Positions 1-64,000 of a DNA stretch of 64,000 nucleotides are shown here, one piece after another (within the stretch, counting starts at the first letter, position 1; the number at the start of each line of letters is the position of its first letter). Position numbers and translations under genes: made by a program. The DNA comes from an uncultured Bacillales bacterium. Lineage in GTDB: Bacteria > Bacillota_I > Bacilli_A > RF39 > UBA660. The notes beneath the pieces are model-generated. The model saw only the letters and a list, made by a program, of their open reading frames with translations, did no database searches and was not told the origin of the DNA. The stretch covers positions 333,484-397,483 of the forward strand of contig CAMNEE010000001.1 in the NCBI GenBank assembly GCA_946536225.1. The letters run 5' to 3'.

Positions 1-1560
1 ATGATGGTTACTTATATATTGTATATATTAAGAGATAGAAAAAAAACTAAGAATAAAGAAGTATATTATGGTGTTATGTTTGTAGTAATACTTCTAATAG
101 AAGCAATAGTTATTTCGGCGTTACCTAACGAATATCATATTAATGAATCTTTTATTGGATATGAAATATATGTAGATGGTGCAGGACCAACATTCTGTAG
201 TATTGTTTGTTATGTTGAAATAGTTATTGCACTTTTCTACATTGCTTTATGTAAAAATAAGAGTAAGAGATATGCATATATTTCTTGGTCAATACTAGCA
301 CTTGCATTTGGTATTGTAATACTTGCAAGATTTATTTATCCAGGTGTTACATTCCTTTTCTCGATTATTTCATATGGAACAATTATAATGTTCTTTATTG
401 TACAAAGTCCTGATGCTAGAAAAGTTAATCTTTTAAAAGATATAAAAGAGAATACTGATGAAATAAATAATAAAAAGATGGAATTCTTATCTAATATATC
501 TAAAGAGATGAGAACTGCATTACAACCTGTTGTAGTACTTAGTAATGATATTATTGATAATAGTTCTAATAAAGAATTAAAAGAAAACATGAATAATATT
601 CTTGAAGCAAGTTACTTACTTATGGATGTTACTAAGAATATACTTGATATAAACTTAATTGAAGATAGTTCTATAAAACTAAATGAAGTTCTATATGAGT
701 TTGAAAAAGAAATGCTTTTAACAACTAAAATGAGTTCTTCTTATATTAATAATAAACCAATTAATTTTATTATTGATATAGATAAAAATGTACCTTTTTA
801 TTTATATGGTGATGTAGTTAAAATAAAACAAATAATAAACAATTTATTATCAAATGCTTTTAAATATACTGAAAGTGGAAGTGTTACATTTACTGTTAGA
901 GCAAATACAGTTGATAATAAATGTACTTTAACTTTTGAAGTTAAAGATACTGGTATTGGTATTGAAGATACTTCAAGATTGTTTACTAAGTTTGATAGGA
1001 TGGATTTAGATAAGAATTCATCTATTAAAGGAACGGGATTAGGGTTAGTTATTACACGTAATTTAATTAATCAATTAGGTGGAGACTTAAAGGTTGAAAG
1101 TGTATATGGAAGTGGTTCTACATTTACATTTACAGTTACTCAAGGTGTAGGAAATTCATGTGAAGTATCTGATAATCCTAACTCAACAGTTAATCTTTTA
1201 GGTAAAAGAGCTATTATATGTGATAACAACAAGTTTAATTTAAATGCGTCTAAGAGATTCTTAGAAAAATATAATATAAGCCTAGTTACTTGCTTAAAAT
1301 CAGATATGATGTTTGATTTACTTGAAAAAGAAAAGTTTGATATTGTTTTTTATGAACCTTATTTAGATAGTAATGATCCTAAGTATGTCTTAAGAAAGGT
1401 TAAGAACTATGGAGATAATATTAAAGTTATTGCTTTAACTAGTGAAGTAATGAACCATGCTAGAGAAAAGTATTTATCTGAAGGTTTTGATGGTTATATA
1501 TTTAAACCTCTTATTAAAAATAATGTTAATAAAGAATTAAATGAAATATTTAAAGAATAG
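1..1560 (+). CDS. Hybrid sensor histidine kinase paralog, 5'-partial and degenerate (H-box His replaced by Lys; pseudo-receiver)
   Basis: The ORF runs from window position 1. Its TM segments and the 'MFFIVQSPD' motif align to residue ~205 of the two downstream kinases, so about 70 aa are missing upstream. The H-box reads 'FLSNISKEMRTALQP', with K where the paralogs have H ('SMSHEIRTPLNAI'). N, G1 and G2 boxes are intact ('NLLSNAFKYT', 'DTGIGI', 'GTGLGL'). The C-terminal receiver-like domain has 'IICDNN' and 'IVFYEPY', i.e. Glu in place of the phospho-Asp. Confidence 0.6.
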   Translation: MMVTYILYILRDRKKTKNKEVYYGVMFVVILLIEAIVISALPNEYHINESFIGYEIYVDGAGPTFCSIVCYVEIVIALFYIALCKNKSKRYAYISWSILALAFGIVILARFIYPGVTFLFSIISYGTIIMFFIVQSPDARKVNLLKDIKENTDEINNKKMEFLSNISKEMRTALQPVVVLSNDIIDNSSNKELKENMNNILEASYLLMDVTKNILDINLIEDSSIKLNEVLYEFEKEMLLTTKMSSSYINNKPINFIIDIDKNVPFYLYGDVVKIKQIINNLLSNAFKYTESGSVTFTVRANTVDNKCTLTFEVKDTGIGIEDTSRLFTKFDRMDLDKNSSIKGTGLGLVITRNLINQLGGDLKVESVYGSGSTFTFTVTQGVGNSCEVSDNPNSTVNLLGKRAIICDNNKFNLNASKRFLEKYNISLVTCLKSDMMFDLLEKEKFDIVFYEPYLDSNDPKYVLRKVKNYGDNIKVIALTSEVMNHAREKYLSEGFDGYIFKPLIKNNVNKELNEIFKE

Positions 1561-1578
1561 TTTTAACTATTCTTTTTA
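1555..1578 (+). terminator. Rho-independent terminator
   Basis: Stem gaatagtt / aactattc followed by a T-run, overlapping the stop codon. Confidence 0.5.
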
Positions 1579-1616
1579 TATTGATTTTTTTGTATAATTA
1601 ATTAAGGAGTGATAAT

Positions 1617-2714
1617 ATGGCAGATAACAGAGTTTTAGATTCAAAGTGTCCTAATTGTGGATCAGTAGTTAAATGGAATTCAGACCTTAATAAATTTAAA
1701 TGTGATTCATGTGGTTCTACTTTTGAATTAGATGACTTAAAGAAAAACAATAATGCAGCTAAGGATGAAAATAATAAAACAAGTGGCCCTGTTATTGAGG
1801 ACTTTAAAGATATAAAACTAGAGAAAATAAAAGAAGGAGAGATGGACTCTTACCATTGTGGTAATTGTGGTGCATCTATCATGACTACTCCTGAGACTGT
1901 AGCAACTAAGTGTCCTTATTGTAATAACACTGCTATATTAAAAGAAAAACTTGAAAGTGGAGTTTATCCAACTAAAGTTATACCTTTTAGTAAGAAAAAA
2001 GAAGATGCTGTTGAAGGTTTTTTAGAACTATCTAAAGGTAAATTATTTGCCCCTAAGAACTTTCATAATAGAGCACGTATTGCTGATGTATCAGCAGTTT
2101 ATGTTCCTTTTTGGTTATATGATATAGATGTTAATGGTAATATTACTTATGTTTCTAATGAAATACGTCATTGGTCTTCAGGTAATATTGCATATACTGA
2201 AACAAAAACATTTAATACCGTAGTAGGTGGTAATGTTTTATATAGTAAATTACCAGTTGATGGAAGTACTAAATTTGATGATGGTTTAATGGATTCAATT
2301 GAACCATTTAACTATGATCATATGGTTGATTATAATCATGCTTATTTATCTGGTTATTTAGCAGAGAAGTATGATGTAGAAGCAGAAGAAGCACTTAAAA
2401 GAGCGGTTACAAGAGTAAATAATACTACTGAAGATGAATTTAGAAAAAGAGTAAGACACGGAAGTGCTACAGTGGTTGCTAATAACTCTCATTATAGTAT
2501 TAAGAATTATAACTTTGTAATGTTACCTGTTTGGATGGTTAATATTGAGTTTGATGGTAAATTTTATACTTTTGCAATGAATGGAGACACTGGTAAAGTA
2601 GTTGGTAATATTCCTATTTCATGGGGTAGAGCAATTGGATTTTCTTTATTATTCTTTATAGTTGTTGCAGTGATAGTATTCTTAGTTTCATTCTTAATAG
2701 GAGGTGGAATTTAA
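1617..2714 (+). CDS. Zinc-ribbon protein with C-terminal transmembrane anchor
   Basis: Two pairs of CxxC...CxxC motifs ('CPNCGS...CDSCGS' and 'CGNCGAS...CPYCNN'). A C-terminal hydrophobic segment is present. An AGGAG RBS precedes the start. Confidence 0.5.
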   Translation: MADNRVLDSKCPNCGSVVKWNSDLNKFKCDSCGSTFELDDLKKNNNAAKDENNKTSGPVIEDFKDIKLEKIKEGEMDSYHCGNCGASIMTTPETVATKCPYCNNTAILKEKLESGVYPTKVIPFSKKKEDAVEGFLELSKGKLFAPKNFHNRARIADVSAVYVPFWLYDIDVNGNITYVSNEIRHWSSGNIAYTETKTFNTVVGGNVLYSKLPVDGSTKFDDGLMDSIEPFNYDHMVDYNHAYLSGYLAEKYDVEAEEALKRAVTRVNNTTEDEFRKRVRHGSATVVANNSHYSIKNYNFVMLPVWMVNIEFDGKFYTFAMNGDTGKVVGNIPISWGRAIGFSLLFFIVVAVIVFLVSFLIGGGI

Positions 2715-2715
2715 T

Positions 2716-3624
2716 ATGAAAAAAGTATTATTGTTTTTTATATGTTTAATTCTTCCTTTTAGTGTAAATGCTTCAGGTTATACATATCCAAGAACAGATG
2801 AAGACTTAAGAGTTAATAAAAATATACAAATTGATTATCAAATAATTGATGAGATTAAAAGAACACCATCTGTAAATGCAGATGAAAAAATATATGACTT
2901 TGCTGATCTTTTAACTGATGAAGAAGATAAAAAATTAGCAGAATTATTTAATAATTTTATTGATATATATCGTATGGATTTAGCACTTGTTACAATTAAT
3001 GAAAACCCTTATAGTATTCTTCCTAATTACTATACTAATCAAGACTATTATACAATGCGTTTTGCTGATGACTTCTATGACTATAATGACTTTGGTATAG
3101 GGGATACTTATGATGGTCTTGTTATAGTAGTAGATATGAGTAATAGATTTATTTGGATAAGTGGTACTGGAAGAGGTAAAGAAATATTTACTGATAGTAA
3201 AATAAATGGAATACTTGATTACTCTTATAAATATTTTAAAGGTGGAGACTATTATGGAGGAATATATGATACTGTTTTTCTTTTAAGTGAAGAGTTTGAT
3301 ATTTCATTAGAAGAACAACTTGGTATTAACTATGTTTCTTCAAGAGATAAAGCTAAGTATTATAGTTATTTAGCTATTACTTTAGTATTATCAATTATTT
3401 CAACAGTTATATTTACTTCTATAAATATAAGTAGATGTAAACAAGCTAAAATAGCTAGTAGTGCAAATAATTATTTGCATGTTAATGGAATTAATGTTAT
3501 AAATGACATTATGATTAATAAACGTGTTACTTCACATGTTATAAGTTCTTCTTCTGGAAGTGGTGGTGGAGGACACATTGGTGGAAGTGGAATTTCACAT
3601 TCAGGAGGAGGACATCATTTTTAA
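2716..3624 (+). CDS. TPM-domain (YgcG-like) membrane protein with Gly/His-rich C-terminal tail
   Basis: Signal peptide, then a TPM-like segment ('YDFADLLTDEEDKKLAELFNNFIDIYRMDLALVTIN'), a TM helix, and a tail 'SGSGGGGHIGGSGISHSGGGHHF'. The start is placed at ATG 2716, 8 nt after AGGAGGTGG; the ORF-track start at 2704 is GTG. Confidence 0.5.
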   Translation: MKKVLLFFICLILPFSVNASGYTYPRTDEDLRVNKNIQIDYQIIDEIKRTPSVNADEKIYDFADLLTDEEDKKLAELFNNFIDIYRMDLALVTINENPYSILPNYYTNQDYYTMRFADDFYDYNDFGIGDTYDGLVIVVDMSNRFIWISGTGRGKEIFTDSKINGILDYSYKYFKGGDYYGGIYDTVFLLSEEFDISLEEQLGINYVSSRDKAKYYSYLAITLVLSIISTVIFTSINISRCKQAKIASSANNYLHVNGINVINDIMINKRVTSHVISSSSGSGGGGHIGGSGISHSGGGHHF

Positions 3625-4271
3625 TGAGAAAAGTTATTCTATTTGATTGGGGCGGAGTAGTAGAGACATCTTATATGGAATACTCAACTATAAGAGATAT
3701 TATGTATTCTCTTGGATTTACAAATGTAGATGAAGAGTTAATATATGAAAAATTTCATGTTAATCCTGGTACTTCTTTGTTTGATACTTTAACTAATGAA
3801 GAAGATTATAATAAAACATTAAAGGAATTTTTGAAAGTTTTCTCAGGAGATATTGAAGTAACCGATGAGATAGTAGAAAAGTATAAAGAAATGTATATAT
3901 CTATTATGGTTAATAATCCTTATTATTCTGATGTGTCGGAGTTTGCTCAATCTTTAAAGGATAGATGTGAAGTAGGAATACTTTCTAATGTTCAATTAAT
4001 TGATAAAAAAAGACAAAATAAACATCTTAATTATGATAGTTTTAAATATGTATTCTTATCATGTGATCTTGGAATTGCTAAACCTGGTAAAGAAATTTTC
4101 CTTTACGCAAAAGAAAAAATCGGGGATGCAGATATTTTATTCTTAGATGATAATGAAATTAATTTAAAAGTTCCAAGAGAAATGGGATGGAAGACATACC
4201 TAGTTAATAAAGGTGGAGACATAGATAATATTAAAAGAGTTTGTAATGAGTTTTTAGGTGGTGAAGAATAA
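3624..4271 (+). CDS. HAD-superfamily hydrolase
   Basis: N-terminal 'ILFDWGGVV' is a HAD motif-I-like sequence. Size is 215 aa. Confidence 0.5.
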   Translation: MRKVILFDWGGVVETSYMEYSTIRDIMYSLGFTNVDEELIYEKFHVNPGTSLFDTLTNEEDYNKTLKEFLKVFSGDIEVTDEIVEKYKEMYISIMVNNPYYSDVSEFAQSLKDRCEVGILSNVQLIDKKRQNKHLNYDSFKYVFLSCDLGIAKPGKEIFLYAKEKIGDADILFLDDNEINLKVPREMGWKTYLVNKGGDIDNIKRVCNEFLGGEE

Positions 4272-5483
4272 ATGAAGAAAATAGTTATTATTGGAGGAGG
4301 TCCAGCTGGACTAACAGCTGCTATTAATGCATCGAGTGATAACAATGATGTAATAATACTTGAACGTAATAGTGAAGTGGGTAAAAAGTTACTTTTAACA
4401 GGAAATGGTAGATGTAATTATTTTAATGAAAATATTGATAGTAGTTATTATTACTCTAATAATGATGATATTCTTCCATCTATTTTTACAGAAAAAAATA
4501 TAATGTTAGTGCATAAATTCTTTAAAGAATTATGCATTGAAACAAAAGTAAAAAATGGATATATGTATCCATTTTCTAATAAAGCTTCTACTATTCGTAA
4601 TGCTCTTTTAGAAGAAGCAACAAGACGTGGAGTAGAAGTGCGTTATAACTATGATGTAAGAGAGATTAGTTATAAAGATAACAAATATATTATTAATAGA
4701 TCAATTGAATGTGATTATTTAGTAATTGCCTGCGGAGGTAAGAGTTTTCCAAGAACTGGTTCAACTGGAGATGGAGAGATTTTTGCGAATAATTTATCTC
4801 TTAATTTTGTACCTCTTTTTCCAAGTCTTGTTAAGATGCACTCTAAGTTAAAGACAGATGTGTGGGCTGGAGTTAGAAGTGATGCAGAAGTATCTTTATT
4901 TGTAGATAATAAATTGGTAAAAAAAGAAGCCGGGGAAGTGCAACTTACTAAAGATGGTATATCAGGTATATGTGTATTTAATATTTCAAGAGATGCTGTG
5001 ATTGGTTTATCTAGAAATAGAAGTGTAGTAGTATTTATTAACTTTTTACCATTTATTAACTTTGATGAATGTATTAGTTACTTAGATAATAAAGCAAAAC
5101 TAACTGATACTATTACAGTATCTAGTTTCTTAAGTCGTATATTAAATGAAAAATTAGTTAAAACTATATTAGTTGAGTCAAGCATTAAAGAAACTAAGAT
5201 ATATCAAGATTTGAGTTACGAAGAAAAAGTAAACTTAGCTCGTAACCTATGTAAGTTTAAACTTGTAATAACAAGTACAGATGATTTTGAAACAGCTGAA
5301 GTTACAAGTGGAGGTATATCTTTATTAGAAGTAGATACAAATACTTTTGAAATTAGCAGATACCCAGGTCTATATGTTGTAGGAGAAGCATTAGATGTAG
5401 ATGGCATATGTGGTGGATATAATTTAGGTTTTGCTTGGATTTCAGGTATACTTGCCGGAGAGAATATTAGGAGTAAATCGTGA
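4272..5483 (+). CDS. BaiN/HI0933 (YhiN)-family FAD-dependent flavoprotein
   Basis: Rossmann motif 'IVIIGGGPAGLTAAI'. Length 403 aa, and 'GRCNYFN' and 'GGKSFPRTGSTGDG' are typical of the family. Confidence 0.65.
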   Translation: MKKIVIIGGGPAGLTAAINASSDNNDVIILERNSEVGKKLLLTGNGRCNYFNENIDSSYYYSNNDDILPSIFTEKNIMLVHKFFKELCIETKVKNGYMYPFSNKASTIRNALLEEATRRGVEVRYNYDVREISYKDNKYIINRSIECDYLVIACGGKSFPRTGSTGDGEIFANNLSLNFVPLFPSLVKMHSKLKTDVWAGVRSDAEVSLFVDNKLVKKEAGEVQLTKDGISGICVFNISRDAVIGLSRNRSVVVFINFLPFINFDECISYLDNKAKLTDTITVSSFLSRILNEKLVKTILVESSIKETKIYQDLSYEEKVNLARNLCKFKLVITSTDDFETAEVTSGGISLLEVDTNTFEISRYPGLYVVGEALDVDGICGGYNLGFAWISGILAGENIRSKS

Positions 5484-7039
5484 TACGTATACGTAATATA
5501 AAAGTTGATATAACAACAAATAATTTAGAAAAAAGAATAGCTAAGTTACTTACTACTAATACTTTTAATTATAAAATAGTTAAAAAAAGTATAGATGCTA
5601 GACATAAGAATGATATTAAATATATTTATACTGTTGATGTAGATGTAGATATAAACCAAGTTAAAAGAAAAAGTGAAGATATAACTCTTACACCTCATGA
5701 AGAATACACTTATGAAGTATGTGGTAATACTAAACTTGGAAATAGACCAATTGTTGTTGGAATGGGTCCAGCTGGTTTATTTACGGCATATCTTCTTTCT
5801 TTAAATGGATTTAATCCAATTGTAATTGATCGTGGTGAAGAAGTAGAAAAACGTGTTAAAACTATTGAAGAGTTCTGGGAAAATAACGAATTAAATGAAA
5901 ACTCAAATGTTCAATTTGGTGAAGGTGGAGCAGGAACATTTTCAGATGGTAAACTTAATACTTTAGTAAATGATAAAGAATTTAGAAAAAAGTTTATTTT
6001 AGAAACTTTTGTTAAATTCGGGGCTAATGAGGATATATTATATGATTCACATCCTCATATAGGAACTGACGTTTTAAGAAAAGTTGTTAAGAATATGCGT
6101 CTTGCTATGATAGACATTGGTGCAGAGTTTAGATTTAATACTTTGCTTACTAATATAAATGTTAGTGATAATAAAATAACTTCTATTGAAGTAAATAATA
6201 AAGAGATAATACCTACTGATGTATTATTTTTACATATAGGACACTCAGCAAGAGATACATTTAAAATGCTTGAGTGTGTTGGTATAAAAATGATGCCAAA
6301 ACCATTTGCTGTTGGTGTAAGAGTAATACATAATGAAGAAGATATATCTAAAGCTATGTATGGAGATGCTTATAAACACTTAGAACCTGCAAGTTATAAA
6401 CTTACATATACTACTAAAGATGGAAGAGGAGTATATTCATTCTGTATGTGTCCAGGTGGATATGTAGTAAATGCTTCAAGTGAAAAAGGAAGACTTGCTA
6501 TAAATGGAATGAGTAATAATAAAAGAGACTCAGGTGCATCTAATTCAGCAGTTGTTGTAACTGTAGATAAACGTGACTTTGGAGAAAATTTATTTGGTGG
6601 TTTAGAGTTTCAAAGAAAACTAGAGAAAGTTGCATTTATTCATGGTAAAGGATTAATTCCTCTTCAAAGGTATGAAGACTTTGTTAATAATGAAGTAAGT
6701 ACAAGAATAGGTAGAATAAATGCTATAACAAAGGGAAAGTTTACTTTTGCTAATTTAAATCAAGTACTTCCTTCATTTATAAGTAACTCTATTAAAGAAG
6801 CAATGCCTTATTTTAATACTAAGATAAAAGGTTATAGTGATCCTGATACTTTAATGTTAGCTATAGAATCTAGAACAAGTTCTCCAATTAAAATGGAAAG
6901 AAATGAAGCACTTATTAGTAATATAGATGGTATATTTGTAGGTGGAGAAGGAGCAGGATATGCAGGAGGTATTACTACTGCAGCTATGGATGGTTTAAAG
7001 TGTGCAGAAAGCTTCTTAAAAATATATAAGAAAAATTAA
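5480..7039 (+). CDS. FAD-dependent oxidoreductase (COG2509-like NAD(FAD)-utilizing dehydrogenase)
   Basis: Dinucleotide-binding motif 'IVVGMGPAGLFTAYLL'. GTG start 6 nt after AGGAG, overlapping the upstream stop (GTGA). Confidence 0.55.
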   Translation: MIRIRNIKVDITTNNLEKRIAKLLTTNTFNYKIVKKSIDARHKNDIKYIYTVDVDVDINQVKRKSEDITLTPHEEYTYEVCGNTKLGNRPIVVGMGPAGLFTAYLLSLNGFNPIVIDRGEEVEKRVKTIEEFWENNELNENSNVQFGEGGAGTFSDGKLNTLVNDKEFRKKFILETFVKFGANEDILYDSHPHIGTDVLRKVVKNMRLAMIDIGAEFRFNTLLTNINVSDNKITSIEVNNKEIIPTDVLFLHIGHSARDTFKMLECVGIKMMPKPFAVGVRVIHNEEDISKAMYGDAYKHLEPASYKLTYTTKDGRGVYSFCMCPGGYVVNASSEKGRLAINGMSNNKRDSGASNSAVVVTVDKRDFGENLFGGLEFQRKLEKVAFIHGKGLIPLQRYEDFVNNEVSTRIGRINAITKGKFTFANLNQVLPSFISNSIKEAMPYFNTKIKGYSDPDTLMLAIESRTSSPIKMERNEALISNIDGIFVGGEGAGYAGGITTAAMDGLKCAESFLKIYKKN

Positions 7040-7070
7040 AAGAATAGATTTGTTAATCTATTCTTTTTTC
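7040..7070 (+). terminator. Rho-independent terminator
   Basis: aagaatagatt-tgtt-aatctattctt followed by a T-run. Confidence 0.6.
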
Positions 7071-7119
7071 TTTTCAAAAACAAAATAAATATACTATAAT
7101 GTTACTAGAGGGTGATGAT

Positions 7120-7497
7120 ATGGTAAATGGAACATTTTTATTCGTTGGATATAGACATTTTATAAAGAGTAATACTGTATCTAATAGTTATCTAAAACTT
7201 GATAATGAAGATACAACTGATATATATTTAATTTCTTCTGCTAAAGTAGAAGAGTTTGAAAAAAATAATAATGTAATAAAGTTAGATGAAGAAGTATTTA
7301 ATAGACTTCAAAGTACTAGAGTTATACAAAATAATAAAAAGGATATTTTACAAGTTCACATAGAACTTCCTGATAATATTAAACGTGGTATAAAATATGA
7401 TTATGATTATATGACTAAAGAATTTAGTTTAAGCGCAAAAGAAGCATCTAATTACATAAAAGACGATTATAAAGAAAGGAGTAAGAAAAGAATATGA
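7120..7497 (+). CDS. Hypothetical protein (first gene of a translationally coupled pair)
   Basis: ORF with RBS 'agagggtga' 5 nt upstream of ATG 7120. The track start at 7099 overlaps the -10 TATAAT (7095-7100). No recognisable motifs. Confidence 0.4.
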   Translation: MVNGTFLFVGYRHFIKSNTVSNSYLKLDNEDTTDIYLISSAKVEEFEKNNNVIKLDEEVFNRLQSTRVIQNNKKDILQVHIELPDNIKRGIKYDYDYMTKEFSLSAKEASNYIKDDYKERSKKRI

Positions 7498-8180
7498 AAG
7501 AATGGATTAGATTTAATAAGGGGAGTAACCCAATAGACTTACTTAATGTTGTTAAAGACAATAATGTATGGAATTTAACACGTGAGGAATTCTATAATGT
7601 ACTTGATAAGAATGATGTATTATTCTTCCTTGTAGACAAGGAAGTTAAATTAATGATCTATGTAAATGGTATTAAAGTAACTGGTGTATTTGGATTTGGA
7701 GAAAATGCAAATGTCGAGGATGAATATTTAAATGACTTAAAACAAAAGTTAATGAATTTTAAAGATAATAGAGAATATATGGAAAAAGTTAATAACTTAA
7801 TTAGCTTTGCTCCAATTTATAAAAAGTTTAAAAATGATGAAGAATTAACTAAGAGTGATTTAGAAATAGTTTATCAAGTTAAAAAAGAATTAAAAGCATT
7901 CACAGGTGTTACCGAAGAAAAGATGAATGAAATAATTGATGCAAGAAATGCTTATGGAGACTTAGCAGAAATATTTGGAGTTGAGGTAAGTGAAGTTGCA
8001 TTAAATATTGATGAAGTAAATGAAGATACAAAAGTACTTAAAGGTAATTTATCAGTATTCACTGATAATGTAGATGATTATAAATCAATAGAATATGTAA
8101 TTGGTCATGTTTATCTTGAAAGTAAAAAATTAAAAACAATTATTCATATTAAGTCTGCTTGGACTATTGAAGAATTATAA
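7494..8180 (+). CDS. Hypothetical protein
   Basis: ATGA overlap with the upstream ORF. 228 aa with no recognisable motif. Confidence 0.4.
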   Translation: MKEWIRFNKGSNPIDLLNVVKDNNVWNLTREEFYNVLDKNDVLFFLVDKEVKLMIYVNGIKVTGVFGFGENANVEDEYLNDLKQKLMNFKDNREYMEKVNNLISFAPIYKKFKNDEELTKSDLEIVYQVKKELKAFTGVTEEKMNEIIDARNAYGDLAEIFGVEVSEVALNIDEVNEDTKVLKGNLSVFTDNVDDYKSIEYVIGHVYLESKKLKTIIHIKSAWTIEEL

Positions 8181-8184
8181 TAAT

Positions 8185-8212
8185 AAAAGCAAAAATATTT
8201 TTGCTTTTTTAT
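8185..8212 (+). terminator. Rho-independent terminator
   Basis: aaaagcaaaaat / atttttgctttt hairpin followed by T-run. Confidence 0.6.
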
Positions 8213-8261
8213 TTTAATTTAATTTATTAATAGTTATAATAAATATAAAGGATGTGAACAT

Positions 8262-8801
8262 ATGAAAGCATTAAAGAATATTTGCTGTGTTTTATTATTA
8301 GTGTTTTTTCTTTTTCTTTCATATTTTATATCTGCTCATTATGACTTTTTATCTGATAAGTTTGTTTTCTATAATGAGAAAACAAATAAGATATCTAGTT
8401 TTGATATAAATAATCTTAATTCTAAATATGTTAGTAAAATAGATTTTATAATTGTTGATAAAGATCTAGTAGATGTACCTAAGATTAGATTTGGTAATAT
8501 ATTTAGTACTAGATATAAGTTTTATAGAATATGTGGTTATTTTGCATTTACATCCCTATTAATTGCTTATGTCATTATGTATTTAATATTATCTAAATTA
8601 AACAAACTCTCTGGTTATGAAGTATTCTCTAATAATGATACATTTGTAATATTTTTAATGACTTCTATTATAATTGCTTTCTTTATTACAGCTAGTCAAA
8701 TACATATATATGATGCTTTTTATTTAAATAACAATGATGTTTATCAATATAGAGTTCAAGTATATGATTCTTCTAAGTATTTACTAGATGAAGAAGAATA
8801 A
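8262..8801 (+). CDS. Hypothetical multi-pass membrane protein
   Basis: Several hydrophobic segments. RBS 'aaaggatgtga'. Confidence 0.4.
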   Translation: MKALKNICCVLLLVFFLFLSYFISAHYDFLSDKFVFYNEKTNKISSFDINNLNSKYVSKIDFIIVDKDLVDVPKIRFGNIFSTRYKFYRICGYFAFTSLLIAYVIMYLILSKLNKLSGYEVFSNNDTFVIFLMTSIIIAFFITASQIHIYDAFYLNNNDVYQYRVQVYDSSKYLLDEEE

Positions 8802-8867
8802 AAATAACTTGTAAAAGCGGGTACAATTTGTTATAATGTGTCTTGACGCAAAGGAGTGAAAAAACAA

Positions 8868-9017
8868 ATGAGAACTTATAAAAAGAATTTACCAGATGGA
8901 GTTAAATCTATGTTTGGATTTGATCGTGGAGTAAAAGTAAAATTCATAAACAAAAAAATGGCTGACGCAAAGAAGAAAAAAGAAGCAGCTAAAAAAGCAG
9001 CAAAAGCATCTAAGTAA
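8868..9017 (+). CDS. Small basic protein (49 aa) with Lys/Ala-rich C-terminal tail; not in ORF track
   Basis: Extended -10 TGnTATAAT at 8829-8837 and RBS AAGGAG at 8852-8857. ATG at 8868 and TAA at 9015-9017. Sequence 'MRTYKKNLPDGVKSMFGFDRGVKVKFINKKMADAKKKKEAAKKAAKASK'. Confidence 0.4.
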   Translation: MRTYKKNLPDGVKSMFGFDRGVKVKFINKKMADAKKKKEAAKKAAKASK

Positions 9018-9049
9018 TTAGGTGTTTTTATTGTTTATAAGGAGTATTT

Positions 9050-9610
9050 ATGTTAAATGAGAAAATGATTAGTTTATTACCTTTTGAAACTGAAAGACTT
9101 ATTATTAAACCTACATCTATTGATGATATAGAGTTGATACTTAAGATGGATAAACAAGAAGATACTCAAAGGTATTTAGGTGGTATTAAGAATAAGACTA
9201 GAGAAGAAAGAATTGCTTTTTTAGAAAAGAAAAATAGTAAGTTTAAAGATGGTCATGCTGGATCTTTAACAGTTTATTTGAAAGATGGTACACCAATAGG
9301 TTTTACTGGTTTATCAATTGATGAAGATAATAACAATGCATCAATATCTTATATCTTCGATAGTGATTATACAGGTAAAGGTTATGCAAGTGAAGCTTGT
9401 AGAAAACTACTAAGTATAGGGTTTGATGAGTTAGGCTTAAATAAAATATATGCTGATGTCATCAGTGATAATAATAGATCTAAAGTACTTTTAGAAAGAC
9501 TAGGGTTTACTCTTGAAGGAGTAAGAAGAGAAGCAGCTTATATTAAAAATACTAATGAATATAAAGACTTCCTAGATTATGGATTATTGAAAAAAGAATA
9601 TAAAAAGTAG
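9050..9610 (+). CDS. GNAT-family N-acetyltransferase (RimJ/RimL-like)
   Basis: Motif 'YTGKGYASEACRKLL' resembles the acetyl-CoA-binding signature. 186 aa. Terminator hairpin aggtca-tt-tgacct at 9607-9627. Confidence 0.6.
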   Translation: MLNEKMISLLPFETERLIIKPTSIDDIELILKMDKQEDTQRYLGGIKNKTREERIAFLEKKNSKFKDGHAGSLTVYLKDGTPIGFTGLSIDEDNNNASISYIFDSDYTGKGYASEACRKLLSIGFDELGLNKIYADVISDNNRSKVLLERLGFTLEGVRREAAYIKNTNEYKDFLDYGLLKKEYKK

Positions 9611-9706
9611 GTCATTTGACCTATTTTTTATGTGTTTTAGTAATTTTACAAAAATAATATACCTACAAGCCTAGGTGAAAACGCCATCTGTGAGAGCTTT
9701 GCATTT

Positions 9707-9735
9707 TTGACAATTAATTGCTTAAGTGATATGAT
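9707..9735 (+). promoter_or_regulatory. Near-consensus sigma-A promoter (TTGACA-17-TATGAT) for the AMP-binding enzyme gene
   Basis: TTGACA at 9707-9712, 17-nt spacer, TATGAT at 9730-9735. The leader to ATG 9808 is about 65 nt. Confidence 0.55.
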
Positions 9736-9807
9736 AATCGCAATTCAAGGAAAGATATTGAAGTAAAATATTGTAATTTATTTATATTAAAGAGGGGGAA
9801 TTATAAT

Positions 9808-11907
9808 ATGGAAAGTTCAATTAATAATGGTTTTTTACAAGCTAGTCTTGTTAATGATTTGAAATCTAATAATAAAAAATCTACATCAAGTGATTTATAT
9901 TTTAAAAATAAAAACCATTCTGAAGATTCGGAAATTATTTTAAATCTATCTAATTTAGATAAAGAGGTTAAAAGAATTAAAGATTTAATGGTGGAATGTG
10001 AAGATAAATATAAATACGGTAAAAGTTTGCCTTTAAAATCACAAAAAGCCTTAGACGAAATAGAAAAAAAACATAATACATCATGGGGTGTATTTATGTA
10101 TGAACATAATAAAGAATCTAATGCTATGGATAAGACTGCTATTTTATATCGTGGTCATAAGATTTCTTATGCTGAAATGTGGTCAAAAGTTTTTCAGTAT
10201 TGTAAATCATTAAAGGCTATGGGAGTAAAAAAAGGTGATCAAATACCTGTTTGTATTAACAATATTCCAGAATATGTTTATCTTTTTATTGCTAGTAGTT
10301 TAGTTGGAGCAAAACTTCATATTATTGGTGATTGGTTTGATGATGAGTTTTTACTTAAGATTATTAATGAAGCTCATTCTGATATAATGTTTATGTCTGA
10401 AGATAAATATGCTCATATTAAAGATGTTGTTGAAAAGTCAAATATTAAAAGTTGTGTTTTGGTTTCTTTAAGTGATTCATTACTAAAAGATAAAAATGGT
10501 AATTCTTATAATCCATTTTCAGAGATTGATGGATTACAACATGATTTTTCTTCTCATATTGAAGACTATAAAAAGAATTCTTCTAAGGTGTTATGTTCTC
10601 AAAAAGAATTTCTTGCACATGGTGTTTCATATGAAGGAGATGTTTTAGAAGAAGCAACACTAAATGATATTGCTACATATTCATACACAAGTGGTACAAC
10701 AGGAAAAGGACATCCAAAAGGGGTAAAACATAATAATAGAGCAATAATTACATCTTCAAGATTTAAACAAGCTGATGTTTCTAATTTCCCAGAAATGAAA
10801 GATTTAGTTGCCCAATATAATGTTCCGGTTTATTCATTTACTAACTTAAACAATGTGGCTGATACTTTATATTGTAATTGTACTTATGCATGTGAACCAT
10901 TTAATGAATTAGATTTTCATTTATATTCTTTAAAAATAAACAAAACTAATTATTTTCAAACTCCACTTGGAGCTGGTATGTATATGGCTAAAAAACTTGA
11001 TGAGCCTATGAATAAAAATGTTAAACTTAGAGATTTAATTATGTTTGATATCGTTGGTGAAGAATGTTCTATTGGTGAAGAAAAATATTTAAACAAGATT
11101 TCAAGAAAACATTCATTTGGAACAGCAAAACTTCCTTTTCCATTATCACCAGTTACTACTTCTTTTGGAGGTGGTTCTTGTGAAAGTGGAGGAATTTTTA
11201 CTACTTTATATCATTCTTTACAAGAAAAAGTTTTAGCTATATTTGGTAAAAAATATTCATTAGGTTTGATACCAATGACTATAGCAGAATATAAATTTGT
11301 AAATGAAGATGGTGAAGAATGTGGTTATAATGAGCCTGGTTTTCTAGTTACAAGATCTGCTGCTGAAATGGCTGGATATATTGAAGAGGAATTAAATGAG
11401 AACGCTTATTTTTATGATGCGGATGGAACTAGATGGATTAAAGTTGGTGCTATAGGTTACAAAGCTGATCCTATTTTCAAGAGTGTTAAATTAAAAGGAA
11501 GAGAAAAGGATTATACTTACTTAAGTAATGGTGAGTTATTTCCAACATATAAGATTGCTGAAGCTATTTCTTCTGATACTAAAAATATTATGTCTTGTAC
11601 AGTTATCAAAAATTTAGACTCTTCTTATGTATGCCATATTGAAAAGCAACCTGATTCTAAAAAAAGTATTGATTATATAATTAATTCTTGCTCAAGTAGA
11701 CTTTCTAAAAATATTCCTGAAGAAATATTGAGTAAAATATATTTTAGAATTCATTCTAATGAGGAAGGTTTCCCAATTTCACATAGTGGAAAAAGAAATA
11801 TTGCTTTATTAAAATCTGAAGATAATAAGGATATTTTAATACCTTTAATTTCAGATAAAAAGTTAGAAAAAGAGTCAGGAAAAAAACTTGTACTATTTAG
11901 AAAATAG
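9808..11907 (+). CDS. AMP-binding (adenylate-forming) enzyme, acyl-CoA synthetase-like, with ~100-aa N-terminal extension
   Basis: AMP-binding motif 'YTSGTTGKGHPKGVKH'. 699 aa. RBS GAGGGGG. Confidence 0.6.
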   Translation: MESSINNGFLQASLVNDLKSNNKKSTSSDLYFKNKNHSEDSEIILNLSNLDKEVKRIKDLMVECEDKYKYGKSLPLKSQKALDEIEKKHNTSWGVFMYEHNKESNAMDKTAILYRGHKISYAEMWSKVFQYCKSLKAMGVKKGDQIPVCINNIPEYVYLFIASSLVGAKLHIIGDWFDDEFLLKIINEAHSDIMFMSEDKYAHIKDVVEKSNIKSCVLVSLSDSLLKDKNGNSYNPFSEIDGLQHDFSSHIEDYKKNSSKVLCSQKEFLAHGVSYEGDVLEEATLNDIATYSYTSGTTGKGHPKGVKHNNRAIITSSRFKQADVSNFPEMKDLVAQYNVPVYSFTNLNNVADTLYCNCTYACEPFNELDFHLYSLKINKTNYFQTPLGAGMYMAKKLDEPMNKNVKLRDLIMFDIVGEECSIGEEKYLNKISRKHSFGTAKLPFPLSPVTTSFGGGSCESGGIFTTLYHSLQEKVLAIFGKKYSLGLIPMTIAEYKFVNEDGEECGYNEPGFLVTRSAAEMAGYIEEELNENAYFYDADGTRWIKVGAIGYKADPIFKSVKLKGREKDYTYLSNGELFPTYKIAEAISSDTKNIMSCTVIKNLDSSYVCHIEKQPDSKKSIDYIINSCSSRLSKNIPEEILSKIYFRIHSNEEGFPISHSGKRNIALLKSEDNKDILIPLISDKKLEKESGKKLVLFRK

Positions 11908-11911
11908 AAAA

Positions 11912-11942
11912 AAAGATTTATTAAATTAATAAATCTTTTTTT
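11912..11942 (+). terminator. Rho-independent terminator
   Basis: aaagatttatt-aaat-taataaatcttt followed by T-run. Confidence 0.6.
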
Positions 11943-12004
11943 ATGGATTTTGTAAAGTATCAATGCTATACTAATATATAGATATTAGAATAAAGAGTGA
12001 TGTT

Positions 12005-14464
12005 ATGAATTATATTTTTATGTTAGGTAGCTGCCTTGTTTTTTCAATTATTTTAATTATTATTTTTAGACTAAAAACTCAAAAGTATGATGGAGAAACG
12101 CTTATTTATTCGATTCTTGGATTTGCCAATTGTATTGGTATTTCTTTTGAAATGGAATCTATTTATTTAAGTATTTATGAACCTAGTTCAATATTTTGTA
12201 GAATAGTTTTAAGACTTTATTTTAGTTATATAGTAATTTTTAATACTCTGTTATTATGTTATGTTTTTGATATTTACAAAACAGAGTTTAATTCTAAAAA
12301 ATACAGTATATTAAAATATCTTGTTGTATTTTTTTCATTTGGATTTATAGTTTTTAATTGCTTTTTACCATATGAATGCTTCCCTGGTTATGCTACAGGA
12401 ACTGCAGTTAAAGCTATTTATATTTATTCAGTTTTTTGTTTTGGCGCGTTACTTGTATCTATGGTTGTTAACAGAAAAAACTTAAGAATAAAAAAGATTT
12501 TCCCAATTTTATTTATGTCTTTTATTAAAGGATTACTTAGCCTTTTACAAAGAAATTATCCAGATATGACAATTTCAACTGCTGTAGATTTCCTTGTTGT
12601 ATTCTTGATGTTTCATACAATTGAAAATCCTGATTTAAGAATTGCTGAATTAGAAAAGAAAGCTGCTAGTGCTGCGGACAAAGCAAATAGAGCTAAAAGT
12701 GAATTCTTAAGTTCTATGTCACATGAAATAAGAACACCACTTAATGCTATTATTGGTTTTAGTGAGTTTATTTTAGAAACTGATGATATTAATGAAGCTC
12801 ACAATCAAGCTAAAGATGTTATTAATGCCTCTCAAATATTACTTGAGACAGTAAATGGAATACTAGATATTAGTAAAGTAGAAGCAGGTAAATTAGAAAT
12901 AGTAGAAGATAATTATAACTTAATGGAATTACTCGATAATACTGTTAAAATGGCTAAGGCTAGACTAGGGGACAAACCTCTAGACTTCAGAGTTCATTTT
13001 GCTCCTGATTTACCAGATTCATTATATGGTGATAAAGGTAATATTCAAAAGGTTCTTATTAACTTACTTACAAATGCTATTAAATATACTAATGAAGGTT
13101 ATATTGATTATTCAGTACAATGTACTAAAACTGATAATCATTGTAGATTAATAATAACTGTTAAAGACTCTGGTATTGGTATTAAGAAAGAAAATATTGA
13201 TAAGCTATTTACTAGATTTCAAAGATTTGATGAAAAGAATAATGGTACTATAGAAGGTACAGGATTAGGACTTGCTATTACTAAGCAATTAGTTGAGATG
13301 ATGGGCGGTAATATTGTTGTATCATCTATATATGGGGAAGGTTCAAACTTTACTGTTGCTTTAGATCAAAAGTTAAGTTTAACTCATGTTGCTCCTAAGA
13401 CTACTATTACTGATAGTCCAGTTGGAATTGACTTTAGTAATAAGAAAGTATTAGTAGTTGATGATAATAATTTAAATCTAAAATTAGCAGAAAGATTATT
13501 CTTAAAATATAATTGTCATATTAAAACAGTAAAAAGTGGTTTTGAATGTTTAGATTTAATAACTGCAGGTAATAAGTTTGATCTTATCTTCTTGGATGAT
13601 GTAATGCCTAAGATGCTTGGTAGTGAAACACTTGTTAGATTAAAGAAAACAGAAGGATTTAATACTCCTGTTGTTGCCTTAACTGCTAATGCTGTATCAG
13701 GTATGAGAGAAAAATATTTATTACTTGGTTTTGATGATTATTTAGCTAAACCAATTGAAAGAAATGAACTTGATATAATTCTTAAAAAATACTTATTAGA
13801 GAATGCTAAAGCTAAAGGATTAGGTGCTGAAGCACTTACTTCTAGTAAACCAATCGCTGTTATTGATCAAGGTGTTAAAGATGCAATTCTTTCAAGTCCT
13901 TCATCAAAAGATGTTGTATTAGCTGAAAAAGAAACAGTAAAAACAGTTATTAAAGAAAAAGCAAAAGAAGATACTCCTGTTACACCAAGTGTAACATCAA
14001 CTGAGATATCTTCAGTTGCTATTGCTCCTTTAACTCCTGTTAATAATGCACAAGCAAGTGAAGGTGGAAATGAAACATTTACAGATTATTCAAATAGAAG
14101 AATACTTGTAGTTGATGATAATAAATTAAATTTAAAAGTTGCTTTAAAATTCTTAAGTAGATATAAATTCCAAACTGATGAAGCTTATTCAGGACAAGAA
14201 TGTATTGATAAAGTTAAAGCTGGAAATCACTATGACATTATATTCATGGATATAATGATGCCTAATATGAGTGGTGTTGAAACATTCCATGAATTACAAA
14301 GAATTGAGGGATTTAGTGTTCCAGTTGTAGTAGCTTTAACTGCTGATGCAGTTGATGGAGCTCAAGAAAGATATTTAGGTGAAGGTTTTGCTGAATATAT
14401 TTCTAAACCTATAGTCAGAGAAAGACTTGATAAAGTTATTCACGAAATATTAGATAAGAAATAA
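12005..14464 (+). CDS. Hybrid sensor histidine kinase: multi-TM sensor, HisKA, HATPase_c, two receiver domains
   Basis: About 8 TM helices. H-box 'SMSHEIRTPLNAI', N box 'LLTNAIKYT', 'DSGIGI' and 'GTGLGL'. Receiver 1 has 'DLIFLDDVMP', 'ALTANA' and 'YLAKP'. Receiver 2 has 'DIIFMDIMMP', 'ALTADA' and 'YISKP'. No HPt domain. Confidence 0.8.
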   Translation: MNYIFMLGSCLVFSIILIIIFRLKTQKYDGETLIYSILGFANCIGISFEMESIYLSIYEPSSIFCRIVLRLYFSYIVIFNTLLLCYVFDIYKTEFNSKKYSILKYLVVFFSFGFIVFNCFLPYECFPGYATGTAVKAIYIYSVFCFGALLVSMVVNRKNLRIKKIFPILFMSFIKGLLSLLQRNYPDMTISTAVDFLVVFLMFHTIENPDLRIAELEKKAASAADKANRAKSEFLSSMSHEIRTPLNAIIGFSEFILETDDINEAHNQAKDVINASQILLETVNGILDISKVEAGKLEIVEDNYNLMELLDNTVKMAKARLGDKPLDFRVHFAPDLPDSLYGDKGNIQKVLINLLTNAIKYTNEGYIDYSVQCTKTDNHCRLIITVKDSGIGIKKENIDKLFTRFQRFDEKNNGTIEGTGLGLAITKQLVEMMGGNIVVSSIYGEGSNFTVALDQKLSLTHVAPKTTITDSPVGIDFSNKKVLVVDDNNLNLKLAERLFLKYNCHIKTVKSGFECLDLITAGNKFDLIFLDDVMPKMLGSETLVRLKKTEGFNTPVVALTANAVSGMREKYLLLGFDDYLAKPIERNELDIILKKYLLENAKAKGLGAEALTSSKPIAVIDQGVKDAILSSPSSKDVVLAEKETVKTVIKEKAKEDTPVTPSVTSTEISSVAIAPLTPVNNAQASEGGNETFTDYSNRRILVVDDNKLNLKVALKFLSRYKFQTDEAYSGQECIDKVKAGNHYDIIFMDIMMPNMSGVETFHELQRIEGFSVPVVVALTADAVDGAQERYLGEGFAEYISKPIVRERLDKVIHEILDKK

Positions 14465-14496
14465 AATTATCTAATTGTGTAGAAAGAGATGATTAT

Positions 14497-16932
14497 ATGA
14501 TATTACCTAATATTTCTTTTCAAGTTCTTAGTTTTATATATTTAACAATGATTTCATTATTGTTTTTTACAAAGAAAAAAATTAGGAATAAAGATACAGA
14601 GATTTATACTTATTTAATTATTGTAAATCTTCTTATTTTAATAATTGATATATCATCTATATTTGCCTTAGTTTATAGTAATAATCAATTATTATTAGAT
14701 TTAACTTGTAAAGGTTATCTTGCAGGATTAATTATTTGGGTAGATATATTAACTGAATATGTTTGGTTAACAATTTGGAATAAGTCCAGAAAAAAAACTA
14801 GAGCAATATTTATAATATTATTAATGATTATTCAAAGTATTACTATATTTATGTTTCCACTTGAATATTATTGGGAAGGACCTGTTCTTTATATATCTAA
14901 AGGGGAAGCGATAATAGTTGCATATAGTATGTTTATATTATGTGCTCTTACGTGGGCAGTAAATGTAATTGTTATGCATAAGAAGGTATCAATAGAACTT
15001 ATTAAAGAAATAAATAAAAAAATCTATCCAGTGTTCTTATTTGTATTGTTTGGTATAGTAGGGGTTTTCTTACAGAAGATCTTTCCTCAATTAGTAATTA
15101 CTTCAAGTGTCTTAACACTTGTTACAATACTAATGTATCATACCATTGAAAACCCAGATGTTGATACAATCAAGATACTTGATAAAGCTAAAAAACAAGC
15201 CGAAGATAATAGTAAAGCTAAGAGTGACTTCTTAAGTAGTATGTCACATGAAATAAGAACACCTCTTAATGCTATTATTGGTTTTAGTAATTTTATAATT
15301 GACTGTGATAACTTAGAGGATGCTAAGGAAAATGCTCGCGATGTTGTTACTGCATCAACTACACTTCTTGAAACAGTAAATGGAATACTTGATATTAGTA
15401 AAGTTGAATCAGGTAAGATGGAAGTTGTTAATGATAACTATAACTTCTTTGATTTACTTGATGAAACAGTTAAACTTGCTAATGCAAGATTAGGAGACAA
15501 ACCATTAGAATTTGTTACTGATATTGATCAAAATATTCCTCATACTTTATATGGTGATAAATCAATAGTATATAAAATTATTATTAATATTCTTACTAAT
15601 GCCATTAAATATACTAATGAAGGAAGTGTTCATTATACTGTTAGTGGTATAAGTGAAGGAGATAAATGTAAAATAACAGTAAGTGTTAAAGATACTGGTA
15701 TTGGTATTAAAGAAGAAGACTTAAAAAGAATTTTTAATAAATTCCAAAGAGTTGATGAGAAAAAGACTAGTTCTATAGAAGGAACTGGTTTAGGTATGGC
15801 TATTACTAAAGAATTACTTGATTTAATAGGTGGTAGTATTGCTGTTGAATCAACATATGGTAAAGGTTCAACATTTACTGTTACTTTTGATCAAGTAATA
15901 AGTAATGTTACAATTGCTAATAAAAAGGTAGAAGTTGAAGAGGAAAGCAAATATAACTTTAGTGATAAAAATATCTTAGTTGTTGATGATAATAATTTAA
16001 ATCTAAAACTTGCAACTAAATTATTTGCTAGATATAATTGTGAGATTAAAACTGCTAAAAGTGGTTTTGAATGTTTAGATTTAATCGAAAAAGGTAATAA
16101 ATATGATATAATATTTTTGGATGATGTAATGCCTACTATGTTAGGAAGTGAAACACTAACAAGATTAAAGAGAATAGAGGGATTTAAAACTCCAGTTGTT
16201 TCTTTAACGGCAAATGCCATAGAAGGTGTTAAAGAAAAATATCTTAATTTAGGTTTTGATGATTATTTAGCAAAACCGATTGAGAAAAATAAATTAGAAG
16301 ATATTTTAGTTAAATTCTTAGTTAATAATACTGAAGCTAAGAGTATTTCTAATACAGTATTAAAATCTTCAAGTCCAGTTGAAGTAATAAACGAAACTGT
16401 TAAAGAAAGTATACTAAATAGTCCATCATCTAAGAATATAAGTATTAATGCAGGAGGTAATAAAATGGATGATAATATATTTGGTAATGCTGTTACCAAT
16501 AATGTAGGAATAGAGGTACAACCTACAAATCCAGATGAAGGAAAGGTTTTCTCGGATTATTCTGATAAACGTGTATTAGTTGTTGATGATAATAAACTAA
16601 ATTTAAAGGTCGCTATTAAATTCTTAGATAGATATCATTTCCAAACTGATGAAGCATATTCTGGTGAGGATTGTTTAAATAAAATTCAACAAGGTGAAAA
16701 ATACGATATTATATTCATGGATATAATGATGCCAACACTTAATGGTGTTGAAACATTCCATAGATTACAAGAAATAGAAGGTTTTGATGTACCTGTTGTT
16801 ATAGCTTTAACAGCTGATGCTGTTGAAGGTGCAAAAGAAAGATATTTAGCAGAAGGATTTGCTGAATATATATCAAAACCAATAGTAAGAGAACATTTAG
16901 ATCAAGTTCTTCATAAAATATTAGATAAATAG
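14497..16932 (+). CDS. Hybrid sensor histidine kinase paralog (same architecture, dual receiver)
   Basis: Paralog of the upstream kinase: 'SMSHEIRTPLNAIIGFS', 'DIIFLDDVMP' and 'DIIFMDIMMP'. 811 aa. Confidence 0.8.
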   Translation: MILPNISFQVLSFIYLTMISLLFFTKKKIRNKDTEIYTYLIIVNLLILIIDISSIFALVYSNNQLLLDLTCKGYLAGLIIWVDILTEYVWLTIWNKSRKKTRAIFIILLMIIQSITIFMFPLEYYWEGPVLYISKGEAIIVAYSMFILCALTWAVNVIVMHKKVSIELIKEINKKIYPVFLFVLFGIVGVFLQKIFPQLVITSSVLTLVTILMYHTIENPDVDTIKILDKAKKQAEDNSKAKSDFLSSMSHEIRTPLNAIIGFSNFIIDCDNLEDAKENARDVVTASTTLLETVNGILDISKVESGKMEVVNDNYNFFDLLDETVKLANARLGDKPLEFVTDIDQNIPHTLYGDKSIVYKIIINILTNAIKYTNEGSVHYTVSGISEGDKCKITVSVKDTGIGIKEEDLKRIFNKFQRVDEKKTSSIEGTGLGMAITKELLDLIGGSIAVESTYGKGSTFTVTFDQVISNVTIANKKVEVEEESKYNFSDKNILVVDDNNLNLKLATKLFARYNCEIKTAKSGFECLDLIEKGNKYDIIFLDDVMPTMLGSETLTRLKRIEGFKTPVVSLTANAIEGVKEKYLNLGFDDYLAKPIEKNKLEDILVKFLVNNTEAKSISNTVLKSSSPVEVINETVKESILNSPSSKNISINAGGNKMDDNIFGNAVTNNVGIEVQPTNPDEGKVFSDYSDKRVLVVDDNKLNLKVAIKFLDRYHFQTDEAYSGEDCLNKIQQGEKYDIIFMDIMMPTLNGVETFHRLQEIEGFDVPVVIALTADAVEGAKERYLAEGFAEYISKPIVREHLDQVLHKILDK

Positions 16933-17114
16933 TTTAAAAAGTACGTTTTTTCGTGCTTTTTTTATTGAAATAATAACCATAAATATGTTAATATACTATT
17001 GGTTTTGTATATTCAAAACTAATAGACACATTTACCCAGAAGTAATTGGCACGTGGCCATATAGGTTGCTGATACTTAGGTAAGTGGATGAATTAACAAA
17101 AGGAGAGTGAAATT

Positions 17115-18065
17115 ATGGCAGTTGTTTCTATGAGTTATTTATTAGAAGCAGGTGTTCAATTTGGACACCAAACTAAAAGATGGAACCCTAAAATGAAGGA
17201 ATACATCTTTACTACAAGAGACGATATTTATATTATCGACCTTGAAAAGACTGTTGCATGCATCGAAAATGCTTATGCAAAAGTAAAAGAAATAGCTGAA
17301 AATGGTGGAAATTTCTTATACGTTGGTACTAAGAAACAAGCTATTGAAGCAAGCGTAGAAGAAGCTCAAAGAGGAGAATCTTTCTATGTAACATCTAGAT
17401 GGTTAGGTGGAACTTTAACTAACTTCAGAACTATCAGAAGAAGAGTTAAAAGATTAGATGAAATCGAAGCTATGGAAAAAGATGGTACTTTTGAAAAATT
17501 ACCTAAAAAAGAAGTTATCGGTTTAAGAAAAGAATATGAAAAATTAAACAAAGTATTATGTGGTATCAGAGGAATGGATAAATTACCTAACGCTTTAATC
17601 ATTACTGATCCTTCTAAGGAAATTAATGCTATTAAAGAAGCTAGAATTTTAAATATTCCAGTATTTGGTATCGTTGATACTAATTGTGATCCTGATTTAG
17701 TTGATTATGTTATTCCTGGTAATGACGACGCTGTTAGATCAGTAAAAGTTATTTTAGGAGTATTAACTAACGCTATTTGTGAAGCTAAAGGTCTTCCAGT
17801 AGTTGATTATATTACTGAAGTAGAAAAACCAAAAACTCAAAAAGAATCTTTAGAAGAAGAAAAAGTTGAAAAAGTAGAAGCTAAAGAAGAAATTAAAAAA
17901 GAAGCTAAAAAAGCTACTAAGAAAGAAGAAGTAAAAGAAGAAGAAAAGTCAGAAAATGATTTATCTTCTAAGAATGTTACTGAACTTAGAACTATGGCTA
18001 AAGAAGCTGGAATTAAAGGTTATTCTACAATGAAGAAAGATGAATTAATCGCTTCATTAAACTAA
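17115..18065 (+). CDS. rpsB: 30S ribosomal protein S2 with KE-rich and Rho_N-like C-terminal extension
   Basis: '[19 protein letters not shown]' is the S2 signature. The last ~35 aa, '[30 protein letters not shown]', match the Rho termination factor N-terminal helical motif. Confidence 0.9.
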
Positions 18066-18097
18066 TTAAAACAAACTAAAATAAAGGAGAATATATT

Positions 18098-18973
18098 ATG
18101 ATATCTGCAAAAGATGTAAATGAATTAAGACAACAAACTGGTGCAGGAATGATGGACTGCAAAAAAGCTTTAACTGAATGCAATGGTGACATTGAAGCTG
18201 CTATTGATTGGTTAAGAGAAAAGGGTATTTCTAAAGCTGCTAAGAAAGCTGACAGAATTGCTGCTGAAGGTCTTGCAAATATTTATATAAATGGTAACAA
18301 AGCTGCTATCCTAGAAGTAAACTGTGAAACAGATTTCGTTACTAGAAATGCTGATTTCGTTAAAATGGTTGAAACTATTGGAAATACAGTTGTTAATAGT
18401 GATGCAAAAACTTTAGAAGAAGTTTTAGCATTACCAGTTGAAGGAACTGAAGGAGATGTATCTGCATTAATTGCTGCTAATACAGCTGTTATTGGAGAAA
18501 AATTATCTCTAAGAAGAATTGAAGTAGTTGATAAGAAAGATACTGACAATTTTGGTTCTTACATTCATATGGGTGGAAAGATTGCTGCTTTAATCGTAAC
18601 TGAAAATGCTAACGAAGATGTTGCTAAAGATGTTGCAATGCAAGCTGCTGCTATGAAACCTGCATATTTAAATGCTGAAGAAGTTCCTGCAGAAGTAATT
18701 GAAAAGGAAAAAGAAATTCTTAAAGAACAAGCTATTAATGAAGGAAAACCTGCTGATATAGCTGAAAAGATGGTTAATGGTAGAATTTCTAAATACTACA
18801 AGGAAAATTGCTTAGTTGATCAAGAATTCGTTAAAGATTCATCTATGGACATTAAGACTTATGTTAAAAATGCTGGTGGATCTGTAATTAAGATGATCAG
18901 ATATGAAGTTGGTGAAGGTATGGAAAAGAGAAGCGAAAACCTTGCTGACGAAGTTGCAAAACAATTAGCTTAA
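18098..18973 (+). CDS. tsf: Elongation factor Ts
   Basis: N-terminal UBA-like 'ISAKDVNELRQQTGAGMMDCKKAL'. 291 aa, immediately after rpsB. Confidence 0.9.
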   Translation: MISAKDVNELRQQTGAGMMDCKKALTECNGDIEAAIDWLREKGISKAAKKADRIAAEGLANIYINGNKAAILEVNCETDFVTRNADFVKMVETIGNTVVNSDAKTLEEVLALPVEGTEGDVSALIAANTAVIGEKLSLRRIEVVDKKDTDNFGSYIHMGGKIAALIVTENANEDVAKDVAMQAAAMKPAYLNAEEVPAEVIEKEKEILKEQAINEGKPADIAEKMVNGRISKYYKENCLVDQEFVKDSSMDIKTYVKNAGGSVIKMIRYEVGEGMEKRSENLADEVAKQLA

Positions 18974-18984
18974 TATATTAATCA

Positions 18985-19012
18985 AAAGACTTATTTTTAT
19001 AAGTCTTTTTTT
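18985..19012 (+). terminator. Rho-independent terminator after tsf
   Basis: aaagacttat-tttt-ataagtcttt followed by T-run. Confidence 0.7.
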
Positions 19013-19074
19013 GTTATTTATTGTAGTATAATTAATCTAAATATATGTGTATTATGCGCCTTAGGAGGAAGAAA

Positions 19075-19545
19075 ATGGATGTTAAATTAGAAGTGGTAAA
19101 GAATAAAGTTAAACTATCTAGATTATTACAATTATATCTACATAATATTAGTAGTGATTTTCCAATTGATATGGATTAAAGAACTGGTTTATATATTTAT
19201 GATGACCTACCTTTATACCTAACAAATTCAAAAGAACATGTTGCATATTTTATTATTGCTGATAAAAGGCTAGCAGGTTTTATATTAGCTGACTTTGGAA
19301 GTATTAATATTGTTCAAGAAATATTCGTACTAAATAATTTTAAAAGACAAGGAATAGGGGAAAAGGCTGTGAATATTTTATTTGATGAACATAAAGGTAA
19401 CTGGAAAATAAAAGCAGTACCATGTTCTAAGAGAGCAGAAGAGTTCTGGACTAATGTTGTTAATAAATATACTTCTGGTAATTTTAATAAGGAACTAGTC
19501 GGTAAGTATAATAGAGCAGTTATAACATTTAATAATTCTAAATAG
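19075..19545 (+). pseudogene. GNAT-family acetyltransferase interrupted by a single in-frame TAA (19177-19179)
   Basis: AGGAGG RBS at 19063-19068 and ATG at 19075. 34 codons are followed by TAA, then the same frame continues for 121 codons with a GNAT motif A 'QEIFVLNNFKRQGIGEKAV', ending at TAG 19543-19545. There is no in-frame ATG after the stop. Confidence 0.6.
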
Positions 19546-19591
19546 ATGAGTTTATTTTACTAGTTATGTTATAATCTAATTAGGAGGATAT

Positions 19592-21220
19592 ATGAAGAAA
19601 ATATATTTAATAGGATTTTTAATTGAACTATTAGTAATGAGTATTTTATATTATATGGCATTACCTGCAATGAATTTACATTCAACTGGTTTTTGGGCAT
19701 TTACTATATTTGCTTTATTACTATGGGGTTTTATTTGGACATTTATAAGATTAAGTCTAAATTTAGAAACATGTTTTGTTAAGAAAGGACGTAATTATAC
19801 TTTTAGAAAAACATCTAAAGGCAATAAATCATTTATACCATTTCTATTAGTTATAGTAATTGTAGCAGGTATATTGATTGTTAATTTATTCTGTTCACCA
19901 TTCTTTAATGCTAAATCTTACTCAAAGAGAATCGTGATAGATGAAACTGGAGACTTTATTAAAGACATTAAAGAAGTAGACTTTAATAGCCTACCTTTAC
20001 TTGACCGTGATTCAAGTGAGAAATTAGGAGACAGAGTAATGGGACAAATGAGTGATTTTGTATCTCAATACTATGTATCTAATCAATATACTCAAATAAA
20101 TTATAAAAACGATATTGTTAGAGTTACGCCTTTAGAATATGCTGACTTTATTAAATGGATATTTAATAGAAATGAAGGTGTAAAAGGATATATTAAAGTT
20201 AATTCAGTAAATGGTAATACTGAGTTAGTAAAACTAGAAAAGGGTATGAAATATATGCCATCTGCATACTTTAATGATAATCTTTATAGAAAGTTAAGAT
20301 TTAAATATCCAACTAAGATATTTGGAGAAGCTAAATTTGAAATTGATAATGAAGGAAAACCTTTCTGGATTGTTCCTACATATGGTTATATAGGTGTTGA
20401 ATGTAAGACTAAAGTAACAGGAGTTGTAATAATGGATCCAGTTACTGGAGAGTCTAAACTATATAAAATTGATAAAGTTCCTTCATGGGTAGATAATGCT
20501 TATAATGCTGAATTATTAATTGAACAAATTAATAACTGGGGTACTTATAGAGATGGATTCTTAAATAGTATATTTGGTCAAAAGAATGTTGTTAATACAA
20601 CAACTGGATATAACTATTTAGCAATGGATGATGATGTATATCTTTATACAGGTATTACATCTGTATTAAGTGATGAATCTAATCTTGGATTTATTCTTTC
20701 TAATATGAGAACAGGTAAGACTGTATTCTATTCAGTTCCTGGTGCTGAAGAGTATTCAGCTATGGCTTCTGCTGAGGGACAAGTTCAACAAATGAGTTAT
20801 GTTTCTACATTCCCATTATTAATTAATTTAAACAATAAACCAACATACCTTGTAAGCTTAAAAGATGCTGCTGGTTTAGTTAAAATGTATGGTTTTATAG
20901 ATGTAGCTGATTATCAAAAAGTAGTTGTTACAGACGCTTCTAGTGGCATTATAAAGGCATCTCAAAATTATTTAAACAAGTATGCTGATGAGATATCAGA
21001 AAGTCTACTTGTAACTAAGACTATTAAAGTTAAGAGAATTAGTAATGCTATTATAAATGGTAATACTTATTATTATATTACTGATAGTGATGATCATAGA
21101 TATAAGTTATCAATTGAATTAAGTGATACATTAGCATTTATAAGTGTTAATGATGAAATTAATATTGGTTACTATGAAACTGATAGTAGCATTATTGATG
21201 TAGTAAAAGTAATTAAATAA
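19592..21220 (+). CDS. Hypothetical membrane-anchored protein (N-terminal TM helices, large extracytoplasmic domain)
   Basis: AGGAGG RBS. N-terminal hydrophobic helices. 542 aa with no recognised motif. Confidence 0.45.
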   Translation: MKKIYLIGFLIELLVMSILYYMALPAMNLHSTGFWAFTIFALLLWGFIWTFIRLSLNLETCFVKKGRNYTFRKTSKGNKSFIPFLLVIVIVAGILIVNLFCSPFFNAKSYSKRIVIDETGDFIKDIKEVDFNSLPLLDRDSSEKLGDRVMGQMSDFVSQYYVSNQYTQINYKNDIVRVTPLEYADFIKWIFNRNEGVKGYIKVNSVNGNTELVKLEKGMKYMPSAYFNDNLYRKLRFKYPTKIFGEAKFEIDNEGKPFWIVPTYGYIGVECKTKVTGVVIMDPVTGESKLYKIDKVPSWVDNAYNAELLIEQINNWGTYRDGFLNSIFGQKNVVNTTTGYNYLAMDDDVYLYTGITSVLSDESNLGFILSNMRTGKTVFYSVPGAEEYSAMASAEGQVQQMSYVSTFPLLINLNNKPTYLVSLKDAAGLVKMYGFIDVADYQKVVVTDASSGIIKASQNYLNKYADEISESLLVTKTIKVKRISNAIINGNTYYYITDSDDHRYKLSIELSDTLAFISVNDEINIGYYETDSSIIDVVKVIK

Positions 21221-21221
21221 A

Positions 21222-21246
21222 AGTGAATCAAAAGATTCACTTTTTT
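21222..21246 (+). terminator. Rho-independent terminator
   Basis: agtgaatc-aaaa-gattcact followed by T-run. Confidence 0.6.
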
Positions 21247-21264
21247 AATGAATTAATAATTTGT

Positions 21265-21296
21265 TCAAAAAAAAGAATAGTTATGAACTATTCTTA
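21265..21296 (-). terminator. Terminator for pilB (convergent)
   Basis: Hairpin aagaatagtt / aactattctt. On the minus strand it is followed by a T-run (an A-run at 21265-21272 on plus). Confidence 0.5.
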
Positions 21297-23285
21297 TATT
21301 TTTGTTTCATTTTGAATTGTTTCTGCTGCTTTATCAAATATGCTTGCCATGTTATTAACTGGAGCACTTGGAGTTACTGGTGTAACTGGAGTAACCGGTT
21401 TAGCAGGAGTACTAGGAGTCACAGGAGTAACTGGATTAACTGGAGTACTTGGAGTCACAGGAGTAACTGGATTAACTGGAGTACTTGGAGTCACAGGAGT
21501 AACTGGATTAACTGGAGTAGCAGCAGGAGTACTTGGTGTTACAGGTTTAATTGGTGTAACTGGAGTACTAGGTGTACTTGGAGTACTCATAAGAGGAGAA
21601 CTACTTAAGAAATCTGGTAATTTATTTGCTTCTTTAGTAATTACATCTTCTTTCTTTTCTTCAACTGGTTTTGTGTTAGCAGGAGGAGCGGCTACTGGAG
21701 GAGTTGGAACTTTTGGTTCTTCCTTTTTTACTTCAGTAACAGGAGTTTTAACTTCTTCCTTCTTTTCAGAAATAGAGTTTATTTCAGCTGCTTCAAGTTG
21801 TTCTTGTAATCCAAGTTGAGTATCTGCTCCCAAGTCATCATCTAAGTCTATTAGTTTTAATACTTCATCGAATGATGTATCTCCGTGAAGACATTTTTCA
21901 AGTCCATCTTCAAGCATCGTTTTAGTTCCACCTTCACCATATACTATTTTTCTTAGTTCATGTTTACCAACATTACCTGTTATAGCATCTCTTACGGCTT
22001 GGTTAAGTAAAAGAACTTCATGTACTGCGATACGTCCTCGATAACCTTTAGAACATTCTTTACATCCAACTGGTTCGTATATTTCATTTACATCTTTACC
22101 AATTGTTTTCTTAAACATTTCTTTTTCATATTCTGTTGTTGGTCTTAGTTTTTTACATTTACTACATAGACGTCTTGCAAGTTTTTGTGAAACGATACCA
22201 GATAGAGCAGAACCTAATAGATATCTTTCAACATTCATATCTGTTAAACGTTCAATTGTATTAAGCGCGTTGTTTGTATGTATTGTACTTAATACTAAGT
22301 GACCAGTTATGGCTGATCTAACAGCTATACGTGCAGTTTCTTCATCACGAATCTCACCAATCATGATAATATCAGGGTCTTGACGTAAGATAGAACGTAG
22401 TACTGTTGCAAATGTAAGTCCTATATCAGAGTTAACCATTACTTGGTTAATACCTTCAATATTCATTTCTACTGGGTCTTCTACAGTGATTATATTAGTT
22501 TCTTCAGTATTAAGAGCTTGTAGTATAGAATATACTGTAGTAGATTTACCTGAACCAGTAGCACCTGTTACTAAGATGATACCATTTGGTAGGGACATCA
22601 TTCTCTTAATTTTTTCGATATTGTAATCTGATATATCTATATGTTCAATACCTTGATCTGACATTGTATAATCCATGATACGCATAACGACTTTTTCGCC
22701 AAGGTTAGTAGGTAAGACAGATACACGGATATCAATAGGTTGATCATTAATAGTTGTTCTTATGGCACCATCTTGAGGTACACGTGATTCAGTAATATTC
22801 ATACCTGAAATAATTTTTACACGTGTTACAAGATTTCTTTTAACATATAAAGGTACAATAGAGTAGTCATGTAATTTACCATCTATTCTTATTCTTATTT
22901 TTATACCTTCTTCAAATGGGTCCATATGAATATCGGAAACACCTTTATCAATTGCATCTAGTATTATTGAGTTTACTATATCAGTTATTGGGGTATTATT
23001 GTAATCAAAGGTAACCATGCCTGTTAATCCTGCTTCTTTAGTAGCAGCACCAGCACCAGCTGTAGCATTTGATAAATCTAATTCTTGTGCTTTAGGTTCA
23101 TCTCCAGGAAGAGCAGGAGCGTCTCCAGGTAGTTTTTGAGTAACTTCATTTCCAGGTAAAGCTGTGTTGTTAACTGGTTTTACTTCTTCAGGATTTCCTG
23201 GTAAACTAGCTGCATGTGCTTCTGTTGATGGTGCAACAGGTGTTACTGGAATATTTGTATTTTCTTTATTATCCATGATTATCAA
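21294..23285 (-). CDS. pilB: Type IV pilus / type II secretion assembly ATPase (PilB/GspE/ComGA family) with Pro/Thr-repeat C-terminal tail
   Basis: Walker A '[11 protein letters not shown]', Walker B '[13 protein letters not shown]', His box '[13 protein letters not shown]' and a tetracysteine motif 'CSKCKK...CKECSKG'. The C-terminal ~200 aa are low-complexity with ([12 protein letters not shown])n. Confidence 0.85.
21361..21590. repeat. Tandem 36-bp coding repeats (3 perfect plus degenerate flanking copies) encoding the [12 protein letters not shown] repeat of the PilB tail
   Basis: ggagtcacaggagtaactggattaactggagtactt repeats exactly at 21415, 21451 and 21487, with degenerate copies on either side. 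Confidence 0.8.
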
Positions 23286-23358
23286 CCCAATCTTATTTAT
23301 TCTATAAAAATTATATTAAATATAACAATAATAGTCAACAAACCTAAGGGTAAAAAAA

Positions 23359-23386
23359 CAAAATAAAAAGGAGTAATTATTTACTC
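23359..23386 (-). terminator. Terminator downstream of ponA (minus strand)
   Basis: aaaggagtaa-ttat-ttactccttt hairpin with a T-run on the minus strand. Confidence 0.5.
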
Positions 23387-23389
23387 CTT

Positions 23390-26300
23390 TTAGCATGTAC
23401 TTGCAATTTTTATTGTAGTTGTTGCTAGTATTGAATTATTATTTGATCTAAGTGCAAATTTTACTGTGTATGTTTTATTATCATCTTTTAATTGTGTTGT
23501 GTTTCCTGACTCATCATATACTGTTGCAGTAACACCATAGTTTGAGTCACCTGATATATCAGCACCATTTCTAGTAATATTTACTTTAGATGAAACATTT
23601 GAGCTTCCTATGTTTCTATAAGTTATATAGTTAACACATGAGTTTCCTTTAAAACTAATTGCATAGGAATCTTGAGGTCCAGATACTTTTGCAGTTATAC
23701 CAGATGATTGGTTACATCCAAATCTTTCGTATGAAGATTTAACTGTATAAGTAACTTCACCTGAGTCAACATTAACAGTCATCGAGTTATCAGTAGTAAA
23801 TCCAATTTCTGTTGTTCCCATCGAAGTAGTCTTATAAACTCTATAACCAAATTGTCCAAATACATTATTATTATAATCTATTCTTTGTTGTAAGTATTTA
23901 TCAGCCCAAGGTTTATAAATCTTTGAATCATTGAAGTATTTAGTTAACCAATCTACACTTATAGCATTAGGTGTATCTGCTTTATTCCATGAAAGATGAA
24001 CTTTATCACCACTCTTAGTAGCTGTTAAGTTAGATGGATTCTTTAAAGTAGCAAATCTTTCTGATTCTTCACTTGGAGCAGTACCATCTTTAAAGTAAGA
24101 TGTTTCTTTTAATTCACCAGGCGTACAAGCAGATGCTAATTTAACTGGCTCACTTTGTAATTCTATTGTAGCAGTTTCCACTGTATCAGGTTTCTTAAAT
24201 TTCTTAACAAGAGGATATTTATCAGTATCATATGATCTCATTATACCTTTAGTTAATGCTTTAGTAATTTCACGTCTTGCTTGACCACCTTCAGAGTTAG
24301 ATAACCAATATTCTTTAGTAATATTATCATAACCATACCAAGTTGAAATAGAGTAGTCAGGTGAATAAGCATTAGTCCATGAGTCACCTATGATATCTCC
24401 TTTAATACCTTTTGCTCTTACTTGAGCTTCATCAACTGTTGAAGTACCAGTTTTACCAGCTATATCAACACCACTGACTCTTCCTGTTGTAACATTACCA
24501 GAAGAAACAGCATACATTAATATATCATTTATTATGAAAGCAGTGTCTTCTGACATAACTTGTACTTTCTTAGGATTTACTTGGTATTTTTCACCAGTAT
24601 CTGTAAATTCTAGTGAAGTGAATGAATGAGGTTCAATATAAGTTCCACCTCTTGCAAAAGCAGCATAAGCAGCTGATGACATAAGTGGATTTGCACCATC
24701 CCAACCACCGATAGAAGTAGTCTCTAAGATTTTTCCTCCATCTTCAATTGGATACCATCCTAAGTTATTAGCAAATTCTTTCTTTTGTTCATTTGTTGTT
24801 TGTTGGAAAGTAAGTAGAGCAGGAATATTTCTTGATTGAGCAAGTGCTTCTTTAATAGTCATTATTCCTTTTAACTTATTATCCCAGTTTTTAATATGAC
24901 CACCTACAGTATAACCATAAGTATCATCTATTATTGTTTGGGAAGATCCCCAACCAAGATACTCAATTGCAGGACCATAGTCTAGTATTGGTTTTGCAGT
25001 AGAACCAGGGTGACGTTTAATTTGAGTAGCATAGTTAAGTGTACTTGCACTCTTCTTATTACGTCCAGCACCAATAGCTACTATTGAACCATCTCTAACA
25101 CTGGTAATTGCAATACCAGCTTGTACTACATCATTTTTCCATTTATAGGTAACTCCGTTTTCAACATCGTTAACTACATCTTGTCTAACCGGATCCATTG
25201 TTGTATAGATATTCATTGATACAGCATATGGATTTTGTTTTGTTCTATCTTTTACTTCTTGTACTACAGTATCTATAAATGGAATATATCTATTTATTCC
25301 ACTTGAAGTACCTTCAACTAGTAAATCTTTAATATTTACTTTTTTAGCTTCTTCGCATTCTTCTTTAGTTATATATCCATGTCTTTCCATAAGGTTTAGA
25401 ACTATATTTTTTCTTTGATCAGCTTTTTCTGGATAACTAAAAGGATTATAAGCACTAGGTGCTTGGAATAAACCAGCTATTAAAGCAGCTTCAGGTAGAG
25501 TAAGTTCTGATGTACTCTTACCAAAGTAAACTTTAGATGCTTGTTCAACACCATGTGCTGCACCTAGAAGAGGAATATTTACATAAAACTCTAATATTTC
25601 TTCTTTAGTATATTGTTTTTCAAGTACGAATACTGAAAGGTAAATATCAGTAAACTTTCTTATAATACCTGCAATACCACTATCAACTGTACTTGTTGCA
25701 GTAAGTTTTGAAACTTGCATGGTAAGGGTAGAACCACCACCAGCATCAGAGTGACCAACAAGTTGACCAAGAACAGCTTTAGTAAATCTCGCTAAGTCTA
25801 GTCCATTATGTTGGAAGAATCTTGAGTCTTCTGTTGCAACTATAGCATCAATTAATACTTCAGGTAATTCATCATAAGAAATAACCTCTCTGTTTTCAGC
25901 ACCAAGTCTTGCAAATTCATTACCATATATATCATACAGTACTGTAGAACTTGATGAATAAAGTTTTTCTTTTGATACTTCAGGAGCATGTATTACTACA
26001 TATCCTACAAATAGAATACCTAGAATACATCCTAGTATTAGAAGAATCATTATTATAATTAATAATTTATCTCTAAAAGTTCCATACTTTAATCTTTTCT
26101 TTAATCTTGTCATATCGAAAATCATCACCTTAAATCTATTTATTAAAAATATAAGTGGCCATAAATAAAACTTGCTCTTTTCGTATTTAAGTTTTGTATT
26201 AATCATTTCTGAATAATCATCATGACGCACAATTTCTTTTCGTTCTTGTTTATTATATCTTTTTTTCGTATCCTTTTTAAGAGTAGAAGCCTTTACTTTA

Positions 26301-26539
26301 CATTTTTTCGTATCCTCTTTATAAGGTTTCTTTTTTTGATTACCTTCAAGTACAACTAGTGTTTCTTTTTTAGGTAAAACAAATTGTTCTTGTTTTTTAA
26401 CTTTTGTTTTAATTTTTCTTTTTGTAGTAGAAGTAGTAGTTTTCTTTTTAGTACTTACTTTTACCTCTTTTACATTTTTTATATTAGATGTAGTCTTTGT
26501 TGTTTTTTTCTTTCTTCTTCGTCTCTTTGTTGTTGCCAT
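23390..26539 (-). CDS. ponA: Class A penicillin-binding protein 1A (transglycosylase/transpeptidase) with ~150-aa polybasic cytoplasmic N-terminal tail and C-terminal beta-domain extension
   Basis: GT51 motif 'EDSRFFQHNGLD', transpeptidase SxxK 'GSTAKP', and a TM helix 'LLIIIMILLILGCILGILFV'. The N-terminus is K/T/R-rich ('MATTKRRRRKKKTTK...'). Directly downstream of recU, as in Bacillus. Confidence 0.85.
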   Translation of the reverse strand: MATTKRRRRKKKTTKTTSNIKNVKEVKVSTKKKTTTSTTKRKIKTKVKKQEQFVLPKKETLVVLEGNQKKKPYKEDTKKCKVKASTLKKDTKKRYNKQERKEIVRHDDYSEMINTKLKYEKSKFYLWPLIFLINRFKVMIFDMTRLKKRLKYGTFRDKLLIIIMILLILGCILGILFVGYVVIHAPEVSKEKLYSSSSTVLYDIYGNEFARLGAENREVISYDELPEVLIDAIVATEDSRFFQHNGLDLARFTKAVLGQLVGHSDAGGGSTLTMQVSKLTATSTVDSGIAGIIRKFTDIYLSVFVLEKQYTKEEILEFYVNIPLLGAAHGVEQASKVYFGKSTSELTLPEAALIAGLFQAPSAYNPFSYPEKADQRKNIVLNLMERHGYITKEECEEAKKVNIKDLLVEGTSSGINRYIPFIDTVVQEVKDRTKQNPYAVSMNIYTTMDPVRQDVVNDVENGVTYKWKNDVVQAGIAITSVRDGSIVAIGAGRNKKSASTLNYATQIKRHPGSTAKPILDYGPAIEYLGWGSSQTIIDDTYGYTVGGHIKNWDNKLKGIMTIKEALAQSRNIPALLTFQQTTNEQKKEFANNLGWYPIEDGGKILETTSIGGWDGANPLMSSAAYAAFARGGTYIEPHSFTSLEFTDTGEKYQVNPKKVQVMSEDTAFIINDILMYAVSSGNVTTGRVSGVDIAGKTGTSTVDEAQVRAKGIKGDIIGDSWTNAYSPDYSISTWYGYDNITKEYWLSNSEGGQARREITKALTKGIMRSYDTDKYPLVKKFKKPDTVETATIELQSEPVKLASACTPGELKETSYFKDGTAPSEESERFATLKNPSNLTATKSGDKVHLSWNKADTPNAISVDWLTKYFNDSKIYKPWADKYLQQRIDYNNNVFGQFGYRVYKTTSMGTTEIGFTTDNSMTVNVDSGEVTYTVKSSYERFGCNQSSGITAKVSGPQDSYAISFKGNSCVNYITYRNIGSSNVSSKVNITRNGADISGDSNYGVTATVYDESGNTTQLKDDNKTYTVKFALRSNNNSILATTTIKIASTC

Positions 26540-26545
26540 ATAGTT

Positions 26546-27106
26546 TTACTCCTTAAAATATATGTTATCTAATACTTCTAAGTAGTCTAATCTTGGATTG
26601 ATTTTTTTAGTAACTATATATCCATGTTCTTTAATATATTCAAATGGAATACTTTTTCTTTCAAAATTATCAATAAAATTTATAATTACATTTCCATCTA
26701 GATAATAAACTTCATTATTCATACTTATTAATAAAAAGGTAATTCCTCCATGTTTTAATATACTTCTCATATGTTTAATTTGATGATCATGTATATTAGA
26801 AAGAGGAAACCTGGATTTTTCTTTAGTTTCTTTAGCATCAAAATCAATATATCTACCTTTATAAATACCATTGTAGTCTAGGGTAGAAGGAGATTCGAAA
26901 TAAGCTTCTGTTATTTTTCTTCCTTTTGATGTAAAACATGCATTAACTATTTTTATTGGTGTAGGTTTTTTATGGATATTAGCTTTATCAATTTCTAAGT
27001 AATAATTATTAGATAAATTAATTAGATTTTCTAAATCCATTCCACGATTAGCGTGTGTTGTATTTACTTTTGTATATTCTTTTTTTATATTACTGGGATA
27101 ACGCAT
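26546..27106 (-). CDS. recU: Holliday junction resolvase RecU
   Basis: Strong match to B. subtilis RecU ('KKPTPIKIVN', 'DYNGIYKGRYIDFDAKETK', 'HDHQIKHM'). recU-ponA synteny. Confidence 0.9.
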   Translation of the reverse strand: MRYPSNIKKEYTKVNTTHANRGMDLENLINLSNNYYLEIDKANIHKKPTPIKIVNACFTSKGRKITEAYFESPSTLDYNGIYKGRYIDFDAKETKEKSRFPLSNIHDHQIKHMRSILKHGGITFLLISMNNEVYYLDGNVIINFIDNFERKSIPFEYIKEHGYIVTKKINPRLDYLEVLDNIYFKE

Positions 27107-27228
27107 ATTCTCACCAATATAATTATAATATATGTTAGTAGTTTTTTCTATATCAAAAGATACTTTTATGCTATTTGCAAATAAGAGGTAATCATTATAT
27201 AATATCTTAAAGACGAAGGGATGAAACT

Positions 27229-27816
27229 ATGAAAATAACTAGTTCTAATTTAGAAACAATTGCTGTTAGAATGAGTCAATATCCAACTGATCATAGAGAT
27301 GAGTTTATGCTATGCGGAAGAAGTAATGTAGGTAAGAGTAGTTTTATTAATACCATATTAGGTAGAAAAAACTATGCTCATACTTCTGCAAAACCAGGTA
27401 AAACACAATCACTTAATTTCTATTTAATTAATGATGATTTTTATTTAGTAGATGTACCTGGATATGGATATGCTGATGTATCTAAAGAAAAACAACAAAA
27501 GTTTGGTTTAATGATAGAAGAATATATTAAAACTAGATCTAATCTAAGATGTGTATTCTTACTTGTAGATTTTAGACATAAACCTGATGAAAATGATTGT
27601 TTAATGTATAATTTCTTAAAATACTATGAAATACCAACCGTTGTAGTTGCAACTAAATTTGATAAAGTAAAACCATCTGTTAGAGATAAACAAGAAAAAA
27701 TATTAAAAGATACATTAAAACTACTACCTGATGATAAGCTTGTATTATTCTCAAGTGTTACTAAAAAAGGTAGAGAAGATGTATATGGCATATTGTCAAA
27801 TTATTTAAAGAAATAA
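27229..27816 (+). CDS. engB: Ribosome biogenesis GTPase EngB (YsxC/YihA)
   Basis: G1 'GRSNVGKSSFIN', 'DVPGYGY', and 195 aa. Confidence 0.85.
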   Translation: MKITSSNLETIAVRMSQYPTDHRDEFMLCGRSNVGKSSFINTILGRKNYAHTSAKPGKTQSLNFYLINDDFYLVDVPGYGYADVSKEKQQKFGLMIEEYIKTRSNLRCVFLLVDFRHKPDENDCLMYNFLKYYEIPTVVVATKFDKVKPSVRDKQEKILKDTLKLLPDDKLVLFSSVTKKGREDVYGILSNYLKK

Positions 27817-27817
27817 A

Positions 27818-27843
27818 GATAATAGTTTATATTATCTTTTTTT
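27818..27843 (+). terminator. Rho-independent terminator after engB
   Basis: agataat / attatct hairpin followed by T-run. Confidence 0.55.
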
Positions 27844-27869
27844 GTGTTAATATTAAGTTAGGTGATAGT

Positions 27870-28391
27870 ATGAAAAAGAATGGTTTTACATTAGTAGAAT
27901 TACTTGCTGTTTTAGTTATTTTAGGATTATTAATTACACTTGCAGTGCCTAATATATTAGGTGTATCTAAGAATGTTAAAGAAAAGAGTTATCAAACTAA
28001 GATTGAAATAATTGAAAATGCTGCAATTACATATACAAGTGATACAGTTAAAAAGAGTCTTCAAAATCTAAACGATACTGCTATGGTTGGATATTATTGG
28101 ATAAATGTTAGTAAAGATAGTGATGATAATAAGACTGTTAATGCTAAAGCTACAAAGGATGCAACACATATTTATCCAGCTAAAGTTTTTACTGTTCAAG
28201 AACTTGCTGATGCTCGTGAAATTGATTATGATGATGAAGATAACAAAAGTGTAATTAATCCAGTTAATAATAAATCTATTAATGCATGTAATGTTTATGT
28301 TTATTTAAAAAACAATCGTGTATATTCTGTATTTGATAGAGTAAATTGTAATAGTAAAGTTAAGAGTACAGCTGTTAGGCTAGAAAAATAA
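27870..28391 (+). CDS. Type IV prepilin / pseudopilin (class III signal peptide)
   Basis: N-terminus 'MKKNG|FTLVELLAVLVILGLLITLAV' has F+1, E+5 and a hydrophobic helix. 173 aa. Extended -10 TGTTAATAT at 27845-27853. Confidence 0.8.
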   Translation: MKKNGFTLVELLAVLVILGLLITLAVPNILGVSKNVKEKSYQTKIEIIENAAITYTSDTVKKSLQNLNDTAMVGYYWINVSKDSDDNKTVNAKATKDATHIYPAKVFTVQELADAREIDYDDEDNKSVINPVNNKSINACNVYVYLKNNRVYSVFDRVNCNSKVKSTAVRLEK

Positions 28392-28487
28392 TTTTGAATT
28401 TTATAAACACGCTTCCAAAGGGTCTAAATGTTGATATTTAGGCTCTTTTATGTTATCATAAATTGACTTAATGAAGGGGTGAAGAAC

Positions 28488-29798
28488 ATGAGAAAAACTG
28501 TTTGTTTAGTTGGAAGACCTAACACTGGAAAATCTTCTTTATTTAATAGAATGGTTATGCAAAATAAAGCTATTATTTCTGATATAGCTGGTACTACTCG
28601 TGATAGACTATATGGTATTTGTTATCATAAAGATAAATCTTTTAATGTTATTGATACAGGTGGTATAGATTTAGAACATGCAGACTTTAATACTAATATT
28701 AAAATGCAAGCTCAACTTGCTATAGATGAAGCTGATGTAATAGTATTTGTTGTTGATGGTAAAGAAGACTTAACTCAAAATGACTTTGCTGTTCGTAATA
28801 TGCTTTTAAGAACTGATAAAAAGGTAGTAGTAGCTATTAATAAAATAGATAATCCTGAAAGAGAAGATAATATTTATAACTTCTATGAATTAGGATTTGA
28901 ACATATGGTTACCATCTCAGTTGAACATAAAAGACATATTGAAGAATTACTTGATATGATTACTGAAGACTTTGGTCCTTATACTACAGAACCAAGAGAT
29001 GAAGTATGTAGATTCTCGCTTATTGGTAGACCTAATGTTGGTAAGTCTTCACTTGTTAATGCTATTCTTGGTGAAGATAGACAAATTGTAAGTGATGTTG
29101 AAGGTACTACAAGAGATGCAAGTGATTCTAAGTTTACTTATAATAAACAAGACTATGTTGTTGTTGATACAGCAGGTATGAGAAAACGTGGAAAGATATA
29201 TGAAGACTTAGAGAAGTATTCTATTATAAGAGGACTAAGAGCAATTGAAAGAAGTGACGTTTGTTGCGTTTTAATAGATGCGTCTGTTGGTATTATTGAA
29301 CAAGATAAACATATCGTACAAATTGCTTTGGAAAATAATAAAGCCATAGTACTTGTTGTTAATAAATGGGATACCGTTAAGAATAAAGATCAAGCTTTAA
29401 AAGAATGGAAACAAAAAATAGAAAAAGAATTTCAATTTATTCCATATGTTAGAACAGTATTCTTAAGTGCTAAAGAAAGAACTAAGATAAATGATTTAAT
29501 GGAAGCTATTATTAAAGCATATGAATCATATACTAAAGAAGTTAAAACTAGTACTTTAAATGATATTGTTAATGATGCTTATGCTCTTCATATGGCTCCA
29601 AGTTATAAGAAGAGAAGACTTAAAATATACTTTGTAACTCAAACTGATATTTGCCCTCCAAGATTTACTTTTAATGTAAATAGTAAAGGATTAGTACATT
29701 TTAGTTATAAGAGATATTTAGAAAATCAAATAAGAGCTAATATAGATTTAGAAGGAACACCTATCGTTATACAATTTAAGAATAAAGGTGATGAATAA
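28488..29798 (+). CDS. der: Ribosome-associated GTPase Der (EngA), double GTPase
   Basis: Two G domains, 'VGRPNTGKSSLFN' and 'IGRPNVGKSSLVN', plus a KH-like C-terminus. ATG 28488 lies 5 nt after GAAGGGGTGA; the track start at 28479 is GTG. Confidence 0.9.
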   Translation: MRKTVCLVGRPNTGKSSLFNRMVMQNKAIISDIAGTTRDRLYGICYHKDKSFNVIDTGGIDLEHADFNTNIKMQAQLAIDEADVIVFVVDGKEDLTQNDFAVRNMLLRTDKKVVVAINKIDNPEREDNIYNFYELGFEHMVTISVEHKRHIEELLDMITEDFGPYTTEPRDEVCRFSLIGRPNVGKSSLVNAILGEDRQIVSDVEGTTRDASDSKFTYNKQDYVVVDTAGMRKRGKIYEDLEKYSIIRGLRAIERSDVCCVLIDASVGIIEQDKHIVQIALENNKAIVLVVNKWDTVKNKDQALKEWKQKIEKEFQFIPYVRTVFLSAKERTKINDLMEAIIKAYESYTKEVKTSTLNDIVNDAYALHMAPSYKKRRLKIYFVTQTDICPPRFTFNVNSKGLVHFSYKRYLENQIRANIDLEGTPIVIQFKNKGDE

Positions 29799-30724
29799 TG
29801 AAAAAAGAAAATAATTTAATATTTACTATTAAAGTATTATCAGTATTTGTTGTATTATTAGTTTTTACTCTTGTAGTAGTATTAGTTAATAATCATGATA
29901 AGAATCAAGTTGAAGAAACTACTAAAAGGACAGTACTTGCTAAAGTACTTGAAACTTATGATGACTTTTTATTAGTAGAAGATGAAGATACTAATAAAAA
30001 ATATACTATATCTACTAAAGATAAATATAATGAAGGTGATTATATTTATGTGACTTATAGTAAAGATATAGAAAAACCAGATAATATAGAAGTAATTATT
30101 ACTAATAAAGAAACTAAGGATAAAATGGTTGTAGAAGATGAAGTTACTACTGCTACAACTTCTAAAACAAATGTTAATAATGAAAAAAAGGAAGTAGCTC
30201 CAACAAGAACTACAAAAACTACAGTTTTCCAAGAAAACAAGAGTATTGATGAAATAGTAGTAGATTATGCTAAAAAAGCAAAAGATACTATAGATACTTA
30301 TGTATTAAATGATACAAATAAAGAAAAAGCAAAGACTAGTTTTTGTACTTTAGTAGACTTTATATTCTATGATGGAACTATTAAAGGTCATACATTTAAA
30401 GAGTTATCAGCAAGTGCTAAAGCAAAAGTAATTTATTATACTTTATTAATTGATGGCAAGATAGATGAAAAATGGCCTGGTTATAAAGATACAATTAATA
30501 GTAAATATAATGATGTTAAATTAAAGCTTGTGGCTAAATATTTAGAAATTTGTGACTATGTAAGAGAAAATCAACCTGAGTTATATGAGAACTTAAAAAG
30601 TGACTTTGCTCTTTTAAAGAAAAGTGTAAGTATTACTTGGGATTTTGTAAAATCTGCTCTTACTTCTGCAGGTAAATTTACTACAAGTAAGTTAAAGAAT
30701 TGGTATGAAACTTTCAGAGGATAA
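29798..30724 (+). CDS. Hypothetical membrane-anchored protein (N-terminal TM; Lys/Glu/Thr-rich)
   Basis: TAATG overlap with der. One N-terminal TM helix. No recognised motif. Confidence 0.4.
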   Translation: MKKENNLIFTIKVLSVFVVLLVFTLVVVLVNNHDKNQVEETTKRTVLAKVLETYDDFLLVEDEDTNKKYTISTKDKYNEGDYIYVTYSKDIEKPDNIEVIITNKETKDKMVVEDEVTTATTSKTNVNNEKKEVAPTRTTKTTVFQENKSIDEIVVDYAKKAKDTIDTYVLNDTNKEKAKTSFCTLVDFIFYDGTIKGHTFKELSASAKAKVIYYTLLIDGKIDEKWPGYKDTINSKYNDVKLKLVAKYLEICDYVRENQPELYENLKSDFALLKKSVSITWDFVKSALTSAGKFTTSKLKNWYETFRG

Positions 30725-30727
30725 TGT

Positions 30728-31342
30728 ATGGAACTTGATGGAAGATGGTACAACATTGTTATTGAAAGAAAGAAAATAAAGAATATTATATTTAGAATAA
30801 AAGGTAATGATTTAGTTATCTCTTGCAATAGACTTGTTCCTGAACGTGAAATAAAAAGACTTTTAATTAAAAATGAGAAGTCTTTAAGCAAAATGGCTAT
30901 GAAAGAGGCTAATCGTCATGCAGATGATGATAAAGTTTTATTTCTTGGTTATAAGTTGAAGTATCAATATGATACAAAAGTACATTTTGATGAAAAAGTT
31001 GCATATGGACCAAGTGTAGATAAGGTAAATGAATCATTAGAAAAACATGCTTTAAAATATTTCCAAGATAGAATGGATATATACTTACCTGAGTTTAAGA
31101 ATCTTCCTAAGTTTAAACTTAGAACAAGAAAGATGAAAACAAGATGGGGAGTATGTAATAAAAGCAGTATGAGTGTTACCCTAAATACTCTTTTAATCCA
31201 TAAAAGAGTGGATTTAATTGATTATGTTATATGTCATGAATTAAGTCACTTTGAACATATGGATCACTCAAAAGCTTTCTGGGAAGAAGTAGGAAGACAT
31301 TTTAAAGATTATAAAGCTGCTAGAAAGGAATTGAACTCATGA
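30728..31342 (+). CDS. YgjP/DUF45-like metal-dependent hydrolase (HEXXH)
   Basis: 'WGVC...' and 'CHELSHFEHMDHSKAFW' fit the zincin-like YgjP family. 204 aa. Confidence 0.55.
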   Translation: MELDGRWYNIVIERKKIKNIIFRIKGNDLVISCNRLVPEREIKRLLIKNEKSLSKMAMKEANRHADDDKVLFLGYKLKYQYDTKVHFDEKVAYGPSVDKVNESLEKHALKYFQDRMDIYLPEFKNLPKFKLRTRKMKTRWGVCNKSSMSVTLNTLLIHKRVDLIDYVICHELSHFEHMDHSKAFWEEVGRHFKDYKAARKELNS

Positions 31343-32040
31343 TTGAATCGGTTAATAATGAAAGAATTAAAGAATATGCAAAACTTAATTCTAAAAAGTA
31401 TAGAGATGAAGCTGGACTATTTATAGTTGAAGGTGAACACTTAGTTGAAGAAGCTTTAAAGAAAACAAGTGCCGTTGATATATTTTCATTAGACGATAGT
31501 TATACTAAAGTAAGTGAAGCAGTCATGAGAAAACTATCTAGTCTAAATACTTTACCTAATGTTTTAGCTATTTGTAAGAAACCTGAGGAAGAAGAGATAA
31601 AGGGAAATGTATTAATACTTGATGGAGTACAAGATCCAGGTAACTTAGGTACTATTATTAGAAGTGCTGTTGCATTTGGAATAGATACTATTATTACAAG
31701 TGAAGATACAGTAGACTATTTAAATAGTAAAGTATTAAGAGCAAGTGAAGGAATGGTATTTCATATAAATATTTTAGAAAAGAATTTATTTGAAGAATTA
31801 CCAGTACTAAAGAATAAATATAAGATATATACTACTAATGTAGTAAATGGTAGTGATGTATCTAAAATAGAAGTAGATAAACCTTATGCAATTATCATGG
31901 GTAATGAAGGAAATGGTGTAAAAAAGAAAAACGCTGAATATGCAAGTGATACTATTTATATACCAATGAATGAAACCTGTGAAAGCTTAAATGTAGCAAT
32001 TGCTACAAGTATTATTCTTTATGAATTTAGCAAGAAATAA
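31339..32040 (+). CDS. TrmH/SpoU-family RNA 2'-O-methyltransferase
   Basis: 'LDGVQDPGNLGTIIRSAVAFGIDTII' and 'IIMGNEGNGV' are SpoU motifs. 233 aa. Confidence 0.75.
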   Translation: MIESVNNERIKEYAKLNSKKYRDEAGLFIVEGEHLVEEALKKTSAVDIFSLDDSYTKVSEAVMRKLSSLNTLPNVLAICKKPEEEEIKGNVLILDGVQDPGNLGTIIRSAVAFGIDTIITSEDTVDYLNSKVLRASEGMVFHINILEKNLFEELPVLKNKYKIYTTNVVNGSDVSKIEVDKPYAIIMGNEGNGVKKKNAEYASDTIYIPMNETCESLNVAIATSIILYEFSKK

Positions 32041-32056
32041 TTTCTTGCTTTTTTTT
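32030..32056 (+). terminator. Rho-independent terminator
   Basis: gcaagaaa-taa-tttcttgc followed by T8. Confidence 0.7.
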
Positions 32057-32099
32057 ATAAATATTCTAGTGTATAATTAAATCAGAATAGGTGAATAGT

Positions 32100-32996
32100 A
32101 TGAAAAAGAATGTATTTTATGTATTACTTTTGTTTGTTGCAGCAATAGTAATTGCTGGAAGTAGTTATATATATAGTTCTTACTCTCTTGATAGTTATCC
32201 TATTAATAAAGAAGGAAACTATTATATAACAGGAGGGAAGGGAGTAATACTTAATGGTATTAGTTGTTATTTATCTGACTATTCATCTAATAACTATGAT
32301 AGATCAACTTCTCTAATTAATAGTTATAGTAATCCAAATCATAAAGATACATATTTATTTAAAGTTAATAAATCCTCTAATGGATATAACTGTGATATGT
32401 TTCCTTATAAAGCAGGTACAGTTACTATCCAATGTAACAAAAATTATATAAATACTGGTGAGAGTACAAGTTGTACTGCTAAAAGTGTTACTTCAAGTGA
32501 TGGAGTAAAGTCTGTTAGTTTTAAAGTGTCTACAGATAAGTTAGTACTAAAGAACTTTTCTTCTAATTATTTTGAAGTAGTAGATAATAATGATAAAACT
32601 TATACTTTTGTTGCTAAGAGAAATAATCTACTTTCTAACACTGAATATCTACTTGCTGCTTTTGATATTGTTAATAATGGTGAGTATGATGGACATGATA
32701 ATAGTATTAGTTTTAATAATATTACTTATGTAGATAATATAGTGTCTTTAGATGTTGGTAGTTCAACTCTTGTATTTACTGAAGGAAAAGGTAGGGAAGA
32801 AGAGAATACAACTTCAAGTGGAACTACTACAACTACTGTTACACATGCAGTTACTGAAGGAATAGGTAATATGCCTAAGACAGGAGAGTCTCATGGTATT
32901 AGTGGAGTAGTTGCAGTTTTGTTAACTGTATTTATTGCAACTATGTCTATTGCACTTGGAATATTAATTACTACTATTTTTAAGAAAAAGAATTAA
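32100..32996 (+). CDS. Cell-surface protein with LPXTG-like sorting signal (MPKTG)
   Basis: Signal peptide. C-terminal 'NMPKTGESHG', then a hydrophobic stretch, then 'KKKN'. Confidence 0.55.
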   Translation: MKKNVFYVLLLFVAAIVIAGSSYIYSSYSLDSYPINKEGNYYITGGKGVILNGISCYLSDYSSNNYDRSTSLINSYSNPNHKDTYLFKVNKSSNGYNCDMFPYKAGTVTIQCNKNYINTGESTSCTAKSVTSSDGVKSVSFKVSTDKLVLKNFSSNYFEVVDNNDKTYTFVAKRNNLLSNTEYLLAAFDIVNNGEYDGHDNSISFNNITYVDNIVSLDVGSSTLVFTEGKGREEENTTSSGTTTTTVTHAVTEGIGNMPKTGESHGISGVVAVLLTVFIATMSIALGILITTIFKKKN

Positions 32997-33022
32997 GAAC
33001 TTCTATTTAGAAGTTTTTTTAT
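32997..33022 (+). terminator. Rho-independent terminator
   Basis: gaacttcta-ttt-agaagtt followed by T7. Confidence 0.6.
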
Positions 33023-33059
33023 TCTCTTAATTATTATTATTTGTTATAATTTATTTGTG

Positions 33060-33746
33060 ATGAATAATATGAAAAAATTAACATTTTTAAATAATAAAAA
33101 AATCGCCCATTCAGGCGTTTATGATAATAAAAAAATATATGAAAATTCACTTGAAGCAATAGTTAAAGCCTTGAAAAAAGACTTTATTATTTCTTTAGAT
33201 GTAAAAATGCTTAAAGATGGATCATTAGTTCTTTTTAGTGACGAAACTTTGGAAAGACTATTACATGTGGATCAAAAAATATCTAAAGTTAAAAGAGATG
33301 ATTTAGATTATATATCTAAATATAAAATACCTACTTTAGATGAAGCCTTATTAGTAATAAATGGAAGAGTACCTGTTATTATTAATATTAAGTGTTCATC
33401 TCGTAAGCATGCAGTAGAAAATAGTATTTTAAATTTACTTAAGGATTATCCTGGACAATATACAATACAATCTAATAATACTGGTCAATTAAAATATATT
33501 CATAAAAAGAATAAAGATATAATAATTGGTCATGTAATAAATAAGAAGAATTATTATAATTTTATATTCTTCCATGATTTTGATTATGTATGTATAGATG
33601 CTTTACTTGTAAGTGAAAAACAAGCCAAGAAGTTAAAGGAAGATTATTTCCTAGTAGGATATGGAGTAAAAACTCAAGAACAATATGATAAGCGAAAAAA
33701 TGGTTATGATGCTTTGATGTGTGATAATATTCTTGATATCAAATAA
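33060..33746 (+). CDS. Glycerophosphodiester phosphodiesterase (GDPD)-family protein
   Basis: 'KKIAHSGV...ENSLEAI...SLDVKMLKDGSLVLFSDETLERL' follows the GDPD N-terminal pattern (AH[RS]G...EN[ST]L...E.D..L.KDG..V..HD). Confidence 0.55.
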   Translation: MNNMKKLTFLNNKKIAHSGVYDNKKIYENSLEAIVKALKKDFIISLDVKMLKDGSLVLFSDETLERLLHVDQKISKVKRDDLDYISKYKIPTLDEALLVINGRVPVIINIKCSSRKHAVENSILNLLKDYPGQYTIQSNNTGQLKYIHKKNKDIIIGHVINKKNYYNFIFFHDFDYVCIDALLVSEKQAKKLKEDYFLVGYGVKTQEQYDKRKNGYDALMCDNILDIK

Positions 33747-33788
33747 TAAAAGAATTATAATAAAAAGCAAAACATTGAGAGGTTAGTT

Positions 33789-34277
33789 ATGGACGAAGTA
33801 TATGTTGGAAAATTAGTAAACACTCGTGGTCTTAAGGGTGAAGTAAAAGTAATAAGTGATTTTGAACTTAAAAAGGAAGCTTTTAAACCTGGTAAAACTG
33901 TTTATATAAACGGAAGAGGATATATTATTAAGCATTATAGTACTTTTAAACAATTTGATTTGCTTCAATTTGAAGGAATAGATGATATTAATCGTGTTGA
34001 AGTACTTAAGGGTGCAGATATATATGTTGATAGACCTTCTTTAGGTTTAGGTGAAGATGATTACTTATTAAGTGATCTATTTGATATGAGTGTAATTTGT
34101 GATGGAGAAGAAATAGGAATAATAGAAGACTATACAACTGGTGTTAATCCATTACTAGAAGTTAAATATAACAATAAGACATATTATATTCCTCTTAATT
34201 CTAATTACATTGATCATGTTAGTTTAGAAGAAGGGCGTGTTTATGTAATAAGTGAAACAAAAGGATTAGTACTATGA
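33789..34277 (+). CDS. rimM: 16S rRNA processing protein RimM
   Basis: 'VGKLVNTRGLKGEVKV' N-terminus, 162 aa, immediately upstream of trmD. Confidence 0.8.
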   Translation: MDEVYVGKLVNTRGLKGEVKVISDFELKKEAFKPGKTVYINGRGYIIKHYSTFKQFDLLQFEGIDDINRVEVLKGADIYVDRPSLGLGEDDYLLSDLFDMSVICDGEEIGIIEDYTTGVNPLLEVKYNNKTYYIPLNSNYIDHVSLEEGRVYVISETKGLVL

Positions 34278-34936
34278 AAATAAGTATATTAACATTATTT
34301 CCTAATCTTTTTGATAATTTTAAAAATGAATCTATTATTAAAAGAGCAATAGATAAAGGATTAGTTGAAATAGAAGTAATTAATATTAGAGATTTTTCTA
34401 CTTTAAATAATCATCAAGTAGATGATACTCCATATGGTGGAGGAGCAGGAATGGTTATGAGAGTAGATATAGTAGTTGATGCTATCGAGTCTGTTAAGAC
34501 GGAAGACTCAAAAGTATATTTAATGACACCTGCTGGTAAGACTTTTAATCAAAATATGGCATATGACTTAAGTCATGAAAAACATATTATATTAGTATGT
34601 GGTCATTATGAAGGAATAGATGAGAGAATTACAAACTTTATAGATGGAGAAATTTCTATTGGAGACTTCGTGTTAACAGGTGGTGAAATACCAGCTATGG
34701 TTATTACAGATGCTGTAGCTAGACTTGTAGATGGAGTTATTACTAAGGACTCTTTAAGTGATGAATCTTTTACAGGTGACTTACTAGATTATCCAACATA
34801 CACAAGACCTCCAGAGTTTAGAGGTTTAAGTGTTCCAGATGTTTTATTAAGCGGACATCATGAAAATATTGACAAATGGAGAATGAGTGAGAGAATAAAA
34901 AGAACTGAGGAGAGAAGACCAGACTTAAATAAATAA
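34274..34936 (+). CDS. trmD: tRNA (m1G37) methyltransferase TrmD
   Basis: 'ILTLFPNLF', 'GGGAGMVM', 'LVCGHYEGIDERI'. 220 aa. Confidence 0.9.
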   Translation: MKISILTLFPNLFDNFKNESIIKRAIDKGLVEIEVINIRDFSTLNNHQVDDTPYGGGAGMVMRVDIVVDAIESVKTEDSKVYLMTPAGKTFNQNMAYDLSHEKHIILVCGHYEGIDERITNFIDGEISIGDFVLTGGEIPAMVITDAVARLVDGVITKDSLSDESFTGDLLDYPTYTRPPEFRGLSVPDVLLSGHHENIDKWRMSERIKRTEERRPDLNK

Positions 34937-34956
34937 TTTATATTGGGGGTAAAAGT

Positions 34957-35403
34957 ATGAGTTATATAGTTTTAAAAAATAAAAATGTATATGATATCAA
35001 TTATATGGAATATGACTTAGATGGTATGGTTATGCATCCTAAATTAAAGGGAAGTGCTTATATTCATGTAAGTGAAGCAAGATTCTATGATCAAGATATA
35101 ATAAAGAATATATGTCTTACTAAATTAAAAAAACAATTTGGTAGTTTAGTAAAAATAGTATTTAATTATTTAACTCAAGATGATGAAACTGCTGATGGAG
35201 GAGATTATATTATTCTTCTTGATGAAGTAGCTCATTTAAAAGCCCAATTAGAAATTAAGTATAAACGTTTCTTAGATAATGAAATGTATAGAGAATATAT
35301 GGATAAACTATACTTTTTAGATATAAATTTGAAAAATAAACTAGCTAGAGTTAACCTATATAGCCAAATAAGTGAACAACTTGGCGGAAAATTTACAAGA
35401 TAA
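34957..35403 (+). CDS. Hypothetical protein
   Basis: RBS GGGGGTAA. 148 aa. No motif. Confidence 0.4.
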   Translation: MSYIVLKNKNVYDINYMEYDLDGMVMHPKLKGSAYIHVSEARFYDQDIIKNICLTKLKKQFGSLVKIVFNYLTQDDETADGGDYIILLDEVAHLKAQLEIKYKRFLDNEMYREYMDKLYFLDINLKNKLARVNLYSQISEQLGGKFTR

Positions 35404-35404
35404 T

Positions 35405-35433
35405 AAACATTTTTTAAAAAAATGTTTATTTTT
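35405..35433 (+). terminator. Rho-independent terminator
   Basis: aaacatttttt / aaaaaatgttt hairpin followed by T-run. Confidence 0.55.
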
Positions 35434-35478
35434 TCTCTTTTGTGTGCTATAGTACAAGTAACAAAGGAGTGGTGTTTA

Positions 35479-35622
35479 TGAAGATAATTAAGTGGATAGT
35501 TGCCATTTTGATTGTATTGGGCATTGGATTTGCTATTTATGACTTCATTAGTTCTCAACATTTTGAGATAAATTCTGCTCAAATAATTGTTATCCTATTA
35601 ATGTATATCTTATTAAGTTAAT
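35479..35622 (+). CDS. Small membrane protein (47 aa), not in ORF track
   Basis: RBS AAAGGAGTGG 6 nt before ATG 35479. 'MKIIKWIVAILIVLGIGFAIYDFISS...' has one TM helix. Followed by the terminator at 35644-35668. Confidence 0.35.
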
Positions 35623-35643
35623 AGGTGATATAACACTTTAAAA

Positions 35644-35668
35644 GACATACCAAAAGGTATGTTTTTTA
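35644..35668 (+). terminator. Rho-independent terminator
   Basis: gacatacc-aaaa-ggtatgtt followed by T-run. Confidence 0.6.
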
Positions 35669-35704
35669 TTTTTTTAAAAAAATTTAATTTTTTAAAAAAA
35701 GTAG

Positions 35705-35743
35705 TTGACTTTTTTCTTTGTTATTAATAAAATGTTAATAACA
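35705..35743 (+). promoter_or_regulatory. Sigma-A-type promoter (TTGACT-17-TAAAAT) overlapped by a perfect 9-bp inverted repeat TGTTATTAA-N7-TTAATAACA; candidate NrtR operator 1
   Basis: -35 at 35705-35710 and -10 at 35728-35733. Inverted-repeat arms at 35719-35727 and 35735-35743, with the spacer covering the -10. Confidence 0.5.
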
Positions 35744-35772
35744 GATGAGGAAAACATTTGATTTATTTAAAT

Positions 35773-35789
35773 ATTTGTTATTAACAAAT
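35773..35789 (+). promoter_or_regulatory. Perfect 17-bp palindrome ATTTGTTA-T-TAACAAAT in the 5' leader; candidate operator 2
   Basis: Shares the TTGTTATTAA half-site with the promoter inverted repeat. Lies about 35-50 nt downstream of the predicted TSS. Confidence 0.45.
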
Positions 35790-35815
35790 TGATAATAAGA
35801 AAGAAGGAAGAAAAA

Positions 35816-36178
35816 ATGAAATTAACTTTAAATGAAAATCAAACTAAAGAATTAATCCAAAAATACTATAAGGAAGTAGAAGGGGTTGAAGTTAAAGTAC
35901 ATTTTGATACATATGAAGATTGCCAAAGTACATATGTTCAACCAGTTATATCTAAAGATATAGTAATAGCTGATATTAAAGTAACAGCTACTGAAGAAGT
36001 ATCAAACATGAAGATGACGGAAATATTTAATTTTTATTTACCAGCTGATTATAATTTTAAAAAATCATCTTTCAGTACCTACAGAGATTATGAAAGAATG
36101 GGTGACTATATAGAACGTGTAACTGCTTCAATAGAACTTGAACCTGTTGATCAAAAAACAAGAGGAAAACACATTTAA
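35816..36178 (+). CDS. Hypothetical protein, first gene of the NAD salvage operon
   Basis: RBS AGAAGGAAG 7 nt before ATG 35816. The track start at 35789 is a TTG inside the palindrome. 120 aa. Confidence 0.45.
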   Translation: MKLTLNENQTKELIQKYYKEVEGVEVKVHFDTYEDCQSTYVQPVISKDIVIADIKVTATEEVSNMKMTEIFNFYLPADYNFKKSSFSTYRDYERMGDYIERVTASIELEPVDQKTRGKHI

Positions 36179-36191
36179 TTTTTTATTTAAT

Positions 36192-36208
36192 ATTTGATAT
36201 TAACAAAA
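36192..36208 (+). promoter_or_regulatory. Imperfect copy of the palindrome (ATTTGATA-T-TAACAAAA) within a duplicated ~45-bp leader; candidate operator 3
   Basis: The 36183-36235 segment nearly repeats 35765-35815, including the RBS context ataataagaaagaaggaa. Confidence 0.35.
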
Positions 36209-36235
36209 TGATAATAAGAAAAAGAAGGAATAGTT

Positions 36236-36757
36236 ATGACAGAGGAATTCAAACAAGAAATTATAAAAGCAACAGAGTTTGCATTTGAAGAATCTTATAG
36301 AAAATCTTATGAAAATAGTAAAGCACTTTTAAGACCATATAAATTATTAGTTTTAGAAGCAATAAAAAGCTATAACTTTTTCACTGAAGAGTACGAAACT
36401 GAAACATTATTACAAAAGAAAGAGTTAGTCGGAACTCCAAGAGAAATAAAAATCTATAATGACACTTATGCTGAATTCAATAATCATTATGGAAAGATAT
36501 TTCTAAATTACAATTTAGGGTTTACTAATAGAGAAAGAATAGAACCTGACTTTATAGCAAATAGAACTTTTAAAGGAACAGTAATGAAACTATTCCTTGA
36601 AGAAGAAGGTATTAAAGTAGATTTTAAAGAACACAGTGATGAAGAATATGGTACTGATGAACAAGTTACTATTACATTTGATAATACAATACTACTAGAT
36701 TTAATAAAAAATACAGATGAAGCCGTAAAAAAGAAAAATAAAACTCAAAAGAAATAA
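36236..36757 (+). CDS. Hypothetical protein, second gene of the NAD salvage operon
   Basis: ATG after the duplicated leader. 173 aa. Confidence 0.45.
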   Translation: MTEEFKQEIIKATEFAFEESYRKSYENSKALLRPYKLLVLEAIKSYNFFTEEYETETLLQKKELVGTPREIKIYNDTYAEFNNHYGKIFLNYNLGFTNRERIEPDFIANRTFKGTVMKLFLEEEGIKVDFKEHSDEEYGTDEQVTITFDNTILLDLIKNTDEAVKKKNKTQKK

Positions 36758-36777
36758 TAAGAAAGAAGGAAGTAAAA

Positions 36778-37389
36778 ATGAAAAGAGAAGAAAAATTAAA
36801 AAACTTAAAAGAAATTAAAAATATGTTAGTCGTAATAGACATGGTAAAAGGATTTGTAGATGAAGGAACTTTAGCAGCACCTTCAATTAAAAGAGCAATA
36901 CCTAGACAAATAGAATTACTTGAAGAATATGGTAATGATCAAAATGGTTTAAATGTATTTGTTAGAGATACACATGATGAAGATAGTATTGAATTTAAAA
37001 CATTCCCACCTCATTGTTTAAGAGGTACAGCTGAAGTAGAAGTAACTGAAGAATTAAAACCTTATACAGAAGATGCAGTTGATTTTGAAAAGAATTCAAC
37101 AAACTTTATGTTAGCACCTAAAGTATTAGATTTCTTTAATGAATGTGAAAATCTAGAAAAGTTAGCATTCGTTGGATGCTTATCAGAAGTATGTGTTAAG
37201 AATGCAGCAATAACTGCTAGAAACTACTTCGATCAAGTGAATAGAGATGTAGAAGTTGGAGTATATACTGATGCAATTGATACATTTAATGCACCTGGAC
37301 ATGATGCAGATCTAGTAACAGAACAAGCTATTAAAGATATGGCTGCAAATGGAGTAAAAATTTATGAAAGAAAAAGAGGTAATAAATAA
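36778..37389 (+). CDS. pncA: Nicotinamidase (isochorismatase-family cysteine hydrolase)
   Basis: 'MLVVIDMVKGFVDEG' is the isochorismatase/PncA N-terminal motif. Cys is present in 'FVGCLSEVCV'. Adjacent to pncB. Confidence 0.7.
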   Translation: MKREEKLKNLKEIKNMLVVIDMVKGFVDEGTLAAPSIKRAIPRQIELLEEYGNDQNGLNVFVRDTHDEDSIEFKTFPPHCLRGTAEVEVTEELKPYTEDAVDFEKNSTNFMLAPKVLDFFNECENLEKLAFVGCLSEVCVKNAAITARNYFDQVNRDVEVGVYTDAIDTFNAPGHDADLVTEQAIKDMAANGVKIYERKRGNK

Positions 37390-38855
37390 TGATAACATTT
37401 AATGGACATGAAAGATTAAGTAGAAACTACACACTTATGAGTGATGAATATGAATTTACCATGGCAAATGGTTATTTAAATAACCATAAGGAAAATGAAG
37501 AAGCAGTATTTGATATCTTCTTTAGAAAGGTACCAAATCAAGGTGGATATGCTATCATGGCAGGACTTGATAAGGTAATTCCTTATATTGAAAATTTAAA
37601 ATTTGGTGAACAAGAATTAGATTACTTTAGAAGAAAAGGTTATCCAGAAGATTTTATTAATTACTTAAGAGATTTTAAATTTCATGGAGATATCTATGCA
37701 GTACCTGATGGAACACCAGTATTCCCAAATGAACCAATTGTTACTATTAAAGCTCCTTTAATTGAAGCTCAAATTGTTGAAACAGCACTTCTATCAATAG
37801 TAAACGGTGCTATGGAACATGCTACTGGTGCAAGAAGAATAATTGAAGCTGTACCTGAAGGTGTTGGTGTTATGGAATTTGGTGCAAGAAGAGCAGACGG
37901 AACTGAAGCAGCAATAGATGCATCTATATACGGAATCATGGCTGGATGTGTAGGAACAAGTAATATGTTAGCAGCTGATATGTTAAATATGAAAGGAATG
38001 GGTACTCAAGCTCATAGTTGGATTGAATCATATGAAACTGAGCTTGATGCATTTAAAGCATATGCTAGAACTTATCCAAATAACTGCATCTTACTAGTAG
38101 ATACAATTGATACTTTAAGAAGTGGTATTCCAAATGCAATTAAAACATTTAAATATATGAAAGAAATTGGATTACCTGTTGATCACATTGGTATAAGAAT
38201 TGATTCTGGTGATCTTGCTTATTTATCTAAAGAAACAAGAAAGATGTTAGATGAAGCAGGATTCCCACAAGCAAAAATTTGCTTAAGTAATGGTCTTACT
38301 GCTGAAACAATTGAAACACTTATCAACCAAGGTGCTAAATTTGATAGTTTAGGTGTAGGTGATAATATTTCTAAGCCAGAAGGAAGAATGGGATGTGTTT
38401 ATAAAGAAGTAGCACTTAATACAAATGGTACTTGGGAACCTAAAATTAAACTTAGTAACGATACTATTAAAATTGTTAATCCAGGATTTAAAAAACTTTA
38501 TAGAGCCTATGATAAAGAAACTGGATATGCAATTGCAGATATCATGGATTTATATGATAAAGATATTAAGAAACATGATTTAAATATAGTATCTGTAACA
38601 GATTATTTAAAACAAACTACAATTAATGATTTTGATTTAGTAGAGTTACAAAAACCAATCTTTAAAGATGGAGAACTTGTATATGATGATCCTGATATCA
38701 TGGGAAAAAGAGCATATTGCAATGAGCAAATGAAAACTTTATATCCAGAAGTTAAAAGAACAAATATGCCAAGTGAATACTATGTAGATGGCACAGAAGA
38801 ATATGTTAATTTCAAAAATGATTTAATTCAAAAAACAAGAAAAAGAGTTAAATAG
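37389..38855 (+). CDS. pncB: Nicotinate phosphoribosyltransferase
   Basis: 'YTLMSDEYEFTMANGYL' and 'GTQAHSWIESY'. 488 aa. ATGA overlap with pncA. Confidence 0.8.
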   Translation: MITFNGHERLSRNYTLMSDEYEFTMANGYLNNHKENEEAVFDIFFRKVPNQGGYAIMAGLDKVIPYIENLKFGEQELDYFRRKGYPEDFINYLRDFKFHGDIYAVPDGTPVFPNEPIVTIKAPLIEAQIVETALLSIVNGAMEHATGARRIIEAVPEGVGVMEFGARRADGTEAAIDASIYGIMAGCVGTSNMLAADMLNMKGMGTQAHSWIESYETELDAFKAYARTYPNNCILLVDTIDTLRSGIPNAIKTFKYMKEIGLPVDHIGIRIDSGDLAYLSKETRKMLDEAGFPQAKICLSNGLTAETIETLINQGAKFDSLGVGDNISKPEGRMGCVYKEVALNTNGTWEPKIKLSNDTIKIVNPGFKKLYRAYDKETGYAIADIMDLYDKDIKKHDLNIVSVTDYLKQTTINDFDLVELQKPIFKDGELVYDDPDIMGKRAYCNEQMKTLYPEVKRTNMPSEYYVDGTEEYVNFKNDLIQKTRKRVK

Positions 38856-38867
38856 GAGTGAATATAT

Positions 38868-39512
38868 ATGAGAGCAAAGATAATAGACACATATAATTAT
38901 TGTTCATCAACTAATAATAGAACTAATCTTTATAAGAAAGATACTTATACAGATAATGAACTATTAAAAACATTTGCTATAAGAAATAGATTACTAAACT
39001 TTATTCAAGTAGTAGAACATAGCATTGGACCAATACCATTACTTGAATCAACTGAAATATATGATTATATCGATAGAGATGCTTATCTAGGAATATTCTA
39101 TCTAGAAGGTATAGGTTATATTTCTAAAGGAAACTATGACAGAGATATTGTTGATGTATATCTATATGGTAAGTCTGAAGAAGAAGCATTTAAAACAGCA
39201 ATATATGAATATGTAATGAATGAATCTCATTACTACGAATTGTGGAATAGAGAAGAATTAAATAAAGAGTTTAGTAATAGATTCTTAAATGTTGAAGTTA
39301 ATGAAAATGATTATTTTGGACCTTTTATCTTTGCTGAACATTCACTTCAATTATTAAGAAACTTCTATGGTAATAATATACCAGAAGAATTTATAAATGA
39401 ATTTGAAGAATATGTAAAAGACATAACTCAAATGAATGTTAAGTTTAGTTATGAAACAAATAGATTTGAAAGTATAGAAAAAAATAAAGAAAGGAGAAAA
39501 ATAAATGGATAA
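38868..39512 (+). CDS. Hypothetical protein inside the NAD operon
   Basis: RBS AGGAGTGA. 214 aa. No P-loop or other recognisable motif. Confidence 0.45.
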   Translation: MRAKIIDTYNYCSSTNNRTNLYKKDTYTDNELLKTFAIRNRLLNFIQVVEHSIGPIPLLESTEIYDYIDRDAYLGIFYLEGIGYISKGNYDRDIVDVYLYGKSEEEAFKTAIYEYVMNESHYYELWNREELNKEFSNRFLNVEVNENDYFGPFIFAEHSLQLLRNFYGNNIPEEFINEFEEYVKDITQMNVKFSYETNRFESIEKNKERRKING

Positions 39513-40086
39513 TAAAAAGAAAGAATTAATAGATAAAATAATAGAAGAGTATAAACCTGTTAAAAGAGAAGAAGTTGAACCATCTTTCGTTAAAATAAAA
39601 GCTTATAACTATACTCTTAATAATGGGATGGTTCAAAAAAGAGAACAAATAATAAAAGGATCAAAAGATGGTTCTGCAGTAATAATAGTTCCTTATGTGG
39701 GTAATAACTTACTATTAGTAATTGAACCAAGAGTATTTACTAAAAAGGGTGTATGTGTAGGGTTTCCTGCAGGTTACATAGAAAAAGATGAAGATCCTAA
39801 AGATGCAGCTTTAAGAGAACTAAAAGAAGAAACTGGACTTGTTCCTGAAAGTATTGTTGAAGTAGATGCTTTTTATCAAGATGAAGGATGTTCAAGTGCA
39901 TATAATCATATCTTTATTGCTCATAATTGTAAAAAAGAATATGAACAAGATTTAGATCCAGGAGAATATATTAAATACATGGAATTCACATTAGAAGAAG
40001 CAGAAGAATTAGAGAGTGAAGGATATATTAATAGCTCTAACTGTAAGCTAGCACTAGTTAGAGCTAAAGAGCATAAAAGAAAATGA
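39505..40086 (+). CDS. NUDIX hydrolase (ADP-ribose / NAD-related pyrophosphatase candidate)
   Basis: Nudix box 'GYIEKDEDPKDAALRELKEETGL'. RBS AAAGGAG. Confidence 0.7.
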   Translation: MDNKKKELIDKIIEEYKPVKREEVEPSFVKIKAYNYTLNNGMVQKREQIIKGSKDGSAVIIVPYVGNNLLLVIEPRVFTKKGVCVGFPAGYIEKDEDPKDAALRELKEETGLVPESIVEVDAFYQDEGCSSAYNHIFIAHNCKKEYEQDLDPGEYIKYMEFTLEEAEELESEGYINSSNCKLALVRAKEHKRK

Positions 40087-40574
40087 AATATAAAATAGGC
40101 TTTTATGGAGGTAAGTTTATGCCTTTTCATAAAGGGCATAGATACTGTGTTGAAACAGCAGCAAGTGAATGCGAAAAAGTATATGTAATATTATTCTATG
40201 GTGGTAATGATGAAATAGAAATATTAAAGTATAATCATTCAAAATATTTATCTGTTGAGGAAAGAAAAAAGAAAGTAGTTGAACTAGCAAGTAATTATCC
40301 AAATGCTATACCTGTTTTTATAGATGTAACTGATTGTAAATTAAGTGACGGAAGTGAAGACTGGGATGCAGAAACACCATTAGTAAGAAATGTAGTAGGA
40401 CCTAAGTTAGATGCAGTATATTCAAGTGAAGAGAACTATGGAGAGTATTTCTCTAGAGCATATCCTGAAGCAATACATAGACTTGTGGATGTTAAAAGAA
40501 AACATTATCCAATAAGTGGAACAATGATAAGAAATATGAAAAGAAAAGAGGAAAGAGAAGAATGGATGGTCTAA
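40083..40574 (+). CDS. Stand-alone NadR/NadM-type NMN adenylyltransferase domain (no ribosylnicotinamide kinase domain)
   Basis: 'GFYGGKFMPFHKGH' is the (H/T)xGH nucleotidyltransferase motif in a NadR-like arrangement. 163 aa. ATGA overlap with the Nudix gene and overlap with pnuC. Confidence 0.6.
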   Translation: MKYKIGFYGGKFMPFHKGHRYCVETAASECEKVYVILFYGGNDEIEILKYNHSKYLSVEERKKKVVELASNYPNAIPVFIDVTDCKLSDGSEDWDAETPLVRNVVGPKLDAVYSSEENYGEYFSRAYPEAIHRLVDVKRKHYPISGTMIRNMKRKEEREEWMV

Positions 40575-41320
40575 AATTAAGATTTAATAAAAGAATAGAC
40601 AGTATAAAGAATTTAAAAAATAGTTTTAAAGAATTAAAGTGGTATGAAATTATAATGATAGTAATAATGGTATTTATAGCAGGACTTGCTGTATATAAAG
40701 CAATAACTAATCCAGCAAGTACTACTAATCCATTATGGTTAACAATAGTAAATTTTATTAGTGCGGTATGTGGTATTATTTGTATCTTCTTCTGTGCTAA
40801 AGCAAACGTATCTAATTTTATATTTGGACTTATAAATACAGTGGTATATGCTATATATTTATTGTATTATAAGATATATGGGACATTCTGCTTAGAAGTA
40901 TTATTTTACTTACCTATGAATGTTGCATCATGGATTAACTGGGCAAGACATAGAGATAAAGGATTACCAGAAAAAACAATGGCTAAAAAGTTAACTTTAA
41001 AACAAAGATTAATAAGTGTTGGAGTAGTTGCTATAACTACACTTGTAACTTATAAAATACTTTTATATGTAGGTGGAACAGTAGCATTCTTAGATGCTCT
41101 TACAGTAGCCATTGGTATTGTTGCAACTATATTAGAATTATATAGATATGCTGAACAATATATCTGGTGGATTATTACAGATGTAATTGCCGTTATCATG
41201 TATATAGTTCATTTTGATACAGTATATTTAACAAAGAAAACAATTTATTTAATCATGGCTATAATTGGTTTAAGAAATTGGATGAAGTTAAATAAAGAAA
41301 GGAATAAGAAAAATGTATAA
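40562..41320 (+). CDS. pnuC: Nicotinamide riboside transporter PnuC
   Basis: 252 aa with about 7 TM helices. 'WLTIVNFISAVCGIICIFFCAKANVSNFIFG' and a terminal 'LRNWMK' are PnuC-like. Confidence 0.65.
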   Translation: MDGLKLRFNKRIDSIKNLKNSFKELKWYEIIMIVIMVFIAGLAVYKAITNPASTTNPLWLTIVNFISAVCGIICIFFCAKANVSNFIFGLINTVVYAIYLLYYKIYGTFCLEVLFYLPMNVASWINWARHRDKGLPEKTMAKKLTLKQRLISVGVVAITTLVTYKILLYVGGTVAFLDALTVAIGIVATILELYRYAEQYIWWIITDVIAVIMYIVHFDTVYLTKKTIYLIMAIIGLRNWMKLNKERNKKNV

Positions 41321-42083
41321 TTTTGATGTTAAAAAAGTAAAAGAGGATTTAGTTAAATGGATCCAAGATTGGTTTTACAAAAACGGAGATGGATGTAATG
41401 CTGTAATTGGTATTTCAGGTGGAAAAGACTCAACTGTTACAGCAGCTCTTCTAGTAGAAGCATTAGGTAAAGAAAGAGTAGTTGGAGTATTAATGCCAAA
41501 TGGAGTACAAGCTGACATTGGAGACTCTAAAAAAGTAGTAGAATTTTTAGATATTAAAAATATTACTGTTAATATTAAAGATGCAGTAGAAGCAGAAAAG
41601 AAAAATGTAATTGAAGCATTAAAAACAATTGGTAAGGATGCTTTAACTGATCAAACAATTATTAATTTACCTCCAAGAATTAGAATGACTACTTTATATG
41701 CTGTAAGTCAAACAGTAAATGGAAGAGTAATTAATACATGTAATTTATCAGAAGATTGGGTAGGTTATTCAACTAGATATGGTGATTCAGCAGGAGATGT
41801 ATCTCCACTTGCTAAATTAACTGTTGATGAAGTTAAACAACTTGGTATAGAACTAGGTCTTCCTAGAGAATTAGTTTATAAAACTCCAAGTGATGGTTTA
41901 TGTGGTAAAACTGATGAAGATAATTTAGGATTTACATATGCTACTTTAGATAACTATTTAAGAACTGGTGTATGTGAAGATGAAAATATTAAAAATATAA
42001 TTAATAGAAAACATAAGATTAATAAGTTTAAATTAGAACTTATGCCTTCATTTGAATATGGTGAGGTAAAAGCAAAAGAATAG
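41313..42083 (+). CDS. nadE: NH3-dependent NAD+ synthetase
   Basis: PP-loop 'GISGGKDSTV'. 256 aa. Confidence 0.85.
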   Translation: MYNFDVKKVKEDLVKWIQDWFYKNGDGCNAVIGISGGKDSTVTAALLVEALGKERVVGVLMPNGVQADIGDSKKVVEFLDIKNITVNIKDAVEAEKKNVIEALKTIGKDALTDQTIINLPPRIRMTTLYAVSQTVNGRVINTCNLSEDWVGYSTRYGDSAGDVSPLAKLTVDEVKQLGIELGLPRELVYKTPSDGLCGKTDEDNLGFTYATLDNYLRTGVCEDENIKNIINRKHKINKFKLELMPSFEYGEVKAKE

Positions 42084-42092
42084 GTGATTAAT

Positions 42093-42644
42093 ATGAGATT
42101 AGGAGTTTATATTGGTTCTTTTAATCCAGTTCATAAAGGACATATAAAACTAGTAAACTATTTATTAGAAAATAATTATATAGATAAAGCACTAATAGTA
42201 CCTACATCAGGTTACTGGGATAAAACAAGTTTAGTAGATGTTGAAAAAAGAATTGATATGTTAAGTATTTTTGAAAACGAAACAATAGAAATTGATAGAA
42301 AACATAATAGTATTCTATATACTTATGAACTAATGAGAGAGTTATCAAAAGAATATACTGATGAGTTATATTTAATAATTGGTGCAGATAATATAATTAA
42401 CTTTGATAAATGGAAAAACTATGAAGAATTATTAAAATATAAAATAATAGTAATGAATAGAAATAGTATTGATATTGATTCATATATAACTAAATATAAT
42501 ACTCCTAATTTTATAGTTATTAATGACTTTGATTTTATAGATGTATCATCTACAGAAATTCGTAATAATTTAGATAATGAATATTTAGATAAAAGAGTAT
42601 TAGAATATATTAAAAATAATAATTTATATGAAAAGGAAGACTAA
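42093..42644 (+). CDS. nadD: Nicotinate-nucleotide adenylyltransferase
   Basis: 'GVYIGSFNPVHKGH'. ATG 42093 follows TAGGTGA; the track start at 42084 is GTG. Confidence 0.8.
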   Translation: MRLGVYIGSFNPVHKGHIKLVNYLLENNYIDKALIVPTSGYWDKTSLVDVEKRIDMLSIFENETIEIDRKHNSILYTYELMRELSKEYTDELYLIIGADNIINFDKWKNYEELLKYKIIVMNRNSIDIDSYITKYNTPNFIVINDFDFIDVSSTEIRNNLDNEYLDKRVLEYIKNNNLYEKED

Positions 42645-42645
42645 A

Positions 42646-43113
42646 ATGAAAGATGTTGTAAAAAAATTAAAAGAAAAAGGATTATATATAGCTACTATGG
42701 AATCTTGTACAGGTGGAGGTGTTGCAAATGCAATTACTAATATTCCAGGTGCAAGTGAAGTACTTTTATTTAGTGCTGTAACTTATTCTAATGAATATAA
42801 AATTAAAATGGGTGTTAGTAGTGAGACTATTGATAAATATAGTGTTTACTCTATTGAAGTAGCAAGAGAAATGAGTAAGAGCATAAGTGATTTTGCTCAC
42901 TCTGATATTGGAGTTGGAGTAACTGGAAAAATGGGTGTAGTGGATCCAGCTAATCCATATGGTGATGATAATACTATTTATGTAAGTATTTATGAGAAAA
43001 AGAATAAGCAATATCATGAAATAAAAATGCATACTAAATATGAAGATAGAAAAGATAATAAAGAACTTATTATTAAAAGAATCGAGGAAGAATTATTATC
43101 AATATTAAATTAG
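42646..43113 (+). CDS. pncC: NMN amidohydrolase PncC (CinA C-terminal domain)
   Basis: 'LYIATMESCTGGGVANAITNIPGAS' is the CinA_C/PncC signature. ATG 42646 is 7 nt after AAAGGAAG. Confidence 0.75.
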   Translation: MKDVVKKLKEKGLYIATMESCTGGGVANAITNIPGASEVLLFSAVTYSNEYKIKMGVSSETIDKYSVYSIEVAREMSKSISDFAHSDIGVGVTGKMGVVDPANPYGDDNTIYVSIYEKKNKQYHEIKMHTKYEDRKDNKELIIKRIEEELLSILN

Positions 43114-43148
43114 GACTAGTATGTTATAATTAGAATAGAGGTGTAGTT

Positions 43149-43976
43149 ATGAAAGAATATAAAAGTGAAGAAGAATTCTTAAAAGATTATAATCCTGATG
43201 AATTTAAAAAAGTATCTTTAACAACTGATATTTTAGTTTTAAGTGTATCAAGTAATGATTCAAATAATTATCGTAAAACTGATGATAAGAGTATGAGTGT
43301 ATTACTAGTTAAGAGAGATAATTATCCATTTAAAGATATGTGGTGTTTACCTGGAGGATTTGTTGGATATGATGAAGATTTAGATGAAGCACCTAAAAGA
43401 ATTTTAAAAAGAGAAACCAATTTAGATAATATTTATTTAGAACAATTATATACATTTGGTAATCCAAAAAGAGATCCAAGAATGCGTATTATTTCTACAT
43501 CATATATGTCTTTAATAGATAAGAATATGTTAACTGAGGTTTTAAATAAAAATGCTTCTTGGTTTGATATTACTCTTTTTGAAGAAAAGGATAATATAGT
43601 TACTATTGTCTTAGATAATGGATCTGATACTTTAAAATTTAGTATAAAGAAAGTATTAAAAGAAGAGACAACTGATAGATATTCGTTTGAAGTTGTTGAT
43701 AATAAATCAATAGCATTTGACCACCCACTTGTAATTCTTTCTGGTCTAGAACGTTTAAAAAATAAATTAGAATACACTGATATTGTATTTAATATGATGC
43801 CTAAGTATTTTACTTTAGGAGAACTTCAAAAAGTATATGAAGTAATACTAGGTAAAAAATTACTTGATCCAGCTTTTAGAAGAATTATTAAAGATAAGGT
43901 AAGTAAAACTAATAAAATGAAAACGGGTGAAGGACATAGACCATCTGTATTATTTGAATATAAAAACAATAAGTAG
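43149..43976 (+). CDS. nrtR: NrtR: Nudix-related transcriptional regulator of NAD metabolism (degenerate Nudix domain plus C-terminal winged helix)
   Basis: Nudix box 'GGFVGYDEDLDEAPKRILKRETNL' with the catalytic REx2EE degraded. The C-terminus 'FTLGELQKVYEVILGKKLLDPAFRRII...GHRPSVLFEY' matches the NrtR wHTH pattern. It sits inside the NAD cluster. Confidence 0.7.
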   Translation: MKEYKSEEEFLKDYNPDEFKKVSLTTDILVLSVSSNDSNNYRKTDDKSMSVLLVKRDNYPFKDMWCLPGGFVGYDEDLDEAPKRILKRETNLDNIYLEQLYTFGNPKRDPRMRIISTSYMSLIDKNMLTEVLNKNASWFDITLFEEKDNIVTIVLDNGSDTLKFSIKKVLKEETTDRYSFEVVDNKSIAFDHPLVILSGLERLKNKLEYTDIVFNMMPKYFTLGELQKVYEVILGKKLLDPAFRRIIKDKVSKTNKMKTGEGHRPSVLFEYKNNK

Positions 43977-43983
43977 GTAATAT

Positions 43984-45060
43984 ATGGAAAACTTAAAATT
44001 AATAGTTCTTGATAATATTCAAGAATTTGGTGAAAAAGTAGATAAGCATTTAATGAAGATGCATAAAACTGATAAGAGTTTTATTATTCCTATTACTAGA
44101 GATCGTTTTAATAATGGTGAAGGAAAAATTAAAATAAATGGTACTGTAAGAGATAAAGAAATATATATTCTAAGTGATGTAGGTAACTATGATATTACTT
44201 ATGAAATGCATGGATTTACTCATCATATGGCACCAGATGAACACTTTCAAGATATTAAAAGAGTTATATCTGCTATAAGTGGATATGCATCTAAAATAAC
44301 TTTAGTAATGCCTCTTTTATATGAAGCAAGACAACATAAGAGAAAAGGTAAAGAGTCTCTTGACTGTGCAATTGCTCTTCAAGAGTTAGAAAGATTAGGA
44401 GTAAATCATATTATTACATTTGATGCACATGATCCTAATGTATCTAATTCAATTCCTAATTTACCTTTTGAAAATTTCTATGTTGCTCATGATATATTAG
44501 AGTCTATTGTAAATACTGAAGAAATAGATAATTTACTTGTAATTAGTCCTGATATGGGAGCAATGGAGAGAGCAAGATACTATGCTGATATACTGGGAAC
44601 AGACGTTGGAGTATTTTATAAAAGACGTGATTTATCAAAAGTAGTAAATGGTAAAAATCCAATTGTAGAACATGTTTATTTAGGAAGAGATGTAAAGGGT
44701 ATGAACTGTTTAGTAGTAGATGATATGATTGCCAGTGGTTCATCAATGATAGAAACAGCATCTTACTTAAAAGAAAAGGGTGCAAATAAAGTATATTTGG
44801 TTTCTACATTTGCTCTTTTAACTGAAGGACCTGATAAGTTTATTAAAGCATATGATGAAGGAATATTTGATAAACTATATTCAACTAATCTATCTTATGT
44901 ATCAAATGATATTAAAGAAAAGAACTGGTATGTGGATGTAGATTGTTCAAAGAGGCTTGCAAATATTATTAATAAACTTAATAAAAAAGAATCATTAAAA
45001 ACTATTTTTGATGATGCAAAAGAAGTTTTAAAATTGATTAGTAAAAAGGAAGAAAAATAA
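43984..45060 (+). CDS. prs: Ribose-phosphate pyrophosphokinase (PRPP synthetase)
   Basis: PRPP-binding 'LVVDDMIASGSSM'. 358 aa. Last gene before the terminator. Confidence 0.75.
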   Translation: MENLKLIVLDNIQEFGEKVDKHLMKMHKTDKSFIIPITRDRFNNGEGKIKINGTVRDKEIYILSDVGNYDITYEMHGFTHHMAPDEHFQDIKRVISAISGYASKITLVMPLLYEARQHKRKGKESLDCAIALQELERLGVNHIITFDAHDPNVSNSIPNLPFENFYVAHDILESIVNTEEIDNLLVISPDMGAMERARYYADILGTDVGVFYKRRDLSKVVNGKNPIVEHVYLGRDVKGMNCLVVDDMIASGSSMIETASYLKEKGANKVYLVSTFALLTEGPDKFIKAYDEGIFDKLYSTNLSYVSNDIKEKNWYVDVDCSKRLANIINKLNKKESLKTIFDDAKEVLKLISKKEEK

Positions 45061-45062
45061 AA

Positions 45063-45085
45063 ATACACGATTGTGTATTTTTTTC
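45063..45085 (+). terminator. Rho-independent terminator ending the NAD operon
   Basis: atacac-gatt-gtgtat followed by T7. Confidence 0.7.
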
Positions 45086-45141
45086 TTTACAAAATCTAAA
45101 GTTGTACATATAATAAACCTCAATTGAAGGAGGAAGATGTA

Positions 45142-47430
45142 ATGACTGAAAAGTTACCGGTTCTTATTTTAAGTAAACATGTTTTGCTTCCTTATCAAGA
45201 TCTTAAACTTGATTTAACTATGGATACTTCTAAGGAAGTAGTAGATAAAGCATGTGAAGAATACAACAAAAAAATTCTTGTTATTTTTAGTGGAGAATCT
45301 CAAGGTAAAAGAGATGTTTCAAAATTATCAGAAGTTGGTGTTATTGCTAAGATTACAAGAAAAATGCTTTTATCAAATGGTAATTTAAGAGTTATTTTAT
45401 CAGGACTTAATAGAGTTAAAGCAAAAGAATATTTTTATGAAGATGATAATTTATTTGCTAATGTAAAAAGAATTTATATTAGTTATCCTCCAACTGTTGA
45501 AGAAGAAGCTAATACTAAGAAAATAAAAGAATTTGCTCATAAATATATGGAAGAAACTCCAGGAGCAAGTAATTCAATTGAATCTTTAATTGATAATAGT
45601 AATGATCTAGATTATATAACTGACTTAGTTACTAATTTATGTGATTTAGATTTAGAAAAAAAGAAAAAATACATGGAAGAGTTTGATTATAATCAAAGAG
45701 CGGAAGATTTAATTAAAGATGTTTATAATGAACTAAGAGCAACTGAACTATTAAATAAGATTGATGATGATTTAAGAGATTCATTTGAAAAAGAACAAAG
45801 AGATTATATTATTAAACAAAAGATTTCTAAACTTTCTAAAGAAATAGGTGTTTCATTAGATAAGAATGAAGAAGTTTTATTATATGAAGAAAAGATTAAT
45901 AATCTTGAAATAAGTGAAAAGAGTAGAGTTAAACTTTTAAATGAAGTTAAGAAGTATTCGTTTACAAGTGAAACTAATCCAGATTCATCCGTTATTAGAA
46001 ACTACCTTGATACTGTAATAAGTCTACCTTGGAATAGTTTTTCTAAAGATGAAACTGATTTAAAAAGAATTAGAAAAGCATTAGATGCTAGTCACTATGG
46101 ACTAGAAGAAGTAAAGCAAAGAATTATAGAGTTTATTGCAATTAAGAAACAAAGTAGTAAACTTAGTTCTCCAATTATTTGTTTAGTTGGTCCTCCTGGA
46201 ACTGGTAAAACAACACTTGGTGCATCTATTGCAAATGCTTTAAATAGAGAGTTCTTAAAGATAAGCGTAGGTGGACTTAATGACTCAACTGAGTTAACAG
46301 GACACAAACGAACTTATCTTGGATCAAGTCCTGGTGTAATTATGCAAGGTATTAAGAAATGTGGATACTCTAACCCTGTTATCTTAATTGATGAAGTTGA
46401 TAAGATGGTTAAAGACTATCAAGGAGACCCTGCAGCTGTATTACTAGATATATTAGATCCAAAACAAAATACTAGCTTTGTAGACTTTTATATTGAAGAA
46501 CCTTTTGATTTATCGAAAGTAATGTTTATATTAACTGCTAATGATATTAAAGATATTCCTCCTATGTTAAGAGATAGACTTGAAGTTATTGAAGTATCTT
46601 CTTATACAGAAGAAGAAAAAATAGATATAGCTAAGAAATACTTACTTCCTAATATATTTGAAGAATATAATATGAAGAAAATAAAACTTACTGATGATGC
46701 TTTAAGACTTGTAATTGATGGATATACTAAAGAATCAGGAGTACGTAATTTAGATAGAACATTAAAGAAAATAGTTAGAAATATGCTTGTTAATGATAAA
46801 CAAGGTAAAACTTTAACTGTTGATTTAGTAGGAGAAATACTTGGACCAATTAAATATAATTATTCAATGGTTAAAAAGATTCATCCAGGTATTGCATCTA
46901 CTTTAGGAGTTACTCCTTATGGTGGTGTTATTATTAATTTTGAAGCAATTGATTTACCAGGGAACGGAAAACTTATTATGACTGGTAATGTTGTTTCTTC
47001 AGTTGAGGAGTCTGCAAGAGTTGCGCTTAATTATATAATTAGAAATGCTAAAACATTTGGACTTAAACAAGAAACAATTATGTCTAAGAATATTCATATT
47101 AATTCACTAGTATATTCAATAAAGAAATCTGGTACATCTGGAGGAATGGCACTTGCTAGTGCAATACTTTCACTTTTACTTGATAAAGAAATAAGCGCAG
47201 ATGTAGCATTTACTGGTGAAATAGATTTACATGGAGATATATTAAAAGTAGGTGGAATCAAAGAAAAAATAATTGGTGCCTACAATAATAATTATAAAAA
47301 AGTTTTTATTCCTGAAGATAATAGAAGTGACTTGATAAGAGTACCTGAAAATGTTAAAGAACAAGTAGAAATAGTATGTGTTGAAACATTTGAAGATGTT
47401 TATAAAGATTTATTTAAAAAGCATAAGTAA
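45142..47430 (+). CDS. lon: ATP-dependent Lon protease
   Basis: LON N-domain, Walker A 'GPPGTGKTT', and S16 site 'KKSGTSGGMALASAILS'. ATG 45142 follows GAAGGAGGAAG; the track start at 45124 is TTG. Confidence 0.9.
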   Translation: MTEKLPVLILSKHVLLPYQDLKLDLTMDTSKEVVDKACEEYNKKILVIFSGESQGKRDVSKLSEVGVIAKITRKMLLSNGNLRVILSGLNRVKAKEYFYEDDNLFANVKRIYISYPPTVEEEANTKKIKEFAHKYMEETPGASNSIESLIDNSNDLDYITDLVTNLCDLDLEKKKKYMEEFDYNQRAEDLIKDVYNELRATELLNKIDDDLRDSFEKEQRDYIIKQKISKLSKEIGVSLDKNEEVLLYEEKINNLEISEKSRVKLLNEVKKYSFTSETNPDSSVIRNYLDTVISLPWNSFSKDETDLKRIRKALDASHYGLEEVKQRIIEFIAIKKQSSKLSSPIICLVGPPGTGKTTLGASIANALNREFLKISVGGLNDSTELTGHKRTYLGSSPGVIMQGIKKCGYSNPVILIDEVDKMVKDYQGDPAAVLLDILDPKQNTSFVDFYIEEPFDLSKVMFILTANDIKDIPPMLRDRLEVIEVSSYTEEEKIDIAKKYLLPNIFEEYNMKKIKLTDDALRLVIDGYTKESGVRNLDRTLKKIVRNMLVNDKQGKTLTVDLVGEILGPIKYNYSMVKKIHPGIASTLGVTPYGGVIINFEAIDLPGNGKLIMTGNVVSSVEESARVALNYIIRNAKTFGLKQETIMSKNIHINSLVYSIKKSGTSGGMALASAILSLLLDKEISADVAFTGEIDLHGDILKVGGIKEKIIGAYNNNYKKVFIPEDNRSDLIRVPENVKEQVEIVCVETFEDVYKDLFKKHK

Positions 47431-47443
47431 TTATGCTTTTTTT
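47417..47443 (+). terminator. Rho-independent terminator after lon
   Basis: aaaagcataa-gtaa-ttatgctttt followed by T-run. Confidence 0.7.
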
Positions 47444-47456
47444 GTTGTCTATCGTA

Positions 47457-47485
47457 TTGTTATATTAAACTTCTTAATTTATAAT
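47457..47485 (+). promoter_or_regulatory. Putative promoter of the giant-pilin operon (TTGTTA-17-TATAAT)
   Basis: -35 at 47457-47462 and -10 at 47480-47485. Confidence 0.4.
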
Positions 47486-47511
47486 ATTGTATAGAATAGG
47501 TGTGATATAGA

Positions 47512-48675
47512 ATGAAGGATAAAAACGGATTTATTGCTACATCAGTTTTGTATGCTTTTTTACTTTGTTTCCTTACTTTATTCTTAGCTTATATGGCTAA
47601 CTATATTCAAAATAAATTATTGATTGATAGGGTTGCTGATTTAGCAAAAGAAGATTTATCAAAATATAATAATACTTATGTTACAGATCTTGCTTTAGGA
47701 GATTATGTAATTTTCGATACAATTGATCCTGAAGGAGCAGATGCTTTATCAGGAGTTAAAGTGTATGATTCTCCAATTAGTCCAGATGCTAGATGGATTC
47801 TATTTAAAATAGAAGGTGGAGATTTAATAGATAAAAATGAGGGTAAGTATGAAGACTCAGTATACTATTTTGTATCTGATTCAACTGCTCAAAAATATCA
47901 ACCTTTAGTTAATTCACTTGCACTTGATAATAGTGGAGCTTATGCACCTATTACAGATAATACTAATTTAAATACTAATACATACAGTCCAAATTTAAAA
48001 AATATTGAAAGAGTTTTAAACAGTCATATATATTATTCATCAAGAAAGTATTGGTCTTCAGCAGAAGCGGATGAAACTGCAAAAACTGCGTATAAATATG
48101 CATTCCCATATACTGCAAATGGTGGAATAACAGATATTAGATATTTAAATGATGATGACTTAAATGAAATATTAAGTTTAAATGATAATGTTGTTGATGC
48201 AATTATGGATCAAGGAGATAAGTTTGTATTCTGGAACACTGGTACTTATTTTGACAGTACAAGACGTGGATTTACGGTTTATAAAAGAGAATATTTAGAA
48301 TTCCTTGGACCAACTGATACTAATAGTGGTACTAATCCAGCCGAAGTTAACAGAATATGTCATACAAGTGGTGCTTCTTCTAATGGAGGTATTATAGACT
48401 TTAGCAATAATAGTGGTAATGACTTAAGTTATGGGCATTTATATTCAGGTATAATTGGACAAAACTTTGTTGATTATTGCTATTATGTAACAAATGATAC
48501 TTTAGGAGATTGCCAAGATAGTAGTAATTATATTTGTAGAAGCAGTAATGGAGAGTATCCTCCTAGATTTGTTGTGGTATTAACTGTTAATAAAGGTAAT
48601 CTTGTTAGAAATGGTAGAGCGGACTCTGGAAATGGAACAGCTACATTACCATATTTATTTACAACGGGGGCATAG
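47512..48675 (+). CDS. Pilin-like protein lacking Glu+5 (PilX/ComGG/GspK-like minor pseudopilin), 387 aa
   Basis: 'MKDKNG|FIATSVLYAFLLCFLTLFLAYMA' is a class III signal-like N-terminus with Ser at +5. First of three co-oriented, tightly spaced genes. Confidence 0.55.
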   Translation: MKDKNGFIATSVLYAFLLCFLTLFLAYMANYIQNKLLIDRVADLAKEDLSKYNNTYVTDLALGDYVIFDTIDPEGADALSGVKVYDSPISPDARWILFKIEGGDLIDKNEGKYEDSVYYFVSDSTAQKYQPLVNSLALDNSGAYAPITDNTNLNTNTYSPNLKNIERVLNSHIYYSSRKYWSSAEADETAKTAYKYAFPYTANGGITDIRYLNDDDLNEILSLNDNVVDAIMDQGDKFVFWNTGTYFDSTRRGFTVYKREYLEFLGPTDTNSGTNPAEVNRICHTSGASSNGGIIDFSNNSGNDLSYGHLYSGIIGQNFVDYCYYVTNDTLGDCQDSSNYICRSSNGEYPPRFVVVLTVNKGNLVRNGRADSGNGTATLPYLFTTGA

Positions 48676-48677
48676 AT

Positions 48678-51464
48678 ATGAGAAAGAAAAATGGATTTGT
48701 TTTAATCGAAACATTAATTGTAGTTTTATTATTAACAGTTACTTTGATGTCACTTTATTCTTCTTTTGCATATTTAGTTAATAAATCAAAAGAAAGAAAT
48801 AATCATGATTCAATAGAAACAATATATAAAACTTACTATGTTAAAAGTTTAATTGATGCAACTTATGCTACAGCTGCAACATCTCGTTTTAAAGAATCAT
48901 TTAGATATTATGCAAGTACATATTCTACAAATGATACTGGATTAAACCCAATATGTAAGGCATTCGATTATGCAGGTAATAAACTTTCTTATTCCAATTA
49001 TATAAGTAATTATGATTCAAGCGATAAGATAGCAAGTTTTATAGTTTGCTCATATGATGAATATAAAACTATTGCATCATATACAGAAGAAGAATTAAAT
49101 GCTAATCCTTCTTTAAAAGAAAAAGCAAAAATTATCAAGAATGATCCATTGTTTAATGCGATTGCTACATATGGAATTGAAAAAATGTATTATATAAATA
49201 CTAATAGATTACAAAAGAGCCAAGGTATGGCTAAAGAAGCTTTAAATGCTGCATTTGATGCATCATCTATTAATTATGTAAATACACTAGATAGTAATGA
49301 AAATAATGACAAACTTATTATTAAATATGAAAAACCATTTGTTTATCCAGCAGGTTTTGATACTACTGATTTAGAGCTACTTATAAGTAAAGAAGCCTCT
49401 CATTCATCTGTATCTATGACAGATGTAAGTAAAAAAGAAGGCTCTTATCCAGTTTTCTTCTATCCTAAAGAAGGAGAAAGAGGAGAAGCGTTCTCGGGTG
49501 GAGATGTCTTCAATGGTGAGTCATTTACAGTTAGCGCCGGATTATTTACAGATTTAGAGGAATTTGGTGGTAAAACAATTATTGGATGGTCAACTAAGTC
49601 AGGTCTTACAGCTGATGAATTAAATACTTGCGTTGAGAGTACAAATAATGGTACTGCAACTGAAGTTCTATGTTATTATGCTAATACAAGTGTAAAAGCA
49701 ACAGATAATAATAGAACACTTTATGCTGTTTGGTGTGGTGATAATACTATTGATGGTATTATGAAATGTAATTCAGGAGTACTTGATAATTTAAAAGAAA
49801 CTGTTGTTGATGGTGTTACAACTTATTATTATGATGGAAAAAATAGTAATAAACCATTAGGAAACTATTATGTTTATACAGAAAGCAAAGTTAATGGTGA
49901 ACCAAAGCTTGTTGGTCAACCATGCTTCCAATTAATGAGTAATTTTGGATCTTCAACAGGGTTTAAAGCTATATATGCTGGTTTATATGATTCTGCCACG
50001 GGATGTGATGTTACAAATAAATCTATAAATAATTCAAGTTATGCTTTTTCTAATGCTACTGGTATTGCAGGTGCTGGATATACATATTATAGAGATAGTA
50101 AAAGAATAGAAGCACCAATGGATTATTGGTCATTTTTAAGATCGTTCAATATTTATAAATATACTGGTAGTATGTATGCTAATTCTTCAGATGCTCCTTT
50201 AAAACTTGGCGAATATGTATATTTATCCAAAGGTTATAAAAATAAGAATGGAGTTTTTTCGTTAGATGATACTGCCGTTAGGGTATTATTTGATGATTAC
50301 TTAACAAATGATTATAAAGATTTAATTAATATGATTTCGTCTCAAGGTTTAAAATATTTTTGCATGGATTCGTCTAAAACTGAGTGTGGTAATGAAATTG
50401 CTCGATTAAATGGTTCTATTACAACCCAATCTACTGGTGGTAAACTAATTATAAAATATAATTATGACTCATTTAAACAACCTTTTGATCCTAACAGCAT
50501 GTCAAAATATAAAAGTCAGTTTTCATCAGAAATAAGATATGATAGTGAAAAAGGACAATATTACTTGCCAGCGGAAACTAGTGTAATATATTCTATGACC
50601 GATGCTCAAACACCAAGTAAAATGTTTAAAAATAGGTATTATTGTACTGGTAAATTAGTATCAGATGATGCTGGTGTTACTAATTTATATTGTAATAATG
50701 GTTATACGTTTATTTTTGGTATGTCTAGTAGTGGTACTGGAACTTCATACTATAGAATAATTTACAGTAATAGTGACTCTCCTGAGTCTACTCCTCCAAA
50801 TTTATTTAATTATACATTTGGTTCGGTTGAACAAAGAACAAAGGATTCAAATGCAAAAGCAGCTATTGATAAATGGTTTGAAAAATATTTTTCTCATTAT
50901 GACGAAATACTTGATACAAAGGCTGTTTATTGTAATGACTTTTCACCTAAAGTATATTCATATGGCAATTCAGAATATAGTTGGTATAATGGTTTTACTA
51001 ATAGTTATTTCTACTATAATGGTTCGACTGATATTTATTCTCCACAAAATTCCGATAAATTTTACTATGGCGCTAATAATGAGAAGAGGTTTAGTCAGTT
51101 TACTGCGTGTGATACTCAATATGCCTATAGTTATAAGGATAGTGATAATCTAGGTAATCATTTGCTTAAATATCCTGTTGGTATGCTTACTGGGCAAGAA
51201 TATTTTGCTGTTGGAGCTTCTACTAAGAATTATTTGAGTGACTCATCAACGTATTTTTTAATGAATCCTTACCGTTATGGTTCGTCAAGTGGTTCTATTT
51301 ATGGACATTTAACTCTTGATAGTCGCGAATATAGTTTAGGTATTGATTATTGGAACACAAATAGTTCTTATTGGTTAAGACCAGTTATATCTATAAAAAT
51401 TGATGCTCCAATTTCAGGTGGTGCAGGAACTGTTAAAGATCCATTTATTTTATATGGTAAATAG
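48678..51464 (+). CDS. Giant modular type IV prepilin-like protein (928 aa)
   Basis: 'MRKKNG|FVLIETLIVVLLLTVTLM' has F+1 and E+5, a canonical prepilin peptidase site. A Ser/Thr/Tyr-rich beta-type extracellular region follows. Confidence 0.7.
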   Translation: MRKKNGFVLIETLIVVLLLTVTLMSLYSSFAYLVNKSKERNNHDSIETIYKTYYVKSLIDATYATAATSRFKESFRYYASTYSTNDTGLNPICKAFDYAGNKLSYSNYISNYDSSDKIASFIVCSYDEYKTIASYTEEELNANPSLKEKAKIIKNDPLFNAIATYGIEKMYYINTNRLQKSQGMAKEALNAAFDASSINYVNTLDSNENNDKLIIKYEKPFVYPAGFDTTDLELLISKEASHSSVSMTDVSKKEGSYPVFFYPKEGERGEAFSGGDVFNGESFTVSAGLFTDLEEFGGKTIIGWSTKSGLTADELNTCVESTNNGTATEVLCYYANTSVKATDNNRTLYAVWCGDNTIDGIMKCNSGVLDNLKETVVDGVTTYYYDGKNSNKPLGNYYVYTESKVNGEPKLVGQPCFQLMSNFGSSTGFKAIYAGLYDSATGCDVTNKSINNSSYAFSNATGIAGAGYTYYRDSKRIEAPMDYWSFLRSFNIYKYTGSMYANSSDAPLKLGEYVYLSKGYKNKNGVFSLDDTAVRVLFDDYLTNDYKDLINMISSQGLKYFCMDSSKTECGNEIARLNGSITTQSTGGKLIIKYNYDSFKQPFDPNSMSKYKSQFSSEIRYDSEKGQYYLPAETSVIYSMTDAQTPSKMFKNRYYCTGKLVSDDAGVTNLYCNNGYTFIFGMSSSGTGTSYYRIIYSNSDSPESTPPNLFNYTFGSVEQRTKDSNAKAAIDKWFEKYFSHYDEILDTKAVYCNDFSPKVYSYGNSEYSWYNGFTNSYFYYNGSTDIYSPQNSDKFYYGANNEKRFSQFTACDTQYAYSYKDSDNLGNHLLKYPVGMLTGQEYFAVGASTKNYLSDSSTYFLMNPYRYGSSSGSIYGHLTLDSREYSLGIDYWNTNSSYWLRPVISIKIDAPISGGAGTVKDPFILYGK

Positions 51465-51478
51465 AAAGGACAAATAAT

Positions 51479-54400
51479 ATGAAAAGAAATTATAATCAAT
51501 CTGGTATGACTATTATTGAAGTATTAGTAAGTGTAATAATTATTTCATTTGTAATGAGCTTATTATTTGTTCTTCTATTACAAGTACAAAATGCTAATAG
51601 TGCTGCTAAGAAGAAATCAAATCTTTTGATTTCTCAAGCAGTAATTACTAAAGCAATTGAGCAAGATATGATTGAAATAGGTGTTAGTGCTGTTTCAGCA
51701 TGTACATATGATGATTTTAATATGTTTAGTAATCAGATTGATGAAAGCGAACCATATGCTTGTGCTAGGTTAGAGTTTAATAAATCATATGATATTAATG
51801 ATTTGGGTTACATCATGGTTTATAAGCAAAATGAAAATGCTTATGATAATGCCACTTGGGTAGTTAAATATGCAAGAGGTTATTATGATAACTGTGTTAT
51901 GGGAAATTCACCAAGTGATGGTAGTTCTTGGATTGAGTCATATAGTGTTGTTCAAAAACTTAATAATGATGTAACACTTGGTAGTTTTGTTGATAGAGTT
52001 ACAGGTAAAACTAGATATGTTTCTCTTAATTATTCAGCAGAATATGATCCTACTGAAAAGTATAGTAGACAAAAAGTTAATTCTGCTAATATAGTTATTC
52101 CTATTGTTGATAGTAATAATTATCACTATGATATAGATTTATCTTTCTCATTTAGATTATATTACCCAGATGAGACTGATCCTTCTAAAGCAAAACAAAG
52201 AATAGATTTTGTTTGCGATGACGAGGGAGTTGATTGTGTATGTACTTCTTCTAAGGATGAAAATTGTAATAAAACATATTCATCAAATCTTCCTGGAAGA
52301 ACAAAAAGTGAAACAGATAAGACATATAATTACACTTGTACTGCAACTAAGAAGTCTGTTTCTACTTCAATGGGAATTAACAAAGATTTCTTGACATTAA
52401 GTAATGTTAATAAGGCAGGTATTGTGCCAGATAATGTTAGAAAAATTACGTTTAGTAATTCGTTGGACTCTAATGGGTTTGGTGGATATGGTATAGATGT
52501 ATCTCTTGCTCAAAACAAGACATCTATTTTATATTACGAATTTGACGATAATACAGATACATACGATATAATGATTGGTCAATCTGGTGGCGTTACTGTT
52601 GCTGGTAAGAGCATGGCTAACATGTTTGCTGATTGTATAAGGTTAGAATCCATTAATTTTAAAAATTTTAGTTCCAATGGAATTGAAGATATGAAGAATT
52701 TATTTAAAAATTGTGAAAAACTTACTAATGATGGTATAGACGGATTTTTAAATCTAAATTTCGATGGTGTAAGAAAAATGTCTGCTATGTTTAAGGGATG
52801 TAAACGTATTACTGTATCTCCATTTAGACAATCATCTGGTGATGCATTTAATTTAAGTAGTTTAGTGGATGCTTTTGAAATGTTTTCTAATAGTGGATTA
52901 ACTGAGTTTATTTATTATAAGGATTTGTGGTGTGATAATGTTACATCATTCTTACGTTTGCTTAGTGATTCAAATATACAAACTGTTGTAATTGGAGATA
53001 TTTCTCGTAGTGTTTCTATGAATAATTTGAATTCTATGGCGCATATGCTTGATAATTGTAATAGTTTGACAACATTTAAACTTATTAATTGTAATTTTCC
53101 AGCTTTAAATACTATTGAAAGAATTTGTTTTCATGTAAGCTCATCCAATGTTTCGGTTATGAGTGCCTTAGGAACATATAATTCTGAAACACATGTATAT
53201 TCTGGTGGTGGAATGCAATTTGTAAATTTATACACTCCTAATTTGGAAAATCTTTCTTATGCATTTTACTATGAAAAAATTAATTCAAGTTTGAATATTA
53301 GTAATTGGACGATTGTAAATAATTATAATGCTGACCATATGTTTTTTGGAGCAGGTTTAACAGCGTTTTCATTTGGCGATGATGCGTTTGGAACAGAAGG
53401 ATATGGTGGTCCATACAATGGCTCTTATATGTTTTATAATTGTAGTATAAAGAAATTAATTAATAATGATACAAGAGAATCGGTATTAATTCATGCTAAT
53501 TATATGTTTTATTATAATTATTTGGATACTATTGATGGTGGTTTTTATTTACCAAATGTAGTTGATTGCACTTCTATGTTTAGTACAGCAGGACCTTCTT
53601 CCAAGGCTGTATTTAACTATATTAAAGAAGGATCTTTATCCAAGTGTGAAAAGTTTACTAATATGTTTTTGGCTACACGTTATCAGGTTATTTATTTAGA
53701 CAATATTAATAGTGAAGTAACCGAAGGTACTGTTTCATGTGTTAATATGTTTGCTGCTGGTAGTTCGAGTGGTAAAAACACTTTGAAAAATGTTTATATG
53801 AGAAATGCTAATTTTAAAACGAGAGTTTCTATGTCTTCAATGTTTGCATATAATTGGTCACTTAGATTTGTTGACTTTGACTATGTTAAAGGGGACTGGG
53901 ATAATAACAAGTATTATGACGGAACATATACATATTATGGAATGGATACTCCTGATACTAGTGATGATACAAATATTGATCATATAGGAAATTTTGAAAA
54001 TTTCTTTGATAAAGATTCCTCGGCGGCTATACCGGGTTCTATGGAAAAAATGTTTTTTAACTGTTCTTCTTTAAGGGGACTTCCAGACAATTTCTTTAGC
54101 ACGATGAATATAAAGAGTGTATCTAACTGTACCGCCATGTTTGAATATGCTGGTGTTGAAGCAATTTTAGGTGGTATAAGAAATAAATTTGGAGTATTAT
54201 TAGATTTTGATTTTAATTCAAATCCTGTTTTACCTTATATGTTTCATGGTGTTGATAATTTCTCTTATATTAAATTACCAAAATTAACTAAGTCTACTAA
54301 TCTCGTAGATATGTTTAATAATGTTGGAGGTAATAGTGATCGTATAACAGATTTAACCATTGATTTATCTTCTTTAACAACTAATCTTGATACTTTTATT

Positions 54401-54562
54401 TCTACAGGATTTAGTGGAAAAGGACAAGTACCAATTAAGATTATTACTAAAGCAAATCAAACAGTAGCTTGTAGCGTTTATAATACTCTTAAGAGTAAAT
54501 ATCCAAGTGTAACTGTTACATATACAGATGGTGTTACTGTCTTAGATCCAACAAAATGCTAA
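51479..54562 (+). CDS. Giant modular type IV prepilin-like protein (1027 aa) with C-terminal DUF285-like 'MF..C..L' repeat domain
   Basis: 'MKRNYNQSG|MTIIEVLVSVIIISF' has M+1 and E+5. From aa ~380 there are ≥8 repeats of the form 'MFADCIRLESINF', 'MFKGCKRIT', 'MLDNCNSLTTF', 'MFYNCSIKKL', 'MFFNCSSLRGL' and 'MFEYAGVEA'. Confidence 0.7.
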   Translation: MKRNYNQSGMTIIEVLVSVIIISFVMSLLFVLLLQVQNANSAAKKKSNLLISQAVITKAIEQDMIEIGVSAVSACTYDDFNMFSNQIDESEPYACARLEFNKSYDINDLGYIMVYKQNENAYDNATWVVKYARGYYDNCVMGNSPSDGSSWIESYSVVQKLNNDVTLGSFVDRVTGKTRYVSLNYSAEYDPTEKYSRQKVNSANIVIPIVDSNNYHYDIDLSFSFRLYYPDETDPSKAKQRIDFVCDDEGVDCVCTSSKDENCNKTYSSNLPGRTKSETDKTYNYTCTATKKSVSTSMGINKDFLTLSNVNKAGIVPDNVRKITFSNSLDSNGFGGYGIDVSLAQNKTSILYYEFDDNTDTYDIMIGQSGGVTVAGKSMANMFADCIRLESINFKNFSSNGIEDMKNLFKNCEKLTNDGIDGFLNLNFDGVRKMSAMFKGCKRITVSPFRQSSGDAFNLSSLVDAFEMFSNSGLTEFIYYKDLWCDNVTSFLRLLSDSNIQTVVIGDISRSVSMNNLNSMAHMLDNCNSLTTFKLINCNFPALNTIERICFHVSSSNVSVMSALGTYNSETHVYSGGGMQFVNLYTPNLENLSYAFYYEKINSSLNISNWTIVNNYNADHMFFGAGLTAFSFGDDAFGTEGYGGPYNGSYMFYNCSIKKLINNDTRESVLIHANYMFYYNYLDTIDGGFYLPNVVDCTSMFSTAGPSSKAVFNYIKEGSLSKCEKFTNMFLATRYQVIYLDNINSEVTEGTVSCVNMFAAGSSSGKNTLKNVYMRNANFKTRVSMSSMFAYNWSLRFVDFDYVKGDWDNNKYYDGTYTYYGMDTPDTSDDTNIDHIGNFENFFDKDSSAAIPGSMEKMFFNCSSLRGLPDNFFSTMNIKSVSNCTAMFEYAGVEAILGGIRNKFGVLLDFDFNSNPVLPYMFHGVDNFSYIKLPKLTKSTNLVDMFNNVGGNSDRITDLTIDLSSLTTNLDTFISTGFSGKGQVPIKIITKANQTVACSVYNTLKSKYPSVTVTYTDGVTVLDPTKC

Positions 54563-54581
54563 TTTATATTAGCATTTTTTT
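54554..54581 (+). terminator. Rho-independent terminator after pilin operon
   Basis: aaatgctaat-ttat-attagcattt followed by T-run. Confidence 0.7.
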
Positions 54582-54610
54582 ATGTTATAATTCTTTTTAT
54601 GGTGAGGAAG

Positions 54611-55612
54611 ATGAAAGTATTTATTAATTACTTATTAAATATATTTAAGAAGAATTTTATTAGTATTATTTTTCTTATATTTATTATATGTGTTATATAT
54701 ATAAAAGTACCTTATACAGTATATTGTCCAGGTGGAACTATTAATATAGAAGAACGCCTTAGTAATCCTGTTTATAAGAGTAAAGGTTCTATTAATTTAA
54801 CATATGTTAGTACTTTAGATGGAAATTTAGTTACATACCTTTTAGGTTTAATTTTACCTAATTGGGATTTAGTTAAAAATGAAGAAAGACTTATGATAGA
54901 TGAAGATATGGAAGAGTTAACTTTAAGAGAAACTATATCTTTATATGAGTCTATTTCTAATGCTACATATAATGCTTATGGTGCTGCTGGAATAGATGTA
55001 AATATAACAAGTAAAAATTTTTATGTTTATTATATTTTAAAAGAAAGGGCCGAAACTACTTTAAAAATAGGAGATAGAATTATTAGTTATGATGGCGTTA
55101 ACTATGATGAACAAACTAATCTTTTAGAATACATTAGTAAAAAGAATGTTGGAGATAAAATAAACTTTAAAGTAGATAGATTTGGTAAGAACGTAGATAC
55201 ATATGCTGTTGTTAAAGAAATAGAAGGTAGAAAAATAATAGGTATAGTAATTGATACTATATTTAATTATGATAATAAACCTGATGTTAAATATAGTTAT
55301 CATGAAAGTGAAATAGGTTCTTCTGGTGGGTTAATGCTTTCTTTATCAATTTATAATGCTTTAGTAGAGAAAGACATTACAAAAGGACGTAAGATAAGTG
55401 GAACAGGTACAATTGATTTAGATGGTAATGTTGGTCCAATTGGAGGAGTAACTTATAAAATAAAAGGAGCTGTAGATGGTAAAAGTGATATATTTATAGT
55501 TCCAAGTGAAAACTTCAAGGAAGCAAAAGACTATATAAAGAAGAAAAAATATAAAATTAAATTAATAAAAGCAGAAAACTTTAAACAAGTGTTAGATAGT
55601 CTTGATAAGTAG
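54611..55612 (+). CDS. YlbL-like membrane-anchored PDZ/Lon-S16 peptidase
   Basis: N-terminal TM helix. Lon proteolytic-domain motifs 'SGGLMLSLSIYNAL' (catalytic Ser) and 'GTGTIDLDGNVGPIGGVTYKIKGA...IFIVPSEN'. ATG 54611 follows GGTGAGGAAG. Confidence 0.7.
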   Translation: MKVFINYLLNIFKKNFISIIFLIFIICVIYIKVPYTVYCPGGTINIEERLSNPVYKSKGSINLTYVSTLDGNLVTYLLGLILPNWDLVKNEERLMIDEDMEELTLRETISLYESISNATYNAYGAAGIDVNITSKNFYVYYILKERAETTLKIGDRIISYDGVNYDEQTNLLEYISKKNVGDKINFKVDRFGKNVDTYAVVKEIEGRKIIGIVIDTIFNYDNKPDVKYSYHESEIGSSGGLMLSLSIYNALVEKDITKGRKISGTGTIDLDGNVGPIGGVTYKIKGAVDGKSDIFIVPSENFKEAKDYIKKKKYKIKLIKAENFKQVLDSLDK

Positions 55613-55621
55613 GAGGGTATT

Positions 55622-55822
55622 ATGAATAAAGAAAATAAAAGTGGTAATTTAGATTTATCTAAAATAAATGCCGAAGATTTTCAAAAGGAAATTGAAGATA
55701 TAAGAAAAAAGTTAGACTTTAGTAATATTATAAATGATATAGATAAATATTTAACTAAGTTAGAAATAGAACAAGGTATAAAAGATAAAGATGGTAATAT
55801 TATAAAGAAAGAGGAAAAGTAA
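55622..55822 (+). CDS. Small hypothetical protein (66 aa)
   Basis: Strong RBS AGGAGGG 6 nt upstream. Charged, helical composition. Confidence 0.4.
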   Translation: MNKENKSGNLDLSKINAEDFQKEIEDIRKKLDFSNIINDIDKYLTKLEIEQGIKDKDGNIIKKEEK

Positions 55823-55879
55823 ACTTTTCCTTTTTTGATTTTTAAAAAAATTGTATAATAGTTAATACAGGTGATAAAA

Positions 55880-58426
55880 GTGAATAGAAAAGATGTAAAT
55901 AGAAGTGAACTATCTCCAATGATGCAACAATTATTAGAGATTCATGATAGATATGATGATTGCATATTGTTTTCAAGAATTGGAGACTTTTATGAAGTAT
56001 TTTTTGAGGAAGCAGAATTAGTATCTCGTGAATGTGAACTTACTTTAACTGGTAAGAATGCAGGATTAAAAGAGAGAATTCCTATGTGTGGTGTTCCTCA
56101 TCATGCTGTTAAAACTTATATAGAAAAACTTGTTAATAAAGGTTATAAGGTTGCTATATGTGAGCAGTTAGAAGACCCTAAGCAAGCTAAAGGTATGGTT
56201 AAAAGAGATGTAATTGAAGTAGTTACTAAAGGCACTATGGTAGATCTTGAATACTTAAATGAAAGAGACTTTAACTATATAGGTGGCTTAATAGATTATA
56301 ATTATATTTATTTACTTACTTATATAGATTTATCTACTGGAGAAGTTAATTCACTTTATATTAATCACGATAATGATTCACTTACTAAAGAACTTATTAA
56401 TTTAAATATTAAAGAAGTAATAGTACAAAAAGAGTTTCCTTTAGAAATACTTAATACACTTATAAATAACTATGGTCTTAATTTATCTATAAGTGAAGAT
56501 GTGTTAGAAGATGATTATAAGAGTATATATGAAGATGTAGAAGATGATAGAGTAATATATGGTATTAAACATATTCTTTATTATTTAAGAGTTAAAGAAT
56601 TAAAAGAATTAAGTCATCTAGGACATGTTAATGAAATTAAGAAAGATGATTATATGGACATGGATGTCCATACAATAAGAAACTTAGAGTTAATAGAAAC
56701 TTTAAGACTAAAGGACAGAAAATATTCTCTTATATGGTTACTTGATAAAACTAAAACTGCCATGGGTGCAAGAACTTTAAAGAATTGGTTAATGAATCCA
56801 TTAAAAGATATTGATCAAATTAATAAGAGATATGAAAAAATAGAAAAACTAAATAATGAATTCTTACTAAGAGAAGAGTTATCAAGAGATCTTTATGAAA
56901 TATATGACCTTGAAAGATTATGTGGTAAAGTTTCTTGTGGTGGCTTAAATGCAAGAGATGTATTACAAATTAAAAGAAGTTTAAAAGTATTACCAGATAT
57001 TAATAGGATATTAAAAGAATTAGGATTTGAATACACGATTGATGAACATGGAGAACTATATAGTTTACTTGAAAAAAGTATATATGAAGAACCACCTATT
57101 ACTATTAAAGAAGGATATTTAATTAAAGAAGGATATAATAAAGAATTAGATGAACTTAAGACAATAAGAAAAGGTGGAAAAGATTTTATTTCTGCAATCG
57201 AAAAAGAAGAAAAAGAAAGAACAGGAATAAATAACTTAAAAGTAGGTTATAACAAGGTATTTGGTTACTATATAGAAGTAACAAAAGGACAAATTGCTAA
57301 TATACCAGAGGATGCACATTGGGAGAGAAGACAAACTTTAACTGGTGCAGAAAGATTTATTACTCCTGAATTAAAAGAAAAAGAAGCTTTAGTATTAAAT
57401 GCTGAAGAAAGAATAGTAGAGTTAGAATATAACTTATTTAATGAAATAAGAGATATTCTTAAAAACAATGTAGCTAAACTTAAAAACACTGCAAAGATAA
57501 TTGCAGAAGTGGATGTATATGTTTCTTTATCTAGAGTAAGTGAAGAATATCATTTAGTAAGACCTACACTAACTAAAGAAAGATCTCTTGATATTGTTGA
57601 AGGACGTCATCCTGTTGTTGAGGTTGTAAGTGGTAATGGTTATGTTAAGAATGATTGTAAGATGGATAGTAATATTAATACACTTCTTATAACTGGTCCT
57701 AATATGTCAGGTAAGAGTACTTATATGAGACAGTTAGCTATTATTGTTATTATGGCTCAAATGGGTTCTTTTGTACCTGCAACAAGTGCAACACTTCCTA
57801 TTTTTGATAAGATATTTACAAGAATTGGGGCATCAGATGACTTAGTAAGTGGAGAGTCTACTTTCATGGTAGAAATGCTTGAAGCTAATAATGCTATTAA
57901 GAATGCTACAAGTGAATCATTAATATTATTTGATGAACTAGGAAGAGGAACAAGTACTTATGATGGTATGAGTCTTGCAAGAGCTATCTTAGAGTATGTT
58001 ACAACAAAGATTAAATGTAAGACACTTTTCTCAACACATTATCATGAATTAACTGATCTAGATCAAAAGATAAGTGCTATTAAGAATGTACATGTTGAAG
58101 CAAGTGAACATGATGGTAATGTAGTATTCTTACATAAGTTAAGTGATGGTGCTGCAGATAAATCCTATGGTATACATGTAGCTAGGTTAGCAGGACTTCC
58201 AAGTGATTTATTAAAGTCAGCTGAAGAAATACTTAAAAAGTATGAAATAGGTGCTAAAAAGAATAAAGGTAATGTTTTAATAGAACAAATTGCAATGGAT
58301 TTTTCTCAAAGTGAAGGAAACAATGAATTAGAAGAATATATAAAAACAATTGATCCTATTAAAACAACACCAATGGAAGCAATTAATATATTATTTAAAA
58401 TTAAAGATATTTCTAATAAAAAATAG
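55880..58426 (+). CDS. mutS: DNA mismatch repair protein MutS
   Basis: 'PMMQQLLEIHDRYDDCILFSRIGDFYEVFF' is the mismatch-binding N-terminus. Walker A 'GPNMSGKST'. 851 aa. GTG 55880 lies 6 nt after AGGTGA. Confidence 0.9.
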   Translation: MNRKDVNRSELSPMMQQLLEIHDRYDDCILFSRIGDFYEVFFEEAELVSRECELTLTGKNAGLKERIPMCGVPHHAVKTYIEKLVNKGYKVAICEQLEDPKQAKGMVKRDVIEVVTKGTMVDLEYLNERDFNYIGGLIDYNYIYLLTYIDLSTGEVNSLYINHDNDSLTKELINLNIKEVIVQKEFPLEILNTLINNYGLNLSISEDVLEDDYKSIYEDVEDDRVIYGIKHILYYLRVKELKELSHLGHVNEIKKDDYMDMDVHTIRNLELIETLRLKDRKYSLIWLLDKTKTAMGARTLKNWLMNPLKDIDQINKRYEKIEKLNNEFLLREELSRDLYEIYDLERLCGKVSCGGLNARDVLQIKRSLKVLPDINRILKELGFEYTIDEHGELYSLLEKSIYEEPPITIKEGYLIKEGYNKELDELKTIRKGGKDFISAIEKEEKERTGINNLKVGYNKVFGYYIEVTKGQIANIPEDAHWERRQTLTGAERFITPELKEKEALVLNAEERIVELEYNLFNEIRDILKNNVAKLKNTAKIIAEVDVYVSLSRVSEEYHLVRPTLTKERSLDIVEGRHPVVEVVSGNGYVKNDCKMDSNINTLLITGPNMSGKSTYMRQLAIIVIMAQMGSFVPATSATLPIFDKIFTRIGASDDLVSGESTFMVEMLEANNAIKNATSESLILFDELGRGTSTYDGMSLARAILEYVTTKIKCKTLFSTHYHELTDLDQKISAIKNVHVEASEHDGNVVFLHKLSDGAADKSYGIHVARLAGLPSDLLKSAEEILKKYEIGAKKNKGNVLIEQIAMDFSQSEGNNELEEYIKTIDPIKTTPMEAINILFKIKDISNKK

Positions 58427-58465
58427 AAATATCTTTTTATTTATTATTAAACAAACGTGTGATAT

Positions 58466-58618
58466 ATGAATATTTTTAAAGATAATGTACTTAGTGAAAA
58501 AAGTAATATGCAAAAAATGCATATTGCAAATTCAGATAAACCTGTTGAATATTATAATCTAGATGTAATTTTAGCTGTTGGTTATAGAGTTAATTCTAGG
58601 AAAAGTATTATGTTTTAG
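58466..58618 (+). pseudogene. Remnant of a RhuM-family gene (50 codons only)
   Basis: Encodes '...KPVEYYNLDVILAVGYRVNSRKSIMF*'. The signature 'YNLD(V/I)I.SVGYRVNS' of RhuM-family (~330 aa) proteins is present, but only as a short fragment. Confidence 0.5.
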
Positions 58619-58678
58619 ATATAGATTTCAAGTAAAACGAACTTTTACCGCTAATAATAATATTAAGGAGAAGTTTAT

Positions 58679-59569
58679 ATGAATTATTATAATGCGATAA
58701 AAAATAAATTAATTGATAATGAAATATATTCAAAAGTAAAGGATTATTCAAAAGAAAGGCATAAAGTAATCACATATTTTGAAATAGGAAGATTATTAAA
58801 TGAAGCTGGTGGCAAGTATGGAGATAATATTATAGATGAATACTCTAAAAAATTAGTTGCAGAGGTTGGTAAAAAATATAATAGAAGGACTTTATTTAGA
58901 ATGAAGAAATTCTATAATGTATTTTGCAATGAGAAAGTGACAACAATGTTGACACAATTAACTTGGTCACATTATTTACTATTATTATCGATAAGTGATT
59001 ATGAGGAAATAATATATTATATAAATATATCTAAAAATAATAATTTAACTCAAAGACAATTACAAGAAAAAATAAAGAGTAATGAATATAAAAGAATACC
59101 TATTGAATCAAGAAACAAATTAAACAAAAATGAAATACTTAGGCCGAACGATTTAATTCCTAATCTAATAAGAATTAAAAAAAGTAATAATTATGAAAAT
59201 ATATCAGAAAAAGTATTGCAAAGACTAATACTTGAGGACATTGCGTCTTTTTTGAAAGAACTTGGAAATGGATTTACATTTATAGATAATGAATATCCAA
59301 TTAAATTTGGTAATAGATATAATTATATAGATTTGCTTCTTTATAATATTAAATACAAGTGTTATGTAGTAGTAGAATTAAAAGTAACAGAATTAAAGAA
59401 AGAACATACAGGACAGATACAAATATATATGAATTACATTGATAAAAATATTAAAACTATCGAAGAAAATGATACAGTCGGGATAATTATTTGTAAACAA
59501 AATAATGAATATGTAATTAAATATTGTTCGGATGATAGAATAATCTCTAGAGAATATGCACTTGTTTGA
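58679..59569 (+). CDS. YhcG/DUF1016-family PD-(D/E)XK nuclease-fold protein
   Basis: N-terminal 'YFEIGRLLNEAGGKYGDNIID...RRTLFRMKKFY' and 'LTWSHYLLLLSI' are YhcG_N-like. C-terminal 'IDLLLYN...VVVELKV' fits D...ExK. RBS AAGGAG. Confidence 0.6.
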   Translation: MNYYNAIKNKLIDNEIYSKVKDYSKERHKVITYFEIGRLLNEAGGKYGDNIIDEYSKKLVAEVGKKYNRRTLFRMKKFYNVFCNEKVTTMLTQLTWSHYLLLLSISDYEEIIYYINISKNNNLTQRQLQEKIKSNEYKRIPIESRNKLNKNEILRPNDLIPNLIRIKKSNNYENISEKVLQRLILEDIASFLKELGNGFTFIDNEYPIKFGNRYNYIDLLLYNIKYKCYVVVELKVTELKKEHTGQIQIYMNYIDKNIKTIEENDTVGIIICKQNNEYVIKYCSDDRIISREYALV

Positions 59570-59684
59570 TATAAAACTTATTTGTATGTATGCTTTGTTG
59601 ATAATTATAAATGGAATAAAGTATTATGAAAAATTATGATTTAATAACGAATTTCTTGAATTAGCCTAATTCAACGTATTTTCG

Positions 59685-59713
59685 TTGACAAATTGACAAC
59701 TTTTTGGTATTAT
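59685..59713 (+). promoter_or_regulatory. Consensus sigma-A promoter (TTGACA-17-TATTAT) of the rplU-prp-rpmA operon
   Basis: -35 at 59685-59690 and -10 at 59708-59713. Confidence 0.55.
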
Positions 59714-59719
59714 CTTCTT

Positions 59720-59816
59720 GTTTGTAAGTCTTTCTTACGAACCGCACAGAGAAGGTTATAAGTACTTTATGTCACCTTAATGGCGAGTCTTCAAAATTTT
59801 ATAAGGAGGTAAAAGT
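59720..59816 (+). ncRNA. Candidate ribosomal protein L21 leader (autoregulatory 5' UTR)
   Basis: A ~97-nt structured leader lies between the promoter and the rplU RBS. An L21-leader element is known at this position in Firmicutes. Not folded here. Confidence 0.3.
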
Positions 59817-60116
59817 ATGAAAGCTATATTCGTAACTGGTGGAAAACAATACTATGTTGAAGAAGGATCAGAAATCTTTGTTGAAAGATTAGAAGCTGAA
59901 GAAGGTTCTAAAGTTGATTTCGATACTGTAGTAAGCGTAGGAGACAAAGTTGGAACTCCATATGTAAAAGGAGCTAAAGTTACTTGTGAAGTTGTTAAAC
60001 ATGGAAAACAAAAGAAAATTAGAGTTTTCAAATATGTTTCAAAGAGTAACTATAGAAGAACTCAAGGTCATAGACAACCATATACTAAATTAAAAGTAGT
60101 TAAAATTGCAGGTTAA
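59817..60116 (+). CDS. rplU: 50S ribosomal protein L21
   Basis: '[17 protein letters not shown]'. 99 aa. Confidence 0.9.
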
Positions 60117-60118
60117 TT

Positions 60119-60415
60119 ATGATTAAGATTAAACTTAAGGAAAATCTGATAACTATTGAAGGTCATGCTAATTATAGTGAGACTGAAGATATTGTATGTG
60201 CTAGTGTTTCATCAATCATGTATACAACAGTAAATGGTATTTTAGAATTAAATCATGATGCTATTACTTATACAGATGAAAAAGGATTAGTTACAATTAG
60301 GATTAATAGTGATGATAATGTTACTAAAAAATTAATAGACAATATGATTTCTTTATTTAAAGAACTAGAAACAGATTATCCTAAAAACGTAAAAATTTAT
60401 AAGGAGGAAATGTAA
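60119..60415 (+). CDS. prp: Ribosomal-processing cysteine protease Prp (YsxB)
   Basis: Located between rplU and rpmA. His/Cys dyad 'GHANYS' and 'IVCASVS'. 98 aa. Confidence 0.8.
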
Positions 60416-60416
60416 T

Positions 60417-60707
60417 ATGTTATTTAATAGAATTTCATTAAACATCCAACGTTTTGCCCACGTTAAAGCTCAAGGTTCTACTCAAAACGGTAGAGATTCA
60501 GCTGGTAGAAGATTAGGAGCTAAACTTGCTGATGGTCAAACTGCTACTGCTGGAGCAATTATCTATAGACAAAGAGGAACTAAGATTTATCCTGGTACTA
60601 ATGTTGGTATGGGTAAAGATAATACTTTATTTGCTAAAGTTGCTGGTGTTGTAAAATACGAACAATTTGGTAGAGATAAGAAAAAAGTAAGCGTTTACGA
60701 AAAGTAA
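60417..60707 (+). CDS. rpmA: 50S ribosomal protein L27 with N-terminal propeptide
   Basis: '...NIQRFAH|[26 protein letters not shown]' is an L27 core preceded by a ~14-aa extension typical of Prp-processed L27. Confidence 0.85.
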
Positions 60708-60737
60708 TCGCTTTTTTATTTAAATAGTTATGAAGTA

Positions 60738-60767
60738 GGGGTAAACTTTAAAAAGTTTACCTTTTTT
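60738..60767 (+). terminator. Rho-independent terminator after rpmA
   Basis: gggtaaactt-taaaa-agtttacc followed by T6. Confidence 0.7.
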
Positions 60768-60804
60768 GTGCTTAATTATGCTATAATAAGGCAAGGTGAT
60801 TAAA

Positions 60805-63309
60805 ATGACAAAGGTAGAAAAACCTGAAGTAATTGAAAAAATCCATAATTATGCTTTAGAAGAAATCATGGGAGATCGTTTTGGAAGATATTCTAAGTAT
60901 ATTATCCAAGATAGAGCAATTCCTGATGTTAGAGATGGTTTAAAACCTGTACAAAGAAGAATTATATATGCCATGTGGCAAGATAAGAATACTCATGATA
61001 AACCATTTAAGAAGTGTGCTAATGCTGTTGGTTTAGTATTAGGTAGATATCATCCACATGGAGATACATCAGTATATGATGCATTAATTCACTTATCCCA
61101 AAAGTGGAAACAAAACTTAAATTTAGTAGAAGTTGATGGTAATAATGGTTCTATAGATGGAGATCCACCTGCAGCAATGCGTTATACTGAAACAAGACTT
61201 TCTAAAGTTTCAGAAGAAATGCTTAAAGATATTAATAAAGGTACTGTAGCAATGGCTCTTAACTATTCTGATACTATGTTAGAGCCAACTGTACTTCCTG
61301 CTAAGTATCCTAACTTACTTGTAAATGGTACAACTGGTATATCTGCTGGTTATGCAACAAATATTCCTCCTCATAATTTAGGTGAAATAATTGATGCAAC
61401 TATTAAGAGAATAGATAGTCCTAATTGTAAACTTGATACTATTTTAGAAATAGTAAAAGGACCTGACTTTCCAACAGGTGGTACTGTAGAAGGTAAGGAA
61501 CAAATTAGACAAGCACTTGAAACTGGTAAAGGTAAAGTAGTTGTTAAAGCTAAATATGAGTTTGTTAAAGAAAAAGGTAAAGAACAAATTATTATTTCAG
61601 AGATTCCTTTTGATGTTAATAAACAATTATTAGTTAAGAAAATAGATGATATTAGAATTAATAATTCAGTATTTGGTATGGCTGAAGTAAGAGACGAATC
61701 TGATAAAGATGCATTTGTAAGAATTGCTATTGATTTAAAACCAGGTGCTGATAAAGAATTAATAATGAAGTATTTATTTAAAAATACTGATTTACAAACT
61801 AATTTTTCATATAACATGGTAACTATTGTTAATAGAAGACCTAGATTACTTGGTATTTTAGGAATAATAGATGCCTATATTGCTTTTGATAGAGAAATAG
61901 TAAGAAAGAAAAGTGAATATGATTTAGAAGTAGCTAGAAGAGAAGCACATATATGTGAAGGTTTAATTAAAGCTATTTCTATACTAGATGAAGTAATTGC
62001 AACTATTAGAAAATCTAAGAATAAAAGTGATGCCGAAGATAACTTAGTAGAAAAGTTTGGTTTTACTAAAGATCAAGCAGTTGCAATTGTTACATTACAA
62101 CTTTATAGATTAACTAATACAGATATAGTTGATTTAGAAGAAAGACTTGCTAACTTACAAAAGATTATTGCTTCTTTAGAAGAAATACTTAATAATCCTG
62201 AGAAGTTAGATTCTTATATAAAAGCAGAATTAAGACAAATAAAGAAACAATATGATGTTCCTAGAAGAACAAATATTATAGATGAAGTACAAAATATAGT
62301 AATTAATCAAGATGATTTAATTCAAAAAGAAAATGTCATGGTTGTTACCACTAAACTTGGATATGTTAAGAGAGTATCCATGAAGAGTTATGCAGCAACA
62401 CCTGATGATGAAACTGGATTAAAACCAGGAGACTATGTAATTAATTTATATGAAACAAATACATTAACAAGATTACTTGCTATTACTAAGATGGGTTACT
62501 ATTTATATGTACCTGTTAATGATTTACCAAATTCTAAATGGAAAGATTTAGGTAAACATATATCTAATATTGTTACATTAGATCCAAATGATGAAATAGT
62601 AGCATCTTATATAATTGATGAAAATAATGATAATCCAAATATTATTATTGCATCTTCAAAAGGTATGGTTAAAAAGACTGCTTTAAAAGACTTCATTGTT
62701 CAAAGATATAGTAAAGTATATACAGCAATGAAATTAAAAGAAGGAGACTATTTAGTAAGTGCTGCCTTAGAAGATGATAAGATATTAATAGTATCAAGAG
62801 ATGGATATTATTTAAGTTACTTTAGTAAAGAAATACCTTTTGCTGGTGTAAAAGCAAGTGGTGTAAAAGGTATTGCACTTCATGATGATGATATTGTTGT
62901 ATCTTGCATGGGTTATAAAGAAACTGATGAATATTTAGATATATTCACTAGTCAAAAGACTGCTAAACGTATTAAGATAAGTGACCTTCAAACTCTTAGT
63001 AGAGCTAAAAGAGGAGGAACTTTGATTAAGAAAGTTAAGACTACAAAATATGATATTGTTACAGCATTTATTTCTGATGCTAAAGATAAGATTGGTTTAC
63101 AATTATTAGAAGATGTTGAAGTATTAAAAAATTCTGCAATTTCTATTATGGATCTTGCCTCTACTGGTTCAACAATTTCAAAGAAAAACTATCTATGTGC
63201 ATTTGTATTTGCAACACCAATTAAGATAGAAGAAAGTATAAAACCAAATAAGAAAAAAGAAGAAATTGTAGAAGAACAACAATCATTTATAGAAGAGTTT
63301 AAGATATAA
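60805..63309 (+). CDS. parC: DNA topoisomerase IV subunit A (ParC-type)
   Basis: 'GDRFGRYSKYIIQDRAIPDVRDGLKPVQRRIIYAM' matches the ParC N-terminus. Active-site region 'AAMRYTE'. No parE/gyrB is adjacent. Confidence 0.7.
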   Translation: MTKVEKPEVIEKIHNYALEEIMGDRFGRYSKYIIQDRAIPDVRDGLKPVQRRIIYAMWQDKNTHDKPFKKCANAVGLVLGRYHPHGDTSVYDALIHLSQKWKQNLNLVEVDGNNGSIDGDPPAAMRYTETRLSKVSEEMLKDINKGTVAMALNYSDTMLEPTVLPAKYPNLLVNGTTGISAGYATNIPPHNLGEIIDATIKRIDSPNCKLDTILEIVKGPDFPTGGTVEGKEQIRQALETGKGKVVVKAKYEFVKEKGKEQIIISEIPFDVNKQLLVKKIDDIRINNSVFGMAEVRDESDKDAFVRIAIDLKPGADKELIMKYLFKNTDLQTNFSYNMVTIVNRRPRLLGILGIIDAYIAFDREIVRKKSEYDLEVARREAHICEGLIKAISILDEVIATIRKSKNKSDAEDNLVEKFGFTKDQAVAIVTLQLYRLTNTDIVDLEERLANLQKIIASLEEILNNPEKLDSYIKAELRQIKKQYDVPRRTNIIDEVQNIVINQDDLIQKENVMVVTTKLGYVKRVSMKSYAATPDDETGLKPGDYVINLYETNTLTRLLAITKMGYYLYVPVNDLPNSKWKDLGKHISNIVTLDPNDEIVASYIIDENNDNPNIIIASSKGMVKKTALKDFIVQRYSKVYTAMKLKEGDYLVSAALEDDKILIVSRDGYYLSYFSKEIPFAGVKASGVKGIALHDDDIVVSCMGYKETDEYLDIFTSQKTAKRIKISDLQTLSRAKRGGTLIKKVKTTKYDIVTAFISDAKDKIGLQLLEDVEVLKNSAISIMDLASTGSTISKKNYLCAFVFATPIKIEESIKPNKKKEEIVEEQQSFIEEFKI

Positions 63310-63382
63310 TTCTTAAATTCTTCTTTTTTGTTGAAAAAGATTCCTAAATTCTTTATAATTTATCTAGAATTAAGGTGAAGAT

Positions 63383-63928
63383 ATGAAAAAGTATTTAATT
63401 ATTCTTTTGATTGCATTTTTATTTGTTTTTTCTGGGGGAGTAACTACTTACAAGACAACTATTAACAGTTTACAATCTAATTATTTTCGTCTAGTTGATT
63501 ATGAAAATGCTAAGAGTAATTTTTATTTAGATTCTGTTTATGTAATGGATGGAAAACTTGAACCTGAGTTTAATGATGATACATATAACTATAAAGTATA
63601 TGTTCCTTCAAATACTAAAAAGTTAACAATGTCTTTTAGACCTCAGTCTAAGTATTGTACTGGTGAGATTGAAGGAAATGAAAATCTAACTAATGGATCT
63701 GTTGTTAAAATTAATACTGTAGATGGGACAGGAGCAACATTTACATATACTTTTACTGTGGTTTACTCGAATTCAAAAGTTTTAATAGTTATATTAATAA
63801 TATTTATATCTTTAATTGTATTAGGTGGAATAACAGTTTTAGTTTTATATATATTACAAAAGAAAGGTTATATACATCTAAACTTTAAGAAAAAAGAAGA
63901 AGTAGAAAATGGAAATTATGTAAATTAA
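63383..63928 (+). CDS. Hypothetical type I membrane protein (signal peptide, beta-rich ectodomain, C-terminal TM)
   Basis: N-terminal signal-like helix. C-terminal 'VLIVILIIFISLIVLGGITVLVLYIL' TM followed by a basic tail. Confidence 0.4.
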   Translation: MKKYLIILLIAFLFVFSGGVTTYKTTINSLQSNYFRLVDYENAKSNFYLDSVYVMDGKLEPEFNDDTYNYKVYVPSNTKKLTMSFRPQSKYCTGEIEGNENLTNGSVVKINTVDGTGATFTYTFTVVYSNSKVLIVILIIFISLIVLGGITVLVLYILQKKGYIHLNFKKKEEVENGNYVN

Positions 63929-64000
63929 TTTCCTTTTATATTGAAAAAATAATTATAAAAATTTATAATTTATAATAGAAAGGAAGATGAAAATGAAAAA

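Follow-up and report, generated by a model that had tools for sequence, protein, structure and literature searches.

The assembly ATPases of type IV filaments, i.e., PilB, PilF and GspE/EpsE, are built on an N2 domain and a C-terminal domain (CTD) with Walker, Asp and His boxes and a tetracysteine motif, and the canonical PilB and GspE proteins possess an N1 domain of their own. This N1 domain is said to set extension ATPases apart from retraction ATPases and is thought to contact the stator (PMC11656802). In PilB/GspE, it is believed to anchor the motor at the PilM/GspL scaffold. An N1 domain is lacking in ComGA, the ATPase of the competence pilus in monoderm Bacillota. ComGA proteins are short (about 320–360 aa) and are not known to carry long arms. 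In Com-type machines, which lack PilMNO, the membrane complex consists of the ATPase and the platform only (PMC10191384). The cyanobacterial PilB carries a conserved C-terminal extension that recruits Hfq and so docks accessory proteins without which piliation fails (PMC12288463). When the N-terminal disordered region of CpaF is truncated, ATPase activity remains in vitro, while pilus extension and retraction events are reduced; this disordered arm is missing from most CpaF orthologues (PMC12019362).

The ATPase under study (hereafter the query) is encoded in a 64-kb window, i.e., the whole stretch of DNA that was analysed (64,000 nucleotides). It has the same N2 + CTD core, boxes and tetracysteine motif as the canonical PilB, PilF and GspE/EpsE, whereas the family to which it belongs lacks N1 and always carries a C-terminal extension. 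With ComGA it shares the monoderm host and the missing N1 domain; however, it scores below the cut-off of the ComGA model, and its gene lies outside any comGA-GG operon. By analogy, the extension of cyanobacterial PilB1 (Hfq-binding, with EbsA) is the best functional precedent for the query tail, as it is likewise a lineage-specific C-terminal extension on an assembly ATPase. However, PilB1 keeps its N-terminal domains, the query tail is far longer as well as repetitive and variable, and no sequence relationship between the two is expected. CpaF/TadA is similar in carrying a disordered arm, as is predicted for the query, on a PilT/VirB11-like motor, but it belongs to the Tad clade, and its arm, of about 79 aa, stands at the N-terminus. 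In FtsZ and SSB, an oligomerising globular core is joined, through a linker that is hypervariable in both length and sequence, to a short conserved peptide at the terminus, where partners dock, and the acidic tip of SSB binds its own OB fold. Both proteins are unrelated to the query; many tips of the family (e.g., DDDLMNMEF and DEELIDIEF) are acidic-hydrophobic like that of SSB, whereas the query tip is a non-acidic amphipathic helix, accompanied by internal motifs and an N-terminal arm. A literature search for this ATPase family found no description of it.

Reading frame, catalytic core and filament genes

The gene and the signals around it are located as follows:

21294..23276, (-): type IV filament assembly ATPase gene, 660 aa; stop codon at 21294-21296
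23310..23338, (-): sigma-70-type promoter-like site, TTGACT-17-TATAAT, upstream of the ATPase gene; a consensus match only (11/12)
23366..23391, (-): terminator-like hairpin and T-run, closing the upstream recU-ponA unit
21219..21244, (-): terminator-like hairpin downstream of the ATPase gene

The open reading frame at 21294..23285(-) is uninterrupted, giving 663 aa if counted from TTG 23285, which stands in frame three codons 5′ of ATG 23276, and 660 aa if counted from the latter. ATG 23276 is most likely the true start, because it matches the MDN(K/Q)E N-termini of the homologues (MDNKE is common to P0001–P0015, of which P0001, 91% identical to the query, is encoded in GCA_016648615.1). The terminator-like hairpin that follows recU-ponA suggests that the ATPase gene is transcribed alone. 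A further AT-rich hairpin with a T-run, at about 21265–21293, lies immediately 3′ of the stop codon.

The extension could in principle be an artefact of frameshifting, read-through, a misplaced start or a fusion with a separate downstream gene, and spurious opposite-strand ORFs that overlap the repeat, as well as an AGGA 9 nt 5′ of the internal Met87, could be taken to point that way. This explanation is, however, very improbable. The frame is unbroken in the window, as it is in independent assemblies derived from many samples, every indel among the homologues stays in frame, both arms show dN/dS below 1 with conserved motifs, and the gene is flanked by a promoter-like site upstream of ATG 23276 and by terminators 3′ of the stop codon. 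The first-pass annotation had considered a frameshifted annotation unlikely, and it is borne out by over 200 homologues whose ORF is likewise uninterrupted and by dN/dS values well below 1 in the motif islands of the tail.

The core contains the following elements:

21861..23000, (-): N2 and C-terminal ATPase core, aa 93–472; canonical by Pfam T2SSE and solved-structure alignments
22539-22565, (-): Walker A, GATGSGKST, aa 238–246, read from sequence
inside the ATPase core, (-): Asp box, ITVEDPVE, aa 263–270, read from sequence
inside the ATPase core, (-): Walker B, aa 300–311, read from sequence
inside the ATPase core, (-): His box, aa 324–334, read from sequence
22053-22166, (-): tetracysteine zinc motif, CSKC (371) and CKEC (405), read from sequence

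Pfam T2SSE (PF00437) spans aa 97–476 with 409.1 bits (gathering cut-off 24.9), and the core aligns with solved chains of GspE (4pht_A, E = 1.5e-103) and PilB/PilF (1e-97), the PDB alignments beginning at query residue 93–100 and ending at about 475. In an alignment of 44 family members, C371, C374, C405 and C408 are all invariant, and Walker A, the Asp box, Walker B and the His box are invariant or nearly so. All of the elements for which the core had earlier been called canonical (Walker A and B, His box, tetracysteine motif) are therefore present. The tetracysteine motif marks the query as an extension-type (PilB/GspE) rather than a retraction-type (PilT) ATPase, and among the family models, PilT gives only 178 bits, versus 465–472 for PilB and GspE. 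The scores of 464.8 for the PilB equivalog TIGR02538 and 471.8 for the GspE equivalog TIGR02533 stay under the curated cut-offs of 675.65 and 630.25, respectively. The ComGA equivalog NF041000 scores 263.5 (cut-off 300) with a match limited to aa 106–370; the query is nearer to the GspE/PilB models than to this NCBIfam ComGA model. Judged by these matches, the query is a GspE/PilB-type type IV filament assembly motor, and a new catalytic mechanism of the ATPase itself is not expected.

The genes next to the family ATPase agree with this assignment. Pilin genes adjoin it in 40 of 80 relatives' loci, and PilD together with PilC in 9 of the 80; the pilin, PilC and PilD genes that adjoin it in distant relatives indicate a true motor of type IV filaments. 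PilC is unusually long in relatives, at 547–656 aa. Within the window, pilin-like genes lie at 27870–28391 and 47512–54562, with Pfam N_methyl matches at 27870–28391 and 51479–54562. Searching the 64-kb window by tblastn gave no match to PilC or PilD, nor to the small 99–102-aa ORF of the sister clades.

The N-terminal arm in the place of N1

The region that precedes the core comprises two features:

23001..23276, (-): N-terminal arm, aa 1–92; low-complexity, standing where canonical PilB/GspE have N1 (GSPII/MshEN)
23100..23204, (-): four LPG[DN] short motifs at aa 25, 40, 49 and 56, read from sequence

The arm is rich in A, P, T, N, E and G, has a net charge of −8, and shows dN/dS of 0.23–0.26 when compared with close relatives. 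A low-complexity N-terminus of about 90 aa had been described earlier; it corresponds to aa 1–92 with the LPG[DN] motifs, but that description had overlooked the absence of the canonical N1 domain. No Pfam domain was found in aa 1–96, so the N1 domain (GSPII/MshEN) of extension ATPases is missing here. LPG[DN] occurs in 3–5 copies apiece in the closest homologues P0001–P0026, and a single further copy exists among all long ORFs of the 64-kb window. In a survey of 1.84 billion representatives, the median N-terminal extension was 22 aa in the 17 family clusters (at 50% identity), versus 177 aa, i.e., N1-sized, in the next 109 PilB/GspE representatives. Five long-tailed relatives searched with Pfam at E ≤ 1 gave no domain in either arm, with only sub-threshold SSSPR-51 or MucBP noise on their N-terminal repeats.

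The consensus of the MshEN c-di-GMP motif is RLGxx...Q. The 24-aa N-terminal repeats of a sister clade were considered as such motifs, which also come as two of 24 aa (PMC11656802), and were rejected: the repeat sequence, QYVDEFGNPIDPSLIDENGNYIG, is unlike that consensus and has no Pfam match.

Motifs, spacers and selection in the C-terminal extension

The C-terminal extension covers aa ~476–660 (~185 aa). Its start is set at ~476 because solved GspE/PilB chains stop at, or no more than ~30 chain residues from, the equivalent of query ~475. The first-pass annotation had placed an extension directly after the zinc motif; the extension exists, but ~65 canonical CTD residues follow the second CxxC before it begins. 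From the end of the core onwards, the tail is laid out as follows:

21786..21860, (-): motif A, aa 473–497; acidic patch and helix prolonging the last core helix
21645..21785, (-): spacer 1, aa 498–544; Lys/Glu/Pro-rich
21588..21644, (-): motif B (LPDFLxxSPLM), aa 545–563; conserved within the query clade
21357..21587, (-): spacer 2, aa 564–640; Pro/Thr/Val-rich, holding the 36-nt tandem array
21369-21519, (-): tandem array, 36-nt unit (12 aa) ×4.2, 89% match (TRF)
21297..21356, (-): motif C, aa 641–660; terminal amphipathic helix, putative docking peptide

The 12-aa repeat noted earlier is thus real at the DNA level, as are the Lys/Glu-rich and Pro-rich stretches, which correspond to spacer 1 and to spacer 2 (P 32%, T 25%, V 19%, S 10%), and relatives do differ in their repeats, with 36 nt × 4.2 in the query and 45–48 nt × ~3 in relatives of 86–90% identity. 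However, a plain repeat or low-complexity tail is not an adequate description, because the spacers keep three conserved motifs apart.

Motif A, with dN/dS of 0.04–0.06, is the most conserved element of the tail (the core has 0.06–0.07), followed by motif B with 0.12–0.23 and motif C with 0.20, these motif values being calculated over just 19–25 codons each. Spacer 1 shows 0.67–0.97 and numerous indels among close relatives, and spacer 2 shows 0.47–0.48. The islands A, B and C are under purifying selection, and the spacers drift. Of the 120 closest homologues, 119 match a pattern based on motif A, and the acidic start of this motif is retained in nearly all 80 species-level relatives. A counterpart of motif B, ..SFLxNNPLF.., forms the actual C-terminus in neighbouring lineages, and motif C is near-identical in P0001–P0004 and recognisable in P0005–P0010. 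As a family-wide global alignment of the tails with MAFFT did not align motifs B and C reliably, their conservation is claimed for the query clade only.

A neutral low-complexity expansion would explain part of this picture. According to this explanation, repeats arising by slippage are tolerated at the termini in a small, AT-rich and drift-prone genome, and only the first few post-core residues matter, for folding, while the remainder has no specific function. Spacer dN/dS of 0.5–1.0 would fit, as would the near-identical DNA tandem repeats, which point to recent slippage or recombination, and the N, K, I, D and E-rich tails of the sister clades, which AT bias would favour. Tails of the whole family also vary hugely in composition and in length, from 21 to 991 aa (a ~50-fold spread), and relaxed constraint would give the same range. 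On the other hand, islands B and C persist in, or at the end of, variable sequence with dN/dS of about 0.1–0.2, clade-specific conserved terminal peptides are kept whatever the spacer length, and complete tail loss was not seen in any family member surveyed. In addition, the arms of the query have a GC content of 0.38–0.40, versus 0.277 for the genome, which argues against mutational bias; its P/T/A bias is thus not simple AT drift. A tail that arose and persists neutrally is therefore regarded as rather unlikely.

The tail contains 11.7% W/F/Y/I/L/C/M, versus 28.7% in the core, a composition typical of disorder. AlphaFold2 was run on the query (44-sequence alignment, mean pLDDT 48) and on the sister-clade protein P0083 (34 sequences, mean pLDDT 43); both models are weak in the core too and provide secondary-structure hints only, so that the low pLDDT of the arms is weak evidence of disorder. 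In the low-confidence query model, helices are predicted at 469–481 and 490–505 in the region of motif A and at 643–659 in motif C, the latter with pLDDT of about 69 versus <40 in the spacer; motif C has a hydrophobic moment of 0.45. Based on composition and these models, we infer that both arms are intrinsically disordered.

A secreted or wall-associated Pro/Thr linker was also considered and rejected, since the protein lacks both a signal peptide and any transmembrane segment and is otherwise a cytoplasmic ATPase. A Pro/Thr-rich interdomain linker is also present in a cytoplasmic hybrid histidine kinase within the 64-kb window, showing that such a composition serves for linkers in the source organism.

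Tails across the family and their possible role

Cytoplasmic traffic ATPases had been said to lack such extensions normally. This is true outside the family, where the median post-core tail of the 109 nearest PilB/GspE representatives is 4 aa. Inside it, tails of 79–991 aa occur in 17 of 17 clusters and tails of 21–385 aa in 80 of 80 species-level genomic relatives, and each tail measured among the 120 closest homologues exceeds 35 aa. The extension is hence lineage-specific, as proposed, but as a family-wide trait of gut and rumen Bacilli rather than a peculiarity of one protein; at least 274 species-level genomes, from uncultured Bacilli of the human, rodent, rabbit and ruminant gut, carry the family ATPase. 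The Pro/Thr-rich version is confined to the narrow clade of the query, and in most relatives the tail is rich in Asp, Glu, Ile and Asn. Tips vary in sequence from clade to clade, and a single universal partner site is therefore not evident.

The reading favoured here, with a probability of roughly 0.55, is that the query is a type IV filament motor (pilus or competence-like) whose C-terminal arm is a flexible docking leash and not a catalytic element. Homology of the canonical N2 + C-terminal core suggests the usual ATP-driven hexamer on a PilC-type platform. The absent N1 domain would be replaced by two disordered arms bearing short linear motifs, and the six C-terminal leashes of each hexamer would dock the motor, through their conserved peptides, to a putative partner at the machine. 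The partner could be the platform protein, or else some other factor that is accessory or lies near the membrane; alternatively, the peptides may bring such factors to the motor. For the spacers, of which spacer 2 is built from recently amplified 36-nt repeats, flexibility and a roughly right length would suffice, and the arm is expected to make no contribution to catalysis. The tails do have the build of a leash, i.e., a variable linker with conserved short motifs, and tethering of the motor is probably their function, in agreement with the tail anatomy and the published precedents. The cytoskeleton or a platform protein, suggested as tether targets by the first-pass annotation, stay candidates.

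The same conserved peptides might instead act on the motor itself. In such an autoregulatory tail, motif A and/or the terminal helix would fold back on the ATPase, with basic surfaces, the platform-binding face or the N2–CTD interface as candidate contact faces, and would gate the hexamer until displaced by a signal or a partner; the spacer would set the effective local concentration, as for the acidic SSB tip on its own OB fold. Motif A abuts the core and is the best conserved part of the tail, family tails have an acidic net charge (median of −0.17 per residue), 86 of 164 tips are net negative and also have a hydrophobic residue within their final three positions, and the lengths of the N-terminal arm and the tail co-vary (Spearman 0.68), all of which speak for self-contact. 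However, the low-confidence AlphaFold2 models yield no contacts, and the query tail carries only a weak negative charge (−7 over 188 aa) and ends in a tip that is not acidic. Autoregulation is compatible with a tether rather than exclusive of it, and as the main role of the tail it is considered unlikely.

A broader proposal is that, in this lineage of monoderm Bacilli with reduced genomes, the multivalent disordered arms replace both N1 and the PilMNO scaffold as a short-motif hub that organises the whole machine, which we regard as improbable. In its specific version, pilus assembly would be coupled to cell-wall synthesis through the adjacent class A PBP: its basic N-tail would pair electrostatically with the acidic ATPase arms, and peptidoglycan would be remodelled at the point of wall crossing by the filament. 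This proposal draws on the position of the gene, which always follows recU-ponA across the long-arm subfamily; the recU-ponA-ATPase synteny is shared by the query clade with its long-arm sister clades and is absent in most other relatives. In the long-arm subfamily, the adjacent PBP has an unusually long cytoplasmic N-tail of 77–292 aa that is strongly basic (+26 to +51).

The recruitment of extension ATPases to the platform, and their retention there, is a general question for type IV filaments, which is sharpest for minimal monoderm machines without PilMNO. In the family described here, disordered, motif-bearing arms appear to have taken the place of a folded docking domain at the N-terminus, and the natural ~50-fold range of spacer lengths constitutes a natural experiment on how a rotary motor is tethered. 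In an ATPase family that is widespread in uncultured gut Bacilli, the motif peptides could serve directly as baits for partner finding.

Gene, catalytic core and pilus machinery

The ATPase open reading frame, which the first-pass annotation took to be continuous, is indeed real and uninterrupted (21294..23285, minus strand). Its mechanically called start is a TTG, and the ATG at 23276, three codons downstream, gives a product of 660 aa starting MDNKE, matching the closest homologues. Two elements lie upstream:

23338-23310, minus strand: near-consensus promoter, TTGACT-17-TATAAT, 11/12 matches
23391-23366, minus strand: terminator-like hairpin closing the upstream recU-ponA unit

Because of this promoter, this hairpin and more hairpins 3' of the ATPase stop codon, the gene looks monocistronic at the sequence level. 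Opposite-strand ORFs at 21261-21819 (+), of 115 and 159 aa, whose translations are rich in Gly/Val/Thr or Trp/Ser/Asn, were rejected as genes, being mirror by-products of the Pro/Thr repeat.

The Pfam T2SSE domain spans aa 97-476 (409 bits), and Walker A and B, the Asp and His boxes and two CxxC pairs were all found; the catalytic part is ordinary, as first described. Residues ~93-475 align with solved GspE, PilB and PilF chains (E 1e-97 to 1e-103), which stop at residue ~475 of the query or at most ~30 chain residues from there. The long C-terminal extension therefore occupies aa ~476-660, i.e., ~185 aa, and not the ~200 aa after the zinc motif of the initial estimate. At the other end, aa 1-~92 have no counterpart to the canonical N1 domain (GSPII/MshEN). 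Since N1 is missing and the scores for PilB, GspE and ComGA all stay under their NCBIfam equivalog cut-offs, the protein is not assigned to any of these three orthologue groups.

It is most probably an extension ATPase of type IV filament machinery, because its relatives adjoin pilin, PilC and PilD genes and the window itself carries pilin and pilin-like genes. In distant relatives (~60-66% core identity), divergent prepilin genes flank the ATPase on one side and a convergent prepilin peptidase on the other; the peptidase is adjoined by a PilC-type platform gene with an unusually long product (547-656 aa, two T2SSF stretches). In two such long proteins, at loci L036 (8093-9736, minus) and L047 (8417-10387, minus), the first T2SSF stretch does not begin until residue 211-315. 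Of the 80 loci, 40 have pilin genes next to the ATPase and 9 have PilC plus PilD there; neither PilC nor PilD was found within the 64-kb window, which contains:

27870-28391: standalone pilin gene
47512-54562, plus strand: three consecutive pilin-like ORFs (387, 928 and 1027 aa) with prepilin-like N-termini, downstream of lon

The 1027-aa ORF matches N_methyl and DUF285, and the three may encode minor pilins of very large size or else tip adhesins. A Lon_C/PDZ protease-like gene lies 3' of them (stretch 47512-55612, plus).

Anatomy and evolution of the arms

Alignment within the query clade divides the C-arm into conserved motifs and spacers. Selection was estimated at codon level from pairwise alignments with P0004 and P0003, homologues ~90% identical to the query.

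Arm segments and core with dN/dS; values for motifs A-C are rough (19-25 codons each)
aa ~1-92: N-arm; 0.23-0.26
core: 0.06-0.07
aa 473-497: C-arm motif A; 0.04-0.06
aa 498-544: spacer 1, Lys/Glu/Pro-rich; 0.67-0.97
aa 545-563: motif B, whose counterpart in neighbouring lineages is the real C-terminus; 0.12-0.23 (rough, few codons)
aa 564-640: spacer 2, Pro/Thr/Val
aa 641-660: motif C; 0.20 (rough, few codons)
21369-21519, minus strand: Pro/Thr repeat, 36-nt unit x4.2, 89% match; 0.47-0.48

Two copies of the 36-nt unit are identical in DNA, and the array differs among relatives, a point that the first-pass annotation had put up for checking, P0003 and P0004 carrying ~3 copies of 45-48 nt (79% match). 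Mostly neutral low-complexity growth of the arms would be consistent with this array and with the spacer values. However, the motifs are constrained, and both arms have a GC content of 0.38-0.40 versus 0.277 for the window, so that arm composition in the query clade opposes the AT mutational bias; such growth is accordingly considered unlikely.

Order-promoting residues make up 11.7% of the tail versus 28.7% of the core. The AlphaFold2 model is poor owing to a shallow alignment (mean pLDDT 48, the core weak too), and its helices at 469-481, 490-505 and 643-659 are a hint only, with pLDDT ~69 for the last and <40 in the spacers.

Four LPG[DN] motifs are found in the N-arm; each of the closest homologues (P0001-P0026) has 3-5, and one further instance occurs among all long ORFs of the window. 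In sister clades (P0028-P0120, e.g., P0080 aa ~40-150; locus L001, 10001-10400), the N-arm is without this motif type and contains a strongly conserved repeat of ~24 aa, QYVDEFGNPIDPSLIDENGNYIG, in 1-4 tandem copies and with zero Pfam matches; a low-confidence AlphaFold2 model gives it short strands with pLDDT 56-68, above the flanks. A hybrid histidine kinase in the window (12005-14464, plus) has a Pro/Thr-rich interdomain linker (product aa ~640-690, ..EDTPVTPSVTSTEISSVAIAPLTPVNN..) resembling the ATPase spacer in composition.

Distribution and gene neighbourhood

Among the 120 best homologues, mostly from metagenomic sources with the few labelled MAGs being Bacilli or Erysipelotrichales, every measured tail exceeds ~35 aa, and the pattern [LIV]K[LM][IV]DL[DEK]DDLG, derived from the sequence right after the core, occurs in 119. 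Scanning one genome per species identified relatives in 274 genomes. The best 80 come without exception from MAGs of uncultured gut or rumen bacteria, with labels such as Bacilli, Tenericutes and Erysipelotrichaceae, and each has a post-core tail (21-385 aa, median 73), which leaves an artefact next to no credibility. When the core alone was searched against 1.84 billion cluster representatives, the tail measured 79-991 aa in all 17 family clusters (at least 58% identity) and the N-extension was minimal (median 22 aa). In the next 109 single-domain PilB/GspE representatives, the median was 4 aa for the tail and 177 aa for the N-extension, which matches N1 in size. Tails of at least 30 aa occur in 12 of these 109; most look by sequence like folded fusions (receiver-, cNMP-binding- or FHA-like domains, zinc ribbons), and three are of low complexity. 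The extension is thus abnormal for traffic ATPases, as first noted, but it is no one-gene oddity: it is part of an architecture that defines this ATPase family. Pro/Thr richness of the tail is confined to the narrow clade around the query; the tails of other clades are Asp/Glu/Ile/Asn/Lys-rich. A literature search found no description of the family. Judged from sequence, what appears new is that motif-bearing, putatively disordered arms stand in place of a folded N-terminal module, with an extraordinary natural range of spacer length. Separately, proteins P0122-P0151 (~980-1050 aa) hold two T2SSE-type ATPase stretches per chain, 35-42% identical to the query core.

The long-arm subfamily shares the gene order der <- pilin <- engB / recU -> ponA -> ATPase / <- tsf <- rpsB (window 26546-29798 and 17115-23285; loci L001, L085-L087); most short-tail relatives do not keep it. 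The class A PBP encoded directly upstream (23390-26539, minus) has a ~153-aa, strongly basic (+38) cytoplasmic N-tail (26081-26539), and in other genomes the PBP1 proteins whose genes precede long-arm ATPases have tails of 77-292 aa with net charge +26 to +51, unusual for PBP1. Sister clades carry a conserved 99-102-aa ORF between ponA and the ATPase (L001 9593-9901, L085 6595-6894, L086 6592-6900, L087 6607-6906), with no Pfam match and no homologue in the window. A 542-aa membrane protein gene (19592-21220, plus), with no Pfam match, is convergent with the ATPase and keeps its position in clade relatives L003, L004, L083 and L084. Ribosomal protein S2 (17115-18065, plus) bears a C-terminal Rho_N domain (Pfam E 6e-11), a fusion also found in L001, L083 and L085-L087.

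Proposed role of the arms

The favoured reading, with a probability of roughly 0.55, is that motifs A-C, together with the LPG[DN] motifs, mediate tethering to, or recruitment of, a putative partner. The conserved core would oligomerise and the arms would form a flexible leash bearing docking peptides, as suggested by the drifting spacers (~50-fold length range) and the conserved short islands and terminal peptides. In canonical PilB, contact with the stator is attributed to the N1 domain (PMC11656802) and Com-type monoderm machines are without PilMNO (PMC10191384), so a motor lacking N1 may need other means to stay at the platform. Docking by an extension has a precedent in cyanobacterial PilB, whose conserved C-terminal extension recruits Hfq (PMC12288463), and truncation of the N-terminal disordered region of CpaF did not abolish ATPase activity but made the pili less dynamic (PMC12019362). 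Autoregulation, in which acidic elements fold back on the ATPase, is compatible with tethering and is itself a minor possibility. That the arms form a hub replacing PilMNO, possibly paired with the basic PBP1 tail, seems quite improbable, and a partnership of that tail with the acidic arms is speculative.

The proposed mechanism of the arms is inferential. The family occurs widely among gut Bacilli, all of its hosts being uncultured, and bears on how the motor engages its platform.

Follow-up and report, generated by a model that had tools for sequence, protein, structure and literature searches.

The 64-kb window (the whole stretch of DNA analysed, 64,000 nucleotides) most probably carries, in 13 consecutive genes, a chromosomal NAD salvage and recycling block with its own NrtR regulator, in an uncultured, low-GC gut bacterium belonging to the Bacilli. 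An earlier sequence-only reading had made this core claim, and the protein families, gene order and operator sites described below support it.

Organization of the locus

The 13 tightly packed, same-direction genes claimed in that reading are borne out by plus-strand open reading frames extending from an ATG at 35816 to 45060, with intergenic gaps of −17 to +57 nt; the longest frame for g1 begins at TTG 35789. A terminator scan found no terminator-like site within the block. Its 5′ boundary is marked by the terminator of the preceding gene, while the end terminator, previously placed at 45063–45085, is real: a 10-bp stem (45059–45068/45073–45082) with a 4-nt loop precedes a T-run, and its dG was beaten by 0 of 200 shuffles. 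Positions 35601–45100 are identical to a stretch of a 696-kb infant-gut metagenome scaffold.

35639..35668, plus strand: intrinsic terminator of the preceding gene (13-bp stem and T-run; dG −14.3, z −5.55)
35816..36178, plus strand: g1, 120-aa protein, first gene of the unit (no family match)
36236..36757, plus strand: g2, 173-aa orphan protein (4 homologues in 5.8 billion proteins)
36778..37389, plus strand: pncA, nicotinamidase, nicotinamide to nicotinate (PF00857, E 1.2e-19)
37389..38855, plus strand: pncB, nicotinate phosphoribosyltransferase (NF006695 equivalog, 558 bits against a cut-off of 469)
38868..39512, plus strand: g5, 214-aa protein (no Pfam, NCBIfam or significant PHROG match)
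39505..40086, plus strand: g6, Nudix hydrolase, ADP-ribose pyrophosphatase-like (PF00293)
40083..40574, plus strand: g7, NadR-type NMN adenylyltransferase domain alone (TIGR01526 domain match, phrog_3462)
40562..41320, plus strand: pnuC, nicotinamide riboside transporter (TIGR01528, 129.9 bits against 42.45; PF04973)
41313..42083, plus strand: nadE, single-domain NAD synthetase (TIGR00552, 171 bits against 63.65; PF02540)
42084..42644, plus strand: nadD, nicotinate-nucleotide adenylyltransferase (TIGR00482, 117.1 bits against 112.45)
42628..43113, plus strand: pncC, NMN amidohydrolase, CinA C-terminal type (TIGR00199, 92 bits against 68.9; PF02464)
43149..43976, plus strand: nrtR, Nudix-related transcriptional repressor (PF00293 and PF21906, the NrtR winged-helix domain)
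43984..45060, plus strand: prs, ribose-phosphate pyrophosphokinase, PRK06827 subfamily (NF005299, 462 bits against 327)
45059..45088, plus strand: intrinsic terminator ending the unit (dG −8.4, z −4.23)

Enzyme and transporter genes

Using Pfam and NCBIfam, we reproduced all ten family calls of the earlier reading, and the motifs it had named (PP-loop, HxGH, Nudix box and PRPP loop) are present in the translations. PncB, PnuC, NadE, NadD, PncC and Prs reach curated cut-offs. The PDB matches of PncA include pyrazinamidase/nicotinamidases, with which its D..K..C and DxH...H motifs align. NadE has an SGGKDS motif and no glutaminase domain and is therefore presumably ammonia-dependent; NadD contains the motif GSFNPVHKGH. 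The more likely starts of nadD and pncC are ATG 42093, as called in locus L001, and ATG 42646, respectively. The Nudix box of g6 is perfect (G-YIEKD-E-DPKDAAL-RELKEETGL), and its best PDB matches, which cover the full length, are ADP-ribose pyrophosphatases (E 1e-17). Lacking a kinase domain, g7 aligns only to residues 9–155 of the 357-aa NadR-like protein 9x6f and carries HxGH and ISxTxxR motifs (GGKFMPFHKGH and ISGTMIRN).

These families give the pathway coverage originally stated, namely the Preiss–Handler route, PnuC uptake, NMN deamidation and PRPP supply. What had been overlooked is that the block contains no nicotinamide riboside kinase alongside PnuC, which leaves a gap in the PnuC branch as annotated. 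The reported lack of de novo NAD genes held for the scanned open reading frames of the 64-kb window, the others of which are housekeeping genes and include no nadA, nadB or nadC homologue; a stretch of such genes is no basis for the NAD auxotrophy suggested earlier. Counting against a repressible salvage block is the fact that nadD and nadE encode universal steps, for which full repression is impossible if these are the sole copies.

NrtR and a 23-bp operator

In the PDB, NrtR matches AraR (5bs6, 1e-29), 2fml over the full length and Shewanella NrtR (3gz5, 1e-23); its Nudix box is degenerate, and it scores only 151.7 where the NCBIfam equivalog cut-off is 400. The 23-bp imperfect palindrome GTTATTAAYAAAATGWTAATAAC occurs three times within 500 bp (at 35720, 35777 and 36196) and is otherwise absent from the window, where the next best unrelated PWM match scores below 15 bits. 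The regulatory features are as follows.

35705..35733, plus strand: main promoter P1 (promoter scan, 10/12 matches)
35720..35742, plus strand: operator O1, GTTATTAATAAAATGTTAATAAC, overlapping the −10 box (PWM 31.3 bits)
35742..35760, plus strand: short hairpin CAGATG-AGGAAAA-CATTTG, where the mRNA is predicted to begin
35777..35799, plus strand: operator O2, GTTATTAACAAATTGATAATAAG, directly before the g1 ribosome-binding site (PWM 29.6 bits)
36196..36218, plus strand: operator O3, GATATTAACAAAATGATAATAAG, before g2 (PWM 30.6 bits)
43122..43130, plus strand: extended −10 element TGTTATAAT, conserved and in a non-coding spacer, a candidate promoter of nrtR-prs inside the block

O1 is conserved in L007, L009, L024, L026 and L027, a site equivalent to O3 precedes pncA in L007, L009 and L010, and L010 and L024 have independent operator copies at these same positions. 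Scanning metagenomes with the motif alone yielded 120 loci, and in 87 of them the site has NAD-salvage genes next to it. Immediately downstream comes pncA at 51 sites and a different NAD-salvage gene or a g1/g2-like gene at a further 25; 19 of these loci also encode NrtR (46–81% identity). Within the NrtR family, sites overlap promoters and ADP-ribose is the ligand that releases DNA (PMC2330246). Most NrtR groups are reported to have a GT-N7-AC core (PMC2330246), whereas the outer GT...AC of the operator found here is spaced 19 nt; we therefore link the site to NrtR by its position and co-occurrence. A search of the leader for riboswitches found none.

Promoters and the attachment of prs

P1 consists of a −35 box TTGACT (35705–35710), a 17-nt spacer and a −10 box TAAAAT (35728–35733), and 27 of 113 distinct operator sites at other loci likewise have TTGAC 15 nt upstream. 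The hairpin that follows is possibly a 5′ stabiliser or weak attenuator. Hairpins of at least 4 bp come directly after 22 of 28 distinct promoter-type sites elsewhere, with differing stem sequences and a mean z of −2.67. O2 and O3 lie within a leader of ~40 bp that is repeated before g2 and also scores as promoter-like.

The single upstream promoter proposed earlier exists, as P1, but is probably not the whole account, because there are three operators, a promoter-like repeated leader and the conserved TGTTATAAT before nrtR. This element is kept in all four of the close relatives (L007, L009, L010 and L027) and recurs in L135, L090, L063 and L031, which are more distant, the eight loci together spanning NrtR identities of 67–93%; nrtR-prs therefore probably has a transcript of its own as well. 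Its conservation also favours a reading to which we give somewhat less than an even chance, in which the locus comprises two nested units, with P1 and the operators serving g1 to pncC and nrtR-prs expressed mainly from its own constitutive promoter, prs being the general PRPP synthetase of the cell and no more than a neighbour of the cassette. Relatives share an 11-gene cassette with a terminator after nrtR, to which the window adds g2, and prs 7 nt after nrtR. In the nearest other lineages this cassette terminates right after nrtR, so prs lies outside the conserved cassette; those of L007, L009 and L010 end in this way without prs. Attachment of prs is confined to the window's species group and some distant relatives. 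L026 and L027 carry all 13 genes in an unchanged context, and none of the genes reaches a dN/dS of 0.5. Further points in favour of nested units are six faecal contigs with a PRK06827-type prs and no NAD neighbours, the absence of a second prs from the window, and the operator-like site just upstream of TGTTATAAT in L027, L007 and L010, which is missing from the window and L009. On the other hand, no terminator separates pncC, nrtR and prs, and with a gap of 7 nt between the last two, read-through from P1 is expected. Moreover, prs of the same subfamily (55–64% identical) recurs in more distant NAD clusters bearing the same operator (L031, L059, L063, L107, L109 and L123), closely following it in L059 and L063, and Proteobacteria are known to have prs paralogues under NrtR control (PMC2330246). 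We favour the 13-gene block, in which the conserved internal promoter would give an additional nrtR-prs transcript.

Genes g1, g2 and g5

The three genes earlier called unknowns stay so: Pfam and NCBIfam gave no match and PHROG none of significance. That three of 13 genes have no assigned role also counts against the salvage reading. The first, g1, is hypervariable: it has only 6 close homologues and a dN/dS of 0.24–0.46, and is only 40% identical to its L027 copy while neighbouring genes are 93–98% identical. Nine more loci have g1-like first genes; the AF2 model (pLDDT 84) had no PDB fold match. The second, g2 (dN/dS 0.23), is not part of the L007 and L009 cassettes, a g2-like gene comes after the operator in L060, L127 and L148, and GCA_016648615 has the order g2-g1-g1-pncA; kinship between g2 and g1 was not demonstrable in our comparison. 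For g5, the AF2 model (pLDDT 89.7) gave no Foldseek PDB match at E<1, and a profile search led to 104 cluster representatives. One protein, P0102, is g5 fused to a g6-like Nudix domain (45% identical), encoded in L028 as pncA-pncB-[g5::nudix]-nadE, and in L136 g5 also sits between pncB and the Nudix gene. We regard g5 as a probable partner of g6.

Alternatively, the cassette could be an island that moves horizontally and serves mainly to survive the loss of NAD caused by toxins or abortive infection, with g1, g2 and g5 as fast-evolving counter-measures. The L007, L009 and L010 cassettes do lie in genomic contexts unlike the window's, g1 allelic types only 33–42% identical are swapped between close relatives, and g5 has a divergent tract within a single species. 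We nevertheless consider this unlikely: the Pfam-annotated flanks of the window, L001 and L007 contain no integrase, transposase or phage gene, no relatives were found in viral contigs, the differing contexts belong to different species, and dN/dS indicates purifying selection.

Prs is canonical-like

Prs also matches TIGR01251 (189 against 113), and its KRR loop, DDMIxxGxS loop (DDMIASGSS) and C-terminal module align with E. coli PRPS (7xmu). It is canonical-like and not a phage Adps. That it might instead be an Adps-like ADP-ribose pyrophosphokinase, with the PncB-like enzyme joining ADPR-PP to nicotinate in a deamidated bacterial form of the NARP1 short-cut, is suggested by phage 'prs' genes beside Nampt-like genes that turned out to be Adps, a regulator from a family shown elsewhere to sense ADP-ribose, a unit shared with a phosphoribosyltransferase, and identities of 27% to a phage Adps-like protein and 25% to canonical prsA (H12), but is highly improbable given that Prs exceeds the cut-offs of bacterial Prs models, retains the KRR catalytic loop and the C-terminal alpha11–alpha12 region lost in Adps homologues, and has a higher HMM score to E. 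coli PRPS than to the phage family, that the transferase is an equivalog-level NAPRTase rather than of the Namat/Nampt type, that ribose 5-phosphate would be available from the ADP-ribose pyrophosphatase encoded in the unit, and that sister cassettes lack prs.

Discussion

In the mechanism we propose, NrtR would bind the palindrome at the P1 −10 box, before g1 and before g2, and by analogy with characterised NrtR proteins, ADP-ribose from NAD cleavage would lift repression. PncA would convert nicotinamide to nicotinate, g6 would split ADP-ribose into AMP and ribose 5-phosphate, probably working with g5, and Prs would make the PRPP that PncB joins to nicotinate to give NaMN, with NadD and then NadE completing NAD. 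PncC would channel NMN into the NaMN/NAD line, and PnuC and the NadR-type NMNAT may provide an extra entry for riboside or NMN. The derepressed genes would thus close the NAD cycle, and since g6 would also destroy the inducer ADP-ribose, negative feedback is predicted.

Phage NARP1 (Adps and Namat) and NARP3 (PnuC and NadR-like) likewise regenerate NAD, starting from ADP-ribose, nicotinamide or riboside taken up by the cell, with proteins of common superfamilies (Prs-like, PnuC and NadR-like NMNAT). Unlike these pathways, the block is chromosomal and placed as a whole under a repressor, its NMNAT has no kinase domain, its Prs is canonical-like, Namat is absent, and ADP-ribose is presumably hydrolysed first. 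The Firmicutes NrtR regulons described in 2008 also have a Nudix-related repressor encoded inside the cluster it controls, pncA-pncB-nadD-nadE targets, and palindromic sites over the promoter or between promoter and start codon (PMC2330246). The window differs in having 13 genes in one block with nrtR near its 3′ end, in adding PnuC, a kinase-less NMNAT, PncC, an ADP-ribose pyrophosphatase, Prs and the three unknown genes, and in its three operators, whose 23-bp site departs from GT-N7-AC spacing. The prs-nadV-nrtR operons of Shewanella and Acinetobacter similarly unite a Prs gene, NrtR and a pyridine phosphoribosyltransferase (PMC2330246), although theirs is NadV, acting on nicotinamide, and the window's is PncB, acting on nicotinate, with a Prs of the PRK06827 subfamily. 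In Streptococcus, nadR-pnuC-nrtR combines PnuC and a NadR-type adenylyltransferase in an NrtR-encoding unit (PMC2330246), whereas the window's NadR-type protein lacks the ribosylnicotinamide kinase domain. NrtR-controlled NAD salvage is a known kind of system, which here carries three extra genes with no assigned function and is unusually complete.

An unusually complete NAD salvage and recycling block

The NrtR-controlled NAD salvage and recycling block is real and well delimited, and is an unusually complete form of an already known NrtR-type system. As the sequence-only reading had proposed, it comprises 13 closely spaced genes, all + strand ORFs (35816-45060; gaps of -17 to +57 nt), in the order g1, g2, pncA, pncB, g5, g6 (Nudix), g7 (NMNAT), pnuC, nadE, nadD, pncC, nrtR and prs. 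Its 5' boundary is formed by the following features:

35639-35668, + strand: strong intrinsic terminator of the preceding gene (dG -14.3, z -5.6)
35705-35733, + strand: main promoter, TTGACT-17-TAAAAT

The terminator claimed for the 3' end was recovered as a 10-bp hairpin with a T-run at 45059-45088 (dG -8.4, z -4.2), and a scan for terminator-like sites within the block gave none. Homologues of the de novo NAD genes nadA, nadB and nadC were likewise absent among the window ORFs scanned, as had been stated. The block sequence is identical to a stretch of an infant-gut metagenome scaffold of 696 kb.

The window has a GC content of ~27% and a strongly positive GC skew, and uses TGA as a stop codon. 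Outside the block it is ordinary chromosome, carrying rpsB, tsf, a class A PBP gene, recU, der, rimM, trmD, lon, mutS, rplU, rpmA and a gene for a GyrA/ParC-family topoisomerase subunit. Within this setting, ribosomal protein S2 (17115-18065, 316 aa) has a C-terminal Rho_N domain, and an L21 ribosomal leader (Rfam RF00559, 40.9 bits) lies at 59729-59800, upstream of rplU. Downstream of lon, three large proteins (387, 928 and 1027 aa) are encoded at 47512-54562, and the only family match among them was to a DUF285 'Mycoplasma' repeat, in the 1027-aa protein. At 1-1560, 12005-14464 and 14497-16932, three proteins carry histidine-kinase ATPase as well as response-regulator receiver domains; two of the three are paralogues encoded next to each other. 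A type II/IV secretion ATPase (21294-23285, - strand) and a protein with a prepilin N-terminal methylation motif (27870-28391, + strand) suggest a pilus or competence apparatus.

Identities of the block enzymes

Every family call made from the sequence alone was reproduced. PncB exceeded the cut-off of an NCBIfam equivalog model (NF006695, 558.3 versus 469 bits) and contains all three NAPRTase domains (PF17767, PF04095 and PF17956), while PnuC (TIGR01528, 129.9 versus 42.45 bits), NadE (TIGR00552, 171 versus 63.65), NadD (TIGR00482, 117.1 versus 112.45) and PncC (TIGR00199, 92 versus 68.9) also scored above their cut-offs. PncA has an isochorismatase fold (PF00857) in which the nicotinamidase-type Asp-Lys-Cys triad and DxH...H metal motif are present, and its motifs VIDMV, FEKN, SEVCV and RDTHD...PPH align with nicotinamidase-type structures; as a search of NCBIfam gave no equivalog match for this protein, nicotinamide is its presumptive substrate.

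The g6 product has an intact, perfect Nudix box, and its top full-length PDB matches are ADP-ribose pyrophosphatases (1e-17); it falls below all NCBIfam equivalog cut-offs (NudE, 59.9 versus 169). The g7 product (163 aa) contains both NMNAT motifs, GGKFMPFHKGH (HxGH) and ISGTMIRN (ISSTxxR), and its match to the NadR-like structures 9x6f and 8x7f is confined to their NMNAT half (residues 4-152 of g7). The C-terminal ribosylnicotinamide kinase (AAA_28) domain is absent from g7, which scored 48.5 bits against a TIGR01526 cut-off of 341, and the window yielded no AAA_28-like sequence. PnuC and this kinase-less NadR-type adenylyltransferase (40083-41320) thus form a pair with no accompanying riboside kinase. 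Judged by gene spacing, the pairing appears to recur in four related loci from other genomes or metagenomes (L054, L071, L122 and L139; such loci are denoted by L numbers throughout), and L098 is also listed with PnuC and a NadR-type adenylyltransferase lacking the riboside kinase domain.

NrtR and its candidate operators

The window NrtR carries an N-terminal Nudix-like domain (PF00293) at residues 47-130 and a C-terminal winged-helix DNA-binding domain (PF21906) at residues 213-270 (57.4 bits versus a cut-off of 27), and matches solved AraR and NrtR structures, with both domains aligning with AraR 5bs6 and 2fml aligning across residues 9-272. Its Nudix box has lost the catalytic glutamates. 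With a score below the NCBIfam equivalog cut-off (NF050029, 151.7 versus 400 bits), the predicted protein belongs to the NrtR family at the domain level and is not the curated equivalog.

An imperfect 23-bp palindrome, GTTATTAAYAAAATGWTAATAAC, occurs in three copies, at 35720 over the -10 box, at 35777 before the g1 ribosome-binding site and at 36196 before g2; the second and third copies fall within a leader segment of ~40 bp that is directly repeated. The site has the layout GTTATTAA-N7-TTAATAAC, with the outer GT and AC 19 nt apart. Nine sites were used to build a weight matrix, which scored the three window copies at 30-31 bits and nothing unrelated above 15 in 64 kb, and sites outside the training set were found at matching positions in L010 and L024. 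A search of the leader for Rfam riboswitches gave no family at the gathering threshold, and relaxing the cut-off to E<5 brought up no meaningful match either.

In most NrtR groups the operator is a 21-bp palindrome with a GT-N7-AC core, although divergent groups have been noted (PMC2330246). The window's 23-bp site does not have this spacing, and for that reason we infer its role as the NrtR operator from its position and co-occurrence. The overlap between motif and -10 box agrees with the repressor-over-promoter layout described for NrtR (PMC2330246). Since it includes the TAAAAT -10 box, the motif is directional; among the matches listed, TTGAC lies 15 nt 5' of it at 27 of 113 distinct sites.

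The motif alone retrieves NAD-salvage loci

Scanning a metagenome collection with the motif alone yielded at least 120 loci. At least 87 of the 120 listed encode NAD-salvage genes beside the motif, mostly only 30-70% identical to those of the window. Among the matches listed, the commonest first gene 3' of the motif is pncA (51 sites), which overlaps pncB in the block, followed by pncB (6), the NMNAT-pnuC pair (5), g1-like (4) and g2-like (3) genes, nadD (2), and pncC, prs, nrtR and nadE (1 each); NrtR is also encoded at at least 19 of these loci.

Radical-SAM genes (PF04055) lie directly 3' of the 23-bp operator in L033, L101, L105, L076, L142, L089, L044 and L099, their orientation being divergent relative to nrtR in L076, L142 and L089. 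These genes, absent from the window, are candidate, unexpected regulon members in other genomes.

Directly 3' of the promoter-overlapping operator, a short hairpin (35742-35760) starts at the predicted mRNA 5' end, and an equivalent is found at 22 of 28 distinct promoter-type sites elsewhere among the matches listed (mean z -2.67). Its stem sequence varies between loci; RNAalifold gave no consensus on a MAFFT alignment because the stems do not align, and the hairpins were scored by per-sequence folding instead. The hairpin may act as a 5' stabiliser or an attenuator.

Relatives of the block and a second promoter

All 13 genes are present in unchanged position in L026, which is from the same species as the window (98.7% nucleotide identity), and in L027 (91%). 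The dN/dS ratio is <0.5 for every gene, and we therefore regard all of them, g1, g2 and g5 included, as real coding genes. Divergence hot spots were located at 35701-36300 (versus L027) and at 39001-39600 (versus L026): g1 differs from its L027 counterpart by 106 differences per 300 nt, against 3 per 300 in the adjoining g2-pncA stretch, and divergence from the same-species L026 peaks in the 3' half of g5. Both hot spots suggest that recombination has taken place inside the block.

The cassette g1-pncA-pncB-g5-nudix-NMNAT-pnuC-nadE-nadD-pncC-nrtR lies in other genomic contexts in L007, L009 (a goat-rumen Bacilli MAG) and L010, the last of which starts within pncA, leaving its g1 outside coverage. 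These three loci lack g2 and prs and have an intrinsic terminator directly 3' of nrtR; in the window this terminator is missing and prs starts 7 nt 3' of nrtR.

The 35-nt spacer 5' of nrtR contains a perfect extended -10, TGTTATAAT, at 43122-43130, and 3' of it a conserved ribosome-binding site, AGAGGTG. The extended -10 also precedes nrtR in L007, L009, L010 and L027, and in L135, L090, L063 and L031, with NrtR identities of only 67-81% in the latter four. Just 5' of it, an operator-like sequence is found in L027, L007 and L010 and is absent from the window and L009. From these sequence features, nrtR-prs probably has its own transcript, possibly a constitutive one, alongside read-through from the main promoter. 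Of the earlier proposal of one upstream promoter, the promoter itself stands (35705-35733), while its role as the sole promoter is weakened by the conserved extended -10 before nrtR.

Possible roles of g1, g2 and g5

The AlphaFold model of g5, although confident (pLDDT 89.7), had no Foldseek match in PDB. A full-sensitivity profile search returned 104 cluster representatives, mostly stand-alone proteins of ~200 aa. One, P0102, fuses a g5-like domain to a Nudix domain with 45% full-length identity to g6, and it is encoded in L028 in the order pncA-pncB-[g5::nudix]-nadE. In the window, g5 and g6 overlap by 8 nt, and in L136 a g5-like gene likewise lies between pncB and nudix. The fusion, found on a single contig, argues that g5 probably works with the putative ADP-ribose pyrophosphatase g6. 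Other members of the g5 family adjoin GT2, truB or uvrC; these unrelated neighbours were rejected as a clue to function.

In contrast to its neighbouring genes (93-98% identical), g1 is hypervariable, with 40% identity between the window and L027. An HMM search found g1-like small proteins in nine further loci, sometimes in tandem and often just 3' of the operator; no fold match was found for the g1 model (pLDDT 84). The g2 gene is an orphan with four homologues, and its placement relative to g1 differs among genomes. Paralogy between g1 and g2 was considered and rejected (BLASTP E 0.004 over 45 aa; hhalign probability only 4%). Upstream of a g2 homologue and its operators, L024 encodes a 374-aa AAA_28-domain protein (44-1168). 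It contains the sequence EIERKYL, which we take to resemble the CYTH ExExK signature.

It is conceivable, although we think it rather unlikely, that these three genes bring new players into NAD homeostasis, either through g5 as a Nudix partner or through a riboside-trapping enzyme among the three. In the former case, g5 would associate with the ADP-ribose pyrophosphatase as a partner or regulatory subunit and, by controlling the amount of ADP-ribose, would tune the NrtR signal; in the latter, g1, g2 or g5 could encode the enzyme that is otherwise missing for trapping riboside imported by PnuC. On such a reading, g1 would be a hypervariable leader-position protein whose role is shaped by recombination.

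Prs and comparison with phage NAD pathways

Prs scored above the cut-offs of NF005299 (PRK06827 subfamily; 462 versus 327 bits) and TIGR01251 (189 versus 113). Six human faecal contigs with PRK06827-type prs showed no NAD neighbours, while same-subfamily prs genes (55-64% identical) lie inside NAD clusters in L031, L059, L063, L107, L109 and L123 among the matches listed; the link between prs and the regulon is therefore recurrent and not universal.

Phage prs-like genes beside Nampt-like genes encode ADP-ribose pyrophosphokinases (Adps), and given this precedent the same reading was tested on the window Prs. Adps homologues have lost the C-terminal alpha11-alpha12 region, and the protein of Vibrio phage D69, a genuine phage pair, has KAR instead of KRR and can be aligned no further than residue 312. 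The alignment of the window Prs with E. coli PRPS extends to residue 343 of 358, and the protein has kept its catalytic KRR and its ribose-5-phosphate loops together with the C-terminal regulatory module. On the retained module and the bacterial Prs HMM scores above cut-off, an Adps identity was rejected for the predicted protein.

The block also differs from phage NARP1, in which a Namat/Nampt-type transferase lies beside Adps, in having a NAPRTase equivalog in a chromosomal context, and from phage NARP3, whose phage-encoded NadR-like enzyme has both kinase and adenylyltransferase activities, in having an NMNAT without the kinase domain. The 'phage' matches to Prs are putative-phage faecal contigs without NAD genes. 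Phage origin of the block was rejected, as viral contigs held no relatives of NrtR or g5.

Proposed mechanism and implications

A classical NrtR salvage cycle is the best-supported model. NAD-consuming reactions would yield nicotinamide and ADP-ribose, and ADP-ribose would, by analogy with the NrtR family, release NrtR from the DNA of its operators. PncA would convert nicotinamide to nicotinate, while the g6 Nudix enzyme would convert ADP-ribose to ribose 5-phosphate, from which Prs would make PRPP; PncB would then join nicotinate and PRPP, with NadD and NadE completing NAD. NMN would be handled by PncC and the NMNAT, and riboside imported by PnuC. By removing the inducer ADP-ribose, g6 would also exert negative feedback. 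The universal steps nadD and nadE are nonetheless under the predicted repressor.

Nothing here overturns current knowledge of NrtR systems. The block brings almost every step of NAD salvage and recycling together with its regulator in a single unit, in gut bacteria of a group that has hardly been studied, and offers concrete targets in g5, which is Nudix-fused elsewhere, the hypervariable g1, the kinase-less PnuC/NMNAT pair and the radical-SAM genes. Because NAD clusters can be retrieved from metagenomes with nothing but the operator motif, the regulon of this NrtR clade can be mapped directly.

Follow-up and report, generated by a model that had tools for sequence, protein, structure and literature searches.

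The window (the whole stretch of DNA analysed, 64 kb in length) contains a cluster of NAD salvage genes preceded by a promoter and a leader, and the features of this region are listed in Table 1. The genes between 36778 and 43113 are tightly packed or overlap, and no terminator-like sites were found on the + strand between 36700 and 45060. The last gene of the cluster is followed by lon, which has a promoter-like site of its own (45086–45114). One gene of the cluster (39505–40086) encodes a separate Nudix protein in which the full Nudix box is intact. The family of the first gene, orfA, recurs at operon heads across related loci, and no relatives of orfB were found among the ORFs of 188 loci.

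Table 1. Features of the NAD salvage cluster and its control region
Feature	Position	Strand	Description
Terminator-like hairpin and T run	35639..35668	+	Ends upstream transcription unit; 13 pairs, then TTTTTTTAAA
A-tract	35693..35699	+	UP-element-like; 5′ of the -35
-35 hexamer	35705..35710	+	TTGACT; sequence reading and promoter scan
O1	35719..35743	.	TGTTATTAA-TAAAATG-TTAATAACA; perfect 25-bp palindrome; 0 mismatches; 33.5 bits
-10 hexamer	35728..35733	+	TAAAAT; operator positions 10–15; TATAAT in most orthologues
Hairpin	35742..35760	+	CAGATG-AGGAAAA-CATTTG; predicted mRNA 5′ end; begins within O1 right arm
O2	35776..35800	.	TGTTATTAACAAATTGATAATAAGA; 2 mismatches; 30.0 bits
orfA	35816..36178	+	120 aa; no Pfam family; first gene of operon
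O3	36195..36219	.	TGATATTAACAAAATGATAATAAGA; orfA-orfB spacer, just 5′ of orfB Shine-Dalgarno; 3 mismatches; 30.0 bits
orfB	36236..36757	+	173 aa; no Pfam family
pncA, pncB, 214-aa unknown, Nudix hydrolase, NMN adenylyltransferase-like gene, pnuC, nadE, nadD, pncC (CinA)	36778..43113	+	Pfam
nrtR	43149..43976	+	Degenerate-box Nudix-like domain and NrtR winged-helix domain; proposed O1–O3 binder
prs (PRPP synthetase)	43984..45060	+	Last cluster gene

The intrinsic-terminator-like hairpin is the sole such site between 35300 and 36900. The promoter described in the earlier note, TTGACT and TAAAAT separated by a 17-bp spacer, is present exactly where it had been placed, and it is the best sigma-70-like match in the same interval (10/12). 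In 65 promoter-type sites of orthologues, the distance from the end of TTGACA/T to the operator is exactly 8 bp, and AAAAA upstream of the -35 is retained in the logo of these sites. The hairpin at the predicted mRNA 5′ end belongs to the minimum-energy fold of the leader. In orthologues both sides of its stem change while the pairing is maintained. A direct stem search found at least 6 pairs in 35 of 64 orthologues; in 200 chimera controls this number averaged 17 and never exceeded 28. RNAalifold predicted no structure for 40 post-O1 segments, in an alignment in which MAFFT had misaligned the stems.

The perfect inverted repeat TGTTATTAA-N7-TTAATAACA previously reported around the -10 was confirmed letter by letter. 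This repeat, O1, encloses the -10 hexamer and extends to the predicted transcription start. O2 follows 57 bp after O1 and ends a few bases 5′ of the orfA Shine-Dalgarno, and O3 lies in the spacer between orfA and orfB. The unit common to the three sites is the 25-bp palindrome (9-N7-9), and in a repeat-family search the three copies align without gaps in this 25-bp register. The lineage consensus of the operator has a fuller form, TGTTATTAAC-AAAAT-GTTAATAACA. The earlier note had recorded a 17-bp palindrome, ATTTGTTATTAACAAAT, at 35773–35789 and an imperfect copy at 36192–36208, before the second gene (ATG at 36236). Both are present, and the first is perfect, but neither is the common unit. 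Because the copies align gap-free over 25 bp, the 17-bp palindrome is seen to combine the left box of O2 with flanking bases that orthologues do not conserve, and the shared register before orfB is the 25-bp unit at 36195–36219.

Chance does not explain the three copies. When up to 3 mismatches are allowed, the 9-N7-9 pattern matches O1–O3 and nowhere else in the 64 kb, against an expectation of 0.93; three matches were reached in 5 of 100 shuffled sequences. A 25-nt degenerate consensus gave 4 matches in the window against 0.04 expected. With a weight matrix trained solely on orthologous sites from other genomes, the next best score in the 64 kb after the three sites (scores in Table 1) was 5.9 bits, and the maximum in shuffled windows was 12.2 bits. 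The repeat shared by O2 and O3 exceeds the palindrome: the leader cassettes at 35736–35818 and 36150–36238 align end to end with 83 % column identity, and the whole cassette of approximately 85 bp, O3 included, has been duplicated.

Each 11-bp box, TGTTA-W-TAACA, could possibly be an independent operator. However, two half-sites 6 bp apart are ill-suited to a winged-helix dimer, and the solved relative of the regulator described below spans 25 bp (PMC4666351).

The motif was examined in loci from 80 species-representative genomes (1.27 Mb), and since these were chosen by the presence of nrtR, the co-occurrence of motif and nrtR in this set is partly built in. There were approximately 160 motif matches, of which 154 were within 700 bp upstream of mapped NAD genes, namely pncA (80), prs (27), pncB (15), nrtR (9), nudix (8), nadD (5), nadE (4) and pncC (4). 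Across the 80 species the motif tracks NAD genes through rearrangements, whatever the gene order, and nrtR is linked by position to NAD metabolism genes both there and in the window. At one locus (L076), the full module of promoter, O1 and O2 lies directly upstream of nrtR, at the head of a different operon. A motif-first search of metagenome contigs recovered 109 exact copies of TGTTATTAATATAATGTTAATAACA, with TTGACA/T at the fixed distance in 105 of them. Among the 103 copies with enough downstream sequence, 81 had an NAD gene start within 250 bp, and most of the remaining copies preceded either an orfA-like gene and then NAD genes, or NAD kinase, glutamine-dependent NadE or pncB. This search, begun from the motif alone, recovered NAD genes almost exclusively. 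No nrtR was seen in some motif-first loci for which over 10 kb of sequence is available (L084, L103 and L125); the gene for the regulator may lie elsewhere in these genomes. The presence of the motif before NAD genes in many species is standard comparative-genomics evidence for a putative regulon.

Two conserved classes of site can be distinguished. O1 is a promoter-type site (65 instances), and O2 is a leader-type site, a class seen in 93 instances. There are 2–4 sites at a spacing of approximately 55 bp; the distance between O1 and O2 is within the conserved peak of 54–58 bp seen in orthologues, and this spacing does not correspond to an integral number of helical turns. In leader-type sites C10 and G16 are symmetric partners, and C10 is replaced by T solely where the -10 requires it. 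T3 is changed to A in 21 of 78 sites, in each case without the compensating change that base pairing in an RNA stem would call for. As read from the sequences, the symmetry of the operator is of the protein–DNA kind. Leader-type sites have a conserved upstream T-run and are asymmetric, with G instead of C at position 24. Of 94 such sites, 50 have a Shine-Dalgarno-like sequence within 0–8 nt, and the commonest distance to the ATG is 13–14 nt. A simple DNA roadblock leaves the Shine-Dalgarno adjacency and the T-run unaccounted for. An internal promoter (TTAATA-17-GATAAT, 36187–36215, 9/12) was considered as a general feature of leader sites and rejected, as its -10-like letters are not conserved; A is found at position 17 in only about a third of sites.

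The adjacency to the Shine-Dalgarno, the distance of 13–14 nt to the ATG, the T-run, the asymmetry at position 24 and the duplication of a whole cassette of approximately 85 bp, more than the palindrome, are what would be seen if the O2 and O3 cassettes acted as RNA, either as a riboswitch or through a protein controlling translation at the Shine-Dalgarno, with the likeness to O1 being secondary. We consider this very unlikely. An Rfam scan of 35300–36900 with E values up to 10, which included the NAD riboswitch families, gave chance-level matches only, none of them close to a gathering score, and the fold energy was no better than that of shuffled sequences (leader, z = -1.1; orfA-orfB spacer, z = +0.97). 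The putative stem is without compensatory changes, the same 25-bp motif is found at O1, most of which precedes the transcription start, and the motif has two-fold symmetry that includes the C10/G16 pair.

The nrtR product matches the Pfam families NUDIX (PF00293, E=2.3e-10, residues 47–130) and the NrtR winged helix (PF21906, E=1.6e-15, residues 213–270). Among solved NrtR-family proteins, it matches Bacteroides thetaiotaomicron AraR (5bs6, 8.7e-30) and Shewanella NrtR (3gz5, 1.4e-23), and the match to 2fml spans the full length. The Nudix signature is degenerate, G-x5-E-x7-RILKRETNL versus REUxEExGU, with three signature residues replaced, and by analogy with most characterized NrtRs the domain would be a non-catalytic sensor. 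Across 81 orthologues, conservation of the protein is highest in the winged-helix domain, which includes KKLLDPAFRRII. This conservation matches that of the near-invariant operator, and was counted as support for NrtR as the binder.

The possibility that another DNA-binding protein recognizes the motif, with NrtR acting elsewhere or nowhere, was weighed here. It is co-localization that ties NrtR to the sites, and the motif is without the GT-N7-AC core of published NrtR sites. However, no other regulator-like gene is common to the loci, the orfA-like genes amount to just 43 ORFs in the 188 loci, the motif precedes nrtR where nrtR heads an operon, and both the operator and the winged-helix domain of NrtR are near-invariant. 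Recognition by a different protein is therefore judged to be highly improbable.

Other regulators of NAD or redox metabolism were compared with the sites. The operator of the redox sensor Rex is an 18-bp inverted repeat with 7-bp half-sites and a 4-bp gap, TTGTGAA-N4-TTCACAA, or TTGTTAA-N4-TTAACAA in Clostridia. The half-site letters TGTTA/TAACA are similar, and in Streptococcus pneumoniae Rex is reported to repress pncB, which places this gene in the pneumococcal Rex regulon (PMC6018154). However, the geometry differs, as the best match to TTGTTAA-N4-TTAACAA within the sites has 3 mismatches in 14 and the window contains 42 matches with up to 3. No Rex-like gene was found in the window or the 188 loci in a search with a Rex query sequence, and the genes behind the motif are for NAD synthesis and salvage rather than fermentation, leaving Rex operators extremely unlikely. 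The gene for NiaR, the other Firmicutes NAD regulator, which is niacin-responsive, would have to lie in another part of the genome. In some Firmicutes NiaR controls pncAB, and the core of its type I motif, TGT...ACA (PMC2330245), resembles each 11-bp box here, which reads TGT-N5-ACA. However, the type I motif is a single 22-bp imperfect repeat with the core TGT-N4-ACA, for example TTTATTGTCTTGTCAATAAA (PMC2330245), and the sites here have two boxes 14 bp apart, a spacer of N5 not N4 and a different centre. No niaR gene was seen adjoining any of the sites; nrtR, by contrast, either belongs to the operon or immediately follows the motif, and we regard NiaR as a most improbable binder. The enterobacterial NadR repressor, which has an N-terminal HTH and the operator TGTTTA-N6-TAAACA, was rejected as a candidate because the NadR-like gene in the cluster (40083–40574, 163 aa) has a Pfam match solely to the cytidylyltransferase-like domain, and because the operator geometry differs.

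NrtR remains the preferred binder, and the comparison with known NrtR systems reveals both likenesses and differences. The published consensus of the family is a 21-bp palindrome with the core GT-N7-AC, and NrtR sites overlap promoters or lie between the promoter and the start codon (PMC2330246). In Clostridium acetobutylicum, sites are found before nrtR-pncA and again before pncB (PMC2330246). As in the system described there, a regulator with Nudix and winged-helix domains is encoded within the NAD salvage cluster that it would regulate, the palindromic sites stand at the head of the operon and recur ahead of an internal gene, in positions that overlap the promoter or fall between promoter and start, and the targets include pncA, pncB, nadD and nadE. 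However, the unit here has 25 bp instead of 21 bp, nrtR stands near the end of the operon and not at its head, and there are 2–4 sites spaced by approximately 55 bp. The regulon is also larger, with the addition of pnuC, the NMN adenylyltransferase-like gene, pncC, the Nudix hydrolase and prs. The comparison with the published consensus suggested in the earlier note went against a match, as GT-N7-AC is not found in any register of the 25-bp consensus, where the equivalent positions are AA-N7-TT. Since NrtR motifs vary between lineages and some groups diverge (PMC2330246), the missing core weakens membership by sequence only.

The NrtRs of Shewanella oneidensis and Synechocystis have been validated by EMSA and are released by ADP-ribose (PMC2330246), and release by ADP-ribose has also been reported for the Streptococcus suis and Mycobacterium smegmatis proteins (PMC2330246, PMC6800001). 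The protein architecture, the degenerate Nudix box and the control of prs are shared with the Shewanella and Synechocystis systems, and the same ADP-ribose logic would apply. Those cases are validated by experiment and the one here is predicted from sequence; the motifs differ and the similarity is distant (3gz5, 1.4e-23). The M. smegmatis operator, GTTTTCGA-N7-TCGAAAAC (PMC6800001), has the same 9-N7-9 geometry, with palindromic arms around N7, and the Streptococcus motif, ATA-N-TTTA-N3-TAAAA-N2-ATA (PMC6800001), is similarly AT-rich. Autoregulation occurs and antagonism by ADP-ribose is reported (PMC6800001). However, the letters of both motifs differ throughout from those found here, and the Mycobacterium targets are the de novo genes nadABC. 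Corynebacterium NdnR is reported to respond to NAD instead of ADP-ribose (PMC6800001). The best solved relative is B. thetaiotaomicron AraR, a dimer of which covers 25 bp, with two dimers on tandem two-site promoters; in its DNA complex (5bs6/5dd4), the helix-turn-helix is in the major groove and the wing in the minor groove (PMC4666351). Unlike the NrtR here, AraR responds to L-arabinose, targets sugar genes and recognizes GTGT (PMC4666351), and its base-contacting residues K179, R180, N181 and K184 align with D, P, A and R. A full-text literature search for the letters of the motif found no relevant paper.

Taken together, O1–O3 are very probably the operators of the NrtR repressor encoded at 43149–43976, controlling a 13-gene NAD salvage unit. 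The proposal of NrtR operators in the earlier note is supported by the location of nrtR in the same cluster as the sites, and the repression geometry it pointed to, in which one site covers the -10 and the rest follow downstream, agrees with that described by Rodionov et al. 2008 (PMC2330246). We infer the binding of NrtR, repression and the effector, with ADP-ribose assigned by analogy. The predicted single transcription unit would comprise orfA, orfB, pncA, pncB, the 214-aa unknown, the Nudix ADP-ribose hydrolase candidate, the NMN adenylyltransferase-like gene, pnuC, nadE, nadD, pncC, nrtR and prs. One NrtR dimer would occupy each 25-bp operator, the length covered by a dimer of the solved family protein. 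A dimer on O1, over the -10 and the transcription start, would block RNA polymerase; in O1 the -10 itself takes the place of the operator's central yAAAAT. The leader site O2 and the site ahead of orfB, O3, in which the promoter-distal arm is degenerate, are weaker and would be auxiliary or roadblock sites, possibly cooperative with O1. In analogy with characterized NrtRs, ADP-ribose, a breakdown product of NAD, would bind the catalytically dead Nudix domain and release the repressor. Through this release, consumption of NAD would turn on salvage, uptake and nrtR, together with the recycling of ADP-ribose via the Nudix hydrolase and Prs. On positional evidence, nrtR is probably autoregulated, as it is inside the operon downstream of O1–O3 with no terminator between, and an arrangement such as that at L076 is found.

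A more elaborate version is unlikely. In this, a cassette of approximately 55 bp (T-run, 25-bp site and Shine-Dalgarno) would stand at the start of each regulated gene, repeated 2–4 times at 54–58 bp, and would support either a higher-order assembly of NrtR along the leader or action at both the DNA and RNA levels, with gene-by-gene control inside the operon. The orfA family would then be an unrecognized partner of nicotinamidase, because its members invariably come first after the operator and in some cases are fused to PncA.

Most likely, the O1–O3 system is an ordinary, previously undescribed lineage-specific case of known NrtR regulation in uncultured gut and rumen Bacilli, and the general understanding of NrtR regulation is unchanged by it. 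An operator and a likely NrtR regulon are nevertheless now defined for a large uncultured group of small-genome gut and rumen Bacilli, and the motif is sharp enough to probe whole genomes of these organisms for NAD-related genes. Candidates already flagged in this way, for which homology alone would suggest no tie to NAD, are the orfA family and a P-loop kinase, as well as a radical SAM-Nudix fusion with a methyltransferase and a PnuC fusion.

The promoter, the inverted repeat around its -10, the 17-bp palindrome and the imperfect copy of it that the earlier note had described were all recovered, and are listed in the table with the other features. TTGACT-17-TAAAAT is a strong predicted promoter, the top promoter-like site between 35300 and 36900 (10/12 match). 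A repeat search aligned the three palindrome copies, O1, O2 and O3 (TTTGTTATTAATAAAATGTTAATAACAGA, TTTGTTATTAACAAATTGATAATAAGAAA and TTTGATATTAACAAAATGATAATAAGAAA, respectively), without gaps in a single register, and the common unit is therefore a 25-bp palindrome of the form 9-N7-9. The O1 palindrome holds the -10 and the predicted start site, and the other two lie in the transcribed region. These are the sole matches to the 9-N7-9 pattern (up to 3 mismatches) in the 64 kb, and a degenerate 25-nt consensus gave 4 matches in the window, with 0.04 expected. Using a weight matrix built from sites in related genomes, with the window's own sites left out, O1 scored 33.5 bits and O2 and O3 each 30.0 bits; the next-best window position reached 5.9 bits and the shuffled-window maximum was 12.2.

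Features of the predicted NAD salvage operon and its promoter region
Feature	Position	Strand	Remarks
Terminator-like hairpin	35639-35668	+	upstream of the TTGACT/TAAAAT promoter
-35 hexamer TTGACT	35705-35710	+	read in the sequence
-10 hexamer TAAAAT	35728-35733	+	17 bp after TTGACT
O1, TGTTATTAA-N7-TTAATAACA	35719-35743		perfect inverted repeat (0 mismatches), encloses the -10
Leader cassettes	35736-35818 and 36150-36238		hold O2 and O3
Short hairpin	35742-35760	+	starts at the ACA of the operator right arm, the predicted mRNA 5' end
T-runs	35762-35772 and 36181-36191		5' of O2 and O3
17-bp palindrome	35773-35789		read in the sequence
O2	35776-35800		2 mismatches to the 9-N7-9 palindrome
Imperfect copy of 17-bp palindrome	36192-36208		ahead of the second ORF
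O3	36195-36219		3 mismatches to the 9-N7-9 palindrome
orfA	35816-36178	+	120 aa, first operon gene
orfB	36236-36757	+	173 aa, second operon gene
pncA, pncB		+	after orfB
214-aa protein	38868-39512	+	between pncB and the Nudix gene
Nudix hydrolase	39505-40086	+	complete Nudix box
Cytidylyltransferase-like (NadR/NadM-type) gene		+	163 aa
pnuC, nadE, nadD, pncC (CinA)		+	ahead of nrtR
nrtR	43149-43976	+	275 aa, NUDIX plus NrtR winged-helix domain (PF21906, E 1.6e-15)
prs		+	last gene, after nrtR
Promoter-like site of lon	45086-45114

The genes of the cluster adjoin or overlap, no terminator-like site was found on the + strand from 36700 to 45060, and lon has a promoter-like site of its own, so the cluster reads as a single 13-gene operon containing its own regulator. 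The operon encodes two Nudix proteins. The Nudix hydrolase carries the full catalytic box GYIEKDEDPKDAALRELKEETGL and, judged by sequence, is likely an ADP-ribose pyrophosphatase. The box of NrtR is degenerate, with RILKRETNL replacing REUxEExGU and three signature residues changed.

Scanning species-representative genomes with the NrtR protein gave 80 loci (65-93% identity), all from uncultured gut or rumen Bacilli or MAGs labelled 'Tenericutes', in which NAD genes were mapped by tblastn. Allowing up to 3 mismatches, these 1.27 Mb contain about 160 matches to the 9-N7-9 pattern, of which 154 lie upstream of a mapped NAD gene at a distance of no more than 700 bp; no match falls inside such a gene. 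The downstream gene is pncA (80), prs (27), pncB (15), nrtR (9), nudix (8), nadD (5), nadE (4), pncC (4) or orfA (2). Gene order differs widely among the loci and the motif travels with the genes: nrtR is first in L008-L010, with sites between nrtR and pncA, and sites are found upstream of prs in L022, L031, L034 and L038, and upstream of nadD in L020 and L074. In L076, the full module is upstream of nrtR, which heads a separate operon. There (10893-14440), nrtR is followed by a radical SAM-Nudix fusion, a methyltransferase-like protein and a PnuC fusion, and L143 has a conserved counterpart (2361-3608 and downstream, reverse strand). This cluster, under the same operator, consists of the radical SAM-Nudix fusion (414-415 aa), the methyltransferase-like protein (~265 aa) and a PnuC-family transporter, joined to a further domain in L076, and may represent an uncharacterised nucleoside or NAD-related pathway.

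Two classes of site were found. Promoter-type sites (n=65) have the form AAAAA-N2-gTTGACAA-N8-TGTTaTTAATAtAATGTTAATAACA, with the -35 at a fixed distance, the -10 at operator positions 10-15 and the right arm almost invariant from G16 to A25. Leader-type sites (n=93) have the form TTTTaa-N4-TGtTATTAAcAAAatGtTAAtAAgA, usually with a Shine-Dalgarno-like sequence 0-8 nt downstream and an ATG most often 13-14 nt away. Leader-type sites mostly have C at position 10, the symmetric partner of G16, and promoter-type sites have T there because the -10 requires it; the complete consensus accordingly reads TGTTATTAAC-AAAAT-GTTAATAACA, and either half forms a small palindrome of its own, TGTTA-W-TAACA. 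From one site to the next the spacing is 54-58 bp (mode 55). In L055 (7330-7368 and 10937-10975) and L078 (10544-10582) a pair of 25-bp sites shares 11 bp, generating three 11-bp boxes (TGTTnTTAAyA) in 14-bp steps behind one promoter, a hint that recognition may have the 11-bp box as its structural unit.

The two leader cassettes share 83% column identity. The duplicated leader before orfB comprises a purine-rich segment, a T-rich run, the operator and a Shine-Dalgarno sequence, and begins within the 3' end of orfA. This duplication of a whole leader suggests that genes have been inserted at the operon head along with a leader copy. A T-run followed by AA (aaTTTTtAA, positions -9 to -4) precedes nearly all leader-type but not promoter-type sites. 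About 46 of the 64 orthologous promoters have a hairpin at the equivalent place, with stem letters that vary on both sides across species (GAT/ATC, AGT/ACT, AGAG/CTCT, AGC/GCT); the stem has at least 6 pairs in 35 of the 64, whereas chimera controls averaged 17 and reached at most 28. We presume that it may be a 5'-terminal stabiliser. That the leader sites themselves act as an RNA element is very unlikely, as Rfam gave no match in 35300-36900, neither leader folds better than its shuffles, the T3-to-A change, although frequent, never goes with a compensating change at A9, and O1 lies largely 5' of the start site.

As the first loci had been picked by nrtR, metagenome contigs were searched with the motif only, namely the exact promoter-type 25-mer. 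It occurs 109 times in 108 stretches, with TTGACA/T at the fixed distance in 105. Enough sequence follows the motif in 103 occurrences, and in 81 of these a recognisable NAD gene starts within 250 bp (pncA 68, NMN adenylyltransferase-pnuC 7, prs 2, nadD 2, nadE 1 and the 214-aa unknown 1). The other 22 precede an orfA-like small gene then pncA or prs (13), glutamine-dependent NAD synthetase (2), or, once each, pncB, NAD kinase (PF01513/PF20143), a radical SAM gene then NAD synthase, the radical SAM-Nudix, methyltransferase and PnuC cluster, a P-loop kinase, a Cys/Ser-rich peptide with a radical SAM enzyme, and AAA_5 plus DUF7192 before pncA. Most fully covered operons have nrtR on the same stretch. 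The motif thus marks an NAD regulon.

In L084, an exact NrtR-type promoter/operator is followed by the gene of a 153-aa protein whose C-terminal tail is Cys/Ser-rich (13013-13474, reverse strand) and then by that of a radical SAM enzyme (12108-13019, reverse strand). No NAD gene was found within 13 kb of this pair, which looks like a peptide-modification system. In L174 (4656-7287), pncA is separated from the NrtR-type promoter by genes for an AAA_5 ATPase (581 aa) and a DUF7192 protein (293 aa).

No Pfam family was matched by orfA, its relatives, orfB or the 214-aa protein in a Pfam search. The orfA family is small and fast-evolving (120-140 aa), with an N-terminal motif like I-x-KYYKE-x-x-G, and its members come immediately after the NrtR-type promoter, in some cases as tandem paralogues. 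Besides the window, it is present in L088, L094, L097, L129, L132, L137, L154, L161, L175, L177, L179, L180 and L187; in L088, L097 and L177 the orfA-like N-terminal region is apparently fused to PncA (~304 aa). Only 19 cluster representatives were found among 1.84 billion proteins. The AF2 model of orfA is confident (pLDDT 84, pTM 0.74), and a Foldseek search of the PDB with it gave no match below E 0.04. In the 188 fetched loci, no ORF is related to orfB, and relatives of the 214-aa protein occur in L001, L002 and L099 only.

The loci have no regulator-like gene in common except nrtR, which is itself preceded by the motif where it heads an operon. Among solved relatives, the window NrtR matches BtAraR (5bs6, E 8.7e-30), 2fml (full length, E 1.3e-23) and Shewanella NrtR (3gz5, E 1.4e-23). 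In 81 orthologues the winged-helix is the most conserved part (mean top-residue frequency 0.88 versus 0.67-0.75 elsewhere), with KKLLDPAFRRII nearly invariant, which matches the almost invariant operator. The interpretation of O1-O3 as candidate NrtR operators, put forward in the earlier note, is supported by this comparative evidence, namely the co-encoded NrtR and the motif before NAD genes across related genomes. The half-site letters also resemble those of the clostridial Rex site. However, Rex sites are spaced differently, the best match to them (3/14 mismatches) is at background level, and a search with a Rex query sequence found no Rex-like gene in the window or any locus, making Rex operators extremely improbable. 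NiaR operators are highly improbable, as the type I motif of that regulator consists of one 22-bp repeat around a TGT-N4-ACA core (PMC2330245), unlike the window motif, and no niaR gene turned up beside the sites. Enterobacterial NadR does not fit, as the NadR-like gene lacks an HTH domain.

For the NrtR reading, the BtAraR-DNA complex provides a precedent, in which a dimer spans 25 bp and two dimers occupy two-site promoters (PMC4666351). Known NrtR sites overlap promoter elements or fall between the promoter and start codon, and in Clostridium acetobutylicum precede nrtR-pncA and pncB (Rodionov et al. 2008, PMC2330246). In most NrtR motifs, a GT-N7-AC core lies within a 21-bp palindrome (PMC2330246), whereas the window motif has AA-N7-TT at the core position, and the comparison left to be made by the earlier note therefore yielded no match to the published consensus. 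The N7 geometry is common to the Mycobacterium motif, GTTTTCGA-N7-TCGAAAAC; the Streptococcus motif is ATA-N-TTTA-N3-TAAAA-N2-ATA (PMC6800001). A full-text literature search for the motif letters found no relevant paper. The family is explicitly described as lineage-variable in motif (PMC2330246). The window motif most likely adds a new, lineage-specific case to the NrtR operators and does not represent a new kind of system.

We propose that an NrtR dimer on O1 would block open-complex formation, while O2 and O3, with weaker distal arms, may serve cooperative binding or act as a roadblock. By analogy with characterised members, where ADP-ribose releases the repressor (PMC2330246, PMC6800001), ADP-ribose bound to the presumably inactive Nudix domain would release NrtR. 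Through the intact Nudix hydrolase, ADP-ribose would yield ribose 5-phosphate, from which Prs would make the PRPP that PncB consumes, and this regulon content fits the logic of release by ADP-ribose. The candidate enzyme destroying the presumed effector would then be under that effector's own control.
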